A stretch of DNA of 64,000 nucleotides, from positions 8,742,122 through 8,806,121 of the forward strand of contig MU056063.1 in NCBI GenBank assembly GCA_013239625.1. The letters run 5' to 3'. The notes beneath the pieces are model-generated. The model saw only the letters and a program-made list of their open reading frames with translations. It searched no databases and was not told where the DNA came from. This document shows positions 1-64,000 of the stretch, piece by piece. Made by a program: the position numbers and the translations under genes. This stretch comes from Lama guanicoe (taxonomy: Eukaryota). The stretch's first letter is position 1. Every line of letters begins with the position of its first letter.

Positions 1-349
1 CTGGCCCCGGCCTGTGGGTGGGCTACCTCCTGCACTGGCCTGGGCCTGTCCTTTCTGGCTGGAAAGTCCTTGTGGGTCTAAGCAAGAGGGAAGCAGGCTA
101 CCTGGCGTGCATCTTCACTGCCCTTTAGGCCATCGGGCTACAGTCACAGTTGCCTTCACAGACCGCAGGGCACAGGCTGGGGCTGAACTGTGGGGTTGGA
201 GCCAGCGATGCCCACGGATGAGGCTCTATTCGGCAGTCTGCCCCCGCCCCTACCATGGCAGGAGCCCACCTGGACCAGCGGCTCCCCCATCACGGATGCG
301 GGAGCAGCTCCCAGGTGGACCCGCGCTCCACACCTGTGTCCCCATCCAC

Positions 350-900
350 GTGTTAGATGTCCTGGCCTGATGTCACAGTCACCTCAAATTCCACACATAC
401 CTCTCTATCTTCCCCGCCTCAAATCCCTCTTCCTCTGTATTCCACCGCCCGCACGTGTGGTGGCCGAGCCCACTTTTTCCCCACACCCGACCCCACAATC
501 CCTCCTGCACTCAGGCTGCAGCTTCATCACCGCCATCTTCCAACAGGCCCTAAATTGGTCCTCTCCTCTGCTCCCAGCGCTTCCTGCACCCTAGCTCTCA
601 TGACTCCCGAACCCCTGTCCCAGCCCGGCTCTTCCTCACTGCTGCCAAGATATGCTCTGTCCCCACCAGCCCAGATAGCTGCACCGTTTCCCAAGGCCCT
701 CTCCCGCCGGCCCCACCCCTTACCTGTCCGTGGCCCCACCTGCACCTTCCACGGCGCCACAGGGACAACAGACCCTGCACTTTGTCTCCATTCGAGAGCC
801 CTGTCCTCTTCCTGGCCTGACTCCTGCCCATCCCAGCGCCCCCGAGAAGTCTTCCAAGACCCTTCCCGACCCACCTCCCCAGCCATGAAGGAGGGTCCTT
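350..900 (+). mobile_element. Highly decayed L2-like LINE fragment
   Basis: C/T-rich stretch beginning 'gtcacctcaaattccacacatacc' resembles L2 internal sequence; recognised by eye, boundaries approximate. Confidence 0.3.
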
Positions 901-1430
901 CCTGGACCCCGAACACCTGGCCATACCTGCCGCACTAGGCTGCCACGGATTTTCCACTGCAAAGAGGGGAACCACGTCTTCCTCTTTGTCTCACCACTAC
1001 CCACCTGGTGGGCTCTGAATTCAAAGGTTCATGAAAGTAAATGCAGGAGCTGTTGTGAATGTCAGGTCAGATTCTCACACGCGGAGGCTCTCAAAACAAG
1101 TCGAGGTTTTGCAAAGAGGGCAAGTTCCTCCCCCATGGTGAGCATGGCCAGCTGTGCGCACTTTTCATCAGCGCGGCTACAGTTAATCCTCAAAACTCCG
1201 CATTTCTCTCATGAATTATGTATCTGCACTAATAAAAACCAATCAAGGCAAAGTCCTAGGAGGTACATGTTATCAGGGACTGGTTCCAGCCGTGTAAGGT
1301 CAAGATCCTACAGAACTTCTCTTACTCAAGCAGTCAGCGTCCCGTGTGTCATCGGGTGGGAAAGCCTTGATTCTGCTGCTCTGTTCCGCTTGGTGGAGCC
1401 CCCATACCAATCACCTCGACGACTAAGTTG

Positions 1431-1555
1431 GGGGCGGTAATTAGGTTTTGTTCGTTCGTTTGTTTGTTTTTATGTTCAATGGAGGTACTGGGGATTGAAC
1501 CCAGGACCTCGTGCATGCTAAGCACACACTCTACCACGGACCTCTACCCCCTCCT
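1431..1555 (-). mobile_element. tRNA-derived SINE of camelid type
   Basis: Minus strand reads GGGGGTAGAGGTCCGTGGTAGAGTGTGTGCTTAGCATGCACGAGGTCCTGGGTTCAATCCCCAGTACCTCCA, then an A-rich tail and ACCTAATTACC. It has a degenerate Pol III A box and B box GGTTCAATCC, and matches my recollection of the common camel/alpaca SINE. Confidence 0.85.
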
Positions 1556-2118
1556 CTGAACTTTCATTTTTATCGGACTTTCTAAAACGATAGTCTAATA
1601 TCTGCCCTGGGCGTAGCTACCTGCTTTATGTATAGTGGGAAATAACGTTCCCCACTTTCTTCACCCATTTGACAAACAGGTTTGGCTTGTACTCTGTGTC
1701 GCAGATGTGGACATGGGCTCGCCAAGCAGGTACTTGGACGAGTGGGTCTGCAGCTCATGAGATGGGTCTGAACTGAAGACAGAAACCAGAGAGCCTGTGC
1801 GTGTGGGACAGTCACCAGTGGAGAGATGGCGGTGGGAGCCCCGGACGTGGACGCTTCCCAGTGACACATCTGAACTCTGGTTACTTTCTGCAAGTTTAAA
1901 GTATCTCCTTGTGTTAAAGAGCTTTTCACTTTCAATCTGTTTGTAACTTGGAGGGTCTTTCCGTACTTCCTGTTTCATACAGGCTAGTGCCCAGGGTTCT
2001 TGTTTGGGTGTTTTCTTCTTCTTTCCTTTCTCATTTCAGTACAGTGACTGAGGGGGATAACGTATGTGAGTGGGCTCCAAAACACAGTGCACTGTTCCAA
2101 GTGCTGCTGCCCCCATGG

Positions 2119-2341
2119 CCACCACCATCACTGCCACCATCACTGCCTCCACCTTTGTCACTACCTGCATCATTACCTCCACCACCTCCATCACCACCTC
2201 CACCCCCCACCTCCATCACCACCTCCATCTCCTCCACCACCTCCACCTCTTCCACCACCTCCACCCCCCACCTCCATCACCACCTCCACCCCCCACCTCC
2301 ATCACCTCTACCATTATCACTACCCCATAGCCTTCATCACC
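2119..2341. repeat. Low-complexity (CCA/CCT/TCA)n repeat in EDAR intron 4
   Basis: Runs of ccacctccatcaccacctccacccccc; source of the poly-Pro/His/Thr/Gly ORFs. Confidence 0.9.
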
Positions 2342-2850
2342 GCTTTCACTTTCTATCTGTGGCCCTTACAAACATATGTGGTGTGGCCACCAGAGGGAGG
2401 TGGTTACTGGGTGTCAAGGCTATACTTCCCTCGTCCCAAGGCGAATTTGCTAACTGTCTTGCCTGTAAGAAGGAAGAGTCCATCTTTCTGTCTCTCACGC
2501 TAATTGCATTTTTCACTTCGTTTTTTGGGGGAGACTTTTGATATATAACAGGACTGTGGTGGAATTATAGGCACCAAATATGTCTCTAATATTTCTACAA
2601 GCAGCTTTTTACCCTTGGCTTTTTCCAGAATACTAAAAATAGCAAAAGCAATACATTCGTATGGATTCTTTCCTCCAAAGCATGAGAGCTACATTGCTAC
2701 ATTGTCTCATTGTAAATAATCAACAGACCTGTTTGATTTAGGGAGTTAGAAGGTACGATTATGACCACGTCCACATGGGAGACACAGACGCAGGGCCTGA
2801 GTGGGTGCCCTGAGTGGGCTGCCCGTCCTGGGGGAGGCAGCCAACATGTG

Positions 2851-2924
2851 CCCCCCCCACCTCCATCACCAACTCCACCACCTCCGTCTCCACCTCCATC
2901 ACCTCTACCACCTCCATCACCACC
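2851..2924. repeat. Second (CCA/CCT)n low-complexity block
   Basis: ccacctccatcaccaactccaccacctccgtctccacctccatcacctctacca; shares motifs with 2119-2341. Confidence 0.85.
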
Positions 2925-3014
2925 TGGTGCCCCACTGGTGCTGGGGGAGTCCTCACCAATGGGGCCCGCAGGGATTTGGCAGAGAGCGTGGTGGGGGGAC
3001 GGTGCCATGCTCAC

Positions 3015-3196
3015 CCAGGGAGGCAAGGCCCACACTCAGCATCGTTCTCCGCATCCCCTGGAGTCAGCACCGTGGCCCGGAAGAAGCCTTCACAGTCTTT
3101 GTGGCGCCGGCATATCTGGTAGCCTCCTTTGGAGAACTTCTCTGCGGGGCAGGGGACGCAGCCATAGTCCTCATCTTTGGTGCCATAGCCACAGGA
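3015..3196 (-). CDS. EDAR: EDAR exon 4 (182 nt, residues 59-119, cysteine-rich ectodomain)
   Basis: Translates to [60 protein letters not shown](G). Acceptor AG at 3198-3197, donor GTGAGC from 3014; starts phase 0, ends phase 2. Confidence 0.98.
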
Positions 3197-3731
3197 CTGG
3201 TCGGGGAAGGGACAGGGGACCCCATCAGTACAGTGGCTGCCTTGCCATGACCGAACCCGCCATCCTCGGGGCACCAGGTGGCACACTGGTTGTTTACAGG
3301 GGCTTCTCTCGGCCTTGGCGGCCTCACCGTCCTGACTGCTCCGCCCACATCCCTGTTCTGAGCCCTTCTGTCCCCGGTGCCCTAGGCCTGACGCTGCCCT
3401 CCTGATCTGTCCTGGGTAAACTCAACCAGCCAAGCCAATGGGCAGCCAGATGGTGCTGCGGCCCTTGGGGCCCGACTCCCTGGTCTCTGCAAGAACGTGG
3501 ACGTTTTTCTAGCACTGAAGACATCCGTGGTGGCCGTTCCCGAGGCGGGGGGAGTAGCGGCCCTCAGGAGTAGCATGTCGCAGTCCTGCTCCCTGCCAGC
3601 GACAGCAGAGTAGGAAGCCGTCCTGTAGGTCTAACAAGCTTGCTCCCTCCCCTGGTCAGCATCGTCTGTGACCCCCCACAGCTCAGACCACTTAATCTCC
3701 ACTCACCCCAGGTGGTGTGCAGGGGCCTTAC

Positions 3732-3854
3732 CAGGTAGGGCTCCTCCCCCAGCCCACACTGGGGGCACGCGTGGCACAGCCCGGTGGTCTGGTTGTAGAA
3801 CTCGTTCTCCCCGCAGCTGGAGTACTCTGCTCCCGCCGAGCACGTCAGGGATGC
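3732..3854 (-). CDS. EDAR: EDAR exon 3 (123 nt, residues 18-58, end of signal peptide and start of CRD1)
   Basis: Translates to [41 protein letters not shown] with NQT sequon at N38. Acceptor AG at 3856-3855, donor GTAAGG from 3731; in frame with both neighbours. Confidence 0.98.
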
Positions 3855-4431
3855 CTGCCTCGGGGAAGGGGGTCTTTGGCCTCTGAACCCCCGGGAGACC
3901 CGCACATACCTGGGGTCTGTACCCACAGGTGGTGGCTGAAGGATCGGGTGGGGGCCCCTTGGGCCCTGGTGCTCATTTGTCACCAAGTCCCGGGTGCCTT
4001 TAGCTAATGACCTGCTGTCCGAGGCTGCAGCCCAGGCGCCCTATACCCAGGAACTGCCCCCACGCCCTCTGAGTCCCGGTGAGGCCCCTCCCAGCTGCCT
4101 AGAACAGCAGGCTCTCAGTCACGGGTGTCTCTGCTCCTGGGGGGCCCAGGGGCTTGGCCTCCCCCAGTTTTGTGGCCACGGGCATGGAACTTGCCACACA
4201 GACGCCAGGCTGGTACCACGACATGGACCACGAAAGGCAGGTGAGGGCAGCTCCGACCGGAGTGTCTAACTGGGGCGGGGAGCTGGTCAGGGCTCTGCCG
4301 GGGCTGTGCTGTTGTCAACACCCCCATGTCACTGCTCTGCTGATGGGGGCCTAGCCTGGAGGACACAGCTGGCCAGAGCTCCCACGGAACCCCCAGGCGA
4401 GGGCGCAGGCGGCAGGCCCATGGCCACTTAC

Positions 4432-4482
4432 CAACAGGACAGGCAGCCAGGCCGTCCGAGTGCAGCCTTTCTCGTGGGCCAT
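4432..4482 (-). CDS. EDAR: EDAR exon 2 coding part (51 nt, start codon, signal peptide)
   Basis: ATG at 4482-4480 in strong context AGG-ATG-G. Translates to MAHEKGCTRTAWLPVLL (human as recalled: MAHVGDCTQTPWLPVLV). Donor GTAAGT from 4431. Not in the ORF track as such. Confidence 0.95.
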
Positions 4483-4500
4483 CCTCTCCCACGGGTTTAC
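4483..4500 (-). other. EDAR: EDAR exon 2 5'UTR part (18 nt)
   Basis: Acceptor tgtctttcAG ends at 4501, followed by GTAAACCCGTGGGAGAGG and ATG. The 18-nt leader matches the human c.-18 exon start as recalled. Confidence 0.9.
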
Positions 4501-7454
4501 CTGAAAGACACACCTCGTCAGTGCCGGGACCTACCGGCCACGGCCCAGACCCACCTCCATGGCAGACACAGCGGGAATGAATGCGCCCCAAAGGAAAAGG
4601 CAGATTTCAGCTGAGCCCCAGCCCCTCGGATGCCACCATCTGTGGCCCCTCCCCCAGCATCGCACTGTCCTGGAAAAGCCCAAAGACAAAGGCCCAGAGC
4701 CCACGGAGGGCCGATCACTCGTGCCCAGGGGATGGCCACTGTCCTTGTGCCCAGAGAGCCTGAGGAAGCAGGGCTGCTTGGGGATGCCCTGCCCCTCCCC
4801 CCATCGCACCCCACCTCACGCTGCCCCAGCTGCGTCATCCGTCTAACTGCAGAGTTTTAGTGCTGAGATGACAGGGGCGCAGAGACGCCAAGTGCTGCCC
4901 AAGGCCACACGACGGCGGGGCGGGGGTGGGGTGGGGGGCCGGGCTCGGGGCCCAGCAGTTCACAAACTCATTGCCACCCAAATGAAGCATCGTGGTTATT
5001 TTTCACTTGTCCTTTTCAGAAGCAGAGACCTGTGTTTCCCACTCAGAGCCAGTCTGCCTGGGAGCCTGGCTGCACAGAGGGTGGTGGGCTCACCCGGGTG
5101 CCACACGCGGGTCACAGCAGCCTCGCCTGGACCCAGGGTTTGAATTCGTAATCACACAGTACACCCTGTTCTAATGGCTGGGCTGCGTGAGAAGCTTCCA
5201 GAATCAATCTGCTCAGATCAAGGTCAGCTGGCCTTGGGGAGCCCCCATCCCGTCGTGATCACGGAAACCCACAGTCCCCAACCCACGTGGGGACAGGGCG
5301 GGAGCCTCAGAGCAGCAGGCCCGACCAGATGGGGCCCCTTCTACTTCGGAGAAAAGCCCCGAACTTCATGCCTGCAACACAGCATCCTCACGGCACTGGG
5401 AGAAAAGCCACCACAAGGTCACTGGCTGTGAGTCAGGAGGTCAAGGTGGAGAAGTCGGGGTCCGGGGCTGTGGGCAGTCCCTCCGCACAGGCCTTCTTTT
5501 CTAACCTGCTCAGTGAGAATTCTGGGGAGAAGCACCCAACACAAATGTGCGGCCAGAGGCCAGCAGGGGGCTGACCTCAGGAGCACTGAGTCCCCTGCCT
5601 CTCGGCCGGGGGTGTGCTCCGTCCAGCCTCCCACATGAAGTCCAGGTGGGGCTGTGAGCTTTCGTGCTTGTTTATGGTCACAACAAACACAACCTGGGGA
5701 CCTCAGCCCAGTGGACACAGCAGGCTCGACCAAGACCACACACAGCCTGGCTCCCAGTGCGTGATTTCAAAGCTTGCTACACAGAGACCTGTCTGCAGAG
5801 ACAGCCACCAGCTTCTCAATCAGAGTTTTTGGCAGGAGTGAGGCAGGGGTGGGTGACTAGACTGAGGCAGGTTGTGGGGAGCCATCCCTTTTTCCTGAAT
5901 TAGGGGCAGAAACGTGAACTCTGTGACCGAAAGAAAGGCAGGAGGGACGGCTGACCCGGGAGAGGTTTGGACAGGATGCCCCGGTGACCCCAGGGAAGAT
6001 GGGACGCGAGCCCCGAGGCCGAGGTCTTTCTGGATCTCCGCCCTGCTGGCCTGGCTTTCACCCCAGCAACATCAGGCGGCTTCGGGGGAGGGCTTAGGTT
6101 TCCGGAATCTCTTGAAGACACAAGAACTGCCTTTCCCCCACTTTCCCTGCACACAGACCAGCATTCAGAACTCCGTTTTGTTTGAAAACCCCGAACAGAC
6201 CAGGCCAGATGAAAGCGCCAGGCACCGGGCCGTGAACTCCTGGGTGTTTTCCTCCCAGCGAGCGGCAAGCCGGGGCCTGCAGTCCGCCAGGTGGGGAGGG
6301 ACGGCACAGACAAAGGCCGGAACCGGGGAGCCAGCCCCCCGCGGGCAGCGGGCCTGAGTCAGGACGGTGGGTTTCCTCGAGTCTCAGACCTGAGGCTCCC
6401 CCAGGAAACAGCAGCCCTGGAGGCCTTCCAAGGACAATGCCGAGGGTTTCTGACTTAATTGACTTCTAATTATAGCCACGCCTGGGAGTGCCTCCCTGTA
6501 AACACGGGCAGGGCAGGGCCGGGCGGGGCGCACCTCCCTGACGTCCCGGGCCCTGTGGAAAGGCTCACTGAAGACATTCCCAGGCAAACCCGTGGACACA
6601 GAAACAAGACAGAGTCTGTGGCTTTGGGTGCATTTCTGTCATCGACACGACTCCCCAGGAGGAGGGGGTTGGAGGAAGGTGAGGGCGGTGCCCGGGCAGG
6701 GCTCCAGCCCCAGGTCTGAGCCCTCGCGGACAGGGCCCTGCACCTGCAGCGCCCGGGAGCTGGCGGGAGGAGTATCTCCCGTCGTGACCTCTGGCTGATT
6801 CCACTTTGGGGATGCCCAAACCCATGCAGGGCCGCGCCCGGCCCCTCCACTGTCTGAGCCGGTGCTCAAGCCCTGTAACCGCTGCAGCGATCAGGAAACG
6901 GGGTGGGCGCCCTGAAACACCTGCTCCCATCAGCCGACAGACAAGGCTGCTGCCCAGCCTAAGGATGGTCTAGTTCAGGGTCTGCAAACGGCCCAGTGAG
7001 TCCAGCCGCCACGTGGTCCCCCAAATGCTCCTGTGGGAGCACAGCCGCCTCTTGTCAAGACTTACGGCCACCACGACGCCCAGGACCCTGGGAGCCAGTC
7101 AGCCTGGACTGTCCACTATGGGGCCTCCTCCAGAGATCCGCCCTCCTGCTGGCTGACTGCTCCTCCTGAGTCCACTCCCCTGCCGCAGCCCCTTCCTCTG
7201 CAACGTCCACCTCGAATGACAACACAGCAGAGACGGAGCCGCTGCTCTGGCCAGGTCTTCGCTGCCCCACGGGTGCCCAGCTGGGTGGGGGAGAGGGCAG
7301 GCTGGACCCTCAGGCCGTTTGGAGAGTCATCCTGCTGGGATTGTTGGTCTCTCCCCAGCGTCCTATGACCCTGGCCAGTGGCTGGGCCGCTGCTACCCAA
7401 GCAGGAGGGAAAGCATGGTGACTGGGAGCAAGGGCTGGATCACATCTGGGGAGA

Positions 7455-7530
7455 CCACAGTGCCCCTGCTGCCTCGTCTATGAAATGGGGATGAGAAGGG
7501 TGCTCAGCCACGAGGGGGCTGTGGGAGCAG
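7455..7530 (+). mobile_element. Decayed MIR core fragment
   Basis: gcctcgtctatgaaatggggatgag...gggctgtgggag resembles the MIR core (cctcatctgtaaaatggggat...gggttgttgtgag). Confidence 0.45.
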
Positions 7531-10500
7531 CCCACTGCTCCCACCTGGCTGGCCTCACCTGGTCCTGCCCCAGCTACTCTGGGGGCACCACGCCGTCTGA
7601 CCTGCAGGGACCTGGGCTGGGAGCCCGGTGGGGCAGCTGTGCAGTCTCATCTGAGTCCTCAAGTGCCTGGAGTGACGGCGGCGCCCTGCCCTGCCTTCCC
7701 GCAGCTGGAACTCCAGAGCCAAGGGAGGAGCCCAAAATGGAGCTTCCCCCATCCAGGGCTTCCCAACGTGTAAGCTTCACACACCGGCTGTGGAAGTGGA
7801 GAATCAGCCAAAGTTGGAAACATGCTTAGGCCCAGCGTATAAAGTGGGGTCTCCGTCAGAAAACCTCTCGCATCCTCAAGTCCCAGGCGACCGTGTGCTG
7901 AGACCTGGCGCAAAGCAAGATGTCCAGGTAGCTTCAGCTCCCCTCTCTAGAGCAGGGCCTGGGCCGTGGGCACAGCAGAGCGGGTGAGCGGGGCTGCGGG
8001 CTGGGTGACTCCAGGCCCGAGGTGGAGGTGTTCCTGGAGGCCAGAGGTCACGTGGTGGCCGAGAGTCTGGCTTCCTGAGCTCAGGGTGCCCAGATGCCTT
8101 CTCTGAGGGCCTCTCACCCTGGTTCTAGGAAGATTGGTCAGACAGCTGGGCACCCCCCATCCCAGACACAGCAGTTCAGCCAGTTCACACCAGGGCTGGC
8201 CTCTCCAGACGTGAATCCTGCTGGTGGGGCTGGCCTCTAGTGGGCATCCCAGGGATTCTGTCCTGCTTGGAGGAAGGATTTCCGGATGCCCTGCGACCAG
8301 GTGAACAGGCGGCCTCTTGCTCACATGTGAGAATCAGGGACTCTGGCCTCACCTTGGGGGTCAGACAACCAGCAACACGTGTGAGCAGCAGGAGCCACTG
8401 TCTCCATGAGCCCCACGTCAGAGGTGGAGCAGAGGCTGCCCTGGGATGGCTGGAGGCCAGGACTGGAAGAGGCATTGGCCAGGAGCGGGAGGCCTTTCGT
8501 CCCCTGGTCGGATGCGAGCCTGGATGTTCAGACGAGGCCGACACAAAGGCAGAGTTGGGGACGTAAGCCAGGAAGAGCGTGTTGGACCACCATCTGGCCT
8601 TGATGCCAACGTGGGTCCTAGGACAGCAGCGCTGAGTCACCTGGAAGCTCGCTGGCAGTGCGGACCCCTGGCGTCCATGGACCTACCACGTCAGGATCAG
8701 CGTTTCCTCTGGATCCCCCAGCAGCCAGTGCACCTCAATGTCTGGGAAGCCAGTCTGGAAGGCCTCCCAGGAGCATCTTATTCGGGGCTTCATTCCCCAC
8801 AGATCCCAGCCCGGGTTTCCCTGGGTTGAGTTGGAGCTGCTCTGTGCAGCTGCTTACAGACCTGGGGTCGGTGACAGACATGCACACGTCATAACCACAC
8901 AGAGGTCTAGGCCCGTCCTGTGCATCCAGGGCCCCCGCCCGTCTGGGAAGGACCTACCCTGAGGACAGCGGACTCTTGTCCCCATGCTGTCCGGGGCAGG
9001 ACGGAGGCTGCGCCCGGCAGTCGGCGCCCACAGGCAGGCAAGCCCGGACCTCACACTCCCGGGTCTGGTTGGGCCCTCGGCTGCACCTGACCCCTGAAAG
9101 GTGAGGAGGCTGCCTCTCCCCAAGGTTCCTCCTCCAGGAAGGCAGCCAACCTGGGGTGCTGCCTGCCTGGACCTGTGAGCAGGCTTGGTAGGAAGCAGGC
9201 CCTCGATGACTTGTAAAGTGCATGGGTCGGAGGTCCCTCTGTTCGGGGCCCTCCGGTGCCAGTGTGTTCACCTGCTAGGTGCTCAGAAGGTGGTGCTGGC
9301 TGACTGGGCCCCTTGTCCTCATTGGACTGCAGGGACCTGGGATAGAGGTCCTGCTTGCCCCATGGGGAGGTTGGTGCTGCCCTCGGGGTGGTCCACATTC
9401 CGGGACGGGGGTGGACATGGGAGAGGACCCTGGTCCTCACTCAAGCTCTTTGTGGAAAGAGCAGAGGTGCTGGCAGCTGCCTGGTTCTGGGGAAGCAGCC
9501 ACACAGCTCTCCCTGACATCTGCCCACTCCAGCCTCCTCACTCTCCCCCAGCAGGAGGGTCCTCCTCCCCAGATCCCCCAGGAGGCCCCCTTCCCACCAG
9601 CGTAGACAGACTCCTCCATCCCCAGGAGTCTGCAGGTCATTATCAGAGCGGCTGGAAACAGGCCTCTGATCTGATTTATGCTCCCGGGAAGCTCCCGCTC
9701 TTGGTTGGATGGTGCTAATTAACACTAGATTGTGAAGATATTAACCCAATCTCTTTCACTTCTGTTTCTGCCAGACCTGTTTCCGAGAACTCGGGGAGTC
9801 TGGGAGGCATCTGGGGGGCCTCTCGCAGCCCCGACACCTGCACTCAACACAGGCTGGGGCAGGATTTTTAAACGTGGGGCCCTCTTTCTGTTTGGCAACC
9901 CTGCAAATTAAACAGTCTGTCCCATTCCAGGCAGCCTGGCTGTGCGGGCAAGGCCACCCTCCCCGGGCAGTGCAGCCAGCGGTCGAGAGGCAGAGGCTGG
10001 AGAGTCTCGTTCAGACCCCTAAGGGGCCAAGGGTGGGGCTGAGCAGAAGGCTGGGCAGCAGGGGGTTGGGGGGGCCTCCCAGAGCCTTACTCCCCTTCAG
10101 GGGTTCAAAGGGCCAGTCTCCATGTCTGGCGCTCAGGGTCCTTGGGTAGGACTTGAGGGCTGGACAGGTGACCGGCCTCCAGCAGTGTCGCAGAGTGGCG
10201 GATGGTGTCCACACATTCCCATGACACGTATGTCCCTGTGTGTCTATACATATGTGTGCACGTGTACCTATAATTGTTTAGGGACTTCCCCTCCTCTGCT
10301 GGAGGCACACCAGCAGGCCTCACTCCTGGGACAAGCCCAGCACATGAATGAGTGTGTCACACTATTTTGAGTCCTAGGTGGGTCCCTCACTCCTCAGCCG
10401 CAGAATCCCGAGAGCAGTAAAAAGCAAGGAAAACTGGCATCTTGGACACTTCTGTTCACATCTCAGCTTTCTGTTTCACTCAACTCCTCCTGCCCGTGTT

Positions 10501-11129
10501 TATTTTCCCTGCCTGCACACCAGCGGCAGCGTTCATGGTTCCTGCAGGGCCGCGGCCGGCCTGGCCGCAGAGGGCTCCCCGAACACCGGCGCGGCCGCTC
10601 CTGCCTGGGGGGCCGGCTTTGGGCCCCTCCACACTCACGGCGCTCAGCCAGGCTCGTGTGTCTGCGGCGACGGAAGCGGGTCTGCACCCGGAGCAGGGGG
10701 AGCTCTGCCCTGCATTTGGAACAGAGCATGGTGTTGAAACGCTGCTGCCTTCTTGAAGGCCAGGAGGCTTGTGAAAATAATGTGGCCAGGATTTCTCCAC
10801 CCAGAAAGCTCAGACGGAGGGCAGGTATCCTCGCCCTAGCCTCCCGCTGCGAGGTCTGTGCTCACAGACTCATTTCTATTTCATGGAAGGGTCTTGCACA
10901 CGTGGTAAGCCGGGTGAACCTTTCAGAAAAGCCCCTGTTTTAGTGTCTTATCAAAATTGAGGGAAAGCTTTTCCCGGGTGAAATCAGGAAGATTGTTTTA
11001 ACTAAAATGCATCACTTTAAATTAGAAAATGCAAGTTTTCCTAGGACTCGCACATAAACATTTAAACATGAAACTTTGTTGAGACATCATAGCGGCCACT
11101 CTCATTATAGCTTTTTAATATGCGTGATG

Positions 11130-11470
11130 TCCATCCTTCCATCCATCAGTCTATCCACCCTCCATCCGTCCATTCACCCACCATCCACCCAGCATCCATG
11201 CAGTACTTATTGAACCCCTACTTCAGACCAAGCTGAACAACAAGTTATCACAATCCCTGCCCAGGGGGTGCCTCACAACTTGGTGACCGTGAGATTGACG
11301 CCGAGGAGGGGATGAGTGGCCGGAGCAGGGAGAGCCCAAGGGGTGTCGTGTGGGGGGAGAACTGATGTGCCCGGGAGGTCAGGAAAGCTGCCTCCGACAC
11401 AGAGAAGGGGATGGCCAAGGTTGGCCAGGAATCACACTGAAAGGCAGAGGGCAAGATGAAGGGACAGCAG
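11130..11470 (-). mobile_element. L2 3' end with (TCCA)n tail
   Basis: (TCCA)n at ~11130-11200 followed by 'tacttattgaacccctac', the typical antisense L2 3' terminus. Confidence 0.6.
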
Positions 11471-12206
11471 GGCTAAGGCCAGGGAGGCCACGTCCCTCGC
11501 TTCCGCCAGGCACCGCTCTGTCCGCTCTCTGTGCCGCAGAGTCACCTCCTCACCTGTACCAACGGAACCCAGCACTCTCGTTATCTGTGCAGGGGCCACC
11601 GTGCAGGCCCCCCCTCAGGGCACTGTCCTCCTTTCTCTGCTCACACATGTTGGGAAGGCAGTCCTTTCAGCCCTCCCTGCTGCCCCCCGGGCACCGGCGT
11701 CCCCGCTGTGTCCGGGGATGAGGCTGGGCACATGGCAGGTCTCAGCCACAGCAGTCCTGCTCCGCAGCACAACCGAACCACCCCAGCGAGACACTCCTAG
11801 CACCCAAGCCACGTCCGCCGAATGAGAGACCCTGATTTGACGGTGGAGGTGTCCTTTAAGCAGAGGAAGTTGAGGGAAATCATTTACTGGCACTGGGATC
11901 AATAGATTCTGCGTCAGCTGCTGAGCAGAGATGAAGCAGAAGCACCTGGAAGTTAGCCCTATTATAACGCTGCCCCGAGGGGCTGGCCTGCGATCCGTGG
12001 ATTGTTATTGTGGGTAATTAGACGGCTCCCACATGGGTGGCAGAGGCCGCAGGGGGCCTCCCAAGACTGAAAGGGAGCTGGAGGCCAGGGCGCAGCTCTC
12101 CAGGCCTGAGACCCCCCAGGACCCCCATCCGCTCCTCCCTTGGTGCCTCCATTTGAGGCCTGGAGTCAGAGCGGGAAGGGGGCCTCCCCCGTGGGCAGCT
12201 GTGTGT

Positions 12207-12255
12207 GTGGGCTGCCGGGTGCGTGGGCTGCCGGGTGCGTGGGCTGCCGGGCCGC
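12207..12255. repeat. 16-bp GC-rich tandem repeat, about 3 copies
   Basis: (gtgggctgccgggtgc)x2 plus gtgggctgccggg. Confidence 0.85.
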
Positions 12256-12399
12256 CGGGCCGGGTCAGGACCTCCACCGCCACCTGGGGGCCCGCGGGCC
12301 CAGCACAGCGAGCAGATGGAGTTGGAGCTGAGCAGTCTCATGTTGCCTCGGAACTGGCGGCTTTCGTTCTGGTTCATGGTTCTCATTGCTGAGACTTTA

Positions 12400-12630
12400 A
12401 AAGCAACCAGCTTTGTTGTGGTACAATTAACTCACAATAAAACCCACCCACTGCCAGGGTGCAGGTGGTGAGTTGGATGATGTCTACACAACACGAACAC
12501 CTGATCATGATCGGAACCTCCCGCCCCGAGTCCCTCCTGTGCCCCCTCGTCACCCACCTGCCCCTCGGCCATGTTGGTCCCTGAGGATCCATTTGCCCAT
12601 CCAGCTCCACGTGTTGCACACCAGCCTCGA
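12400..12630 (-). mobile_element. Old L1M 3' end fragment, GC-drifted
   Basis: 'cagctttgttgtggtacaattaactcacaataaaacccaccca' resembles the antisense L1M 3' terminus. Confidence 0.5.
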
Positions 12631-13169
12631 ACACGGCCAAAGGGGAGGGGGTAGGGAAGATGGAGGCGTCTGCCCGGAGCGGACCCAGGGACACCTCACA
12701 AAAAGCCACTTCGCACAGACTGAGTGTACTGAAAACAGCAGTCTGCTCGCCATCAAAACCATCATCCTCAACAAAACTCTTCTCTCTGAGGTACTTTCTG
12801 CTCACACAGACTTGGCCTGAGGAGACACTCACAGCATAGCCCTCACTTCCGAGGACGCCAAGGTGCTGGGCCTCCAGCCTCAGGATGCATGTGTGGCCGG
12901 CGGGGCAGGGCGGGCTCAGTGGGTCACAGCTGGCAACCGGGGCCCCAGAGCTTCCTTCTGGCGGGAAAATTGCAGCCTTCAGGTGCCCTCAGCTGGTGGA
13001 AACCACGAGGGCTGAAGAGAACCCTCATTGATTTCTTTAGGAACCTGAGTTCTGGGAGTGGACCCTCAGGGCACATCCCCAACTCTCCGCCTCTCGAGGG
13101 TGTTTCCGGGCCTCAGCCTTGATGGTGACACACTATCTAATTCCGAGTGTAGGAGGTGGGTACTTACTA

Positions 13170-13272
13170 GTCCCCATTTGACTTGCTGAGCCCGTGGAGG
13201 CTCAGAGAGGTCAAGTGACTCGCCTGAGGTCACACAGACAGAGGCAGCAGAGCTGGGGCCCCAACCCAGCTG
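13170..13272 (-). mobile_element. MIR fragment
   Basis: 'gaggctcagagaggtcaagtgactcgcctgaggtcacacag...ggcagcagagctggg' is the antisense MIR core. Confidence 0.75.
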
Positions 13273-14919
13273 GGCTCCTCTTCTGTCATGCTCCTCAGCC
13301 CGGGCCCAGGGGTCCTGGGAGCACAGGCAGAGAGAGGCTGGAGGTAGCTGGAGTGGGGAAGTCGGTTCAACGTGGACTTGGTTTCCTGTAACTTCTGCAG
13401 ACCCATGAGAGCTGGACAACCCTCTCTGAGGCCAGGGGAGCCACAGGGAGCCAGGGCAGTGGGAGTCAGGGCCCCCCAGCCTCCGTTGGTGGGCTTGTTG
13501 TCCCCTCGCCCCCACCCCTATTTGTATCCAACACACCTGTTACCTCCTCTCCCCTTTGGACGGGCGCCAGCTCCACAGATGCCCGACCCCAGGCACATGG
13601 ACTCCCACCAAGAGTCGCCCCTAGGACAGAGAGGCGGGTGCCCCAAGGACCCACAGCCGCAAAGAGGGGCCGTAGTTTGGTTGTTTGCTCTGCATGTCCC
13701 GGTCCAGACCCACTGACATGGGCTTGCGGGCAGGAGGTGGTGGTGCTGGAGGAACCACAAGGTCCCCGACTCCGAGTCCTAGCCTGAAGCTGGGAGCTTG
13801 TAAATTTGGATCCTTCCTGTCAAACTCAGGGTCCTGTTCTACCGGTTTGAGAGGAGATTTTTGAGCCCTTTTTAGATTTGTTCTGGGACTGGCGGCGATG
13901 TGAGGAGGCGAACTCACAGAGGTACCCCTGGGTCAGCCAGGAGGGCCCCAAAGAAAGGGAATGGAGGAGGTCACGTCCTTGGCACAGGGTCACAGCCTGA
14001 TCCGTCCCCCATGGGTTAATTTCACGTCGATGTGAAATCAACTGCACTGCAATCTCACTGCATTCCTCTCCCCCCAGTCCTTTCCGCAAGCAGAGAGCCA
14101 GGGTCACTGAAGACATCGGACGTAGTGACATTAGGGGCTGAGACAGTGGCTCGTCTGGACAGGAAGAGTCACCCCAAGCTTAGGGGCCTGCTGCCAAGCA
14201 CACCCCGATTCTGAGCAGAATTTGCTGTGCGGGTCCCTTGGCCGATGCTGGGCTGTCTGTCAGGCGCTGGTGTCTGTTCTCCAGGCTGCAGGACGGGGCT
14301 CACGGCCCAGCACCTTCTCCGCTCAGGTCGCACCATCTGTGCCCCATGGTGTCCCAGGCCGAGCACGACGGGGCGGGCGCCATGTCCACTGCAGGTGTGC
14401 CGCTTTCTCCCGCGCACAGCAGCTGCGACGGGACAAGCCACAGGCTGAGACCCGCAGCCTCGCCTGAGTGTCGTCACCCTACATCTCACCTGGGGCAGGC
14501 GCGGGGTCCCTGCCTGCCTGTCCCTCAGGGGTGCACGGGATGAGTTTACGTGGGAGAGTTTTGCATGTGAAGCTCATAGAGATGGAGGTTCTCGGAGGCA
14601 AATGCTCCTCTGCTCTGAGCGAGCGTATTTTCTTTGAGAAAATTTAAAATAGGGTGACTGTGACCGCAAGGGTGTTGCCACGGGGCCCACACTGTTGTCT
14701 TTAACCTAAAGTGGCTGTGATTCCTGCCGGGGGTGTGGTAAGGGCTCCCATCCCCCAGGGGACAGATTTTCCCGGAGGGACATTCACGCAGTCAACAGAC
14801 CTCAGTAAGACACGCTGTGCTCGTGGCGGGGCGGGAGGGGCAGAGCTGCTCGCCGCCCGAGCTCACCAGGCGCGGGTGCTGGTCCCCCTGCACAGACGAG
14901 GAAACTGACTCCCAGCACT

Positions 14920-15090
14920 AACCCCTTGCTGGATGTATCATTTGCAATCATTTTCTCCCATTCAGCGGGCTGCCTCTCTGTTTGGCTGATGGTTCCCTTC
15001 ATTGTGCTGAAGCTTTTTAATTTGATGTCGTCCCACTTGTTTACTTTTGCTGGAGTCATTGTCGCATTTGAGTCAGACTCAAAAAAATAC
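14920..15090 (-). mobile_element. L1 ORF2 fragment, older host element, segment 1
   Basis: Minus translation AKVNKWDDIKLKSFSTMKGTISQTERQPAEWEKMIANDTSSKGL resembles L1 ORF2 (KWDxIKLKSFCT...RQPTEWEKIFAN). Confidence 0.9.
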
Positions 15091-15095
15091 CATCT

Positions 15096-15570
15096 TGGAT
15101 AAAGAAGTTGTGGTGTATGTATACAATTGAGCACTACTCCGCCATAAACAGGGAGTGAAATGATAGACCTGGCAATTGTCATTCTAAGTGAAATAAGCCA
15201 GAAACAGAAAGAAAATACCATATGATACCACTCATATGTGAATCTTAAAAAATGACACAGATTGAAGTTATTTACAAGCCAGAAACAGACTCACAGACAT
15301 AGAAGACAAACTTACGGTTACCGGGGGGAAAGTGAGGGAGGGTGGGATAAATTAGGAGTCTGGGTTTAGCACATAAAAAATACTGTATACAGAATAGATA
15401 CAGTAGGACAGCAAGATCCGACTGTACAGCACAGGGAACTATGTTCAATAGCCTGTAATAACCTATGATGAAAAGAATGATGAAGAATGTATCTGTATAA
15501 CTGCATCACTATGCTGTACACCAGAAACTAACACAACATTGTAAATCAGCTCTACTTCAATGAAAAGAAA
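15096..15570 (+). mobile_element. 5'-truncated L1 3' end nested in opposite orientation
   Basis: ORF2 end 'tggataaagaagttgtggt...ctaagtgaaataagccag', 3'UTR 'cagactcacagacataga...agcacagggaactat...aactaacacaacattgtaaatca' and A-rich end. Confidence 0.9.
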
Positions 15571-15809
15571 TCCCCCATTGTGACGTCAGGTAGCTCACCA
15601 CCTATGCTTTCCTTCAGGAGTTTTACGGTTCCAGGCCTTACATTCAAGTCTTCAATCCATTTTGAGTTAGTTTTTGTGTGTGGTGTAAGACAGTGGTCTA
15701 GTTTCATTTTCTAAATGTGGCTGTCCAGTTTTCCCACCACTGTTTATTAGAAGCTACCTTTGCCTCATTGTGTATTCTTGCCTCCTTTCTTGTTAATTAA
15801 CTGGCCATA
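15571..15809 (-). mobile_element. L1 ORF2 fragment, older host element, segment 2
   Basis: 'ttacattcaagtcttcaatccattttgagttagtttttgtg...gtccagttttcccaccac' continues the antisense ORF2 from segment 1. Confidence 0.88.
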
Positions 15810-15940
15810 TAGTTGCCCTCAGTACACTGGGGATTGGTTCCAGGACCCCTGCAGATACCAAAACCCACAGACACTCAAGTCCCTTATATAAAGTGACAGT
15901 CTGCTTGCATGCAACCTAGCCCACCCTCTGTACTTAATTT
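15810..15940 (+). mobile_element. MER2-like TcMar-Tigger MITE fragment
   Basis: Follows a TA: 'ggggattggttccaggacccctgcagataccaaaacccacagacactcaagtcccttatataaa'; a short further match at ~16080-16099. Confidence 0.8.
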
Positions 15941-16099
15941 TTTTTCCTTTTTCAGTTTTATTAGGTAGAATTATCACAGGCTGACTGCACACACACCTTA
16001 TAGTGCATGTAAGTACATATATACAGGACACTGCACATTCTTTTAGTTTACGTATATGTACTGATTATTGTTTTTAAGACCATCCTATATACTTTAAAT

Positions 16100-16345
16100 G
16101 TTCATGTCCAATTTCTTTCATTAGTGTCTTACAGTTTTTAGTTTACAGGTCTATAATTTCCTTGGTTAAATTTATTCCTAGATACTTTATTCTTTTTTTT
16201 TAAACTTATAAATGGGATTATTTTCTTAATTTCTCTTTCTGATAGTTCACTGTTAGTGCTGTTAGTGTATAACAAATAAAAGAGAGTTTTGTCCATTGAT
16301 TTTCTACCCTACAACCTTAATGAATTCATTTATTAGTTCTAACAG
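16100..16345 (-). mobile_element. L1 ORF2 fragment, older host element, segment 3
   Basis: 'ccttggttaaatttattcctagatactttattc...aaatgggatt...tcatttattagttctaacag' is typical antisense L1 ORF2. Confidence 0.85.
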
Positions 16346-16449
16346 ACATGTCCTCCCAGCCTTGGGTGCAAGTCAACTCAAATTTAAGGAACAGAATGAC
16401 CACTTACAAGAAAGTTAAATTAGCCTGTGTTCCTATGGAATCTATGGCA

Positions 16450-16830
16450 TTTTTTAAATTGTACATTAAAGTACATAACAAAAGCATATACCATTTTAAC
16501 GCTTTTTAAGTGTAGAGTTCAGTCACATTAAGCACATTCACACTTTTGTGCAACCATCCCCACCATCCATCTCTGGATCTCTCTCTTTTTCCCAACTGAA
16601 AGCCTGTCCCTATCCCCCTCCCCTCCCCCAGCGCATGGTATCCCGCCATCTGCTTTCTGTCTCTAAGAATTTGACCCCTCTGGGGGCCCGATATGAGTGG
16701 ACTCACACAGTATTTGTCCACTTGTCACCAGCTTATTTCAGTCAACATAATGTCTTCAAGGATCATCCATGTTATAGCAGCATTTTCTTCCTTTTAAAGG
16801 CTGAATAATTGCATGCATTTTTTGTTTATT
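16450..16830 (-). mobile_element. L1MB-like 3' end
   Basis: 'accattttaac...aagtgtagagttcagt...cattcacacttttgtgcaacc...ctttctgtctctaagaatttgac...cataatgtcttcaagg...tccttttaaaggctgaataa'. Confidence 0.85.
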
Positions 16831-17053
16831 CATTTAGGACTAATGGCATTTTAAAATAAATATATCTCAGGTTTTTTATTAGCTGTATTTCTGTTTTTAA
16901 ATCATTTCTAATCCTTTTTTGTGGCATTCTCAGTGGTTAATACTTAAATCACTGGCAATCCAAACAAACCACATTCTATTAATTCTACCCAGACCTCTAA
17001 TTAGCTCCCCTTAAAACTCAGAGGCCTATTCTCTTTTTAATAATTTAATATTT

Positions 17054-17525
17054 GGGGAGGTGGTTCAAGACGGCAGTGTAGGAAGATCCTGAACTCACCT
17101 CCTTGCACAGACATGACAGGTCTGCAGATACCATGTGAAAAGGATCATACACCATGATCAAGTGGGATTCATCCCAGAGATGCAAGGATGGTTCTGTATT
17201 CGCAAATCAATCAATTTGATACACCACATTCACAAAGTGAAGGATGAAAATCATATGATCATCTCAATAGATGCAGAAAAAGAATTTGGTAAAATTCAAC
17301 ATCCATTGATGATAAAAACTCTTAACAAGGTGGATTATAGATGGGTTATACCTCAGCATAATAAAGGCTGTGTGTGACAAGCTCACAGCTAAAATCAGTA
17401 TCTTGTAATAACCTGTAACGGGAAAGAATCTGAAAAAGAATATATATACGTGTAACCAAATCACTTTGCTGCTCACCTGAAACTAACACAACATTGTAAA
17501 TCAACTCTGCTTCAATTAAAAAAAA
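17054..17525 (+). mobile_element. Tripartite internally deleted mini-L1 (5' start, RT fragment, 3' end, polyA)
   Basis: 5' part ggttcaagacggcagtgtaggaagatcctgaactcacctcct; RT peptide [62 protein letters not shown]; last ~130 bp similar to 15445-15570 and ending in A8. Confidence 0.85.
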
Positions 17526-17656
17526 GTGATACTTAGGAAAGGCTGTCTAGGATCACATCCTGAGGGAAAGGGCCACACTGGGTGCCACAGGGCTCAGGCA
17601 ACACGGTGGGAGCAGTGTGAGAGAGGGTGACGGGCTGTGCCAGCAAAACTCATCAC

Positions 17657-17854
17657 NNNNNNNNNNNNNNNNNNNNNNNNNNNNNNNNNNNNNNNNNNNN
17701 NNNNNNNNNNNNNNNNNNNNNNNNNNNNNNNNNNNNNNNNNNNNNNNNNNNNNNNNNNNNNNNNNNNNNNNNNNNNNNNNNNNNNNNNNNNNNNNNNNNN
17801 NNNNNNNNNNNNNNNNNNNNNNNNNNNNNNNNNNNNNNNNNNNNNNNNNNNNNN
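17657..17854. other. Assembly gap (198 N)
   Basis: Run of n. Confidence 1.
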
Positions 17855-19069
17855 GTCCACTTAATGTTGGCAATGGTTGTAGGTGGGAGAATTAGACATT
17901 TTTTCTTGCTTTCTTCTCCGTCCTTTTTTATATTGCTTGATTTTTTCCCTATGATCATTGTCTATTTTGAAAAGAATAATGATTCTAAAGGATACTCTAA
18001 AGCAATAGCATTGACACTCATACACACATGAAATATTTGATGATTTGCTTTTCAGTTCATGGGAACCCAGCTTTCCCAGACTTCCAAATTGTCCTGTTGG
18101 CCGGAGCCCTGCAGCCATCAGTTCAGAGCACTGTCTGGTGGATCCAGTTACCCTCATGGAACACGCTTTCCTCCTGCCACTGCCTTTGGAACCTCATGGC
18201 CAGCGTGTGACTTGTGGTTCACTTTACCACAAAGACTTTTCCCCTAACTCTGGCCCATAAACAAGGATCAGATAAGGTTGGAGGACTGGTGTGGGGCTGC
18301 AGGAGCTAGTCACACCAACTGGAGAGCTCCCACGAGTGACTCAGCCCAGCCCTGAGTGCCAGGCAGGAAACACATGTTCTCGCCTCTTCCCAAGCTCCGA
18401 AGTCGGCACAGCTGGGATGACGGTGCATATAGCCTGTGATCTGTCGCGGGCAAGGGCTTCGTGCTGCCTTAGAGGCAGGTGCAACCGGAAAGTGACCTCG
18501 AATAACACGCCCCTTCCAGATGAGAGATTCTGTGAGCCCACCAAGGCTGGGGCCCTCATGTCCTGAGGCTTCCAAAGAATCCAGTGTGTCTGGGCGTAGG
18601 TAGGACTAATCTCCCTGGAACTGCAGGGAGTGGGTGCCGCAAATGGGGCACATCAGTTAGAAGGTACGTTTGTTGAGCTCTGCTGGGTCTGGGTGCCGGG
18701 TGCCAGGGAGGCAGCATTTGTGGTGACTCTGACCTCAAGAAGGAGGTCGTAGCTGCAGAGCTGAGCACCGCCGGCACAGGGACTCCCCATCCCACGAGGC
18801 AGAGCTGACAGCAGCCTCTGAGCTGGGAGCTTCTTTGATGAGGGCTGGAATCAGTCAGCAGCAGGTGAGCCAGCCAGGGCTGGATCCATCCGGGAAGTGC
18901 AGGTGACCCCTAATTCTTCTACGTTCCGACGTGCCTGCAGGTGGGACAGGTGAGGCTTCACACTCGTGCCCCCGGGGCTTTGAGCTCCTGGCAGGACACC
19001 TGCCGTCTGCCCCCCGGAGCTTGGCCTGGGCTTCCCCTCAGCTCTGAGGCCCTGCCCTCACCAGCTATT

Positions 19070-19330
19070 CTTTCTTCCTGAGAGACTCCAAACTGGAGAT
19101 GTGAGTGCAAGACATTTATTGGGGGAGCTTTGGGGACGAACACCCGTGGGCTTGAGAAGCTGGGCTGGTGCGTCCCCAGCAAAGGCCTCAGAGAGTAGTG
19201 CTGAATTGGAGCAGGGGGCCAGGAGGTGGGTGACTGGGGTGAGGCAGCTTGCTCCACCCGAGGGCAGTTGCCTGGCCGGAGACTTGGCTGGAGACCGACC
19301 GCTCACATCCATCCCCTCAGCGTCTGGAGG
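19070..19330. mobile_element. Possible decayed ERVL-class LTR fragment
   Basis: 'gagatgtgagtgcaagacatttattgggggag...aacacccgtgg' recalls old ERVL LTRs; family not resolvable by eye. Confidence 0.35.
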
Positions 19331-19899
19331 CCCATGCCCAGGCTCTCCCACACCCCAGTTCTCATGCTTGTTCACCAGACTGATAACCACCTGTCCTGGG
19401 GCTCTCAGCATCCTGAATGGCTTCCATGTAGCTCCAGGCTCTTCCCCAGAGGGCTCTTGTCATGGCTGGGGCGGGGGGGCCTCGCCCCATCTCCTGGTTG
19501 TACTGGTCCAGTCACCCTCTAGGAGCTGGTGGCCGGTGATCTCAGCACCCATCTTACACATGTCCAGGCTTGTGGACTCTAATCCCAGTGACCACACCGC
19601 AGTACTGGTACTGGAGAACCTCCACATGTGATCACAAAGAGTTGAATCTTTAGTTATTTCTGTTACCTGGACAACACAATCCGAGGTCAGATGAGAATCC
19701 AACCAAAAAGGCTTCTGTGATTATTGCATGAACAGGTAGTGAACTTCAGGAAAATGGAAAGGAATTTGGCATAAGGCAATCTTCTTGGAAAGGGGTTAGT
19801 CTTATCAGAATTTAAATGTATGTCTGAAATTCTGTGTTTCAAATCCTACATAAAATCCTGTTTATAACCCTAAATAGATACAAGCACACAGATGGAGGT

Positions 19900-20020
19900 C
19901 ATGCAGTTTAGAGGAAAGAGCATTGGACCAGGGTGGGGCCTTGGGTGAGACACCTTGCTAACAGGCCTCAGGTTCTTCACCTGTAAACTGAGGGTATTAA
20001 ACTAGATCATTTCTGAAGGA
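19900..20020 (+). mobile_element. MIR/MIR3 fragment
   Basis: 'gaggaaagagcattggacc...ggcctcaggttcttcacctgtaaactgagggtattaaactagatcatttctgaagg'. Confidence 0.65.
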
Positions 20021-20097
20021 TTAGATCTGTGATGTGCAGTGAAAACTCTTAGCAACCCTGAGTCACGGACTGCCCGACTCCATCCCAGCTGGGTACT

Positions 20098-20660
20098 GAT
20101 TAATTCAACAAACACTACTCTCCTCCCAGGGCTGTCGGGGTGTCGCACAGAATGAAAGAATGAGAAGTAAGGCCCTTGATGCTCTTACAGCCTAACAGGG
20201 CGGCTTGGACAGTGGACAAATGATTGGGAAGCTAGAATCAAGAGTATTTCCATAAGGAAGCACACACATAGGTTTTTTCTTGTTGCTATTACTTTGTTTT
20301 TTCATATTTTTTGGTGGGGGGCAGCAAGGATGAGATCAAAAGAGGAAAACAGCCCTGCTGCTGGTTGGCACCCAGAGGAGAGTTTCATGGATGAAGTGGC
20401 ATTTGATGTTGTCTTAGGGACCTGGCACATGGCAGAAAATTGCAAGTCTAGGTGCTGTACACAGAAAGGCTAAGGAAAGGAGGTAAAACGTAGGGCAGTT
20501 TCTTGGTTGCTTTGGTTAGAATGGTGGGTTCTCATGAAGGGTATTGGGAGATTAAGTGGGAAGGTAGTTTTGACAGTCATTGCAAAGGGCCTTGAACATC
20601 AGGATTTGGTTTCCATTAAGTACACAAGGTAGGGGATAAGCACTTTCTAAATAATAGGAG
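20098..20660 (-). mobile_element. Decayed L2
   Basis: 'taattcaacaaacac' 3' terminus, then 'ttcatggatgaagtggcatttga' and 'agggccttgaacatcagg...tttggtttccatt'. Confidence 0.6.
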
Positions 20661-20679
20661 GACATAAGAAATGTTTTTT

Positions 20680-21070
20680 TAAACCTCTCTTCTTCAGACT
20701 AGACAATTTCAGTTGATCAGAATTCAATTTGCTGCCTCTTTCTTCTACAACTTTTGCATGTTGTTAAGTCATATTGTACTTCTCAGTTCTAGAATTTCTT
20801 TTTTAAAAATACTTTCACTATCTCTGCTGAGATTCTCCATCAGCTCACTCATTATGTCCACCTTTTCCTTTAAGTCCTTGAACATATTAATACTGGGTGT
20901 CCCAAAGTCTTTATCCATTAATTCCAACATCTGGGTTGTCTTGGGAGGGGGTCTCTTTCTATTGTCTACTTTTTCCTGGATTATTGGGTCACATTTTCCT
21001 TCTTCTTCATGTCTGGTAATGCTTTATTGAATGCTGAACACTGTACTGGTATGCTATAGAAGATCTGCTT
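20680..21070 (-). mobile_element. Old L1M 5'/ORF1-region fragment
   Basis: T-rich 'attgtacttctcagttctagaatttc...tctctgctgagattctccatc...aattccaacatctggg...tggtaatgctttattgaatgctgaacactgt'. Confidence 0.65.
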
Positions 21071-21642
21071 TATAAAATCCGTCCATTACAGCAGCCCAGA
21101 CAGCACTGGAGGCATTTCAATGGCATAAATCTGTGTCCTGGACTGGACCATTTCCTCTTCAGAACAAGGATCTTATTCCAGAACCAGCAGGAGGATGGTG
21201 GTGCCCTGGGCAGATGGTTATGATTAGCTCTGTGATAAATGGACCACAATTTCCTTCTCTTAAAGTGCTTCTGATTTGAATGGTTCACTACTTAATGGAA
21301 TTTCACAGATGTTCTGAAGCCCACTTGCCCTCTTTGAAGTTTGGAGATCCTGCTAAGTTTGGGTGGGTATGGCCTCTACCACATTGATGCAGCCATCAGC
21401 CCTGAAACTATGCTTGGGAAATGACTCCCCACCAACTCCTCTTGGCAAAATTGTGAAACATTTGCCTTCCCCCTCCATCTTAGTCAATGCCTGCCCGTGC
21501 AGATCTACGCTTCATCTGGGGTTTTACCCACTTTTGTCAACCCATTCCCTCACTGGGAAGACCATTTTGTACAGAAATTTGTACTAGGCTGTGAGTGGCT
21601 GGCCCACCTCCCCTCGGTAAGCACTCACAACTAGTTTCAGTA

Positions 21643-21890
21643 ATAGTGTTGTAGTGATTGTAAGTACAGGACTCTGAAGTCAGATTTCCTGGGTTCCAAT
21701 TCTGGTTCAATCATTTACAAGCTATGTGACTTTGCGCAGATTAACTATCTCTGTACCTCAGTTGTCTCATTAGTAACATTATGAGTATTAATAGAACCCA
21801 CTCAGAATGTAAGGATTAAGTGAGACGGTATGTATCAAGTGCTTATAACAGTGCTTGGTGCATAGAAAGTGCCGGTGAATACAAGCTATT
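21643..21890 (+). mobile_element. Near full-length MIR
   Basis: 'caggactctgaagtcagatttcctgggttccaattctgg...gctatgtgactttgcgcag...tctctgtacctcagtt...aagtgcttataacagtgcttggtgcatag'. Confidence 0.85.
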
Positions 21891-24800
21891 TTCCATTTTT
21901 GGAATTTTTTTCCATTTATGAAAAGATTAGAAAACAAAAGAAAAACAGAAAGGGGAAATAAAAACCATAAGCCACCCATTCTGACGCATTTTCTTGGTCT
22001 TTTATTTGTACCGACATAGATATCTTTTAAAATGAAGTTAGGAGAGCAGTGTTTACATGCTGCTTATGGTTTATCTTCTTCCTTACCTGTGGCCTTAATG
22101 AGTCTTAAACCCCATTCTTTTTAATGGATTCAAGGTATCCCACTGAATGGATGGAGCATAGTTAAATCAGCTAATCCTCTAATATCTGACCAATATTCAC
22201 TATTACAAATACTGTGCCTGATCGGCTTTATGCCTGTTTGATGATATCCTTCTTAGCAACCCACAAGGTGCAGTGACGGAGTTAAAGAGCATGAGATGGC
22301 TGAGACTGGGTGCATGTGAGTGACGCCTGTGAGCATCCTTTAACTCAGATGGGACTTCTGGTTTGGTTTCAGGTAAGGACCCAGCCTGATTTTGAATGCC
22401 GGGTGTTCCTGGTGCACTGAGATAGACCACCCCCACCCTGGCCTATTGCCCACAAGCCGCGCACCAAGCTTTTCAGATCCGAGGGTTCAAACACGCTTGC
22501 CTCGGTCCTCCTGGACAGCTGAGATGCCGCCCAAGGCCAGAGGGTGCTTGTCTGGTTAGAGACTGGTTGCCTGGTCAACGGACACTCCCCTGCAGATTTT
22601 GCTGACTGGCACCTGCTCAGTTCCTGTCTGGCATCATCAGAATTTGATGAAAATCTTTGGTTTACGATTTGTTTTGCATTTTCCTCCTCGTCTGGACTTC
22701 TGCAATTGGGACCTGAGGCTGTGAGGCCCAGCAGAAAAGGGAGCAGCCCCAGACTGAGTGACTCAGCCACAGGCCTCGGTTTCTCTGAGTATGGCTGAGA
22801 GCCTGGCCGCGGCCAGGACACTCGGCTCCTCAGCTAAGCGGGGAGACTCCTGCCACCTCCAACTGCACTTGGCACATGACTGAAGGGACACTAGGCACCG
22901 CGTCACCTCCAACCCATCTCTCCGGGCCAGTGGGGGCTGGTGACGGAGGACACTTCCCGTGAATCCGAGCCCCTCCAAATGGAAGGGTCCTGGCCCTCCC
23001 CCTGCCCCTCTTAAGGGGCAGCTGTCGCTGAGCCTCATCTGCATTCAGCTAAATACTATGTCTTGGTAACATTTTTGATCTTCATTAATTATAGCTCAGG
23101 AAAGCTGGCAAAGACAACCTGTCTCTTTCATATAAACAAGATTAATTGCACGGTTCCTGCAGAAAATGAGCGACCAGCAGTTTAACAAAAAATGTTTGTC
23201 TTTAAGCAGCCTTTGGATAAAAAAAAAATTAAAACTGTTACAGGAAGTGCGGGAGCTGCCAAATTAGCGCGCCCGCAGGCCTCGCCCTCATTATCAGACT
23301 GAAGGAACACACGCCCCTGGCCTTTCATCCTCCTCCAGGCCCGGCAACGGGGAGGGGAAGAAAGCAACTTAGCACAAAGCAGTGTCTCTGAAGTCTGGAA
23401 TGCAGCCGGCTGTTTGAAGGTGGATTTGCACCCGACACCTTGCCCTGAGCTCCCTGTCAGGACTCGCCGGTCTTCACACCCCCCAGACTGCCGTTCTGGG
23501 CTCTTCATCTCATAACGACCACATAATCCAAGAAAAGTGCACGCAGTATCACGATCACTTTCATTAATAACCATGAAATAGGCCTTCCTTCAGCAAATGA
23601 AAAAACCCAAACATCAAATCCGTGCAGCGGGCTGGGGCCGGGGCTCCTGGGGGTGGAGCAAGATGCACAGCTGGCGGGCACCTCACTGCCACCCTGCCAC
23701 TCCAGGGTCTCTGACCCTCACTGAGAGAAGGTGGAGCCCAGCTGGGCACTTGCTCCCCGACCCTCACCCCGGTGCTCAAGAGGCCTGCTGGCATCCAGCC
23801 TTCTGCTGGGATCCCCTGGGGCGGTTGGGGACCCGGGGGTCTAAAGTGAGGCTTCTGCCCGGGATGCTGTGACCTTAATCAGAAAGACCACCGGGGAGAG
23901 CCAGTTCTCCAGGCTCGGGGCTGGCTGAGGGGAGACTGCAGGTTTGGGGCAGGTCGACGGTGCAGTTGGTGCAAGTCCGGGAGCTGCAGCCACTAAAGAA
24001 ATACCCTCGCACGCCCACAGGGGGTGGCCTCCATGGCTGGAAGCTGGAGGCTGGAGAGCCGGAGGCGTGCTGGGGTGGTGATGTGCTTTCCCGGAGAAAG
24101 AGGGGCGCAGAGGGACATGGGACTTTCCGAGGTTGGGGATGCAGGGACACAGCGACCTGATGCCCGGAGACGGGTCTGAAACACGGACACCAGCCAGCCC
24201 CTCGCTGATGCTGACACAGTCCAGGGTGGGGCAGGGGGAGGGGAGTGGACCCAGCTATCTGCTGTCACTGTTGCCTCCCCAGGCGGGAGGAGCTGGGACG
24301 AGGGGTCTCCCTGTGGCCCGGGTGGGGGCCTCCTGGATTTTCATGACCAGAACGTTGCCTCTCTCTGCTTTTCTGTGATGTTCAAACCCTGTGCTGAGAT
24401 GGCTCAGTCTGTAAGGTTCCCAGGGACCCTGGTTCCAAAGGAAGTCCCTGGGCTGAGGAGCTTTGGGGTCCCACAACCCTCGGGGCGTCCAGCCAGGCCC
24501 ACAGCAGTGCTGGTGCCCCCAGGACGCGGCCCTGGAAGCAGGCAGAGTGGCCGGGGCTGGTGGGCAGTCTCAGTGGATCGGCGAGGCTCTCCCCAGACCG
24601 AGCCAGGCGTGGTTACATAGCGCCTGGCACAGAACAGCATATGAAAACCTCCGGGGGTCTTCACCTCGGGACTTGGGCCCTCTCTTGAAATACTAGTACA
24701 CACACATCCAAGTGTAAGAGGATTTACGCACGCACGCGCCGTGGCCTGGTACTTCTCTGCTGCACATGGAACTGCGCACTCAATATCCCATCCAGGGAGG

Positions 24801-25139
24801 ATGCTGGTCTCCATGCGTGAAGTGACTCCACGACGTACTAACAGAGGGGCTGGCGCTTTGAGGACACACTGCCCCAGACCCCGGCCAGCAACCAGGGAGG
24901 AAGGCAGCCCGGGGAGTCTCCTGACAGCCAGCGACAAGTGGGCTGGGGTCTGAGGGGCAGTCCGGCCCGGCCTAGCCCCTCATGAGCACCAGGTCTCTCA
25001 ACGGGTGCTTTCTGGAACTCAGGGGGTGTGGGGGAGGGGCCTGGTGGGGGCTCACTTCTGCCTCCACTGTCCCCTCTGCAAACAGAAAAGTGGGCCGTGC
25101 CCACATCACCTGGCCTCAGTCATTGAGATTTTCCCCCCA

Positions 25140-25500
25140 TTTTTTCACATTTTCCTGACTATAAAAACTCTATAGAAAGCCTTCAAGTATGTAAAAGTAT
25201 AAAGAAGAAACCTGAAAGTCATGTAGAGTCCTGCCATCAGGAACTGCTGAGATTTTGATACACTTTTAAAATTTCATATGCACATGAAACTGAGAATCGT
25301 GTTGTGTATTGCGTGTTGTATCCTTTCTGTCTAACGACTTAACGAGCATCTCCTTGGTCGCCACATCCTGCTCAGGGACACAGCTGCGTACTCAGATTCC
25401 ACTGCACGGATAGGCCACGAGCAGTTAATGCACCCCACGGTCTGACAGTCACATGTATCCCGGTGTCTCTGACTACTGTCATCAATGTCACAACGTCGGA
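25140..25500 (-). mobile_element. Decayed L1ME-like 3' fragment
   Basis: 'aaaagtataaagaagaaa...aaactgagaatcgtgttgtgtattg' pattern; by eye only. Confidence 0.4.
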
Positions 25501-28500
25501 ATTAACACAGCGTGAGGGGCGCTAACTGTCCCCTTAGACACACTCCCCGTGGCAGAACTGCTGGGTCTGAGACCCAGAGATGTGGGGGCAGGGGGTGCAG
25601 AGTCCGCAGAGTGGACCCCACTGCTGAGCCCTGCGGTCCTGGGAGGGGTCAGAGTCCCAGAGAGAAGAGCAGGAGGACAGGACCATGTCCGACGCCCTCC
25701 CTCCTCAACAAGGCAGGAGTCCGGGTCACACCCAGCCTGTGGAAGCTCCGCGCGGGGCCCTGGGCTCCTCGATGGCCCTGGGGCGGCCTGTCGGGAGGTC
25801 TGGGGCCCCTCCCTGAGGACAACCTGCACCTGCTCCTCCCCAGACTCAGCTGCTCTGGGACTTGCCAGCGTCATCTTAACCCAAGTCACTGCTTGTGACA
25901 ATCTGATGACACCATGGGGTTGTTGTGTGTCTTGCAGATAAACGGAGTCAAAGAGGTCAGGTCAACTGTCTTTGTTCGCACAACCACTAAGGGCTGACGG
26001 GACTCGCACCGGAACTTCCCGCCCAAGACGACCGCCTCCTGGCGGCCCCGCTGCGCCTCCATCCCAGCCCGACCTGACGCACACGCTTCTCAAGGCCAGC
26101 ATACCACCACCTCATGGTCACATGGGATTAAAAGCTCAAATTCAGAGCCCCTCGGTCTTTATCGGTTACGACAAGGATGTACGAACACCCTGGCATTGTC
26201 CTGGGGCGAGGGGGCAGCCTCGGGGACGCCGAGGGAAGCAGCTGTGGCGCTTGACCTCCTGCCAGTCATTTCCGCAGCAGCAACCTGACAGAGCCAAACG
26301 CTGTGGCTCTGCCTGGCAGTCAAGGCTGGCCAGTCACTCAGGTCCCCCTTAGGCCAGCCCAGAAGGAGCGCCAGGCCGTCTCCAGGCCCTAACTTAGCTC
26401 AGCGGAGACCACATGCAGAGATGCTTCAGAATTTGGGAAACTGCACCATGAAGTTTCTTAATGACGTTCTGGGCAAATGTGAAGTGGCTTCTATCAGTGA
26501 AAAGATCTCACAAATTCCAAATCTGGTTAAGTGGACGTTCGTAAGAGCCATGAGAAAAAATTCAATGTTTCAATATGCCTTTGAAGGCCATCTGCAATCT
26601 GTCTCTGGGGTGCCCAGAGCAGACATTCTTAACTTTAAGAAGATGTGAATTGTAAGAACTACAAGAGGAAATTTTAGAAATTAACCTTCTGGTTTGAGAT
26701 CCTTGAAGATTCACGTGATTGTGAGAAACAGTGGGACCCCCTCCCCATGACCCCAGTGCTCTCATCTTACAAAACTGTGGCAGGGTATCTCCTGGGTAGT
26801 CAGGAGGCGAACGGTTACGAGAGGACTTTCCAGAGACTTGATAAAACTCTGTCGACTGCGAGAGCAGAACGAACCTGAGGGCCTTCAGGACTTGTGACCA
26901 ATTCGGGGCAATGCCCAGGCTGAGGGTCTCGTGGGAGGGCCTGGCCCCGCCCCACCCCCCGCAAATAGGGGCCCTTCCATTCTTCTACCCTGAATAGCCA
27001 AGGGCGGGAGGAGGGAATGACGGTGCCCAAGGCCCCTGGACAAACGGTGGACCAGGAGGCCGCGAGGTCCTGCCAGCTCCAGCCCTGGCCGCTCCTGCTC
27101 TCCCCTCTCCACCCACTTCCTCGGCCACAAGATGCAGCGGCTTAGCCTGGCGAGTCCAGTACGGCAGCCACTGTCCACATGTGTGGCTAAGCACCTGAAC
27201 ACAGCTAATGTGACTGGGGAACAGAGTCTTCCATGTGAATTAACCTTGATCGTTTTACACATACAGACATGTGTGGCCAGTGGCTACCCCACTGGCAGGA
27301 CAGAAAGTCCTTCAACCTCTCCACTTCGTGAATGTTCTGAGATATCTAGTTTGTCTGGGTGGCCGTCTGGCCTCCTGTGGGATGGGAGGAGAGCCTCAGT
27401 CCCGGGGAAGCCGGGGCTCGAGACTTAGGGCTTCTCCACGGCGGGTCTGTGTCCCGTCGGACGCACACCCGGTTCGCTTGACCTCCAGATGAAACGCATC
27501 CTTGTGCGTTGCACAGCCGCCTCCAGCAACCCACCTGTTCTCTCATCCCCCTCGCAAATGGTGTGAACCCAAAATGTGGGAAATGAAAGCTCACACTCTG
27601 AACAGCAAGACAGGCGCTTCTGGAAAACCCCATGGTAACCAGTGACTGAAATTAGGGTAATTTTTTGATGACTAAGAGGCTCCTATTTAAAGAACTAAGC
27701 GTCTATGAGCAAAAGGAGCAGCAAATAGCAAACCAACTCCCGGAAGGAGAACACACGGAATAAATCCAGACAGAAGCTCACAACACACTGGACTCGACAC
27801 GGTCTGTTAGCCGTCCTCCCCGCCCCCCCCCCCCGCGCGGCCCCCGCCCGGGGCCGGGCTGCTCCCAAGAGACCTGGTCCTTCTCCATCAACGCCCCCCC
27901 GACTGCAGACAGTTCTGCACACCACACAGCATGACAAAAACACCCCTTAGAATAAGGGGTAATTCATTCATTCCAATTAAACCCCGTAAAGTTCAGCTTA
28001 TTATTTAAATACTTATCTATTTAAGAATCTGAGGCTCTTTCTCCCCAGTAGCACAACCTGCTTATTTCACACTAACTTCCTAAAAGCTTACGCTTTATTT
28101 AGTTCCCACAGACAGTTAAACACTGTCTCCGGGACTGTCTTTTCCCAGCCCCGGGGTCAGTTATGTCCTTTAATAACCACAGGCACAGGTCCCCGCTCGA
28201 CAGGCGCACTGCACACGAGGGCGATGCTAAGCCCTCACGGGCCTTCTCCGACCCCCACAGGTGGGAGAAGGACCCGGGCTGTCCCTCTTACCTGCGGGTG
28301 TCTGGTGGCCCCTGCATCCTGCTTTCAGGTCCTCTGCAGAGGAAGCCTGCCCTTCCTTGGGTTTATGGTAACGGGGTGTCTGATGCAGGAGGGGTGTGGC
28401 TCCCCGTGCAGGATGGCAGGTGAAGACAGGGAGCGTGGGGTTTTGTCACTTCACAGGTGAAATCCAATACTGGGCCTTTCATGTCTCTCGCCCCTCCCCA

Positions 28501-30509
28501 CCCCTCCCCGAACCTGTTTCTTCTGCACCCGCTCACCCCCACCCCCAGGCAAAGGTATATTTCCTGGAAACTGGAAAAACCAGGTACTAGCAACCTCAGA
28601 TCAGTGCTAATTAAATTAGGCTGTAAAATTCAGGCTGTGAGTGACGGCTCCCCCGTTCCGACTGGGCCCCTAACAGGCCTAGTGAGTGCCTCTGATGCCA
28701 CCCTGGTCCGGGGTGGATGGGGCTCAGGCCACAAGCACATCAAGGGTTCTGAGCAGACTGACTTGGAAGCAAGCCTCTCCTCCTGGCCTTTTCTGCCCCA
28801 GCTTCCATGTCACGTGTTAAGTTTCAAGAGCTCGAATAAGTACCCGCGTAGCATTTCATTAGCCACTCAAGTTCCATCTTTGTTATTAACATCGTATTGG
28901 GTGATCTTTACAATAAGCACACGGACAGTGGGTGAGGGCGGCGCTGAGTTGCCGCCTGACTTCGGGAGCCCTTCCCAGGCTGAGTCCCCCTGAGGTGACA
29001 CTCTTGGGGACACAGGGGGTCCATCACCTGATGTCTCGCTGGGCCCCCGTGCAGTCCTGGGGGCCAGAGCCTGGACATCAGGATGCCAGCTGTAACAGCG
29101 GGCAGCTCTGCTGTCTCTGGTTTGTTCCCACGGAGGGAACCCTATCTCGTCTCAGAAGCACCCGGCCATGGCACGCTGTCATTGGGCACGGAGGAGAGGG
29201 GCTTCCGCTCTGTGGCTCTGCCTGTGGGGAGGGAAGGTGGCCCACCCTCCCTTGAGCTACACGTGAGGTTGCAGAACCAGGAGCTGGCCCTGGAAGGCAG
29301 CAGGGGGAGGACTGGCCCTGGGAGAGGACGCTGATCCACACAGGACAGCAGCTCCACAACGTGGCTGGGGCCAAGGAGGGGCAGCAAGCAGGACCCCTTC
29401 CCCAGGGCCACCCGGGCACTCAGTACTTCTGAGATCAGGTCCCTGGGGTAGTCAGCTGTGGGTTCATATTTCACGAGAAAACCAGAAAAAAGTTAAGAAT
29501 ATCAAAGGTAGAATTTTCTTTTGCTTCAGAACTTCATGTCCCCCGAGGCTGCGGTGGGCCGGGATTTGAGGTCCCGCAGGCTGGAGGGGGCTAGATGGGG
29601 AGTCTTGCTGCTCTCTGGTCTTCAAAGCGAGTGTTTATGGCTTTCTTGATTGTCTTTTTATCCTCTTTTGTTATCAAAGAGGCTTGTAACAGTCCTGAGT
29701 GCAACAAGTGACTTCCTGATTTTTCTGCCAAACAAGGTGGTTATAAAACTTGAAAGAAATTGGGCACTGAGCGAAAGTGCCTTTGCAGAAAAATTTAAGG
29801 TGATTTTGATCCTTTAATTGCCTAAATTTTACCTCATAAACCAACCTCTTTCCCCCTTTTCCTCAAAGCCTCCAACGACACGGTCTACGGAGTTAAACCA
29901 GACTGGAGCTGCTTGTTCGAGAGCCGCCAGGATGAGACTCCCTCCCGGACCAGCGTGTGTGGGAGCAGCGGCCTCTCGGAGGCCAAGGGTGGAAACCCTG
30001 CAGATTAGCGGTGCTAAGGCCTGTCAGATGTGGCTTTGTGGGACCCCCCCACCGCCCGCAGCCACAGAGTGTGGAGGCAAGGTGGACGTGGGGGGAGCCG
30101 AGCTCACCATGCATGGACAGAGAGATGCGGGGGGAGGAGCACACGGAAGTGGCTCTGAGCCTCGACAGTGCCAGGGCGGCCTGGGTCTAAGTGTGGAGCC
30201 TCCAGCCTGGCCCTGGACGTCCCATCTGTCCTCACGGACTGACGTGAGGCGGTGAGGTTGGTCTCACCTACACACTGGAACCCGAGGTTGTAAAACAGTG
30301 AAGCAACAGATCAGGAACTGGAACCTGTGGTGGGTGGTATTTATCTAAACACCAGCTTTTGTAAGAACCAAATGAGAAGGGGGTTGAAGTTGTAAGAGCA
30401 GCCTCAGCCCTGGACCCAGCAGCGGGTTAACATCCCTCAGCCTGGCCCGGGCCATACCTCCTCCAGGCAGGCTGCCGGATCACAGCTTCCAATGGGTTAG
30501 GACCCAAGC

Positions 30510-30660
30510 CTGCTCTCTGCTCAACATGTGTCCACAGACCGGCAACCTCAGCGTCACCTGTTAGAAGGGTGAGGTCTCTACCTGCCCAGGTCTCCTGAAT
30601 CAGAATCTGCCTCTTAACCAGGTTCCCGGGTGATTCAGCGACCACGGACACCTGAGGAGG
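30510..30660. mobile_element. MER5A-like hAT-Charlie MITE
   Basis: 'gtccacagaccggcaacctcagcgtcacctg...ctgaatcagaatctgcctcttaaccaggttcccgggtgattca'. Confidence 0.75.
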
Positions 30661-33600
30661 GATGGAGTCGCTCCCAGGTTTCCAGCCTCCCGGGTGCACG
30701 GCTCCAACAGTAAAAAGACTGCATGAGCGTCACACACGTGACGTTCCACTGCACCGATCTGCTTTATGTACATGGTACATATACACATGTGTGGAAAGTT
30801 GAGAAGCAGGAGGTTAGGGTGGAAAACCATTCATTTACTAACGGTGCAAAGTCGTTTGGTTGTTTAAACTTTGAAAACCAGGGTCGTAGCATCTCGTGTC
30901 TGTTGAGAGAGGTTTCTCCTCCTCGGTCATCACTGTGAGGAGTGGTGAGGGGTCAGGCCCACAGGAAGCCCCGCGCTTGCTGGGGTTGAGGCCGAGGGGC
31001 CAGTAAGAGCTCCCCGTCTCCCCCTTGACAGGAGTCTGGGGGCAGGCGTCTCAGAACTCCCCCGTTCCCCCCCGCCAGAGTGCGTCTGGCCTCAGCCTCC
31101 AGCTCCAAGGTCCAGTCCCGGCTCTTCCTCTGGCTGCGGGAGAAACCAGCCAGCACGCCTTCCACACACAGTGCACACACGCCACATTGACCGGACTCAG
31201 GAAACCACCCAGCCTTGGATTCGAGGCACCTGGATGATGGCACAGTCCTTGGGGATCTCGAGGGGAGGGGCCCTGGGCCTGGCTGCGCCGTTGGGAAGCC
31301 CAGGCTCCGAGAAGGAGGATTTGGGCCTCGGAGAGAAGATAACCCAGAAGATTTTAAGTTCACGCCTCTGCAGGACTTGAAGTCGTTTGATTGTCCTAAA
31401 CATGCTTTTCAAAAGTGCCTCTAAGTATCTCGTTCCCTCAGATGCGTCTGGCAGGTCCTGGGTCGCAAGCTGAATAAACTGCTCAGTTTCCGGGAGCCGT
31501 GGGTTCAGCCCCCCGACAGCCGGACGCCCCACGGCCCCGAGATGGGGCACCTCTGCACCACCTCCGGGACCTGCCCGTCTCGAGGCACAAGCCCGTGGGC
31601 CCCGCCCCGTCGGGGTTGCGGGGACAAAGGTAGCACCAGTTTGACGTTTCCCTTCTGCTTCTGCTCTCCTCTCTGCCTTGGCCCCACTCTTCAGATACAC
31701 ATCGGAGTCTGTTTCTCAAGACCCCACGTGGAACTGCCCATCTCCCTGCCCCGTTGATTTGTACGACTCGGGTGTGAGGCTGAAGTAGCTCCGGCTCCGG
31801 GAGGACAGGACAGGGAGCCGGCTCGGGGGCTGGCACTTCTCAGACGTTCATGGGGCCAGACCCAAGCGGGGCCTCGGCACAGAGGGGTCCCAGCCCTGAG
31901 GATGGGGGTGCAGCGGGCGTCGCTCAGAGCAGACAGCTGCAACACAGCCAGCGAGGCTATGAAGTGGGGCAGTTTGCTGCAGCTTCGCACTTTATTCCCC
32001 TTATTTCTCAGACCAATTTTTGATTAAGTGTGGGAATTTCACCTTGAGTCCCTGAAGAAAAGGTATTACTACATGCACAGCCGGCAGCATCTTGGTGCTG
32101 AAAGAAATACAAAAGGTGTGAACGATGAGAAGCCACAGTCCCAGGGCCTCACCGTCCAGTGGGAGAGACAGAAGGATAGAAACAGAAGAGCAGTGCCCAG
32201 CGGGATGACATCGCCGGTCAGAAGGCGTCAAGGGGAACCAGCACCCGTGGGTCCCCAGGACGGTCCAACTCCACACGGGAAGGGACAGTGGGGGACCTCA
32301 GGGAAGGGCAGTGGACTGAAGGGGAGAGTCCGGCTCTGGGGCTGGGGCCTCCAATATGGAGTGGTTGCCATATGACCACGTTCTGGGGAGCCACAACGGT
32401 CCATGACGGGGCTGCTTAGAGCTGGAACTCTCAGGCCCACCCAGGCCCTTAGGAGTCAGGCCTGCACGTCCCCGTGGCCCAGGGTGCGTGTGAGGATGGA
32501 GAAGTTCTTCTTCGGGGTGGGAGGAGCCAGGGGAGGGCTTGCAACCAGGCTTAGGACAAGGAGCCCTTTCAGGATTGTTCATCTATGCATGTGAGCTCAG
32601 AGATCTGGCAGCCAGGAGCTGCGGGACTGAGCCCTGAAGCTGGAGGGAGAGTCCCGATGTCCTGCTGGAGGAACCGGCGGGGCGAGACCCACATGGAGGC
32701 ACCGGACAGGCCTGGGGAGCCGTGTTGGCCAGAGGTGGTCCACACTCTGCATGATCATTTGTCAGTTCCAAGGGGGAGCAGGGTTCACTGAGAGCTGGGG
32801 TTCTGGGCATCACCAGTTTCTCCCCACTCAGGGAACCCAGCAGAAAAACTAGGGCAGTGGTTACTTGAGGCTTCAGTAAAAGAAATGTTACTAGAATTTC
32901 TATAAGCCTAGAATTTCACATCATTAAAATAAGTTCAGAAAATGCACTTTAATTTGTTAGTGGTTCCAATAAAAGAAGACTCTCTGAACAATAATGTTTC
33001 ATCCTGGGAATCAACTACAAGACCAAACACATTTGGTGGAAATAGCTACCCTTCAGCAGGACAGAACGACCCATGAAAGGCTCCAAGACCTCGGTGGGGG
33101 TGGCCTTCCGCTTGTCCCACAGCAGATGAGGAAGGGGCGGTGAGGTCACTGGTCTCAGGGCTCAGAGAGTGAGGAGCCTGCAGGGTCACCGAGGGGAGAC
33201 CGGCCTTGGACACGGGTGGCCTGACTCCCAGGCCCATCTCAGCTCCCAGGCCTTCCTGCCTCTGGACGTGGGCCAGGAGAAGGGGGTGCAGTTTCCGCTC
33301 CGGGAAGGGGACACCTCCTGCCCGGTCTCCCCTTGGCCTTCTTGAATTTTCTTCTAGAGCTTTCTGAGCTGGGCATGCCCAGAACACAGCAACCTGTGCC
33401 CCAAACCCAAAAGTGGCTCCTACAAGGTGCTTTGTGGAGAGCAAGGCCTTAGGCAGAGAGAAGCAGGAGCAGTGTGAGGGTGACCTGCCACCAACAGCCT
33501 CCTCTGGCCTCCGCCCCCACTTCTATTGGCCAAATCCACCCGGGACCCTGTTGGTGCCGCCCACGCAGGAGCCTCCCAAACAGAGCAGGGAGTGGGCTGG

Positions 33601-35199
33601 AGGGTTGGGAAAGCCGAGTGCGGCGAGGACAGGACTGGGGCTCCTCTGTCTGGCTCAGCTGGGCCCCACATACAGCAGGTGCTCATAGCATTGGTGGAGG
33701 GGGTGGGAACTGCCCTGAGTGGAGGAGGGGGATGTGTGCCCACAGGTCTCCCCGCCCCGAGCAGGGCCACCGCTCTCGGCAGGCAGTAGGTCGTCAGCCC
33801 CAGAGGCCCGGGAGAGAGCTGGGGGCACAGGCTGGGGTGATTAAACCAACTTGCCAGATTCTGGCATGAGTGAAGGATGGTCGTAGGAAGTGGGTTTGGA
33901 GCAGCAGAAACACCACGCAGGCAGTCCTGATGCTGGGGCGTCTCAGTGTGGAGACGGGCTCGAAGGAAAAGGCAGAGGAAAGACAGAAAAGTCCCTCCTG
34001 GAGGCAGGGGGCGTCCACGGATTTGTTAGCACAGCTGCAAACTTGGTTAAATTAAACCCACAGAACAATCCGCACACAGAGCTGAAGGAAGCAGATGATG
34101 TGGACGTAAATGAGCACAGTTTGAAAGCTTTCCAAAAGGAAGCCATTAACCCGCAGGGCGGGGAGCAGACACCACATCTCCTGCGGGGCTCAGGCGGCTA
34201 CTGCTTCCTGAAGCCGACTGGTGCTAGCTCCAAAAACGCTCAGCGTTGAGGAAAACAAGATTCAACCCAACTCCCAGATGCCGGGCCACCGATGACACGA
34301 AGTCCCCCCACACACCCCATCTCTTTCTCCTCCTGCCAGTATCACTCACGCCCAGGGGCAGACCTCTCCCGCTGTGGATCAAGATACCTTCCAGCCAGCC
34401 TGGGAGTCAGACCAGCCCGCCACCGCCCTCCTTGCTGGGGCCGCAGGGGGCTGCCCGCGCCTCACTCCCCAGCATGGTCCCAGCCTCAGCCCAGCTACTT
34501 GGTTGTCGCATTTCACACACACCCAACCCAGGGAGCAGAGACACCCCCACCCAGGAATTCTGGGGCAGGGACTGCGCAGTTCAGGGCTGCTGTTTGTCCA
34601 AAACACAGTGAGTGAAGTGGTGGGAAGGGTGGAGTGAGGGCCCACTGCAGGGAGGCGTCAGCCGTGGGGCTGGGGGAGGAAAAGCCCTCCTGCCTCCCAC
34701 CGGGGGTTACACTAATTAGGAGGCAGAGCTGGTCCTTCCAGTGGAGTTTCTTCATTTGAATGTGTTTCCCGTGGTGGGGGGGCTGTGGCCGTACCGTGTG
34801 ATGGGGCCCCATGCCCGCCTCCCAGGCCTGGGGTGCGTGTGCCGTGGGCACCTGTGCTGTGGGCACCACAGGGTGGGCGTGGGGATCGTCCTGCATTCTC
34901 CAGCTGAAACCCAGCTGCGTCCCGTCTCCTGGTTGTTCTTTAACCTCAGCTCTTCCATCCCCTCCAGACTTGCTTCACTGACTCCAGACAGATCCCACGG
35001 GCTCACCAGAGTCACTCCCCGAAACCTGCGCTGGTGGCCCTCAGGGCACAGGCGGGAGTCCCCTTTCTGGAGGTGAGGGTGAGCCCGCCTCCTGTCCCTG
35101 CAGCGACCGTCACCCGCCAAGGCTAGGCTCGCGCCGTCCGTGATATTTACTTGACACTGTGGGCAGCGCCTTACGCAGGCGCTCTGCGGTGGGAGCTGC

Positions 35200-35370
35200 T
35201 ACTTTACACAGAGTGCAGCCAGGATGGGGGTGTCTGTGACACGGGGACCTGAGGGGGAGGAGGCGGCACCAGAGGTCCTGGGCAGGATCATTTGTGCAGA
35301 AGGAACAGCAGGGGCAGCGCTGTGGCGCATGTGAGGAGCAGCAGGGAGGCCGGTGTGGCTGGAGTGTGGC
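35200..35370 (-). mobile_element. L2 fragment
   Basis: 'gcagaaggaacagca...gaggagcagcagggaggccggtgtggctggagtg' resembles antisense L2. Confidence 0.55.
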
Positions 35371-38300
35371 CAGGGTGTTGCTGGTGGGGACAGCACTGCC
35401 CCGTCCTCCTCAGGACTCCTGCCCCATAAGTCAGGGTCTGGGGCCATTCTGGATCCTGGCCAGACCGACAGGCTGCTCCAGGGAAAGGCAGACCCCTCAG
35501 ACAGGCTTGGGTTCAGGAAACCAAAGTTCCAATGGACAAGTAGAGGCCCAGCTGGTATTAAGTTCAGCCCAGGGTGCACACCGAGTGTGCCAAGGGCTGA
35601 CACGGTCCCCAGCCCATTCTCAGGGCTCTGCCTGCCTTATCGCACACGATCCCACGAGTGAGCTCAGGTAACAGGTGGTCGTGACGGCCAGGACCGCCCG
35701 GGTTCCAGCCCCACACACGGAGCAGGACCTGTGCTCAGTCCCTCGCGGGCAGGAGGCTGCGCTCTGCCCTCATTCCTCACTGCCCCAGCCCAGCACCCCT
35801 TCCCGAGCCCTGCTTCTCGGTGGCTCCGTCCAGCCTGACACCCAAGGAGAGGGAAGGCTTCTGGAGTGAAGCAAACACAGCTTGGGCCCCCTGCAACCCT
35901 GATTCTGCCGTTGGGAGAAAAGGCGGCCCAGTGCTGGAAGGAGAAGGTTCTGCGCAGCGTCCTCTGCCCCCGGCCCACTGCCCAGGCTCTGCGGCCAGCC
36001 GGCAGGAGCGTCTGCTGAGGGGTCTCGGAGCTCAGCGCTGCCTAGGGTTTCAGAAATCTCTAAATCTCCCCACCTCTGAAAGGTTCTGATATAAAGTGAA
36101 ATCTCGTTGCAGCAGTGCCCCCGCCCCATCCCAGATCTAACCTCTGGAGGAGCCCAGGGAAGGTCCGGGTGGGAAGGTCCCAGCAGGACACGCTCCTGGG
36201 GTCGCTCGCCTCTGAGCCTCGGCCACGCACTCGAGAAGGAGCGACAGTCTATTTCACAGGCTGGCGTGTCCAGCAGAGGCTGGCTGAGCGCCGGCCGTGC
36301 GCCAGGCGCGTGCTGGTGCCGGTGCCGCTCCCCGTCCTCAGAGGCACTGAGCGGAGTCTGGCGCCCAGGGGAGTGTGTCCTCTTGTTTGTGTAACTGTGG
36401 GCTGTTTGTCCTACTTTCTCTTTTCCATCATGGGGCCGTGAGAGCAGAGGATAGGCCTATTTCTTTTAGATCCTCTTGTAAGAAATTGGGTAAGGTCAGG
36501 AGCACAGAGAAAGCCCCCAGGGAGACCGAAGAGTGCCTGCAGGTAAATAGGACGGCCGGCCCGGACTCAGGGTCCAGGCTCCAGGGGACACTGGGGAGGC
36601 AGTGGGAGGATGCTCAGCCCGACGGAGGCCTGCATCTCCAGGCCCTGCTCTTACTTAACTGATGCCGCGGGAGGCAAACAGCCAGTTCCTTAAGGAACAC
36701 GGATACATTTGTCGGTGTCTCGATTCTGTTGATCCTGTAAACATAAGGAGAGCCCAACATTCTACTGTTCTGAGTTTTGCAATCTTCACAAAATAAATAT
36801 TTGCCTTCAAAAGCAACAACTCAGATAACCATCAGGGTAACATTCTCGAGCGTCGTCCCCCACCCCCAAGCCAGGAGCTGAGGTCAGCGCAGAGAGCTGT
36901 GTGTGGTCTGTTGGATGATGACTTTCACGTGGAAACCTCAGGTTGGAAACCAACTGGCAGCCATTTGGAAACGTTTGGTCTCTCAGTTTCTAGATTTGAC
37001 TCAAAACCAAGAATCCCCAGTCCCTGGGACGTCCATTGGTTTCCTCCGTCCACCAGGTGAGGAGCAAAGTGGCTTAAGCGAGTGCTAACGGGGGATGAAG
37101 ACACTGCGAGGACCTCAGGGGTCGTGGGGACTGGACTGGCCCTGCCGGAGGCCACCGCGTAGTCAGACGCCCGCTGGGTGTTCACACACCTCAGGGACGG
37201 GTCTCTCTCCAAACCCCTCTAAGAATGAGGTAAGACTGTAAAGGAGTCCTGCCGATTTTAGATGACACAGTGACACACAGATGACACAGCCCAGCAGCAG
37301 AAAACCACGCCATGCAGACCTCGTGCCATTTATAGGTGCCACCCTGGGCCGCCGCCGCAGCCTCCTCTGGGCTGCGCTCTGCAGACAGGCCGGCTTTCTG
37401 CGGAGGGGGGAGCATCTAAATAGCCCCACAGTATCCATTCTGACTGGTTTTCTTCATTATGGACAAGAAGTTTTAGGAACAGTCATTTTGAGCCATTACT
37501 GAGAAATACATCTTAAAGAAAATGAACCTTGGGAGTCCTTTAAAAAAGTGCATTTCAATATTTTTAAGGATTAGGGTTTTCTGGGCCAGTGGTAATGTTC
37601 GTTAGGCAAGAACATGGACCTCAGTCATAACAGTAACCCATGAAGCCATCTCCACCAGGTAAACAAAACCTGCCACACCGACGGGCCTCTGTAGCCCGCC
37701 CCACCGTGCTGTGGTCTCCGGTATCGTCAGGAGCCCAGCCGGATGCCAGGCCACTGAGGCCCCCTCTGGCTCCTCCCTCAGGACCCGTCCATGAGCTGTC
37801 ACCACCCCACTTCCCACAGACAGGTCCCTTCCTGCCCAAAACATCTCCACGGCCCTGTTATGAGAGTGAACTGAGCCTGCCACGTGCTCGTGTCCATGTG
37901 CTGGATGGGTCCTGCGGCCAGGGCCACCCCGACTCCATGAGGGCGTGTGGAGTGGACGGAGCCACTCTGAGTTGTCCAGCCAGAACTAAAGCCCCAGCTC
38001 GAAATCAGTTCCCTGGCAACTCACCCGGCCGGGAGAGGAGGCTTCCTGACTGACCGTCAGGGCGCTGCTCTGCCCGCCCAGCCCTGCCTGTCTCCCAGTG
38101 CGGGGAAGCATGTCCCATCTCTCCCAGTGATGGGGGCAGGGGAGTGCATGGAGCTGGCGGAGGCTCGGAGCTCTGGGCTGACCGCTGGAGTATCCAGGAG
38201 GGCTGGAAGGGCCATGTTTGACTCTACGAGAATGTTAAGTGTTTTCTTTCTGGTTTGAGATTTCTAAAAATGTAAGCATTTGTTTCACATCAGTCTTCAA

Positions 38301-38799
38301 AATTTTTCTCAGAAGGGGCCCCTTTGTCATTATTAATTGCAAAGAGAGCAGATGTCGAATTCAAAGGCCAACTGCCCCTGCCACCAGCCCCCAGCCCCAC
38401 CAGCCACCTCTGTCCCACCAGCCCCACCTGTGCTCTCAGGAGGAGGCCACCTGCAGATCAGCTCATGGGAGCTGGGTTTCAAAACACACCACCTGGCTGC
38501 TGTAGGCACGGGTGGTCCCAGGATGGCCTGGGCAGTCCCACCGGCCTCAGTGAAACCCAGACTCCTCGCCGTGGCCTCCAGCTCTGCTCACTCTGCCCCC
38601 TGGTCTCCTCTCTCACCCCCACCTTCCCTCTGCTGTAGCCACACTGCCCTCCTGCTGGGGTGAGACCTCTTGGGTCCCCCCGCCAAGATTCCGTCCTCTC
38701 GAAAGGCCCCTCACTCTCTCCCAGGCTCTTTTCTGCTCACCGGCGTGCTTCTTCTCAGTGCTAGGTTTACTGAAGTCGTGTCCCAGGACTATGGCTCCT

Positions 38800-38937
38800 C
38801 TTTCCTCACTGGAAGGGGAGTGCCATGAAGCAGGGGCACTTCCCCACTGCCCACAGTGCTGTCGTGTCCCCACGTCCCGGGCAGTGCCTGCCACGGGGCA
38901 GATGCTCAGAATGACTTGTTGGACGAATGAATGAATG
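38800..38937 (+). mobile_element. L2 3' end
   Basis: 'tgtccccacgtcccgggcagtgcctgccacggggcagatgctcagaatgacttgttggacgaatgaatgaatg' with TGAA tail. Confidence 0.75.
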
Positions 38938-41900
38938 TACATTAAAACCATCATGACATCCAACCTCCTCTCTCTTGGGCGTGATGTTTAGGAAACGCGG
39001 AACTGGAATTCGGCAACACCAACCTGTTCGTAGTAGAGATCTGGCCTGACAGCTTCCAGACGGCGCCCTCTGGCTCGCATCTGCAACCGGGATGCGCGTG
39101 TCTGTCTTTACATCCTGAGAAGGTGCTTTATGCCAGGATTAAGGAGCTGCTGGCAGAAATCTCTCCCCATTGCTTCAGGAGGCTAATCTCTCACTTCAGA
39201 GTCTGGGCTCACCCTCGGCCTCTGAATCCAGCCCCTGAAGGGTTGAGCAGTGTCAATCCTGAGGGTCTAGAAACAGCACAGCTGAGCGTGTGGCACTGAG
39301 TCCGTGGGAGAGGGATGGGCGAGCAGGGTCCCTCCGCGCCAGGTGCAGAGCCAGGCCTGACGCAGGGTCGTGCCCACGCTCTCACCGCAAGGGCGTCTTC
39401 TCATTTCCCGTTGATCCGTCTGCTGGAGATGGAAAAGGCCTCCGGGTGGTTAGTTCTGTGAGAACCATGTGCCCAGACCTCGGGGCATTTCCAGGGGTCC
39501 CAGGCAGAGGTCTGGGCTGCTGCCCAGCTTGGAGCTGAGTGGTGTGTCTGACGACCCGGGCACCTGTGTCTGCCTGCGCGTTGGCCGGCGTGACTCCCTG
39601 TCCCTGTGTCCCTGACTCTGACTCGACGTGTGAGCAGAACTGGTGACCTTTCTCTGACATAGAGGATCCCACCCACCCGTCCACTGGCCATGTCTGTACT
39701 GAGTGCCCTGCACGTGCGAAGGACGCCCCGCAAACGCCTGGGGTGCTGGGGTCCTGTGTGCACCGCCTGGGGATGGCCCACCCTGCTTCCCAACCCGGGC
39801 CGAGCTGTCCCTAAGCTCTGATCCGGTGGGGTTACCCGCCCTGGGCAACGCCTGGTGACCTTGGGACGGACAGTGACGAGAAAGTAAATGCAGCACAGTC
39901 TCACCTGTACTGACGGGGGACATCGTGCACTTGGGAGGCCTGAACCCCGAGGCCACTGGAAATTTCCCTTAGTCGCTGGACTGTGTTAGACTGAACCACC
40001 TGAAGTTACCCGTGTTCAGCTGTGTCTGCTACAGACACACAGCAATGCCGCAGTTTCCCTGTCACCAAACATCTGTTGGGGTGACCCCCAAGAACGAAAC
40101 GTGGTGTATGGGCCGACATGACTGGGACCCGAGACCCACCTGCTGAAGCTGGTGGTGGCCCCCAGAGGTGGGGACAGAGGGCCTCTGCACCAGCTGGGCA
40201 CCGGGTGCTCTGCCCACGGCAGCTGCGGCTGGGGTCACAGTGTCATCGGCCCTGCGGGGCTGGACGGGCCTCTGATCCTCTCTAAGCCTCAATTCCCTTA
40301 CTTGAAAAGCAGAGAAGACGTGCATGAAGCTGTAAAAGGCAGAGGGGACGCAGTGCCTGGACTCCGTTCCTTTCCCTCACTCTAATTTTTAGGGAAATAA
40401 TAACTCGAGGTTGAGTGACAGCCCGACCTCGCTGTGCCGGGAGGAGCGCTCAGAGGCCAGGGCTTGGACTCTGCTTCCTAATTGACCTAATGTGCCAAGT
40501 GAGCTTAATGTGAGCTAATTAATGATGCTATCGGTGGTGGAATTACCACGGCAGAGCCGAAAACAGCATCAAAGCAACGAGCAGGCAGGTGTCCGCTGGA
40601 TAATTGAGGAAACTGGGGCCGCGAGGGTGCAGGCAGGACCCCAGAGGCTGGGTGGGGGGCAGAGGGAGACCGCGGGGCTGAGCCACTTAATTGCCAGGCT
40701 CCCAAAGCGCCACCCTGGTTACAGCTCCTGTGCTTGAACTGCAGGTTTCCCCGAGCCTTTGAAGCTGGGCTCCTGGGCATTTCCTTGAGAATGAACTCCA
40801 TTTTTTTTTTTTGAAACCACAAAACTCATTCACCTGGAGCCAGGAAGAAGACCCAGGTGACCTGGCTTTCATCTGTGGTCCTTTGGGACCAACGGAACTT
40901 TGTCGAGAAGATGCTCCCGAGTTAAGAGCCGGCGTGGTTTGTGCCTGTGAGGTCGGGGGCCGGGGACCAGGGCTGCCCTCCCCAGTGGTGCTATGAAGGG
41001 CAGGGGACACTGACTCTCCAGGAAGAGGGTGAGCTCCCGACACGTCTGAGCCTCACAAGTCTGTATCTTCCACAAATGAAAACACTGTTTACTTTTAGAA
41101 ACTGGGTCATAGCCAGAGAGTGAAAATCAAACGTTTCAGGGAAATCTTATTTACTTTCTCCTCCCAAAGACACGTGCTTCCAGGACTACCGCAAACTACG
41201 CCCCAGTACAGCCTGGCTCACTTGGGGGAGAGAGTGAGGGGTGTGCAGGGACCCCTGCTGCCCCAGCCCACGGCGGGGCCGTCTGCCTCCCCCCACCAGT
41301 GACAAGGGGCACGGGGCTCATCCCCCAGCTTTGATGAGGTGGACTCCGGTGGACTCTGCCAAGATGACACTTGGGAGGTTTTAAGTGGCCGTGGCTTAGA
41401 AATCTCAGAGCATCCAGTCGAGCAAAAAAACCTTTCTGTTATCTGAATTGAGCCCTTTACTCCTTTAGTTCATTATGCTTTTTTTTAACCTCTTTAATAT
41501 TTTGAATTCACTGCAGTTTCACACTTGGTTGGAAAGTGTCTCAGAATCCAACATCGAACCGCTAGGCGGTGGCGGCTGAGAGCGGTGGGGGCGGGGAGGT
41601 CTGGCTTCCTTGGCCCCCTCCTCAGCCCTTTCCTAAGTCCCCACCTCCTACCCGTGTCCCTCCAAGTCCCTCAAACTTCCCTGACGGAAGGCTCTGCCAA
41701 CACGTGTCCACACTCCAGCCCGGACTGTTCTAACCGTCCTTCTCAGACCCCTCACCTGCCGACCCGCTGCCCGAACACCTCTGGCCTCCGAGGAGTAGAT
41801 GCAGTGACCGTGGGGTGTGCCCACACTGCCCACTCTATCCGGGCAGAAGGTGGAAACCTTAGGCCGCAGGGAGAGCTGTAATCACCAGGTGCACGTCCAC

Positions 41901-42377
41901 CCTCTCCCCCTACCCTCCCCCAAAACACGGGGCCACGACCTCCGTCTCAGACTTGACTCAAACCCACACCTGGGGGGTGGCTCAGGGGACGGCAGTGGCG
42001 TGCAGCAGCAGAGCCCAGCGTGCCCAGCCCTGTGCGCCTCCCCCGCCTGCCAGCCTGGGGCCACCTGAGCAGCTCCCTTTCAGGCTCCCAGAGACCCCGG
42101 CTGAAATCTCAAGCCCGCTGAGCACACACACAGTTTGGCTCCTCAGCCAAATGCACAGCCAATAGCAAATGGGGTTGGTGGTGTTTTCCTGAAAACAAAG
42201 GAACAACCTCAGGTCTCAGAACTAGGAGCAGACGCACAGTCACCAGGAAGCTTGTTCAAACGCAACCCAAAAATGACACGCATTTCAAAAATGCATTCAG
42301 GTGGTCTCTGGAGATGACACGGCTGTCTCACCCACAGCCCAAGAGTTTAGCAAACCAAGAGCCAGGGCGAGGCTTAC

Positions 42378-42730
42378 CTGGACCCCATGGGAGAGTCCGT
42401 TTCCGATCCAAGCAGAAGGTGGTCCGTGAGGAAAGCCAGGAACGTCTTGCCGAGGCCACTCAGGTGGCCGCTCCGCCGTGTCTCTGAAGCAGGTGCTGGT
42501 GTGGTGGCGGCCGGCGGAGCTGCCAGGGCGGGCGAGGCGCCTCTCGGCTGTCAGGACCTCTCCTCCTGCTCCACGGGCTCCCTGACTCTCCCTTGACTGC
42601 CAGTCCCACCCGGAGCCAGAGGGAAAGTCGGCCCAGAGGCCTCTCTGCACACAGACTCACCCACACCACCTAGAGGCCTCTCCCAGCACGGGCGCCCGCC
42701 CAGCTCACACCTGGCTCCACCAGACACCCC
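42378..42730 (-). other. EDAR: EDAR non-coding exon 1 (5'UTR); 5' boundary approximate
   Basis: Ends at donor CAG|GTAAGC. Minus-strand blocks GAGCCAGGTGTG, GTGCTGGGAGAGGCCTCTAGGTGGTG and CCTGGCTTTCCTCACGGACCACCTTCTGCT match, in order, the human EDAR 5'UTR as I recall it. CpG-rich. Confidence 0.8.
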
Positions 42731-43100
42731 GTGGAATTGGTAAAATCACAGATTCCTTTCTTTGGTGGGGGTGGGAGCTGGGGGGCTTGCTTCTCCCAGA
42801 ACAACCAGAGCCTCTGGGCCCTGGAATGCTAGAAAGCTCAGTTAGCATTAAAGTACCATCACTCAAAATGTGATCCCCCAGGGACCCGCCACCGAGGCGG
42901 CCACAGGCAGGGCTCGCTTCCAGTTGGCTCTGAAGCCCTCGCTCTGTTCCTGCCCCGTCCTGCCTCCTCCCCCAAGTCCACTGCAGAACAAGCCCCCGGA
43001 CCGCACATCTCTCCTTCCCCGGCACCCTACACACCATATATACTCCACATAACTGATTCCAAACAGCCACACACACCCGCGGGACCTCGTGCCCCCCACG
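42680..43100 (-). promoter_or_regulatory. EDAR: Putative EDAR core/proximal promoter
   Basis: Positional call at the 5' end of exon 1. GGGCGG box at ~42696-42701; no clear TATA box seen. Confidence 0.55.
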
Positions 43101-46100
43101 GAAGGAAGCAATGAGGAAGACATCTGAAAGGAACGCTGTGAAGGGAACTGCCTTTAGTATCTGTCAGTCCTCCCAGTTCCACCATCCTGAACAAGGAGGT
43201 AAAGCGTCCAGCCCTGCTCTCCCCAGCCCCACCCGCACACAGGGAACCCCCTTCCAAGGCTCAATTCCTATCCCCTCCTTTTCCATCTTGTCTCCACCCA
43301 GATTCACAGAAGAGAAGGAAACAGTTAAGAGGGACACAGAAACGTGTGGCCGGGCGAGGGTCCTGAGGACAGTCGTCTCCCTCCTGAGGGTGAGCAAACC
43401 TCGGTTCCCGACTTTTTTACCAACATGACGACCATCCCAGTAGCTGAGGTTTAAACAAGAATTTCATCCTGATCATTGAGAGTGGCTCCTCCATGCGGCC
43501 CATGCTGAGCCCAAGCTGAGGGCTTGTCATAAGTTACAACTATTAAAATTACTCAATGAAGAACCTAGGAAAACAAACAGAATCTATGTATTCTGGGCTA
43601 ATATAGAATTTCTATTGTGTATAATTTTGATTATTTGGATGATTATTTTGTTAAGTGTGTTTGAGGATGAAGATTATCTTGGGTGTAACTTTTTTTTTCC
43701 TACTAGAAATTAAATGGCACTTTAAATTTATGAAAAAGAGAGGACACAGATACTGCCAAAAGACAGGAGAAAAGAGAAAATGTTAGAATGGGCACAGAAC
43801 ATGGATGCTGCCATAGAAGCCAACGTTTTCCCCTCTTTGAAAAATCCAAGACATTATGCCACTGAGAAGGGTGGGCAGATGGTTATGCCTGCAATTTTCA
43901 CTCATTATATCCAAATGAAAATGAGTCTACAAATTAATTCCACTGATTAAGAGGAAGAAAGAAGCAGGAGACATTGTTGCTTATCTTCATCATTTAAGGC
44001 TCCGGAGCACTGAAGACGGGTGATTTCTGTTTTGCTCATTTCCTAAAAGGCTGAGGCAGAAAGAGCAAATGGTTAAAAATAGCACATAAGAACACCAACC
44101 AAGACTGCAGAGCGCGGTGGGCAACCGGGTCTCGGGGTCTGTGCAGAACAGAGTGAAACGTGAACACGTGCTGGATATACACGCCCGAGCCCTGCCCCGC
44201 CTGCCCCTCACATCCAGGGTGCACGGACGCACGGCTGGGACCTGGCGGAGGAGCTGGGCAACCCCCGCTTCCAGCTCCTTGGAGCCACAGCCTTGCAGAT
44301 GATCCTGGAGTTCAGTGGGCTCCGGACCGGGAAAGACACTCTCCCAGCAGACCAGACACTTCCCAGCGAGTGCACTGACCACATCCCAGTCATCTGTGTC
44401 CTAGTGCCCAGCTCCTGTCCTGTGAGCAGGAAGAGACTCGTTCCGTCTCAGAGCAATCTTCTGTTTGATGTGCTCACACGTCAGGCCGGTGGAGGACCTG
44501 GGAACCGGACACGACTCGGTGCTGGGTTAACACGTGGAGGAAACGCCCCAAGTCTCTGCCTCGAGAAGTTCACACTCTGGGGAGACAGAGCCCCGTCAAG
44601 TCACCAAGACAGAAACGTACTTCCCGGAGGAGGTGAGCAGGGCTGGGCCGGGCCCCTGCGCTGTGTGGGTGGGACTGTTGCTGCCTGGTGACACTCTCTT
44701 CCTGCCCAGTTCCTGTCTGCAAAGGTGGCATCGGACCAGATGCACCAAACCTGAGGGCTCCTTTCCGGGAGCCGAGCCCCGACGCTCAGCTGCCCCGACC
44801 TGAGCTCCCGCAGCAGCTGTGCCCCTGGTCACCTGCAGAGTCTGTCACTGGGCCCCTTCCAGGGAATTGTATTGCTTGAATCATTATGAGTATTGGATGA
44901 ATTTTTAATGCCCATGGTGAGTCCTCGGTGATACTAAGTAATTCAGAGTGTTCCAGTTCAAAGATCAGGGGCTTATTTTAGGAGAGGAGCAGGCCGCTGC
45001 TTCTGGTAAGGTGAGCAGGAGGGAGACTGAGTCTGGGGGGGCCCCTGCCCGCTGGGCCCTGGGCTCACGTCCACGACCCAGGAGGCGAAATGCTGAGGGA
45101 GCCGTCTGCCTGCCGGAATGTGTTCCCCACCCCATGCCCTGCACAGGGTGAGGGGCACCGCTCGGGTCGAAGGCAGAGTAAATGGGGCGTTTCAGCTGGT
45201 TTTATCCGACACTGAGGTTCTGCGTTTATGTAACTGAACTTGGCCACGCCCAACTTGTGCTGCTAATTAAAGAGGTCAAAGTCTGGCTTCTCCACTTCCA
45301 CCTCTCCCAGGATTCAGACCTGGAATTCGAATCCTGCTCCTTACAAAGGGACTCCCCCCACCACCACCTGCGGAGAGGAGGCGACCTGGGCTGAGAGGAA
45401 GCTCAGGTCTGTCAGGGCTGGGTGGGGCCAAGCCCTTAGGCCCCTCCTCTGTGACATCCCCTCACTGGTAACTGAAATGTAATGAAGTTGATCCCACCGA
45501 ATGACCTCGGGAGCTTGACTAGCACAAAGGTTCCAAACACTAACCTTTTCATGGCCTGTAATGGTGTCATTCAGCGCAGCAGCACAGATCAGCGTGCCTG
45601 TCTGATAAACAGGATCACAGGAGTGTTATGAAACCTACTTGCGCTGCAGCAGAAAAAGTAAGAGAGGGGAAACCCGAATTTGGAAGTATAGAATATTGAT
45701 GTCATCATTTAAAAATCAACAGATTCATTCTTCCAACAGACAGTTTCATATTTCTACCATTATTCATGGCTTTGGGGAAATGGGGTCAGTGGTTCAAGGG
45801 ATAATCACTCTGTTAGCTTCGCTCAGCAGGGGAACATGAGACCACAGGACAAACGTGTACAATTACCAGTTCACTGGGTTACATTCCACAAAGATTATTA
45901 ATGGGATTTTTCTCATACTTATGAGGACATTTTGAAGTTTATCTGTAAGGCAGGAGAGTCGTCAATTTATGAGGGTGATGTGTTTTGGGAGCGTTTACTT
46001 TCACAGTAACATCTGGTTTGTCCCTGCTCTTTTTTCACGAATATGAGCTCATTGTCCTCAAAAACTGTGGTCAACAAAAGAAAACCCACTGGGGACATCT

Positions 46101-47559
46101 TAACGGGAATTCCCCCTGGTTGGCCAAGCTGCTGCCCAGTCCGCAGTCTCAGCGCTATTCCGGGGGGCACCCTCGCAGCAAGGTGCGCCCCACCTTCACG
46201 ACTGTCCCATGAGCCAGAGCGGGAGTGTGTGTCTTCCAGAAAGGCCGCCCCATCCCCTCTGCTGCTGCTCCGTGTCCTGGGGGCTGAAGCCCTGGTTGGA
46301 GGCCCTGCCCTGAGTTCATGCCTGGGTTGGTGGGCTGAGCCTCCCGCCCCCAGCAAGCCGCCGTGGGCACATCGGACTGGTGATCTTGGTCCTTCTCAGG
46401 ATTGTACTGATTTCGTGATGAGATGGGCGTGTACACCCGTGCTCTGTCAGCCCACGGCTGTAGCTCTCCCTCCATCCCGAAATTGTCCTGGCCTCCCGGG
46501 CTCCTGACTGCAAAGCCGACAGGTGCCCTTTAGCCTTCATTTCCCGGGAGCTCTGCCTGCACCACACCTGCCACCGCCTATCTCTTCCTCCTGCAGAAAC
46601 CCTCCTCTCTCTTCCATCTGGTGGTTCATCGGGTCCTTGGGTGACCGTCTTCCCCTGCCTCCCTGATGGTGGTGGCCCCACGCCTGCCTCCGTGCTCTCC
46701 CAGCTTCATGGTCCAGCAGCTACGAGCAGGCCGATGGCTCCTGCTTGTAGATTTTCAGCCCAGATCTCAGCCTTTGAGCTTCAGTTCTTGTGTCCAGCTG
46801 AGCGCGAAGCAAGTCATCAGGAGGTCTCAGATGCTGGGAACCACGCGCATCCACTCCAAAGTCGTCTTCACTCCCTTGTTCCCGAGTTCAGCAGATGCAT
46901 CCTGAGGGAGCTCACGGGGTCACCGACGTCTTCCGGCCCCAGCCCCTGCATCCTGCCCACTTTTCCCCCTGGGCACTGTTCTATCCACTCCCTCCAGCCG
47001 CTCCGGCCGTGCGGGCTCTGGTTCTGGTCCTCACTGTGTCACATTGGGATGACACAGATTTCTGACTTTCATCCTGCCTCTGGCGTTGACTCCTCCGTCC
47101 CGCCTCCATCACGACCAACTCAGGTCTGAGCCCCGGCCACTGTCTGAGCAAGGGCACAGGGAGCCCACCCCCTCGTCAGCCCTGGTCGGCTGTTGCTAGA
47201 ATGCAGGTCCAGAGCACTTCAAGAGAAACTCAAAACTCCAGATTTTTTAAAAACAGGAAATCTTGTTCCTCAGTGTTGGCAACTAACCTAACTGTGGCCC
47301 AAACACACAGAAGCCCCATCTCTGGACTGGACCAGCTGGGCCCCACCCCAGAACTCTGTGCCCGCGGGGCGGGCTTTGGACTTCAGACTGAGCAGCCAAA
47401 GGGTTCAGGTCTCAAGTCACTGCTTTTCTAAAATGATTTCTGCAAATGAACTCACTTATTTTGTGTTCTTATTGTCCAAATGATGGCAGAGTTTAAAATT
47501 CTTACTAGCACGGACGCGTGGTTGTCTGGAGGGGCCTTGGTGCAGCTGCTCACAAGCTC

Positions 47560-47700
47560 GCTCCCCTGCCTGGTCCCTCATCCCAGAAATGGGACAGTGA
47601 CGGTATCTGCTTCATGGGCTGTGGGGACACTTATGGGACAGTGTGCACAGGGGTGTGGCTGGGAGCTTGGCGTAGGATGGAGGGCACCAGCTACTGCTCC
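47560..47700 (+). mobile_element. Decayed MIR 3' half
   Basis: 'cctcatcccagaaatgggacagtgacggtatctgcttcatgggctgtgggga'. Confidence 0.55.
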
Positions 47701-48739
47701 TACTGTTCAAGACGACACCCAGTTCTTTCTGCAGAAGCACCTCTGGCTGTGACTCGTGGACTTGGTGGCCATGTGGCAGCAAGTCTAAAGGCACCCGGCA
47801 TCTCGGCGAAGCACCAAGATGACTCTGCCTCTCGTCCAACCGAGCAAGGAGACCCTGGTCCGGTCAGATGTCAGGCACTCACTTTACTTTGAGGATAGGC
47901 GACTGTTGTGACTTTTCACTTTTTTGGCACAAAAGTTTGCTGCCTATGGTGGTGACACTTGAAGATTCCAGGACAGGCTGATGGCAGAAAGCACAGCCCG
48001 TGTTACTGATGCTTCTCGGATCTTACCATTTGTAAAGATCTGTGAAATCCCTGTGAGTAAGTAGGCTTTTGAGACGGCAAAGATTGAATAGTTTTCTTAA
48101 AATGTCACAAAATTTCCCATTTTATTCTTAGGGAAATGTGGTGGGCGGTGGGGAGAAAGGAAGTCACTTTGCGACTTTCTATCAGAAGCAGAGGTCACAG
48201 GCTTGCATTCGGGCTGTAAGAGGCGAAGGGTTTCAGCAGAGCAGGTTTCTAACCTGCCCACGTGGATTCAGGTCCGTCCTTCATTTCTGACTGCACCTCA
48301 CCTGTGTCCTGGAAAGTCCCTACCTGCCCTCAAGGACGACCTGCAGGCGTCAGACCAAACTGTGCACCTCCCCAGCAGCAGTGGCACCGGGAACCGCTTC
48401 TGGGAGCTGCAGGGACAACGCGGAAGTTCAGCTCCAGGTCAGCGGGGCAAGGAACTGGACCCAGCGTGTCGGTCCTGCAGAAAATGCTGAGCCACGGAGA
48501 GCTGTCAGAGTCGGGGCAGAGAACGGCGTGCGGGGCGCGGAGGCAGCACACGTGATACAGATGGTGTCCCGGGAGGAGGACAAGGAGAGAGGAAGCGAAG
48601 TCCTGCGAACATGCAGGCAGAGCAGGCGTCCCACGTGGAAACTGGGGGGTCCGTGGAGAAGAGGCAAAGGGGTCAGGCCGTGGTGGGGAGACCCCACAGG
48701 GGTCTGGATTAGTGGTCGCTTCCTGTGCTCCAGGCATCA

Positions 48740-48880
48740 AGCGCTCTGCATGATTTAAAGGAACAATCCTCACAACAACCCTTTGAGGTCGTCATGCCCA
48801 CCACCCCTTTTACAGGCAAGAAAAACTGAGGATCCGCGAGCAACCTGCCCAGCTGGCTAGTAGGGGGCAGAACCAGGTGG
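48740..48880 (-). mobile_element. MIR fragment abutting the minisatellite
   Basis: 'aatcctcacaacaaccctttgagg...ttttacaggcaagaaaaactgagg...aacctgcccag' is the antisense MIR core. Confidence 0.75.
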
Positions 48881-49098
48881 CAGCTCTGCTCCAGGTGACC
48901 TCTTGCTCCAGGTGACCTCCCTGCTCCAGGTGACCTCCTGCTCCAGGTGATGTCTCTGCTCCAGGTGACGTCTCTGCTCCAGGTGACCTCTCTGTTCCAG
49001 GTGACCTCCTGCCCCAGGTGACCTCCCGCCCCAGGTGACCTCCTGCTCCAGGTGACCTCCTGCTCCAGGTGACCTCCTGCCCCAGGTGACTTCCTGCT
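48873..49098. repeat. 17-18 bp minisatellite (CTCCAGGTGACCTCCTG), about 13 units
   Basis: 13 CAGGTG cores at 17-18 bp spacing from 48874 to 49083. Confidence 0.95.
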
Positions 49099-49539
49099 CT
49101 CTCAAGCTTGGGAAGCTCTGTCATGGTCCATCTGTGAGCAGCCCCTTGGGGATGGAACTGGAGTCTGGTGGGTGGCTGCCCCCTGGGCTGTGAGGAGAAG
49201 TGGGGTGGAGGGTCTTTCCTGGGTCTGTCTCTCTCTCTACTCTCCCTGGGTTAGTCACTCCCAGTTCCAGCTCTCACTTCCTTGGAGAGACCCTCTCATC
49301 TCTCCTGTGCTCCTTTGTTCCCTCCTGGTCATTTCCATCTGCAGAGCCCACCACAGGTTCGGGTGCGGAACATCTGAAACAAGACCCACCGTCCTCTCCC
49401 GGCTTGTCCACGACTCCCCCCGGCCCTCACCAGCCCTGGTGCACTGCCCCTGGAAGGCCCCGGGACCCCGCCCGCCCGCTGCCAGAGCTGTCTGCTGACC
49501 CAGCACTAGTAGGATTCGTTCCTAGACAATTTTAAGGCC

Positions 49540-50070
49540 AGTTATGCGTGATTTTTATTGAAAACTTTAAATTTAATTGATGTTACATAAACTAATAAGG
49601 AAAGTGGAAATACACGTGAAAATAATTTTTAAAGAAAAATTAATTTGACTACTTTGGAAAACTTGGTGAAGGTGAACTGATTAAAAACAGTTGTCATAAT
49701 TGGATTTTGTGAGACAGCCATGCAGGATGGGGAGGCATAAAAATAGAGGACCCTGCACTCAGATGGCTTCAGTGTCTTTCAGGTTCATTTAGAAACTGGG
49801 AGTCAACTCTGGCGCATTACGTCCATGGCTTTTGCTGAACGGACCACCGAGACTCCGGAAAAGGCTTGGCCCAAATTCAAAAGACTGGCAAACAAACATA
49901 TAATACATAATGTTATATATAATATATATCTATATTTATAAACATAAATATATACATAAGTATTTATAAAACAAATATCTATCTATCTCTATGATTCCCC
50001 ACTTTAACTGGCTTTTTGATGGAGCAACCACCTAGTGGTCAGTCTGCACGGATAAGACACATGTGTACTG
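49540..50070. mobile_element. Possible old TcMar-Tigger fragment with an internal (TA)n-like tract (49895-49990)
   Basis: AT-rich block ending 'ggataagacacatgtgtactg', resembling a Tigger ...TACTG terminus. The simple repeat is plain; the family call is tentative. Confidence 0.35.
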
Positions 50071-52399
50071 TGCTGGGGGAACAGTGGAGCTGCCCTAGTT
50101 CCCAGGGTGTCTCTTCCACCTGGTGCCTCGGGGTGACCCTGTGAGTCCTCCCAGCACCCCCTCTCACTCCTGCCCCAAATCAGAAGATGCCCAAGAGCAC
50201 CGTGTGAGCCTCACAGACGACCCCCCAGCCCCGGCACAGGGTGTGGCGTCAGGACACTTGTCTCTACCTGCTGCTGGTGGTGGTAACAGACGTCTCCCTG
50301 GGGCAGGCATGGAGAGAAACGTGCTGCCTTAGGAAACAGAGGTCTGCTCTCTTATCTACTAGAAGATGTAAGAAGCAAGGGCCCCACACACTCACAAAAT
50401 CAAGAGACTAAGAGGAGAAATGGAAACCTGCAGGCAGCCTGGCTGACACCAAGGCAGGGGGTTCCCTCCCCGGCCTGCCCCTCCCCTGCAGCTGACATCA
50501 GAAGGCAGCCCCTGGCAACCGGGTGGCTGCTGCGTCTCTGTTTAAAGAGCCCTGATTTTAAAGAGCCCATTTCTGTGAAATGGTGACTCACACAGGGAAT
50601 GGGTAACAGAAGGAAACTTTCCAGACATGGCCCCACACAAAAGCACAGGGTTGAGAGTCACTGTTTCCCACGCTCTCCAGTCCCTCAGAAATGCTTTCTC
50701 ACGGCCCTTCCCAAATTCAGTGGCATGTCACCGTGGTCTAAGTGCACCTGGGTTTTCTCGCTGGAGCCGGAGTCCGTGAGGTCTGTGCCCATGCAGACCC
50801 TCACTGAGCCGGAAGCATGTGGTGGACATACAATTCATGTCTGTGGAGGGAGGCATGGAGGGAGGGAGCCAGGCGGAGGCTGAGAAGAGACGAGAACCAA
50901 GGAGACTGCACTTGCATCCACTTCCAGATCGCACCACCGAACGCTGGCTACCCGCACAAGTCCAGTGCTCTCACAGAAAGCCCTTGGCCCCAGGCCGGGC
51001 AGCGGATGCTGGGACGGGCCCTGGGCACTCGGTCTCGCCCCTTCCCATATCTGGATGTGGTGCCAACGAACCGTTAGGCAGCTGCCGGGAAGCAAACGAG
51101 AGAAAAATCCCAGGTACAGGGACGTCTTTTATATCTAAGACTATTTACCTTGCTTGTGTCCACTTAGATGAAAAGATAGGCTGATCAATTTCAGTGGGGA
51201 TTTCTGTTATATGAGAGCTTAAAAAGTAATTACACATATCCTTTCCTTACACTTGTAGGAGCAGCCTGGGCGTGCGGAAGATAATCTGGGCCATGCAGAG
51301 TAACCTGAGAAGTCTGTCGCCGCACCCGACCCGAGATTACCGACCACAACCTTGCTCTCGCGTTGTCTGGCTCCATAACTGGGATCACACCGTACGTGCC
51401 ACTTGGTGTCCTGCCCTCTTTGTATTTCGAGCATTTCGCTTGCCATCCTACAATCCCTTGGAAACATGATTAAATGGCTACTTAATGTACTGGACAGACT
51501 ATAATGTTGCTACCAATTCTTCTAAGTTTGGACACTGTCAATGGATACTTCCAATCAAATTGCTAAGAAGTCTATTTACACAGTTACAGAGTAAACCTGT
51601 TGTGGCAAAGGCGGTAGCCCCCCCGCTTCCTTTTGATCCTTTGAGGCAAACACTTTCTGTTCCGTAGCTGATTATTTGGGAATTCACCTGCAGATCTTCC
51701 AACAACTCACATCGCTACAACTGGAATCTTCAGTTTGGGGCCATGACTGATGGCTCCCCCAGGACGATGAGCATGTCTGTGCCACCACCGCAGCCCCCAC
51801 GACTTACCAGACCCTGCAACACCCTCCCCCTACCACGTCCTCCGGGGCACAGCTGCTGGGAGCGCAGGGAGACCACATCAGCACAACCTCACATCCTCGT
51901 CCTGCGTGCTGCCGAGGTGCGCGGCAGAGCTGGCACTTTCCCCTTCGGCTCACCTTTTTGTTTCCCTGGAGTTAGAACTTTCCTGAGGTCCAGAGAAGCC
52001 AGAGAAGGAGACCGGGTGCCTGGCTGACCCGGGGGACGTCATGTGAGCTGTGACAGCTCTGGGCCGGCACTTGCTGTGGCAGCTTCAAGAACACAGCTGC
52101 TCCACTTCCAGTCTCCAAACGCACACAAAATGCCCCTCTGGCCAAGGGCATCTGGAGCCACTCAGGAGGGGGCTTGGGGCACACTTCCGGTCCACGGAGT
52201 CGCCCGGGGCAGACGTGGCCCTAGCTCCCGGTCTGGTTGGTCTGTTGGCTGGGGTCACCACTGTGTCCAGGTGAGCCCTTCATCTCTTTCCTTGATTCAC
52301 ACACCTGTTTCCTGGACCCCTTCATTGATTTACCCTCTTGTTTCGTTGGCACATCCTCAGGAACACTTAAGAACAGCAGGGAGCCACAGGCAGTGAGTG

Positions 52400-53100
52400 C
52401 TTTAGGTCCCAAATGTCTGAAAACGGCTCCATTATACCCCTTAATTCACAGCTTGGATGGACGGGCATTAAGTTCTAGGTTAGAGGTCGTGTTCTTTAAG
52501 CACCTGGGGCTGAAGCTGAGTTCAGAGCCACCTGAGTCCCAGTCTTTGTCGTTAATCTGTCTTTGCATCTGTCTTCCTCCCCAGAAGTCTAGCATCAACT
52601 TGTTCCCTGGATTCTAAAGTTTGGTGACTTGGTACCCGTTGTGTTGGAGGCTCCATGGGCCCCAATCTCTCCACCAAGTTCCTTTCCTTCATTTTCTCTT
52701 GATGGAGCACCTATCCTATCAGAACTGAGCTCTGGAACTGTGTCTTCTAATTTTCTCTGCGATTTTTCTTTCATTCATTTGGTTGGCTGGTTGGTTGGTT
52801 TTTGCCTTTTTTTCCTTCTACCTTTGGGGAAATTTTCTCAGCTTTTTTTCCAAACCCATCCATCGGTTTTTAACTTCTGCTGTCATTTCTTAATTCCCTC
52901 AAACTTTTTGTCCTGTAACTATTCCTTAAAAACAGCATGTTGTGCACGTGAGCAAGTCTGTCTTTCTCTCTTAGATGCTAACCTTTCTCTCGTCTTTCCG
53001 GAGGTGCTGACACCAGCGACCACAGGGACTTTCTTCTACTCCAGGTTTGTCTGTTTTGTCTATTTTACGGTGGAGGCGTCACCCAGATGCCACTGATGTC
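52400..53100 (-). mobile_element. Very old L1ME/HAL1-like fragment
   Basis: T-rich strand bias; 'tgtctgaaaa...ttctaggttag...ttctttaagcac' and 'ttctgctgtcatttctaattccc'. Confidence 0.45.
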
Positions 53101-54309
53101 TGGTCCCTTCCCTGGATGTTGAGAGAGTCACCCAGATTCTTCTCTCCTTGACACCAGCTGGGGCTTAACCTCTGCACAGGTGTTGTCTCAGTCATGATCG
53201 AAAAGTGAGGCAAAACACAGCAGGGTTTTTATAAAAATACACTTTTATCATCAGCACAGAAAGCACTTTTTTTATGTGATTTTTTTTATTTTAGGATTTT
53301 TTTTTAATCCATCAGCTGTCACTATGGTAGCCTGCTCAATGTTTAACTTCACAACTGATTTCTCTCAAAAAGCAAGTTGTTTGGCGTTTTGTTTGCTTCC
53401 TTTTGGAAAACTTTAATGGACTCTTGATAAAGGAGTAATTGTAATAGCTTAAGGGGTTCTCTGCCTCACTCTCAATGTAAAGATTTGTTTCTCTGAAGTA
53501 AACACTTTTCTCACTGTAAGTGGCCGGTTCACTGGAGAGGCACACCTGTCCCCCTTGAGAAGTTCACGGGAGGCCTCGGCACACTTGGTTACAGATGATT
53601 TAATAACGTACAAACACATCATCAGAAGAGCGGTGAGTGCGTGCCCGCGGGCGGCTCTGGGACACACACAGGTGGCTCCGTAAACCTGTCCTGCGAAGTG
53701 CAGGCTAAGCTCCCTCTGTCATTCTCAGTGGCTTCTGCCTAGTCTCACTCTGGCTTATTACTAGAAAAAAGTTTGAAGTTCTAAAGTAAGTACACTTATT
53801 TTGTTCCCCACTTTTGAACAACAGGGAGGCAGTCCAGCTCTGAATTTTCTAGACAGTGCGAGAAGCCAGCTAGAATTCCAGTGTCTTAAAGACAAAATTT
53901 GATGTTCATGGTTTACGGGCCAGAGCCCTTCAGCTCGATGATACATTTGTTTTCTTTATTAAGCCAGTGGAATCAACCAGATGCTCTCCAGCCAGAGAAT
54001 AATGGTCTGCCACTAATGAAAACCCACCTTGTTTCTCACGTGGCTGTCCAGGCAGCCTCTAGGGAAACGTAGCCGGAGAGATGCCAGGGCCCCAAAGGAG
54101 GCAGGCTAAGACTCCCACTGTGCTGGACACCACGCAGCAGCGCCCGCTGAGGAGCAGTTGAGGGTGAACCCTGTGCCTCTCAGCAAAGCTACATTTGCTC
54201 CGGGCCCACTTCCACCCAGACATGGGCATGTGGTGCCAGGCGAGGTGTGTGGGTCCCAGCACAGCAAGCCTTAGCCCAGTGCTCGTAGTAGGAGCTGGTG
54301 CAGGTCCGT

Positions 54310-54427
54310 GGCCATGTCCATGGTGTGTCCACAGCGTGTCCATGATGTGTCCACGGCATGTCCATGGTGTGGCCACAGCATGTCTGCCCATGGTGTGTCC
54401 ACAGTGTGTCCATGGTGTGGCCACAGT
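54310..54427. repeat. 22-bp minisatellite built from two 11-bp subunits, about 5 copies
   Basis: Alternating gtccatggtgt / gtccacagcgt units. Confidence 0.9.
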
Positions 54428-56117
54428 GGAAGCTGCTGTTGACGCAGGACCAGGTTCTGAATGGAACAGTTCAGCTGGAAAAAAAGATCTGCGGAGATAT
54501 ATTTGTCCAGGACCTATGCTCACCCCTTAAAGTAATTGTGTCTCAGAATATTCCGGCATCACTGGTCTTAAAAAGGTGCTCGGCCTGGCTGCCCTGTCCC
54601 CTCAGCAGCCAGGACAGCTACTCTGGGGTGCAGGGCAGGGGGTCCTTCCTCAGGAAAGGACCTAACATCCAGGTGGCCTTAGAGCAGACTTTGTGGTCAG
54701 ACTCAAATACCACTTGGTTTAGCTCAGCAATTTGATGCACTGGCTTGATTTCTTGGCTCACTGATTTTTGCCAATATGCAACCCCCATTTGGGGCTCATA
54801 CTGACTTAAAAAGATAATCTACCTACTTGTTTACCTTTCCATCCATCTCCCTCTTCATTACTTGGCAAATAAACTAAACGCATCTGGCTCATTCTGCCCA
54901 CATTCTAACACAAGGAAGCTAAGATTACGGGTTAGTCTGGTCTGGGGTCCTGGTTTTGTTACTGAGTTTGGCTCCTATTCAAACTATTCAAGTTATTCAA
55001 GTGGGTCTTTGTAGTTAATGTGACTCTGAAACCACCAAATCTCTAAACCAGCACAGACACCGTCTGTGTCCCCAGAACAGGGCTTGGAGGGAGATCCGCA
55101 GTAGGTGAGGGGTTACAGGGCACAGGGGAGGACAGGAGTGGGGCCAGGTTCGGGGGCAGTGCAGTCAGTGGAACGACTGTGTTTAAACAGGGACCGTTTG
55201 GGACATTTTTTGCGCCAGTGTTCTTGTGATTTGTTCACTTTCTTTCACACCTTCATGGCTGTTAGTCCTGGGAAGGGCCTTTGGAAGAGGGCACAGCACA
55301 CGTGAAGCAACACTGAAGAAACACAAAGTCGCTGTGAGCAGTGGCACGGGCGGAAAGACAGCAGACGGACCCAACACGGAGAAGAGAGCGGCCGTCGAGA
55401 GAGTCCCAGAGACAGGCCTCCCACAGCCCGTGAGAACCCTCCCCCAGATCATGAAACCGTCAGAGAAGGGATGAAGGGGTCGGGGTTAGTTCCCTGAAGC
55501 AGCTCACGCCTGGGCCCAGCAGACGAGTCAGATGACAGCTGAAGGGATAATGGCTGTTTGTAGTAACACCAAAGAAAGCCCTCAATTCCAACGTGAATGT
55601 CACCGTCACTGAGTGACCTCTCTGCAGATGCAGATGGAGGATCAGTCTAGTGACTTCGGTGGACCCGATGGGGAGAAGAAACACAGCATCTAACAGTGGC
55701 GTGGGAGGTGGCTGTGGTCGGTGCCCACAACGGGGAGCATTTTCCATTTACAGTCAAGGTATTATCCAAACACGACAGCCCGCCAGGGCCCTGGCCCAGG
55801 AGGGGCTGGTCAGGCGAGGTTGGTCCTCCGGCCACGGCCACACACCTCCACCCCTCTGGCACCTCTCTCCCCCCAAACCCCACCTCCCGCCTTGTCTTGC
55901 TAGAGCTGCACCCAAAGACCCTCCTTTGCAGATCAGAGCCCACGTCCTGGGGGGCAGCGCAGAGTGAAATGTCCGAGCTCCAGGACCTCCTTGGGAGGCT
56001 GGAATTTTGGTTGATGAATTATCCGTTCAATTCAATTGGTGAATTAGCTCTCGGCCAGTGGAGAGTATGAAGTCAGGGCTGAGCTGGGCAGAGAGGGCAT
56101 CCCCTCACCCCCGCCTG

Positions 56118-56160
56118 TCCGCCCTCCCGGGTCCCCTCCGCCCTCCCGGGTCCCCTCCGC
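56118..56160. repeat. 19-bp perfect tandem duplication
   Basis: (ccgccctcccgggtcccct)x2. Confidence 0.9.
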
Positions 56161-59100
56161 ATGTGTCGCTCAGTCCCACACAGTGACACACCGGGGCCGC
56201 CCCGTGTTGAAGGGCGGACTGCTGAGTCAACATCGGAGCGTATCCGAGCCCCTTTTCCATCTCCTCTGTGGGGTCCAGGCATCTGGACCCCAACCGACCT
56301 CACGGAAGATGCGCTGGGCTTTCCCCCCCGCGGGCTGGGTCGGCTGAGCAGCCCTCCCCGCACACAAGCTCAGGGCCCTGACCCCTCCTTCACTCCCGCC
56401 ACCAGAGGGTCCCTGGATCCTTGAGACGTGACGACTGTGTGAAAGCGTTTGGTGACCACGACTTCAGGCTGTGACTGTTTTGTCTACTTAGGCCTCACCT
56501 CATCCCCAAAGAAAGGGTTAAGGCAACAGTACTGTCATGACTGTTACCCGGACGCCTGGACCCTCCTATGGCGACGTGATGGACGCACGACATTTGTGAT
56601 GGTTTTAGGGGAAAAGGGCCCCTTTGCCCTGTCAGTGCCGAGCCCCACGTGGCTGCAGGTGTCAGAGCGAGGCCGCTGTGGGCTGACCTCATCAGGTAGG
56701 AAACGGGCCCATAAAGGAGTGACTGACGCAACTTCCTGCGAGGAAGCTCTTCCCTGCAAGTTATCAGGCGGACCCCCCGGCGCTCCCGCGGAAAGGGCAG
56801 TTTCCCGGGGAAGAGTCTCTCCTGTGATGAGGAGATTCGGCAGCAGATCGATCCTGTGGGTCTGACTTGCAGCACTGGCTCCAAAGCAGAGGAGGGGCGA
56901 CCTGTTGGGGCAGGACGCAGGCCTCCGGAGCCCCTGCCCGGCGAGTCCCTGGGGGTGAGCGTCCTGGGCCCCCTCCTCTGTCCATCTGTCCTTCGTCACT
57001 AGTGCTGCGGCCGAGAGGCCCGGACAGCATGTCCAGCCGTCATTACTGGCCTGTGTCCGGGGGTCAGCAGGTTGGTTGGATCCTGACACTGAGGCTGCAT
57101 CCTCTGGTGGCCGTGGGACATCCTGGGACCCGTGGGTGGCCTCGCAGTTTGCTGCCTGGCCACTAGCCATCTCATGACGGGGAACCTGGCTGCTGTCTCT
57201 GCATCCGGTCGGTCACTCATGGCTCGTTCGTGCACACACTTAGGTGCCAATTCAAGTGTGTGGGCAGGCCTCAGACTTACTGCCCCGACGTCCTCCTTCA
57301 GAAAAGAACCATCCTGCCTCCAACTTCCCTTTGCTCCTTGTCCTGCCTGTGCAGGTTCCACGCGGCCTGGATTCGAGGGCTCTGGAAGTTGACTCCCCAC
57401 CTAAACCTCCAGCGGTGACCTCCAACCTCACAGCCAGGTGGGTGGGGCTCTCTGCTCAGCAGGCTTGGTACCCAGGGCTTCCCTAGAAAGCCCCACCCTC
57501 TCTAACCAAATCGTAGTAACCGACTTGAAATTCCTTACATTTTTATTTTAAGTGGATTTCATGTAAATGAAGCAGGCCTTTTCATGTCATCGAAAGACTA
57601 TTTTAAAATTAAGAGGTTAATTAAATTCCATAACCTGTCCTTCGTGCTCACAGACCTGATAGCACCGAAGAGTGCCTGGTGCAGGAGGGTGAGGGATACA
57701 CACTAGCTGAGTGGGAGAGTGGGGGAGTGGGGGAGTGAGTGAACGGATGGGTGAAGAAACAGCTCCACCTCCGACGGGGAGGCCCTGAGGAGAGAGAGGG
57801 CTAGGCAGGCTCACGTAAGTAGAGCTTCCCACCAGTGGGCAGGGCTATCCAGAGTCCTGGACCATTTTGGTCAATACAACCAATTTGTGATCCACATTCT
57901 GCCCCTTGACAGTTTTTGGAAGCTTCCCAAGCTGACTGTCCCTGTGAAGCGACTGCCGGTGGGACGCGTCTAGCGACCAGCGTCTGTACTGACAGATCCG
58001 GAGCTCGGGGGGCACACAGTCTGTAGTTAGCAGCTTCCCGTCTTTTGCTCCCCCAGGGCCCCGTGAGGCCCCAGAGCGAATGTGTGGTTGAGGCTCTTGT
58101 TCAAGTCCAGACATCGCAGCGCTTACACGATGCAGCCTTGCTGTGCGGGGCTGTCTTTCTGGGCCACAGCTGCAGAGGCCACCTGGCCACACGGCTATTA
58201 GGAGTGGGGTCTGGGAGGTCAAGGGTGAGGGGGCAGGGGCCTGAGGGAGGGGGCCTGCCCTCAGCACCTGCAGGAGGCCTTGTGGGGACTGAGCTCGGCC
58301 AAGGGGAGCCAGTGGACACCTGGGGCCCCATTTCCTCCCCCAGCCCCCACTCCTCCCCTGCCGGTAACCCCTGCCCTGTGCTGCCATCGCCCCACCCATA
58401 CCTGGCCAGGCCGTCCCCACTGCCATGCTGAGCCTGGCATCCTGAGGAGCTCAGGCTCAGGACTGTTGTCCACGACCACGGGGCCCCTCCATGGCTTTCC
58501 TTGGGGTCAGAGGGCCTCTCCCCTTTAGCTGGGACTCCTAATGGCTGAGATACACTGTGAGCACCTGGTGCCCTGCTCTGCCACCCAGTCCCCACAGTAG
58601 CCGGGGGATGGTAAGGTGTCCCCAGTTACAACAGAGGAACCCAGGCTCGGAGCAACCAACAAGCAAACAACCCCTCGGCCCAAGTCACCTGGCCAGCGCG
58701 TGTGGCTGGAGCCAGGTCCCAGCGCCCCTCGTGGGTTGGACACAGCCTGCTCTGCCAGGCCAGATGCCAGTTCTGGGTGGTGGCAGCTGGCGCCCCTCTC
58801 CTGTCCTTGTTTCTGAGGACACATCACCACCCCAATCCGCTGTTACTATCCATCGAAGTGCAACCGAATTTTATGGATATCTGGATATGTCTGGACAACT
58901 TACTTGGAGAAAAAGTAATTTGACAAAATGCTTAGAAATTCTGCATAATCTAATTTTTCTAAGCACCTGGACCATTAATCTCGTCCATAAGTAAATACAA
59001 CAGCTGCAGAGGAGCACTGCTGCTCTCTGGAGAGGCAGGATCGATTGATTTACTCTTCAGGGCTGAGTCGTATCTTTGGCGTTAGGAATCAGGCTCAGTC

Positions 59101-60364
59101 TCCGTCCCAAAGACGTGACTTACAACATAACGAGGACGTGAGGTGGAACCAACTTTGCCGATTATCTGCTGCTGTCCTAGAATGATCGCTTAGAGCAGCT
59201 GCAAACACGAGCTGGCCCTCTGGCCCCAGGGCCGCACGTCCATCCGGGGCTCAGCGAGCCGAGGACCGAGAGGCCCCAGCGCCTGCTCCTTCGTGACTGT
59301 TCCTACTCCTTTTCCATTTTTCCTTTAATTGTTGTAAAAAGTGAGACAATCTTCTGAGGACTAGGAGCCCTCGCTGGCTTTGTCCTCTATCCTGTGGGCA
59401 TCTCCGTAGCCACCCTGCACCTGAGCCTTCCTTGCAGGTTGGACGTGGGGCAGGACCGGCGTCTCTGGAGCGGGAGCAGGAGGCCCACCTCGTGCAGAAC
59501 GTACATCCTGCGTTTGGACCAAGAAAACTCGGTGAAGGGAGGCAACAGACCTGAACAATTCCTCATCGCCCGGTGGCCGTGGGGGTTCTCGTCTTTGGGC
59601 CATGCACAATTTTCCCTTGGTCTTCTTGTTAAAGAATCGTTGTGTTTACAGTATGAAATGTGCCCTCTGTGAATAAGATGGGGAAGAAAGAAAACCATTT
59701 TTGCTGAAGGGCCCAGAAGGCAAGATTCTCAGACAAAGGTGTTTTAAGTCCAGACACCCCAGGAGACACGAGCACTACAGGACGGCCCGTAGGGCAGATC
59801 GAGGAGCTGGGGCGGCGGTGGGGGCTGAGTCCAGCGTCCTACCTGCCTCCCCACCGCAGCTTGCTGAGCATGCCTCTGGGAGGGGCTCAGGTGCATTTTT
59901 AGGGCAAGTTTTCCTCAGAGCAGCCAGTTGTCTGACCGTCTCTGTCGGGCTCCTCTGAGATGCCACCCTCATCCTCTGAGGGGCCCCTCCCAGGTTAACC
60001 TGCAGAGGAACACGCTGGGCAGGCTGGCCGTCACCTTCCTCCTGGAACCGGAGAGGAGACATGCAGCCAAGACCCTCTTGCTTTGACCCAGTAAGCTCTG
60101 TGACCCGGTTAAATTGGTTTTCACACTTGCATCCATCAGCGTCACAGGGCTGTCACCTGCAGGCATTCAAGAGAGCCTCTTGGTTCTGATAAGCTGCCTC
60201 TCTTTTCTCTGAGCTTTATGGGACACGGAAATTTATGGGTCTTTTAAATAAAGTCTCTGGATCACACTAGTGCAAAAATGTGCCAGGTTGAAAAAACCCA
60301 TCGGAACTTCAGCTTCTCGCTCTTCGGAGCTATTCTTCATTTGCTCAGAATAAACAGCAAAACT

Positions 60365-60530
60365 GAGTGTGTGTGTAACTGTGTGTAAGTGTGTGTGGGT
60401 GTGTGTATACGTGTGTATGTGTGTAACTGTGTGACTGTGTGTGCATAACTGCCTTGTGTAACTCTGTGTGCGTGTCTGTGTGCAAACACACGTGTGTAAC
60501 TGCCTGTGTGCAAGTGTGCGCTGTGTGACA
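60365..60530. repeat. Degenerate (TG)n microsatellite with recurring GTAACT interruptions
   Basis: gtgtgtgtgtaactgtgtgtaagtgtgtgtg...gtgtaactgtgtgactg... Confidence 0.9.
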
Positions 60531-60780
60531 ATATCTGTGCAGCCACCAGCCGTGTGGCTCCCTGGCCCTTGAAGAACGGCTGGTCTGAGCTGGCATGTGC
60601 AGCAGGTACAAAGTAGGCACTGGGTTTCAAAGATTAAGCATGAAAGAAATGGTAAAATATCTCACTTGTTTTAAAATCAATCACCTGGTGAAATGATGTT
60701 TTAGTACACTGGGTTAAATAAGACACAGTGTCAAAATTAATTCCTTGTTTCTTTTTACCACAGTCTGTGGCTCACACCCC
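60530..60780. mobile_element. MER33/MER3-like hAT-Charlie element
   Basis: 'agccaccagccgtgtggct...gtaaaatatctca...tgggttaaataa...aaaattaattccttgtttctttttac...tgtggctcac'. Confidence 0.75.
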
Positions 60781-61785
60781 ATTCCCCCAGAAAGCACAGG
60801 TGTGACTCCCCCAACCTCAAAGCCCAGATTTCAGGGCCATGGATCCAACGTCTTTCCTGTGGGCACCGAACACCTGACTGGAATGTCATTTTGGGCCCAA
60901 AGAGTCCTTTGGACGCAACGCGCCTTTCTACAGCACTAGGAGGCATTAGCTCTGGGCTCTTGCGTTCAGGGCGCGTGCACAGCCGTGTGCGACCACGGGC
61001 CCCTCCCATGCCTGGGGTTTCCACCCGGTGTCTTGCGGGCCCCACGCCTGCCTTCGCCAGGACCTGCACGCTGGCTGTGGAGGAAGCTCCGTGTCCGTGG
61101 CCCAGCGGGGAGACTTGCAGAGAAGCGCTTCAGTGCGTGTCTGTGAGCATCTCTGTCCCACGGCTGGGGCTGGGGAGGCAGCTCGGCCCCGGAGGCCTGG
61201 GGCTGCTTCTCCACGTGTGTGGGGGCCTGGCTCCCTGCTCCCAACCTGGACCCACATCACTGACGCTGGGGCCAAAGCCACCTCTGCCCCATTTTCATCT
61301 CTTGTCCGCCCTGAGCTGCGTCTTCCGGGGCCTCTCAGCCTAGCCCGGCACTTCCACACTGAGAGACTGGGCTCTGCCGGCTTTCCTGGTTCACTGTTAC
61401 ACTCCCCTCCTCCATCAAGGTCCCAAATAGTTGACCAAAATATTTATCCAAAAAGCCGGTTCTCCTCCCAGAGGGGAATTCTCCACTTCCTTATGTTGCC
61501 CCAAACCCACTGGTATTCGGCCGACACCAGAGCATTCATTCCACAACCAGCAGGGAAGTATGCGGAATGTTTGCTTTAGAATATTTTCTGCGTACTTTCT
61601 GGGCTCAAACCAGTATCTGGTCTATCCACGTAAGAAATAATAACCCAAGAGGGAGAGGGGTCAGTTATATGAAAGGCTGTGCTTTTCAAACTATAGGGAA
61701 AAAGCAGCAAGCGGCCTAGGTCGCCAGCGTCCTGCTTTCATCATAATTGCTCAAGAAAACCTCATGTTCACGGTATTTTAAATTC

Positions 61786-61807
61786 TTTTTTTTTTCTTTT
61801 TTTTTTT
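61786..61807. repeat. Poly-T tract
   Basis: About 21 T interrupted by one C. Confidence 0.9.
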
Positions 61808-64000
61808 GGTGGGGGCAACTGAAATTTCTGGGAGGCTCAAGAAGACAAAGTTCGGGGAGAACTAGACAGGTGGCTGGTGGGAGGCCCCAGTGCTGCCCGC
61901 CTGGTCACTCCCAGCGCTGGGGTCCCGCGGAGCGCGGACAGGATGAGGTCAGGATCCCATTGCTGGCTATGGGGTCGGGCTTGGGTCCCTGTCAGCTAAT
62001 AGGTGCTGGACAAATGGTCATTGATATGTAGACACTGAAGGAAAGGATGAGTGTTTAATTCCTCTTGTTTCAGTTTTGAAATTTAACCACCAACGGCAAG
62101 CACAATATTGAAAAGTGATCGCCAAACACTGGTTTTCTGATGCGCCAGGAATTCTCCAGCTTCCCAAGAAATGTCAGAAGGTCCTTCAAACTTAAGTTTC
62201 CGTTAATACAAACAAACACAGACCATACAATTTCTAGAAACAGGGGCTATCTTAGTGCTTTAAGCATAGGCTCAATATATTAAAGTATTTTTCTTTTGGG
62301 AGATCACAGTTTTTCTGTTTTGGAGTAAGCTTTGAGTCCACATAGTCCGATTTTTCTGAAGCAGCAAACAAATCGATTCTTAATTCTAAATGTTCTCTGG
62401 GGCAAAAATGGCAAAACGCAAAAATTCCCTCACATGTTTGAGAGGCATCTCCGGTGCTCATCCAGTTGCTTGTGGTCTGTGCCTAAGAGCAGCGGAACGA
62501 GCTGGGTCCCCGCCTCGCCTAGGTGTTGCCCTCTGGTTGCACTGGCAGGAGGGTGGGGATCCGGCATCGCTGGTCAGTCCCCATGCTGTGCAGCCACGAT
62601 GGCCGGGGGCACCTGGTCCCACCGGCATCCTTCTTGCCTGGAAGAGAACGACTCCCGGGGGACGGTCTCGTTTCAGGCTTGTCGCAGGTCCAAGGGAGCA
62701 AACAGGCTCAGCTGAGCTTTTCAGCCAGAACAGGTTGTGCTGGGCCCCAACCCCAAGGCTCCCACTCTGGGCTCTGGGGTCATGGCCATCCCGCCTCACG
62801 GGTTGCTCGGGCCAGGGTCCCTGCCCTTCTGGCCCAGGAGGTGCCACCATGTGGTACTGCTGCCCACTCCGGGGCATCCCGCTTGGATTGCTGGGCTGAA
62901 ACAAAACAGCCTCTCAGGCGCTGCTGTAGCTTCAGGCTAGAACAGAGCTTCCCAAGAGCGGCTTAAACCCCAGGGCAGCCCATCTGCTGGAGGCCAGGCT
63001 GTACGCTGGCCCCTCCGAGGAGGCTCTGAGGCCCGGGGCCTCGGCTAGTCCCTGGGGCAGGGCCCCTCGCTTCTCTGTGAGGTCACGCTAAGCTCTGGCT
63101 GTGATCACTGCCCGTCCTGCGGGTCTGCTGCTCCTGTGAAGGGCTGGGGGCTGACGGGCCGGCTGTTACAGTTCCCCAGAGAGGGAAGCCCTGCTGTCTG
63201 CCATCCCAGCCGGCGGCCTCTCAGATGCACCGTGGGCTTCAGTCAGTCCTTGGCTCAGGGGTTCCCATCTTCCCGCACTGTCCCCTCAACGCCCGGCTGT
63301 CCCCCTCAGGGGCCCCTCCGTGTCATCCAGAAAGCAGCTCTCCCTGGCCTCCTTCATGTAGAAGGCTCTCCTGGCCCCAAAACCCACCGTCCTCTCTTCT
63401 TCTGACCCTTTGGATACTAGTTTATGTCTGTCTGTCATCTTCACAGCTGGAGCTCAGGGCCCCACACTTAACAGACACGAAACCTTCTTCCATCCCAATT
63501 ACATCAGCGACGAGTAGGCGCTGATGGAGGTTCATGGCCGTGCTGGCTGTGGCTCTTCTGAGACAGAGACAATCCCCTTGATCTCAGATTGACTGAGCTC
63601 CTCATTCCAGGTCAGGGGACGGGCATCGGAGCCCCTGCCCCATGGGTGTGCCCAGCACCTTCCCCTTCTCAGGCTCCAGGTCGCACCCAGGAACCTGCCT
63701 GGCAGACCCTCCCTATCGTGCCCCACGTGGCCCTGGTCCGGGCGAGTCTGGGTCACACCAGCATCACCAGGGCAGACCCCTTCCCGCAGGTCCTCTGCCT
63801 CCTTTCCTGCCTCTGCTCTTAAGTGAGCCGATCTGTTACCAAACTTCAAAAGGCAGGAGGTGCCGTCCCTCCCTCCCAGGGGCCCGGGAGCTGACGTAGG
63901 GTTCCCAGTCCCTGCCTCATGTCTTTTCTTAATTGAAGAACGATTTGCATAAAACAGAACACACAGGTCTTCAGAGCTCAGCTGGATGAGTTTGGATAAA

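Follow-up and report, generated by a model that had tools for sequence, protein, structure and literature searches.

A four-codon upstream open reading frame ahead of EDAR in camelids, a candidate partial brake on translation

The EDAR leader in the window studied here, a 64,000-nucleotide stretch of Lama guanicoe DNA, contains one upstream AUG (uAUG), which opens a four-codon upstream open reading frame (uORF) that stops 14 nt ahead of the EDAR start. We hold, with middling confidence, that this uORF constitutively and partially brakes the translation of EDAR. New here are the EDAR uORF itself and a predicted hairpin, made by splicing, around its AUG; uORFs as a class are well known, and that of EDAR belongs to a very common one, as about half of mammalian mRNAs have uORFs (predicted for 59.3% of transcripts in human and 48.5% in mouse). 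Searches of a largely open-access body of literature found no published EDAR uORF. The supplements of PMC7253449 and PMC11057154 hold no EDAR row, and EDAR is missing from the human Ribo-seq ORF table of PMC10032668, in which the control PLAG1 is present, an absence that says little about a four-codon frame in a gene of low expression.

EDAR lies on the minus strand of the window. Its non-coding exon 1 (42378..42824) is separated by a 37.9-kb GT-AG intron (4501..42377) from exon 2 (4432..4500), which comprises 18 nt of leader and 17 codons that begin at the main ATG (4482-4480) and encode the N-terminus of camelid EDAR proteins. Exon 3 (3732..3854) encodes a Leu as in Vicugna, where Camelus has Pro, which points to a South American camelid; exon 4 (3015..3196) is 100% identical to camelid EDAR proteins among the best 120 of 225 matches. 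The coding part of exons 2 and 3 has only one ATG, and the stretch bearing the uORF is single-copy in the genome (G000). The 3´ end of exon 1 is seen in RNA. Its 5´ limit comes from a contig of RNA run X1 that extends 184 nt past 42640 to about 42824, which makes the exon at least 447 nt long if the contig is colinear with the window; contigs cannot show a start site. Exon 1 (42824-42378) has a GC content of 65% and a CpG observed/expected ratio of 0.46; it is not a CpG island, and CpG decay is plausible.

The uORF ATG is located at 42388-42386 on the minus strand, 11 nt ahead of the junction in the leader. The exon 1 portion of the uORF (42378..42388) includes this ATG and 11 of the 12 coding nucleotides and is followed immediately by a GT donor; the exon 2 portion (4497..4500), immediately preceded by an AG acceptor, supplies the last coding base at 4500 and the stop, TAA, at 4499-4497. 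Two marks of an AUG uORF are present: the AUG stands in the mature mRNA ahead of the main AUG, as seen in a junction contig from a related taxon in one of three RNA runs, and the frame, which starts at c.-29 and is out of frame with EDAR, has its own stop before the main AUG. An N-terminal extension of EDAR from the uATG was rejected because the uATG is out of frame. There is no second ATG on the minus strand from 42848 to 42378 (42847-42389 is ATG-free). A preliminary description had read from the letters a sole exon 1 ATG and an M-G-S-R-stop frame, with exon 2 supplying the stop 14 nt before the EDAR start, and both points are borne out by the joined sequence. It had also stressed that the uORF spans the exon 1/exon 2 junction, which is right as anatomy, but the crossing carries no special meaning for the peptide. 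Because intron 1 and exon 2 begin with the same four letters, the peptide is independent of splicing; unspliced RNA encodes an identical M-G-S-R-stop, and a splice-dependent peptide was therefore rejected. An ACG at 42400-42398 (minus strand, c.-41), in strong context, in the uORF frame and just before the hairpin described below, is a possible near-cognate second entry.

The 42378 to 4500 junction, for which confirmation in skin RNA had been proposed, is used, as shown by one RNA run of a related taxon, albeit from reproductive tract. Three RNA runs (X1, X3, and X4) and one DNA run (X16), out of 24, were compared with 42340-42640. A 96-nt contig from X1, at a depth of 80.7, matches 42403-42374 with 0 differences and carries 66 further letters beyond the exon end, of which the 30 shown equal window positions 4467-4496 (30/30). 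Run X3 contains unspliced RNA through the donor at a depth of 3.4, and the X4 contigs stop short of the donor, leaving the junction seen in one of three RNA runs. The X1 and X3 samples are labelled reproductive tract, not skin. The uATG is retained in the RNA contigs of both; the window differs from X1 at 6 of 267 positions and from X3 at 7 of 301, with none listed at the ATG or the hairpin arm. The source taxon of X1 is camelid-like and about 2% divergent from the window, and X1 and X3 have three differences in common with an organism designated A; we infer that their source is an Old World camel. Six DNA runs of the nearest organism contain only 0.80-0.86 of the words, and X16 gave no contig on the stretch, an outcome that carries no weight as evidence. 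The uATG is present in two camelid-like taxa.

Measured against the FACS-seq table of PMC4299517, the context of the uAUG reaches 90 (83-98) and that of the main start 127 (117-137). The uAUG context occupies row 19,411 of about 65,536 sorted by efficiency, within the top 30%, better than the "intermediate" grade it had first been given. With k = 0.86 from the same source, predicted capture at the uAUG is 0.71-0.84, on a scale built with a reporter lacking structure; the EDAR uAUG, by contrast, is predicted to be paired. Judged from the sequence, the uORF is probably translated. The accessible text of a human uORF study (10.1101/2025.07.28.667205) reports that uORFs ending <50 nt from the main ORF show a larger protein deficit (D 0.127 vs 0.092) and that the inactive uORF of CUL2 became repressive once its spacer was cut from 156 to 9 nt; in the same study, a single uORF has little effect at the population level, and the strength of the context is not significant (D 0.063). 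Excerpts from other work state that mRNAs with a leader junction plus a uORF have the lowest translation (PMC5961209), that short spacers accompany less DENR-dependent re-initiation (PMC6547434) and that short distances may also favour re-initiation while factors remain bound (PMC10275272).

If the uORF is a brake, scanning ribosomes would melt a predicted 12-bp hairpin, and most of them, a predicted 70-85%, would initiate at the uAUG and terminate after making M-G-S-R. The stop would be too near the main AUG for initiator tRNA to be reloaded, and EDAR would be made mainly by the 15-30% of ribosomes that leak past the uAUG, plus some re-initiation. As no further in-frame Met occurs until far past the signal peptide, late re-initiation would not be expected to rescue the receptor.

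The hairpin in question is predicted when the spliced leader is folded: 42395-42384 pairs with 4495-4484 in a 12-bp stem of -23.0 kcal/mol, with 11 Watson-Crick pairs, a single wobble that involves the U of the uAUG, and an 11-nt loop that contains the junction and the uORF stop. The predicted 5´ arm (42384..42395) contains the uAUG, whose unpaired probability is about 0.01, while the predicted 3´ arm (4484..4495) includes the -3 A of the main start and stops 1 nt short of its AUG. The arms are 38 kb apart in the gene, and the predicted structure cannot form before splicing. The stem is stabler than chance, although this was noticed post hoc: its energy was reached by 28 of 12,736 mock junctions, 14 of 5,918 GC-matched ones and 0 of 5,000 shuffles, as well as by 2 of 476 ends that resemble donors and 1 of 2,302 starts that resemble acceptors (0.04-0.4% of mock junctions). 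Two coding EDAR junctions form helices of just 5 and 6 bp. X1 and X3 keep every letter of the 5´ arm, and X1 also every letter of the 3´ arm, with 5-7 differences in the vicinity. For sheep, all eight most-parsimonious back-translations of a leader-derived peptide fold into a shifted, junction-spanning hairpin (-17.8 to -23.6 kcal/mol), a result biased to camelid codons; when codons are chosen freely, the median is -14.0 and 2,933 of 5,000 back-translations reach 8 spanning pairs. In sheep, three outer pairs are broken. A 7-bp hairpin within exon 1 alone (z 0.58) was discarded, as it disappears in the spliced context. Replacing the wobble U by C strengthens the predicted fold (-27.2 vs -25.4 kcal/mol), and changing the uATG to AAG weakens it (-25.4 to -21.7 kcal/mol). 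Because the AAG change weakens the hairpin, the ATG-to-AAG reporter that had been proposed would be confounded; the hairpin thus changes the required design of a uORF test.

Outside camelids, gene models with N-terminal extensions served as a read-out of the leader sequence. Among 298 EDAR proteins, 68 have an N-terminal extension of at least 10 residues, and one of these, sheep P0186, maps convincingly to exon 1. It aligns to 42485-42378 with 44% identity over 36 residues and at least nine substitutions in the last 51 nt, and it has Gly at the camelid His codon that carries the ATG. None of 5000 back-translations of the P0186 peptide yields an ATG anywhere in the terminal 30 nt of sheep exon 1 or in the exon 2 leader. 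Because sheep, the single outgroup, lacks an ATG at the same place, the uATG does not show the deep conservation of a mammalian uORF kept outside its lineage. Lineage restriction had been suggested before; the sheep model, which excludes the ATG, and the camelid-like taxon at about 2% divergence, which keeps it, agree with that, within the reach of one outgroup. A 12-residue pangolin match to exon 1 (E 0.015) was dropped as unconvincing. Searching with the peptide of sheep exon 1 turned up no additional exon 1 read-through models, a search of representatives gave three unrelated matches, and a metagenome scan for the exon 1 motif returned 0 matches. Ruminant exon 2, judging from P0078, P0103, P0186 and P0217, seemingly begins with GTG followed by Thr. 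Because this gives TGA in the uORF frame, the stop is likely older than the uATG, which likely arose on the camelid line before a pre-existing stop, although one outgroup cannot separate gain from loss. The wobble partner of the uAUG is the G of a CpG and a C in place of the U completes the stem, which suggests that the uATG possibly originated inside the stem when a CpG decayed, turning ACG into ATG.

Rather than a brake, the uORF could be a near-neutral passenger, a chance mutation fixed in the camelid ancestor, mostly bypassed or compensated and of no effect on coat, teeth or glands; we consider this a tentative and somewhat unlikely reading. The commonness of predicted uORFs fits it, as do the absence of the uATG in sheep and the expectation that one ATG plus a near stop arises by chance: 1264 of 5000 dinucleotide shuffles of the 465-nt leader have 0 or 1 ATG (mean 2.2), and 76 of 464 ATGs in intron 1 reach a stop within four codons. 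Nor would the stop need selection, since the ruminant GTG-Thr start of exon 2 also gives one in frame. However, the uORF would be expected to carry a real cost, given its good context and its short spacer, the hairpin arms are unchanged amid nearby differences, and the leader is otherwise ATG-free over 460 nt, compared to a mean of 4.3 ATGs in 44 GC-matched intron windows (none with 0, four with 1). The lone ATG is thus unremarkable relative to shuffles, yet low relative to these windows.

The hairpin could instead be the selected element, one that slows scanning at the EDAR start, with the uAUG a by-product tolerated as a wobble pair, but we think this distinctly unlikely. The scarcity of equally stable mock junctions, the short helices at the coding EDAR junctions and the folding of all eight parsimonious sheep sequences argue for such an element; the post hoc discovery, a rate of about 0.2% that gives several genes per genome by chance, and the weaker free back-translations of sheep argue against it. 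Hairpins of such strength far from the cap are also usually melted by scanning (Kozak), which weighs against it further. Any effect might alternatively lie at the level of RNA or isoforms, with the uORF stop feeding nonsense-mediated decay or a different leader exon in skin bypassing the uORF; this we hold to be very unlikely. The stop (4497) does lie 65 nt upstream of the next junction (exon 2 end, 4432), and annotated EDAR models of primates, carnivores and camelids begin from other exons, with homologous donors at 28292 and 40834 in the window. Yet very short uORFs usually escape nonsense-mediated decay, the leader with spliced exon 1 is readily seen at the contig depth given above, and the other leader exons are known here from sequence homology alone. 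A partial brake by the uORF therefore stays our preferred reading.

Among known systems, as described in the accessible portions of their sources, the HOXA11 and extended CUL2 reporters (10.1101/2025.07.28.667205) resemble EDAR in having one AUG uORF of intermediate Kozak class with a stop <50 nt from the main AUG; they were tested experimentally, whereas the EDAR uORF has four codons, sits in a predicted stem and is known from sequence. EDAR also shares a leader junction and a uAUG, 11 nt before it, with a class of mRNAs that makes up 29% of the total in the available text of PMC5961209 and is often conserved between human and mouse, unlike the EDAR uATG, which is missing in sheep. The first uORF of ATF4/GCN4 is likewise very short and, by the excerpted account of PMC10275272, favours 40S retention; those genes, however, have spacers of tens to hundreds of nucleotides and a second inhibitory uORF. 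Because EDAR has a 14-nt spacer, a single ATG and no second inhibitory uORF, no stress switch of this type is expected. Stalling uORFs of the arginine attenuator peptide type, in the same excerpt, are single uORFs ahead of the main ORF, as in EDAR, but depend on their peptide sequence; with four residues that are not kept in sheep, a peptide function of M-G-S-R is improbable.

Two candidate alternative leader exons lie in intron 1. The preliminary description, although it correctly saw an anatomy that fits a repressive uORF, overlooked both these and the junction hairpin. The first (28292..28410), on the minus strand and known here from sequence, is homologous to a leader exon of primates and carnivores and has a strong donor: eleven primate EDAR models, human among them, match 28406-28374, and the donor at 28292 aligns with their exon end. 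From its ATG at 28317 (context 123), a 9-codon uORF would run to the TAA that also closes the four-codon frame. This ATG is in frame in the primate and carnivore models; here it lies 26 nt from the donor and so falls out of frame, possibly through a 1-nt deletion. The second (40834..41030, minus strand) is homologous to a marmoset model exon (E 1e-8); two marmoset models match 41028-40834, and translation from its ATG at 40872 (context 89) would share the EDAR frame and add 19 residues ahead of the signal peptide. Either candidate exon would bypass or replace the uORF. Older camelid models that start with ML before exon 2 have two candidate donors in the window; ATG-CTG-GT at 63764-63759 and 6164-6159 (minus strand) are candidate sources of the older alpaca model of this kind. 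Models starting with MQ before exon 2 have no candidate donor in the window. A combined scheme would be a splice-assembled dial of EDAR dose, in which the decoy AUG and the context of the main start sit in one stem, the hairpin predates the AUG that camelids gained within it, and the amount of receptor in skin depends on which of three leader exons is used (giving the four-codon uORF, a stronger 9-codon uORF that shares its stop, or an in-frame extension), with consequences for fleece, teeth or glands; we consider this scheme very doubtful.

How thick hair grows and how many glands form depend on the strength of EDAR signalling, according to the available text on mouse V370A (PMC13560965). If true, a brake shared by camelids would give work on fibre traits a candidate that is simple and can be edited, and would show cleanly how a uORF is born in a developmental gene; if neutral, the uORF is one among thousands alike. 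There is as yet no link between the EDAR uORF and a phenotype.

Further along the gene, judged by eye, intron 4 contains simple repeats rich in GGT/GGA at 2940-2100 and a tRNA-derived SINE-like stretch near 1560-1450 (both minus strand). Among camelid EDAR isoforms, P0007, P0121 and P0125 differ from P0008 and P0009 by one Ala (449 vs 448 aa), as if by a tandem 3-nt acceptor shift.
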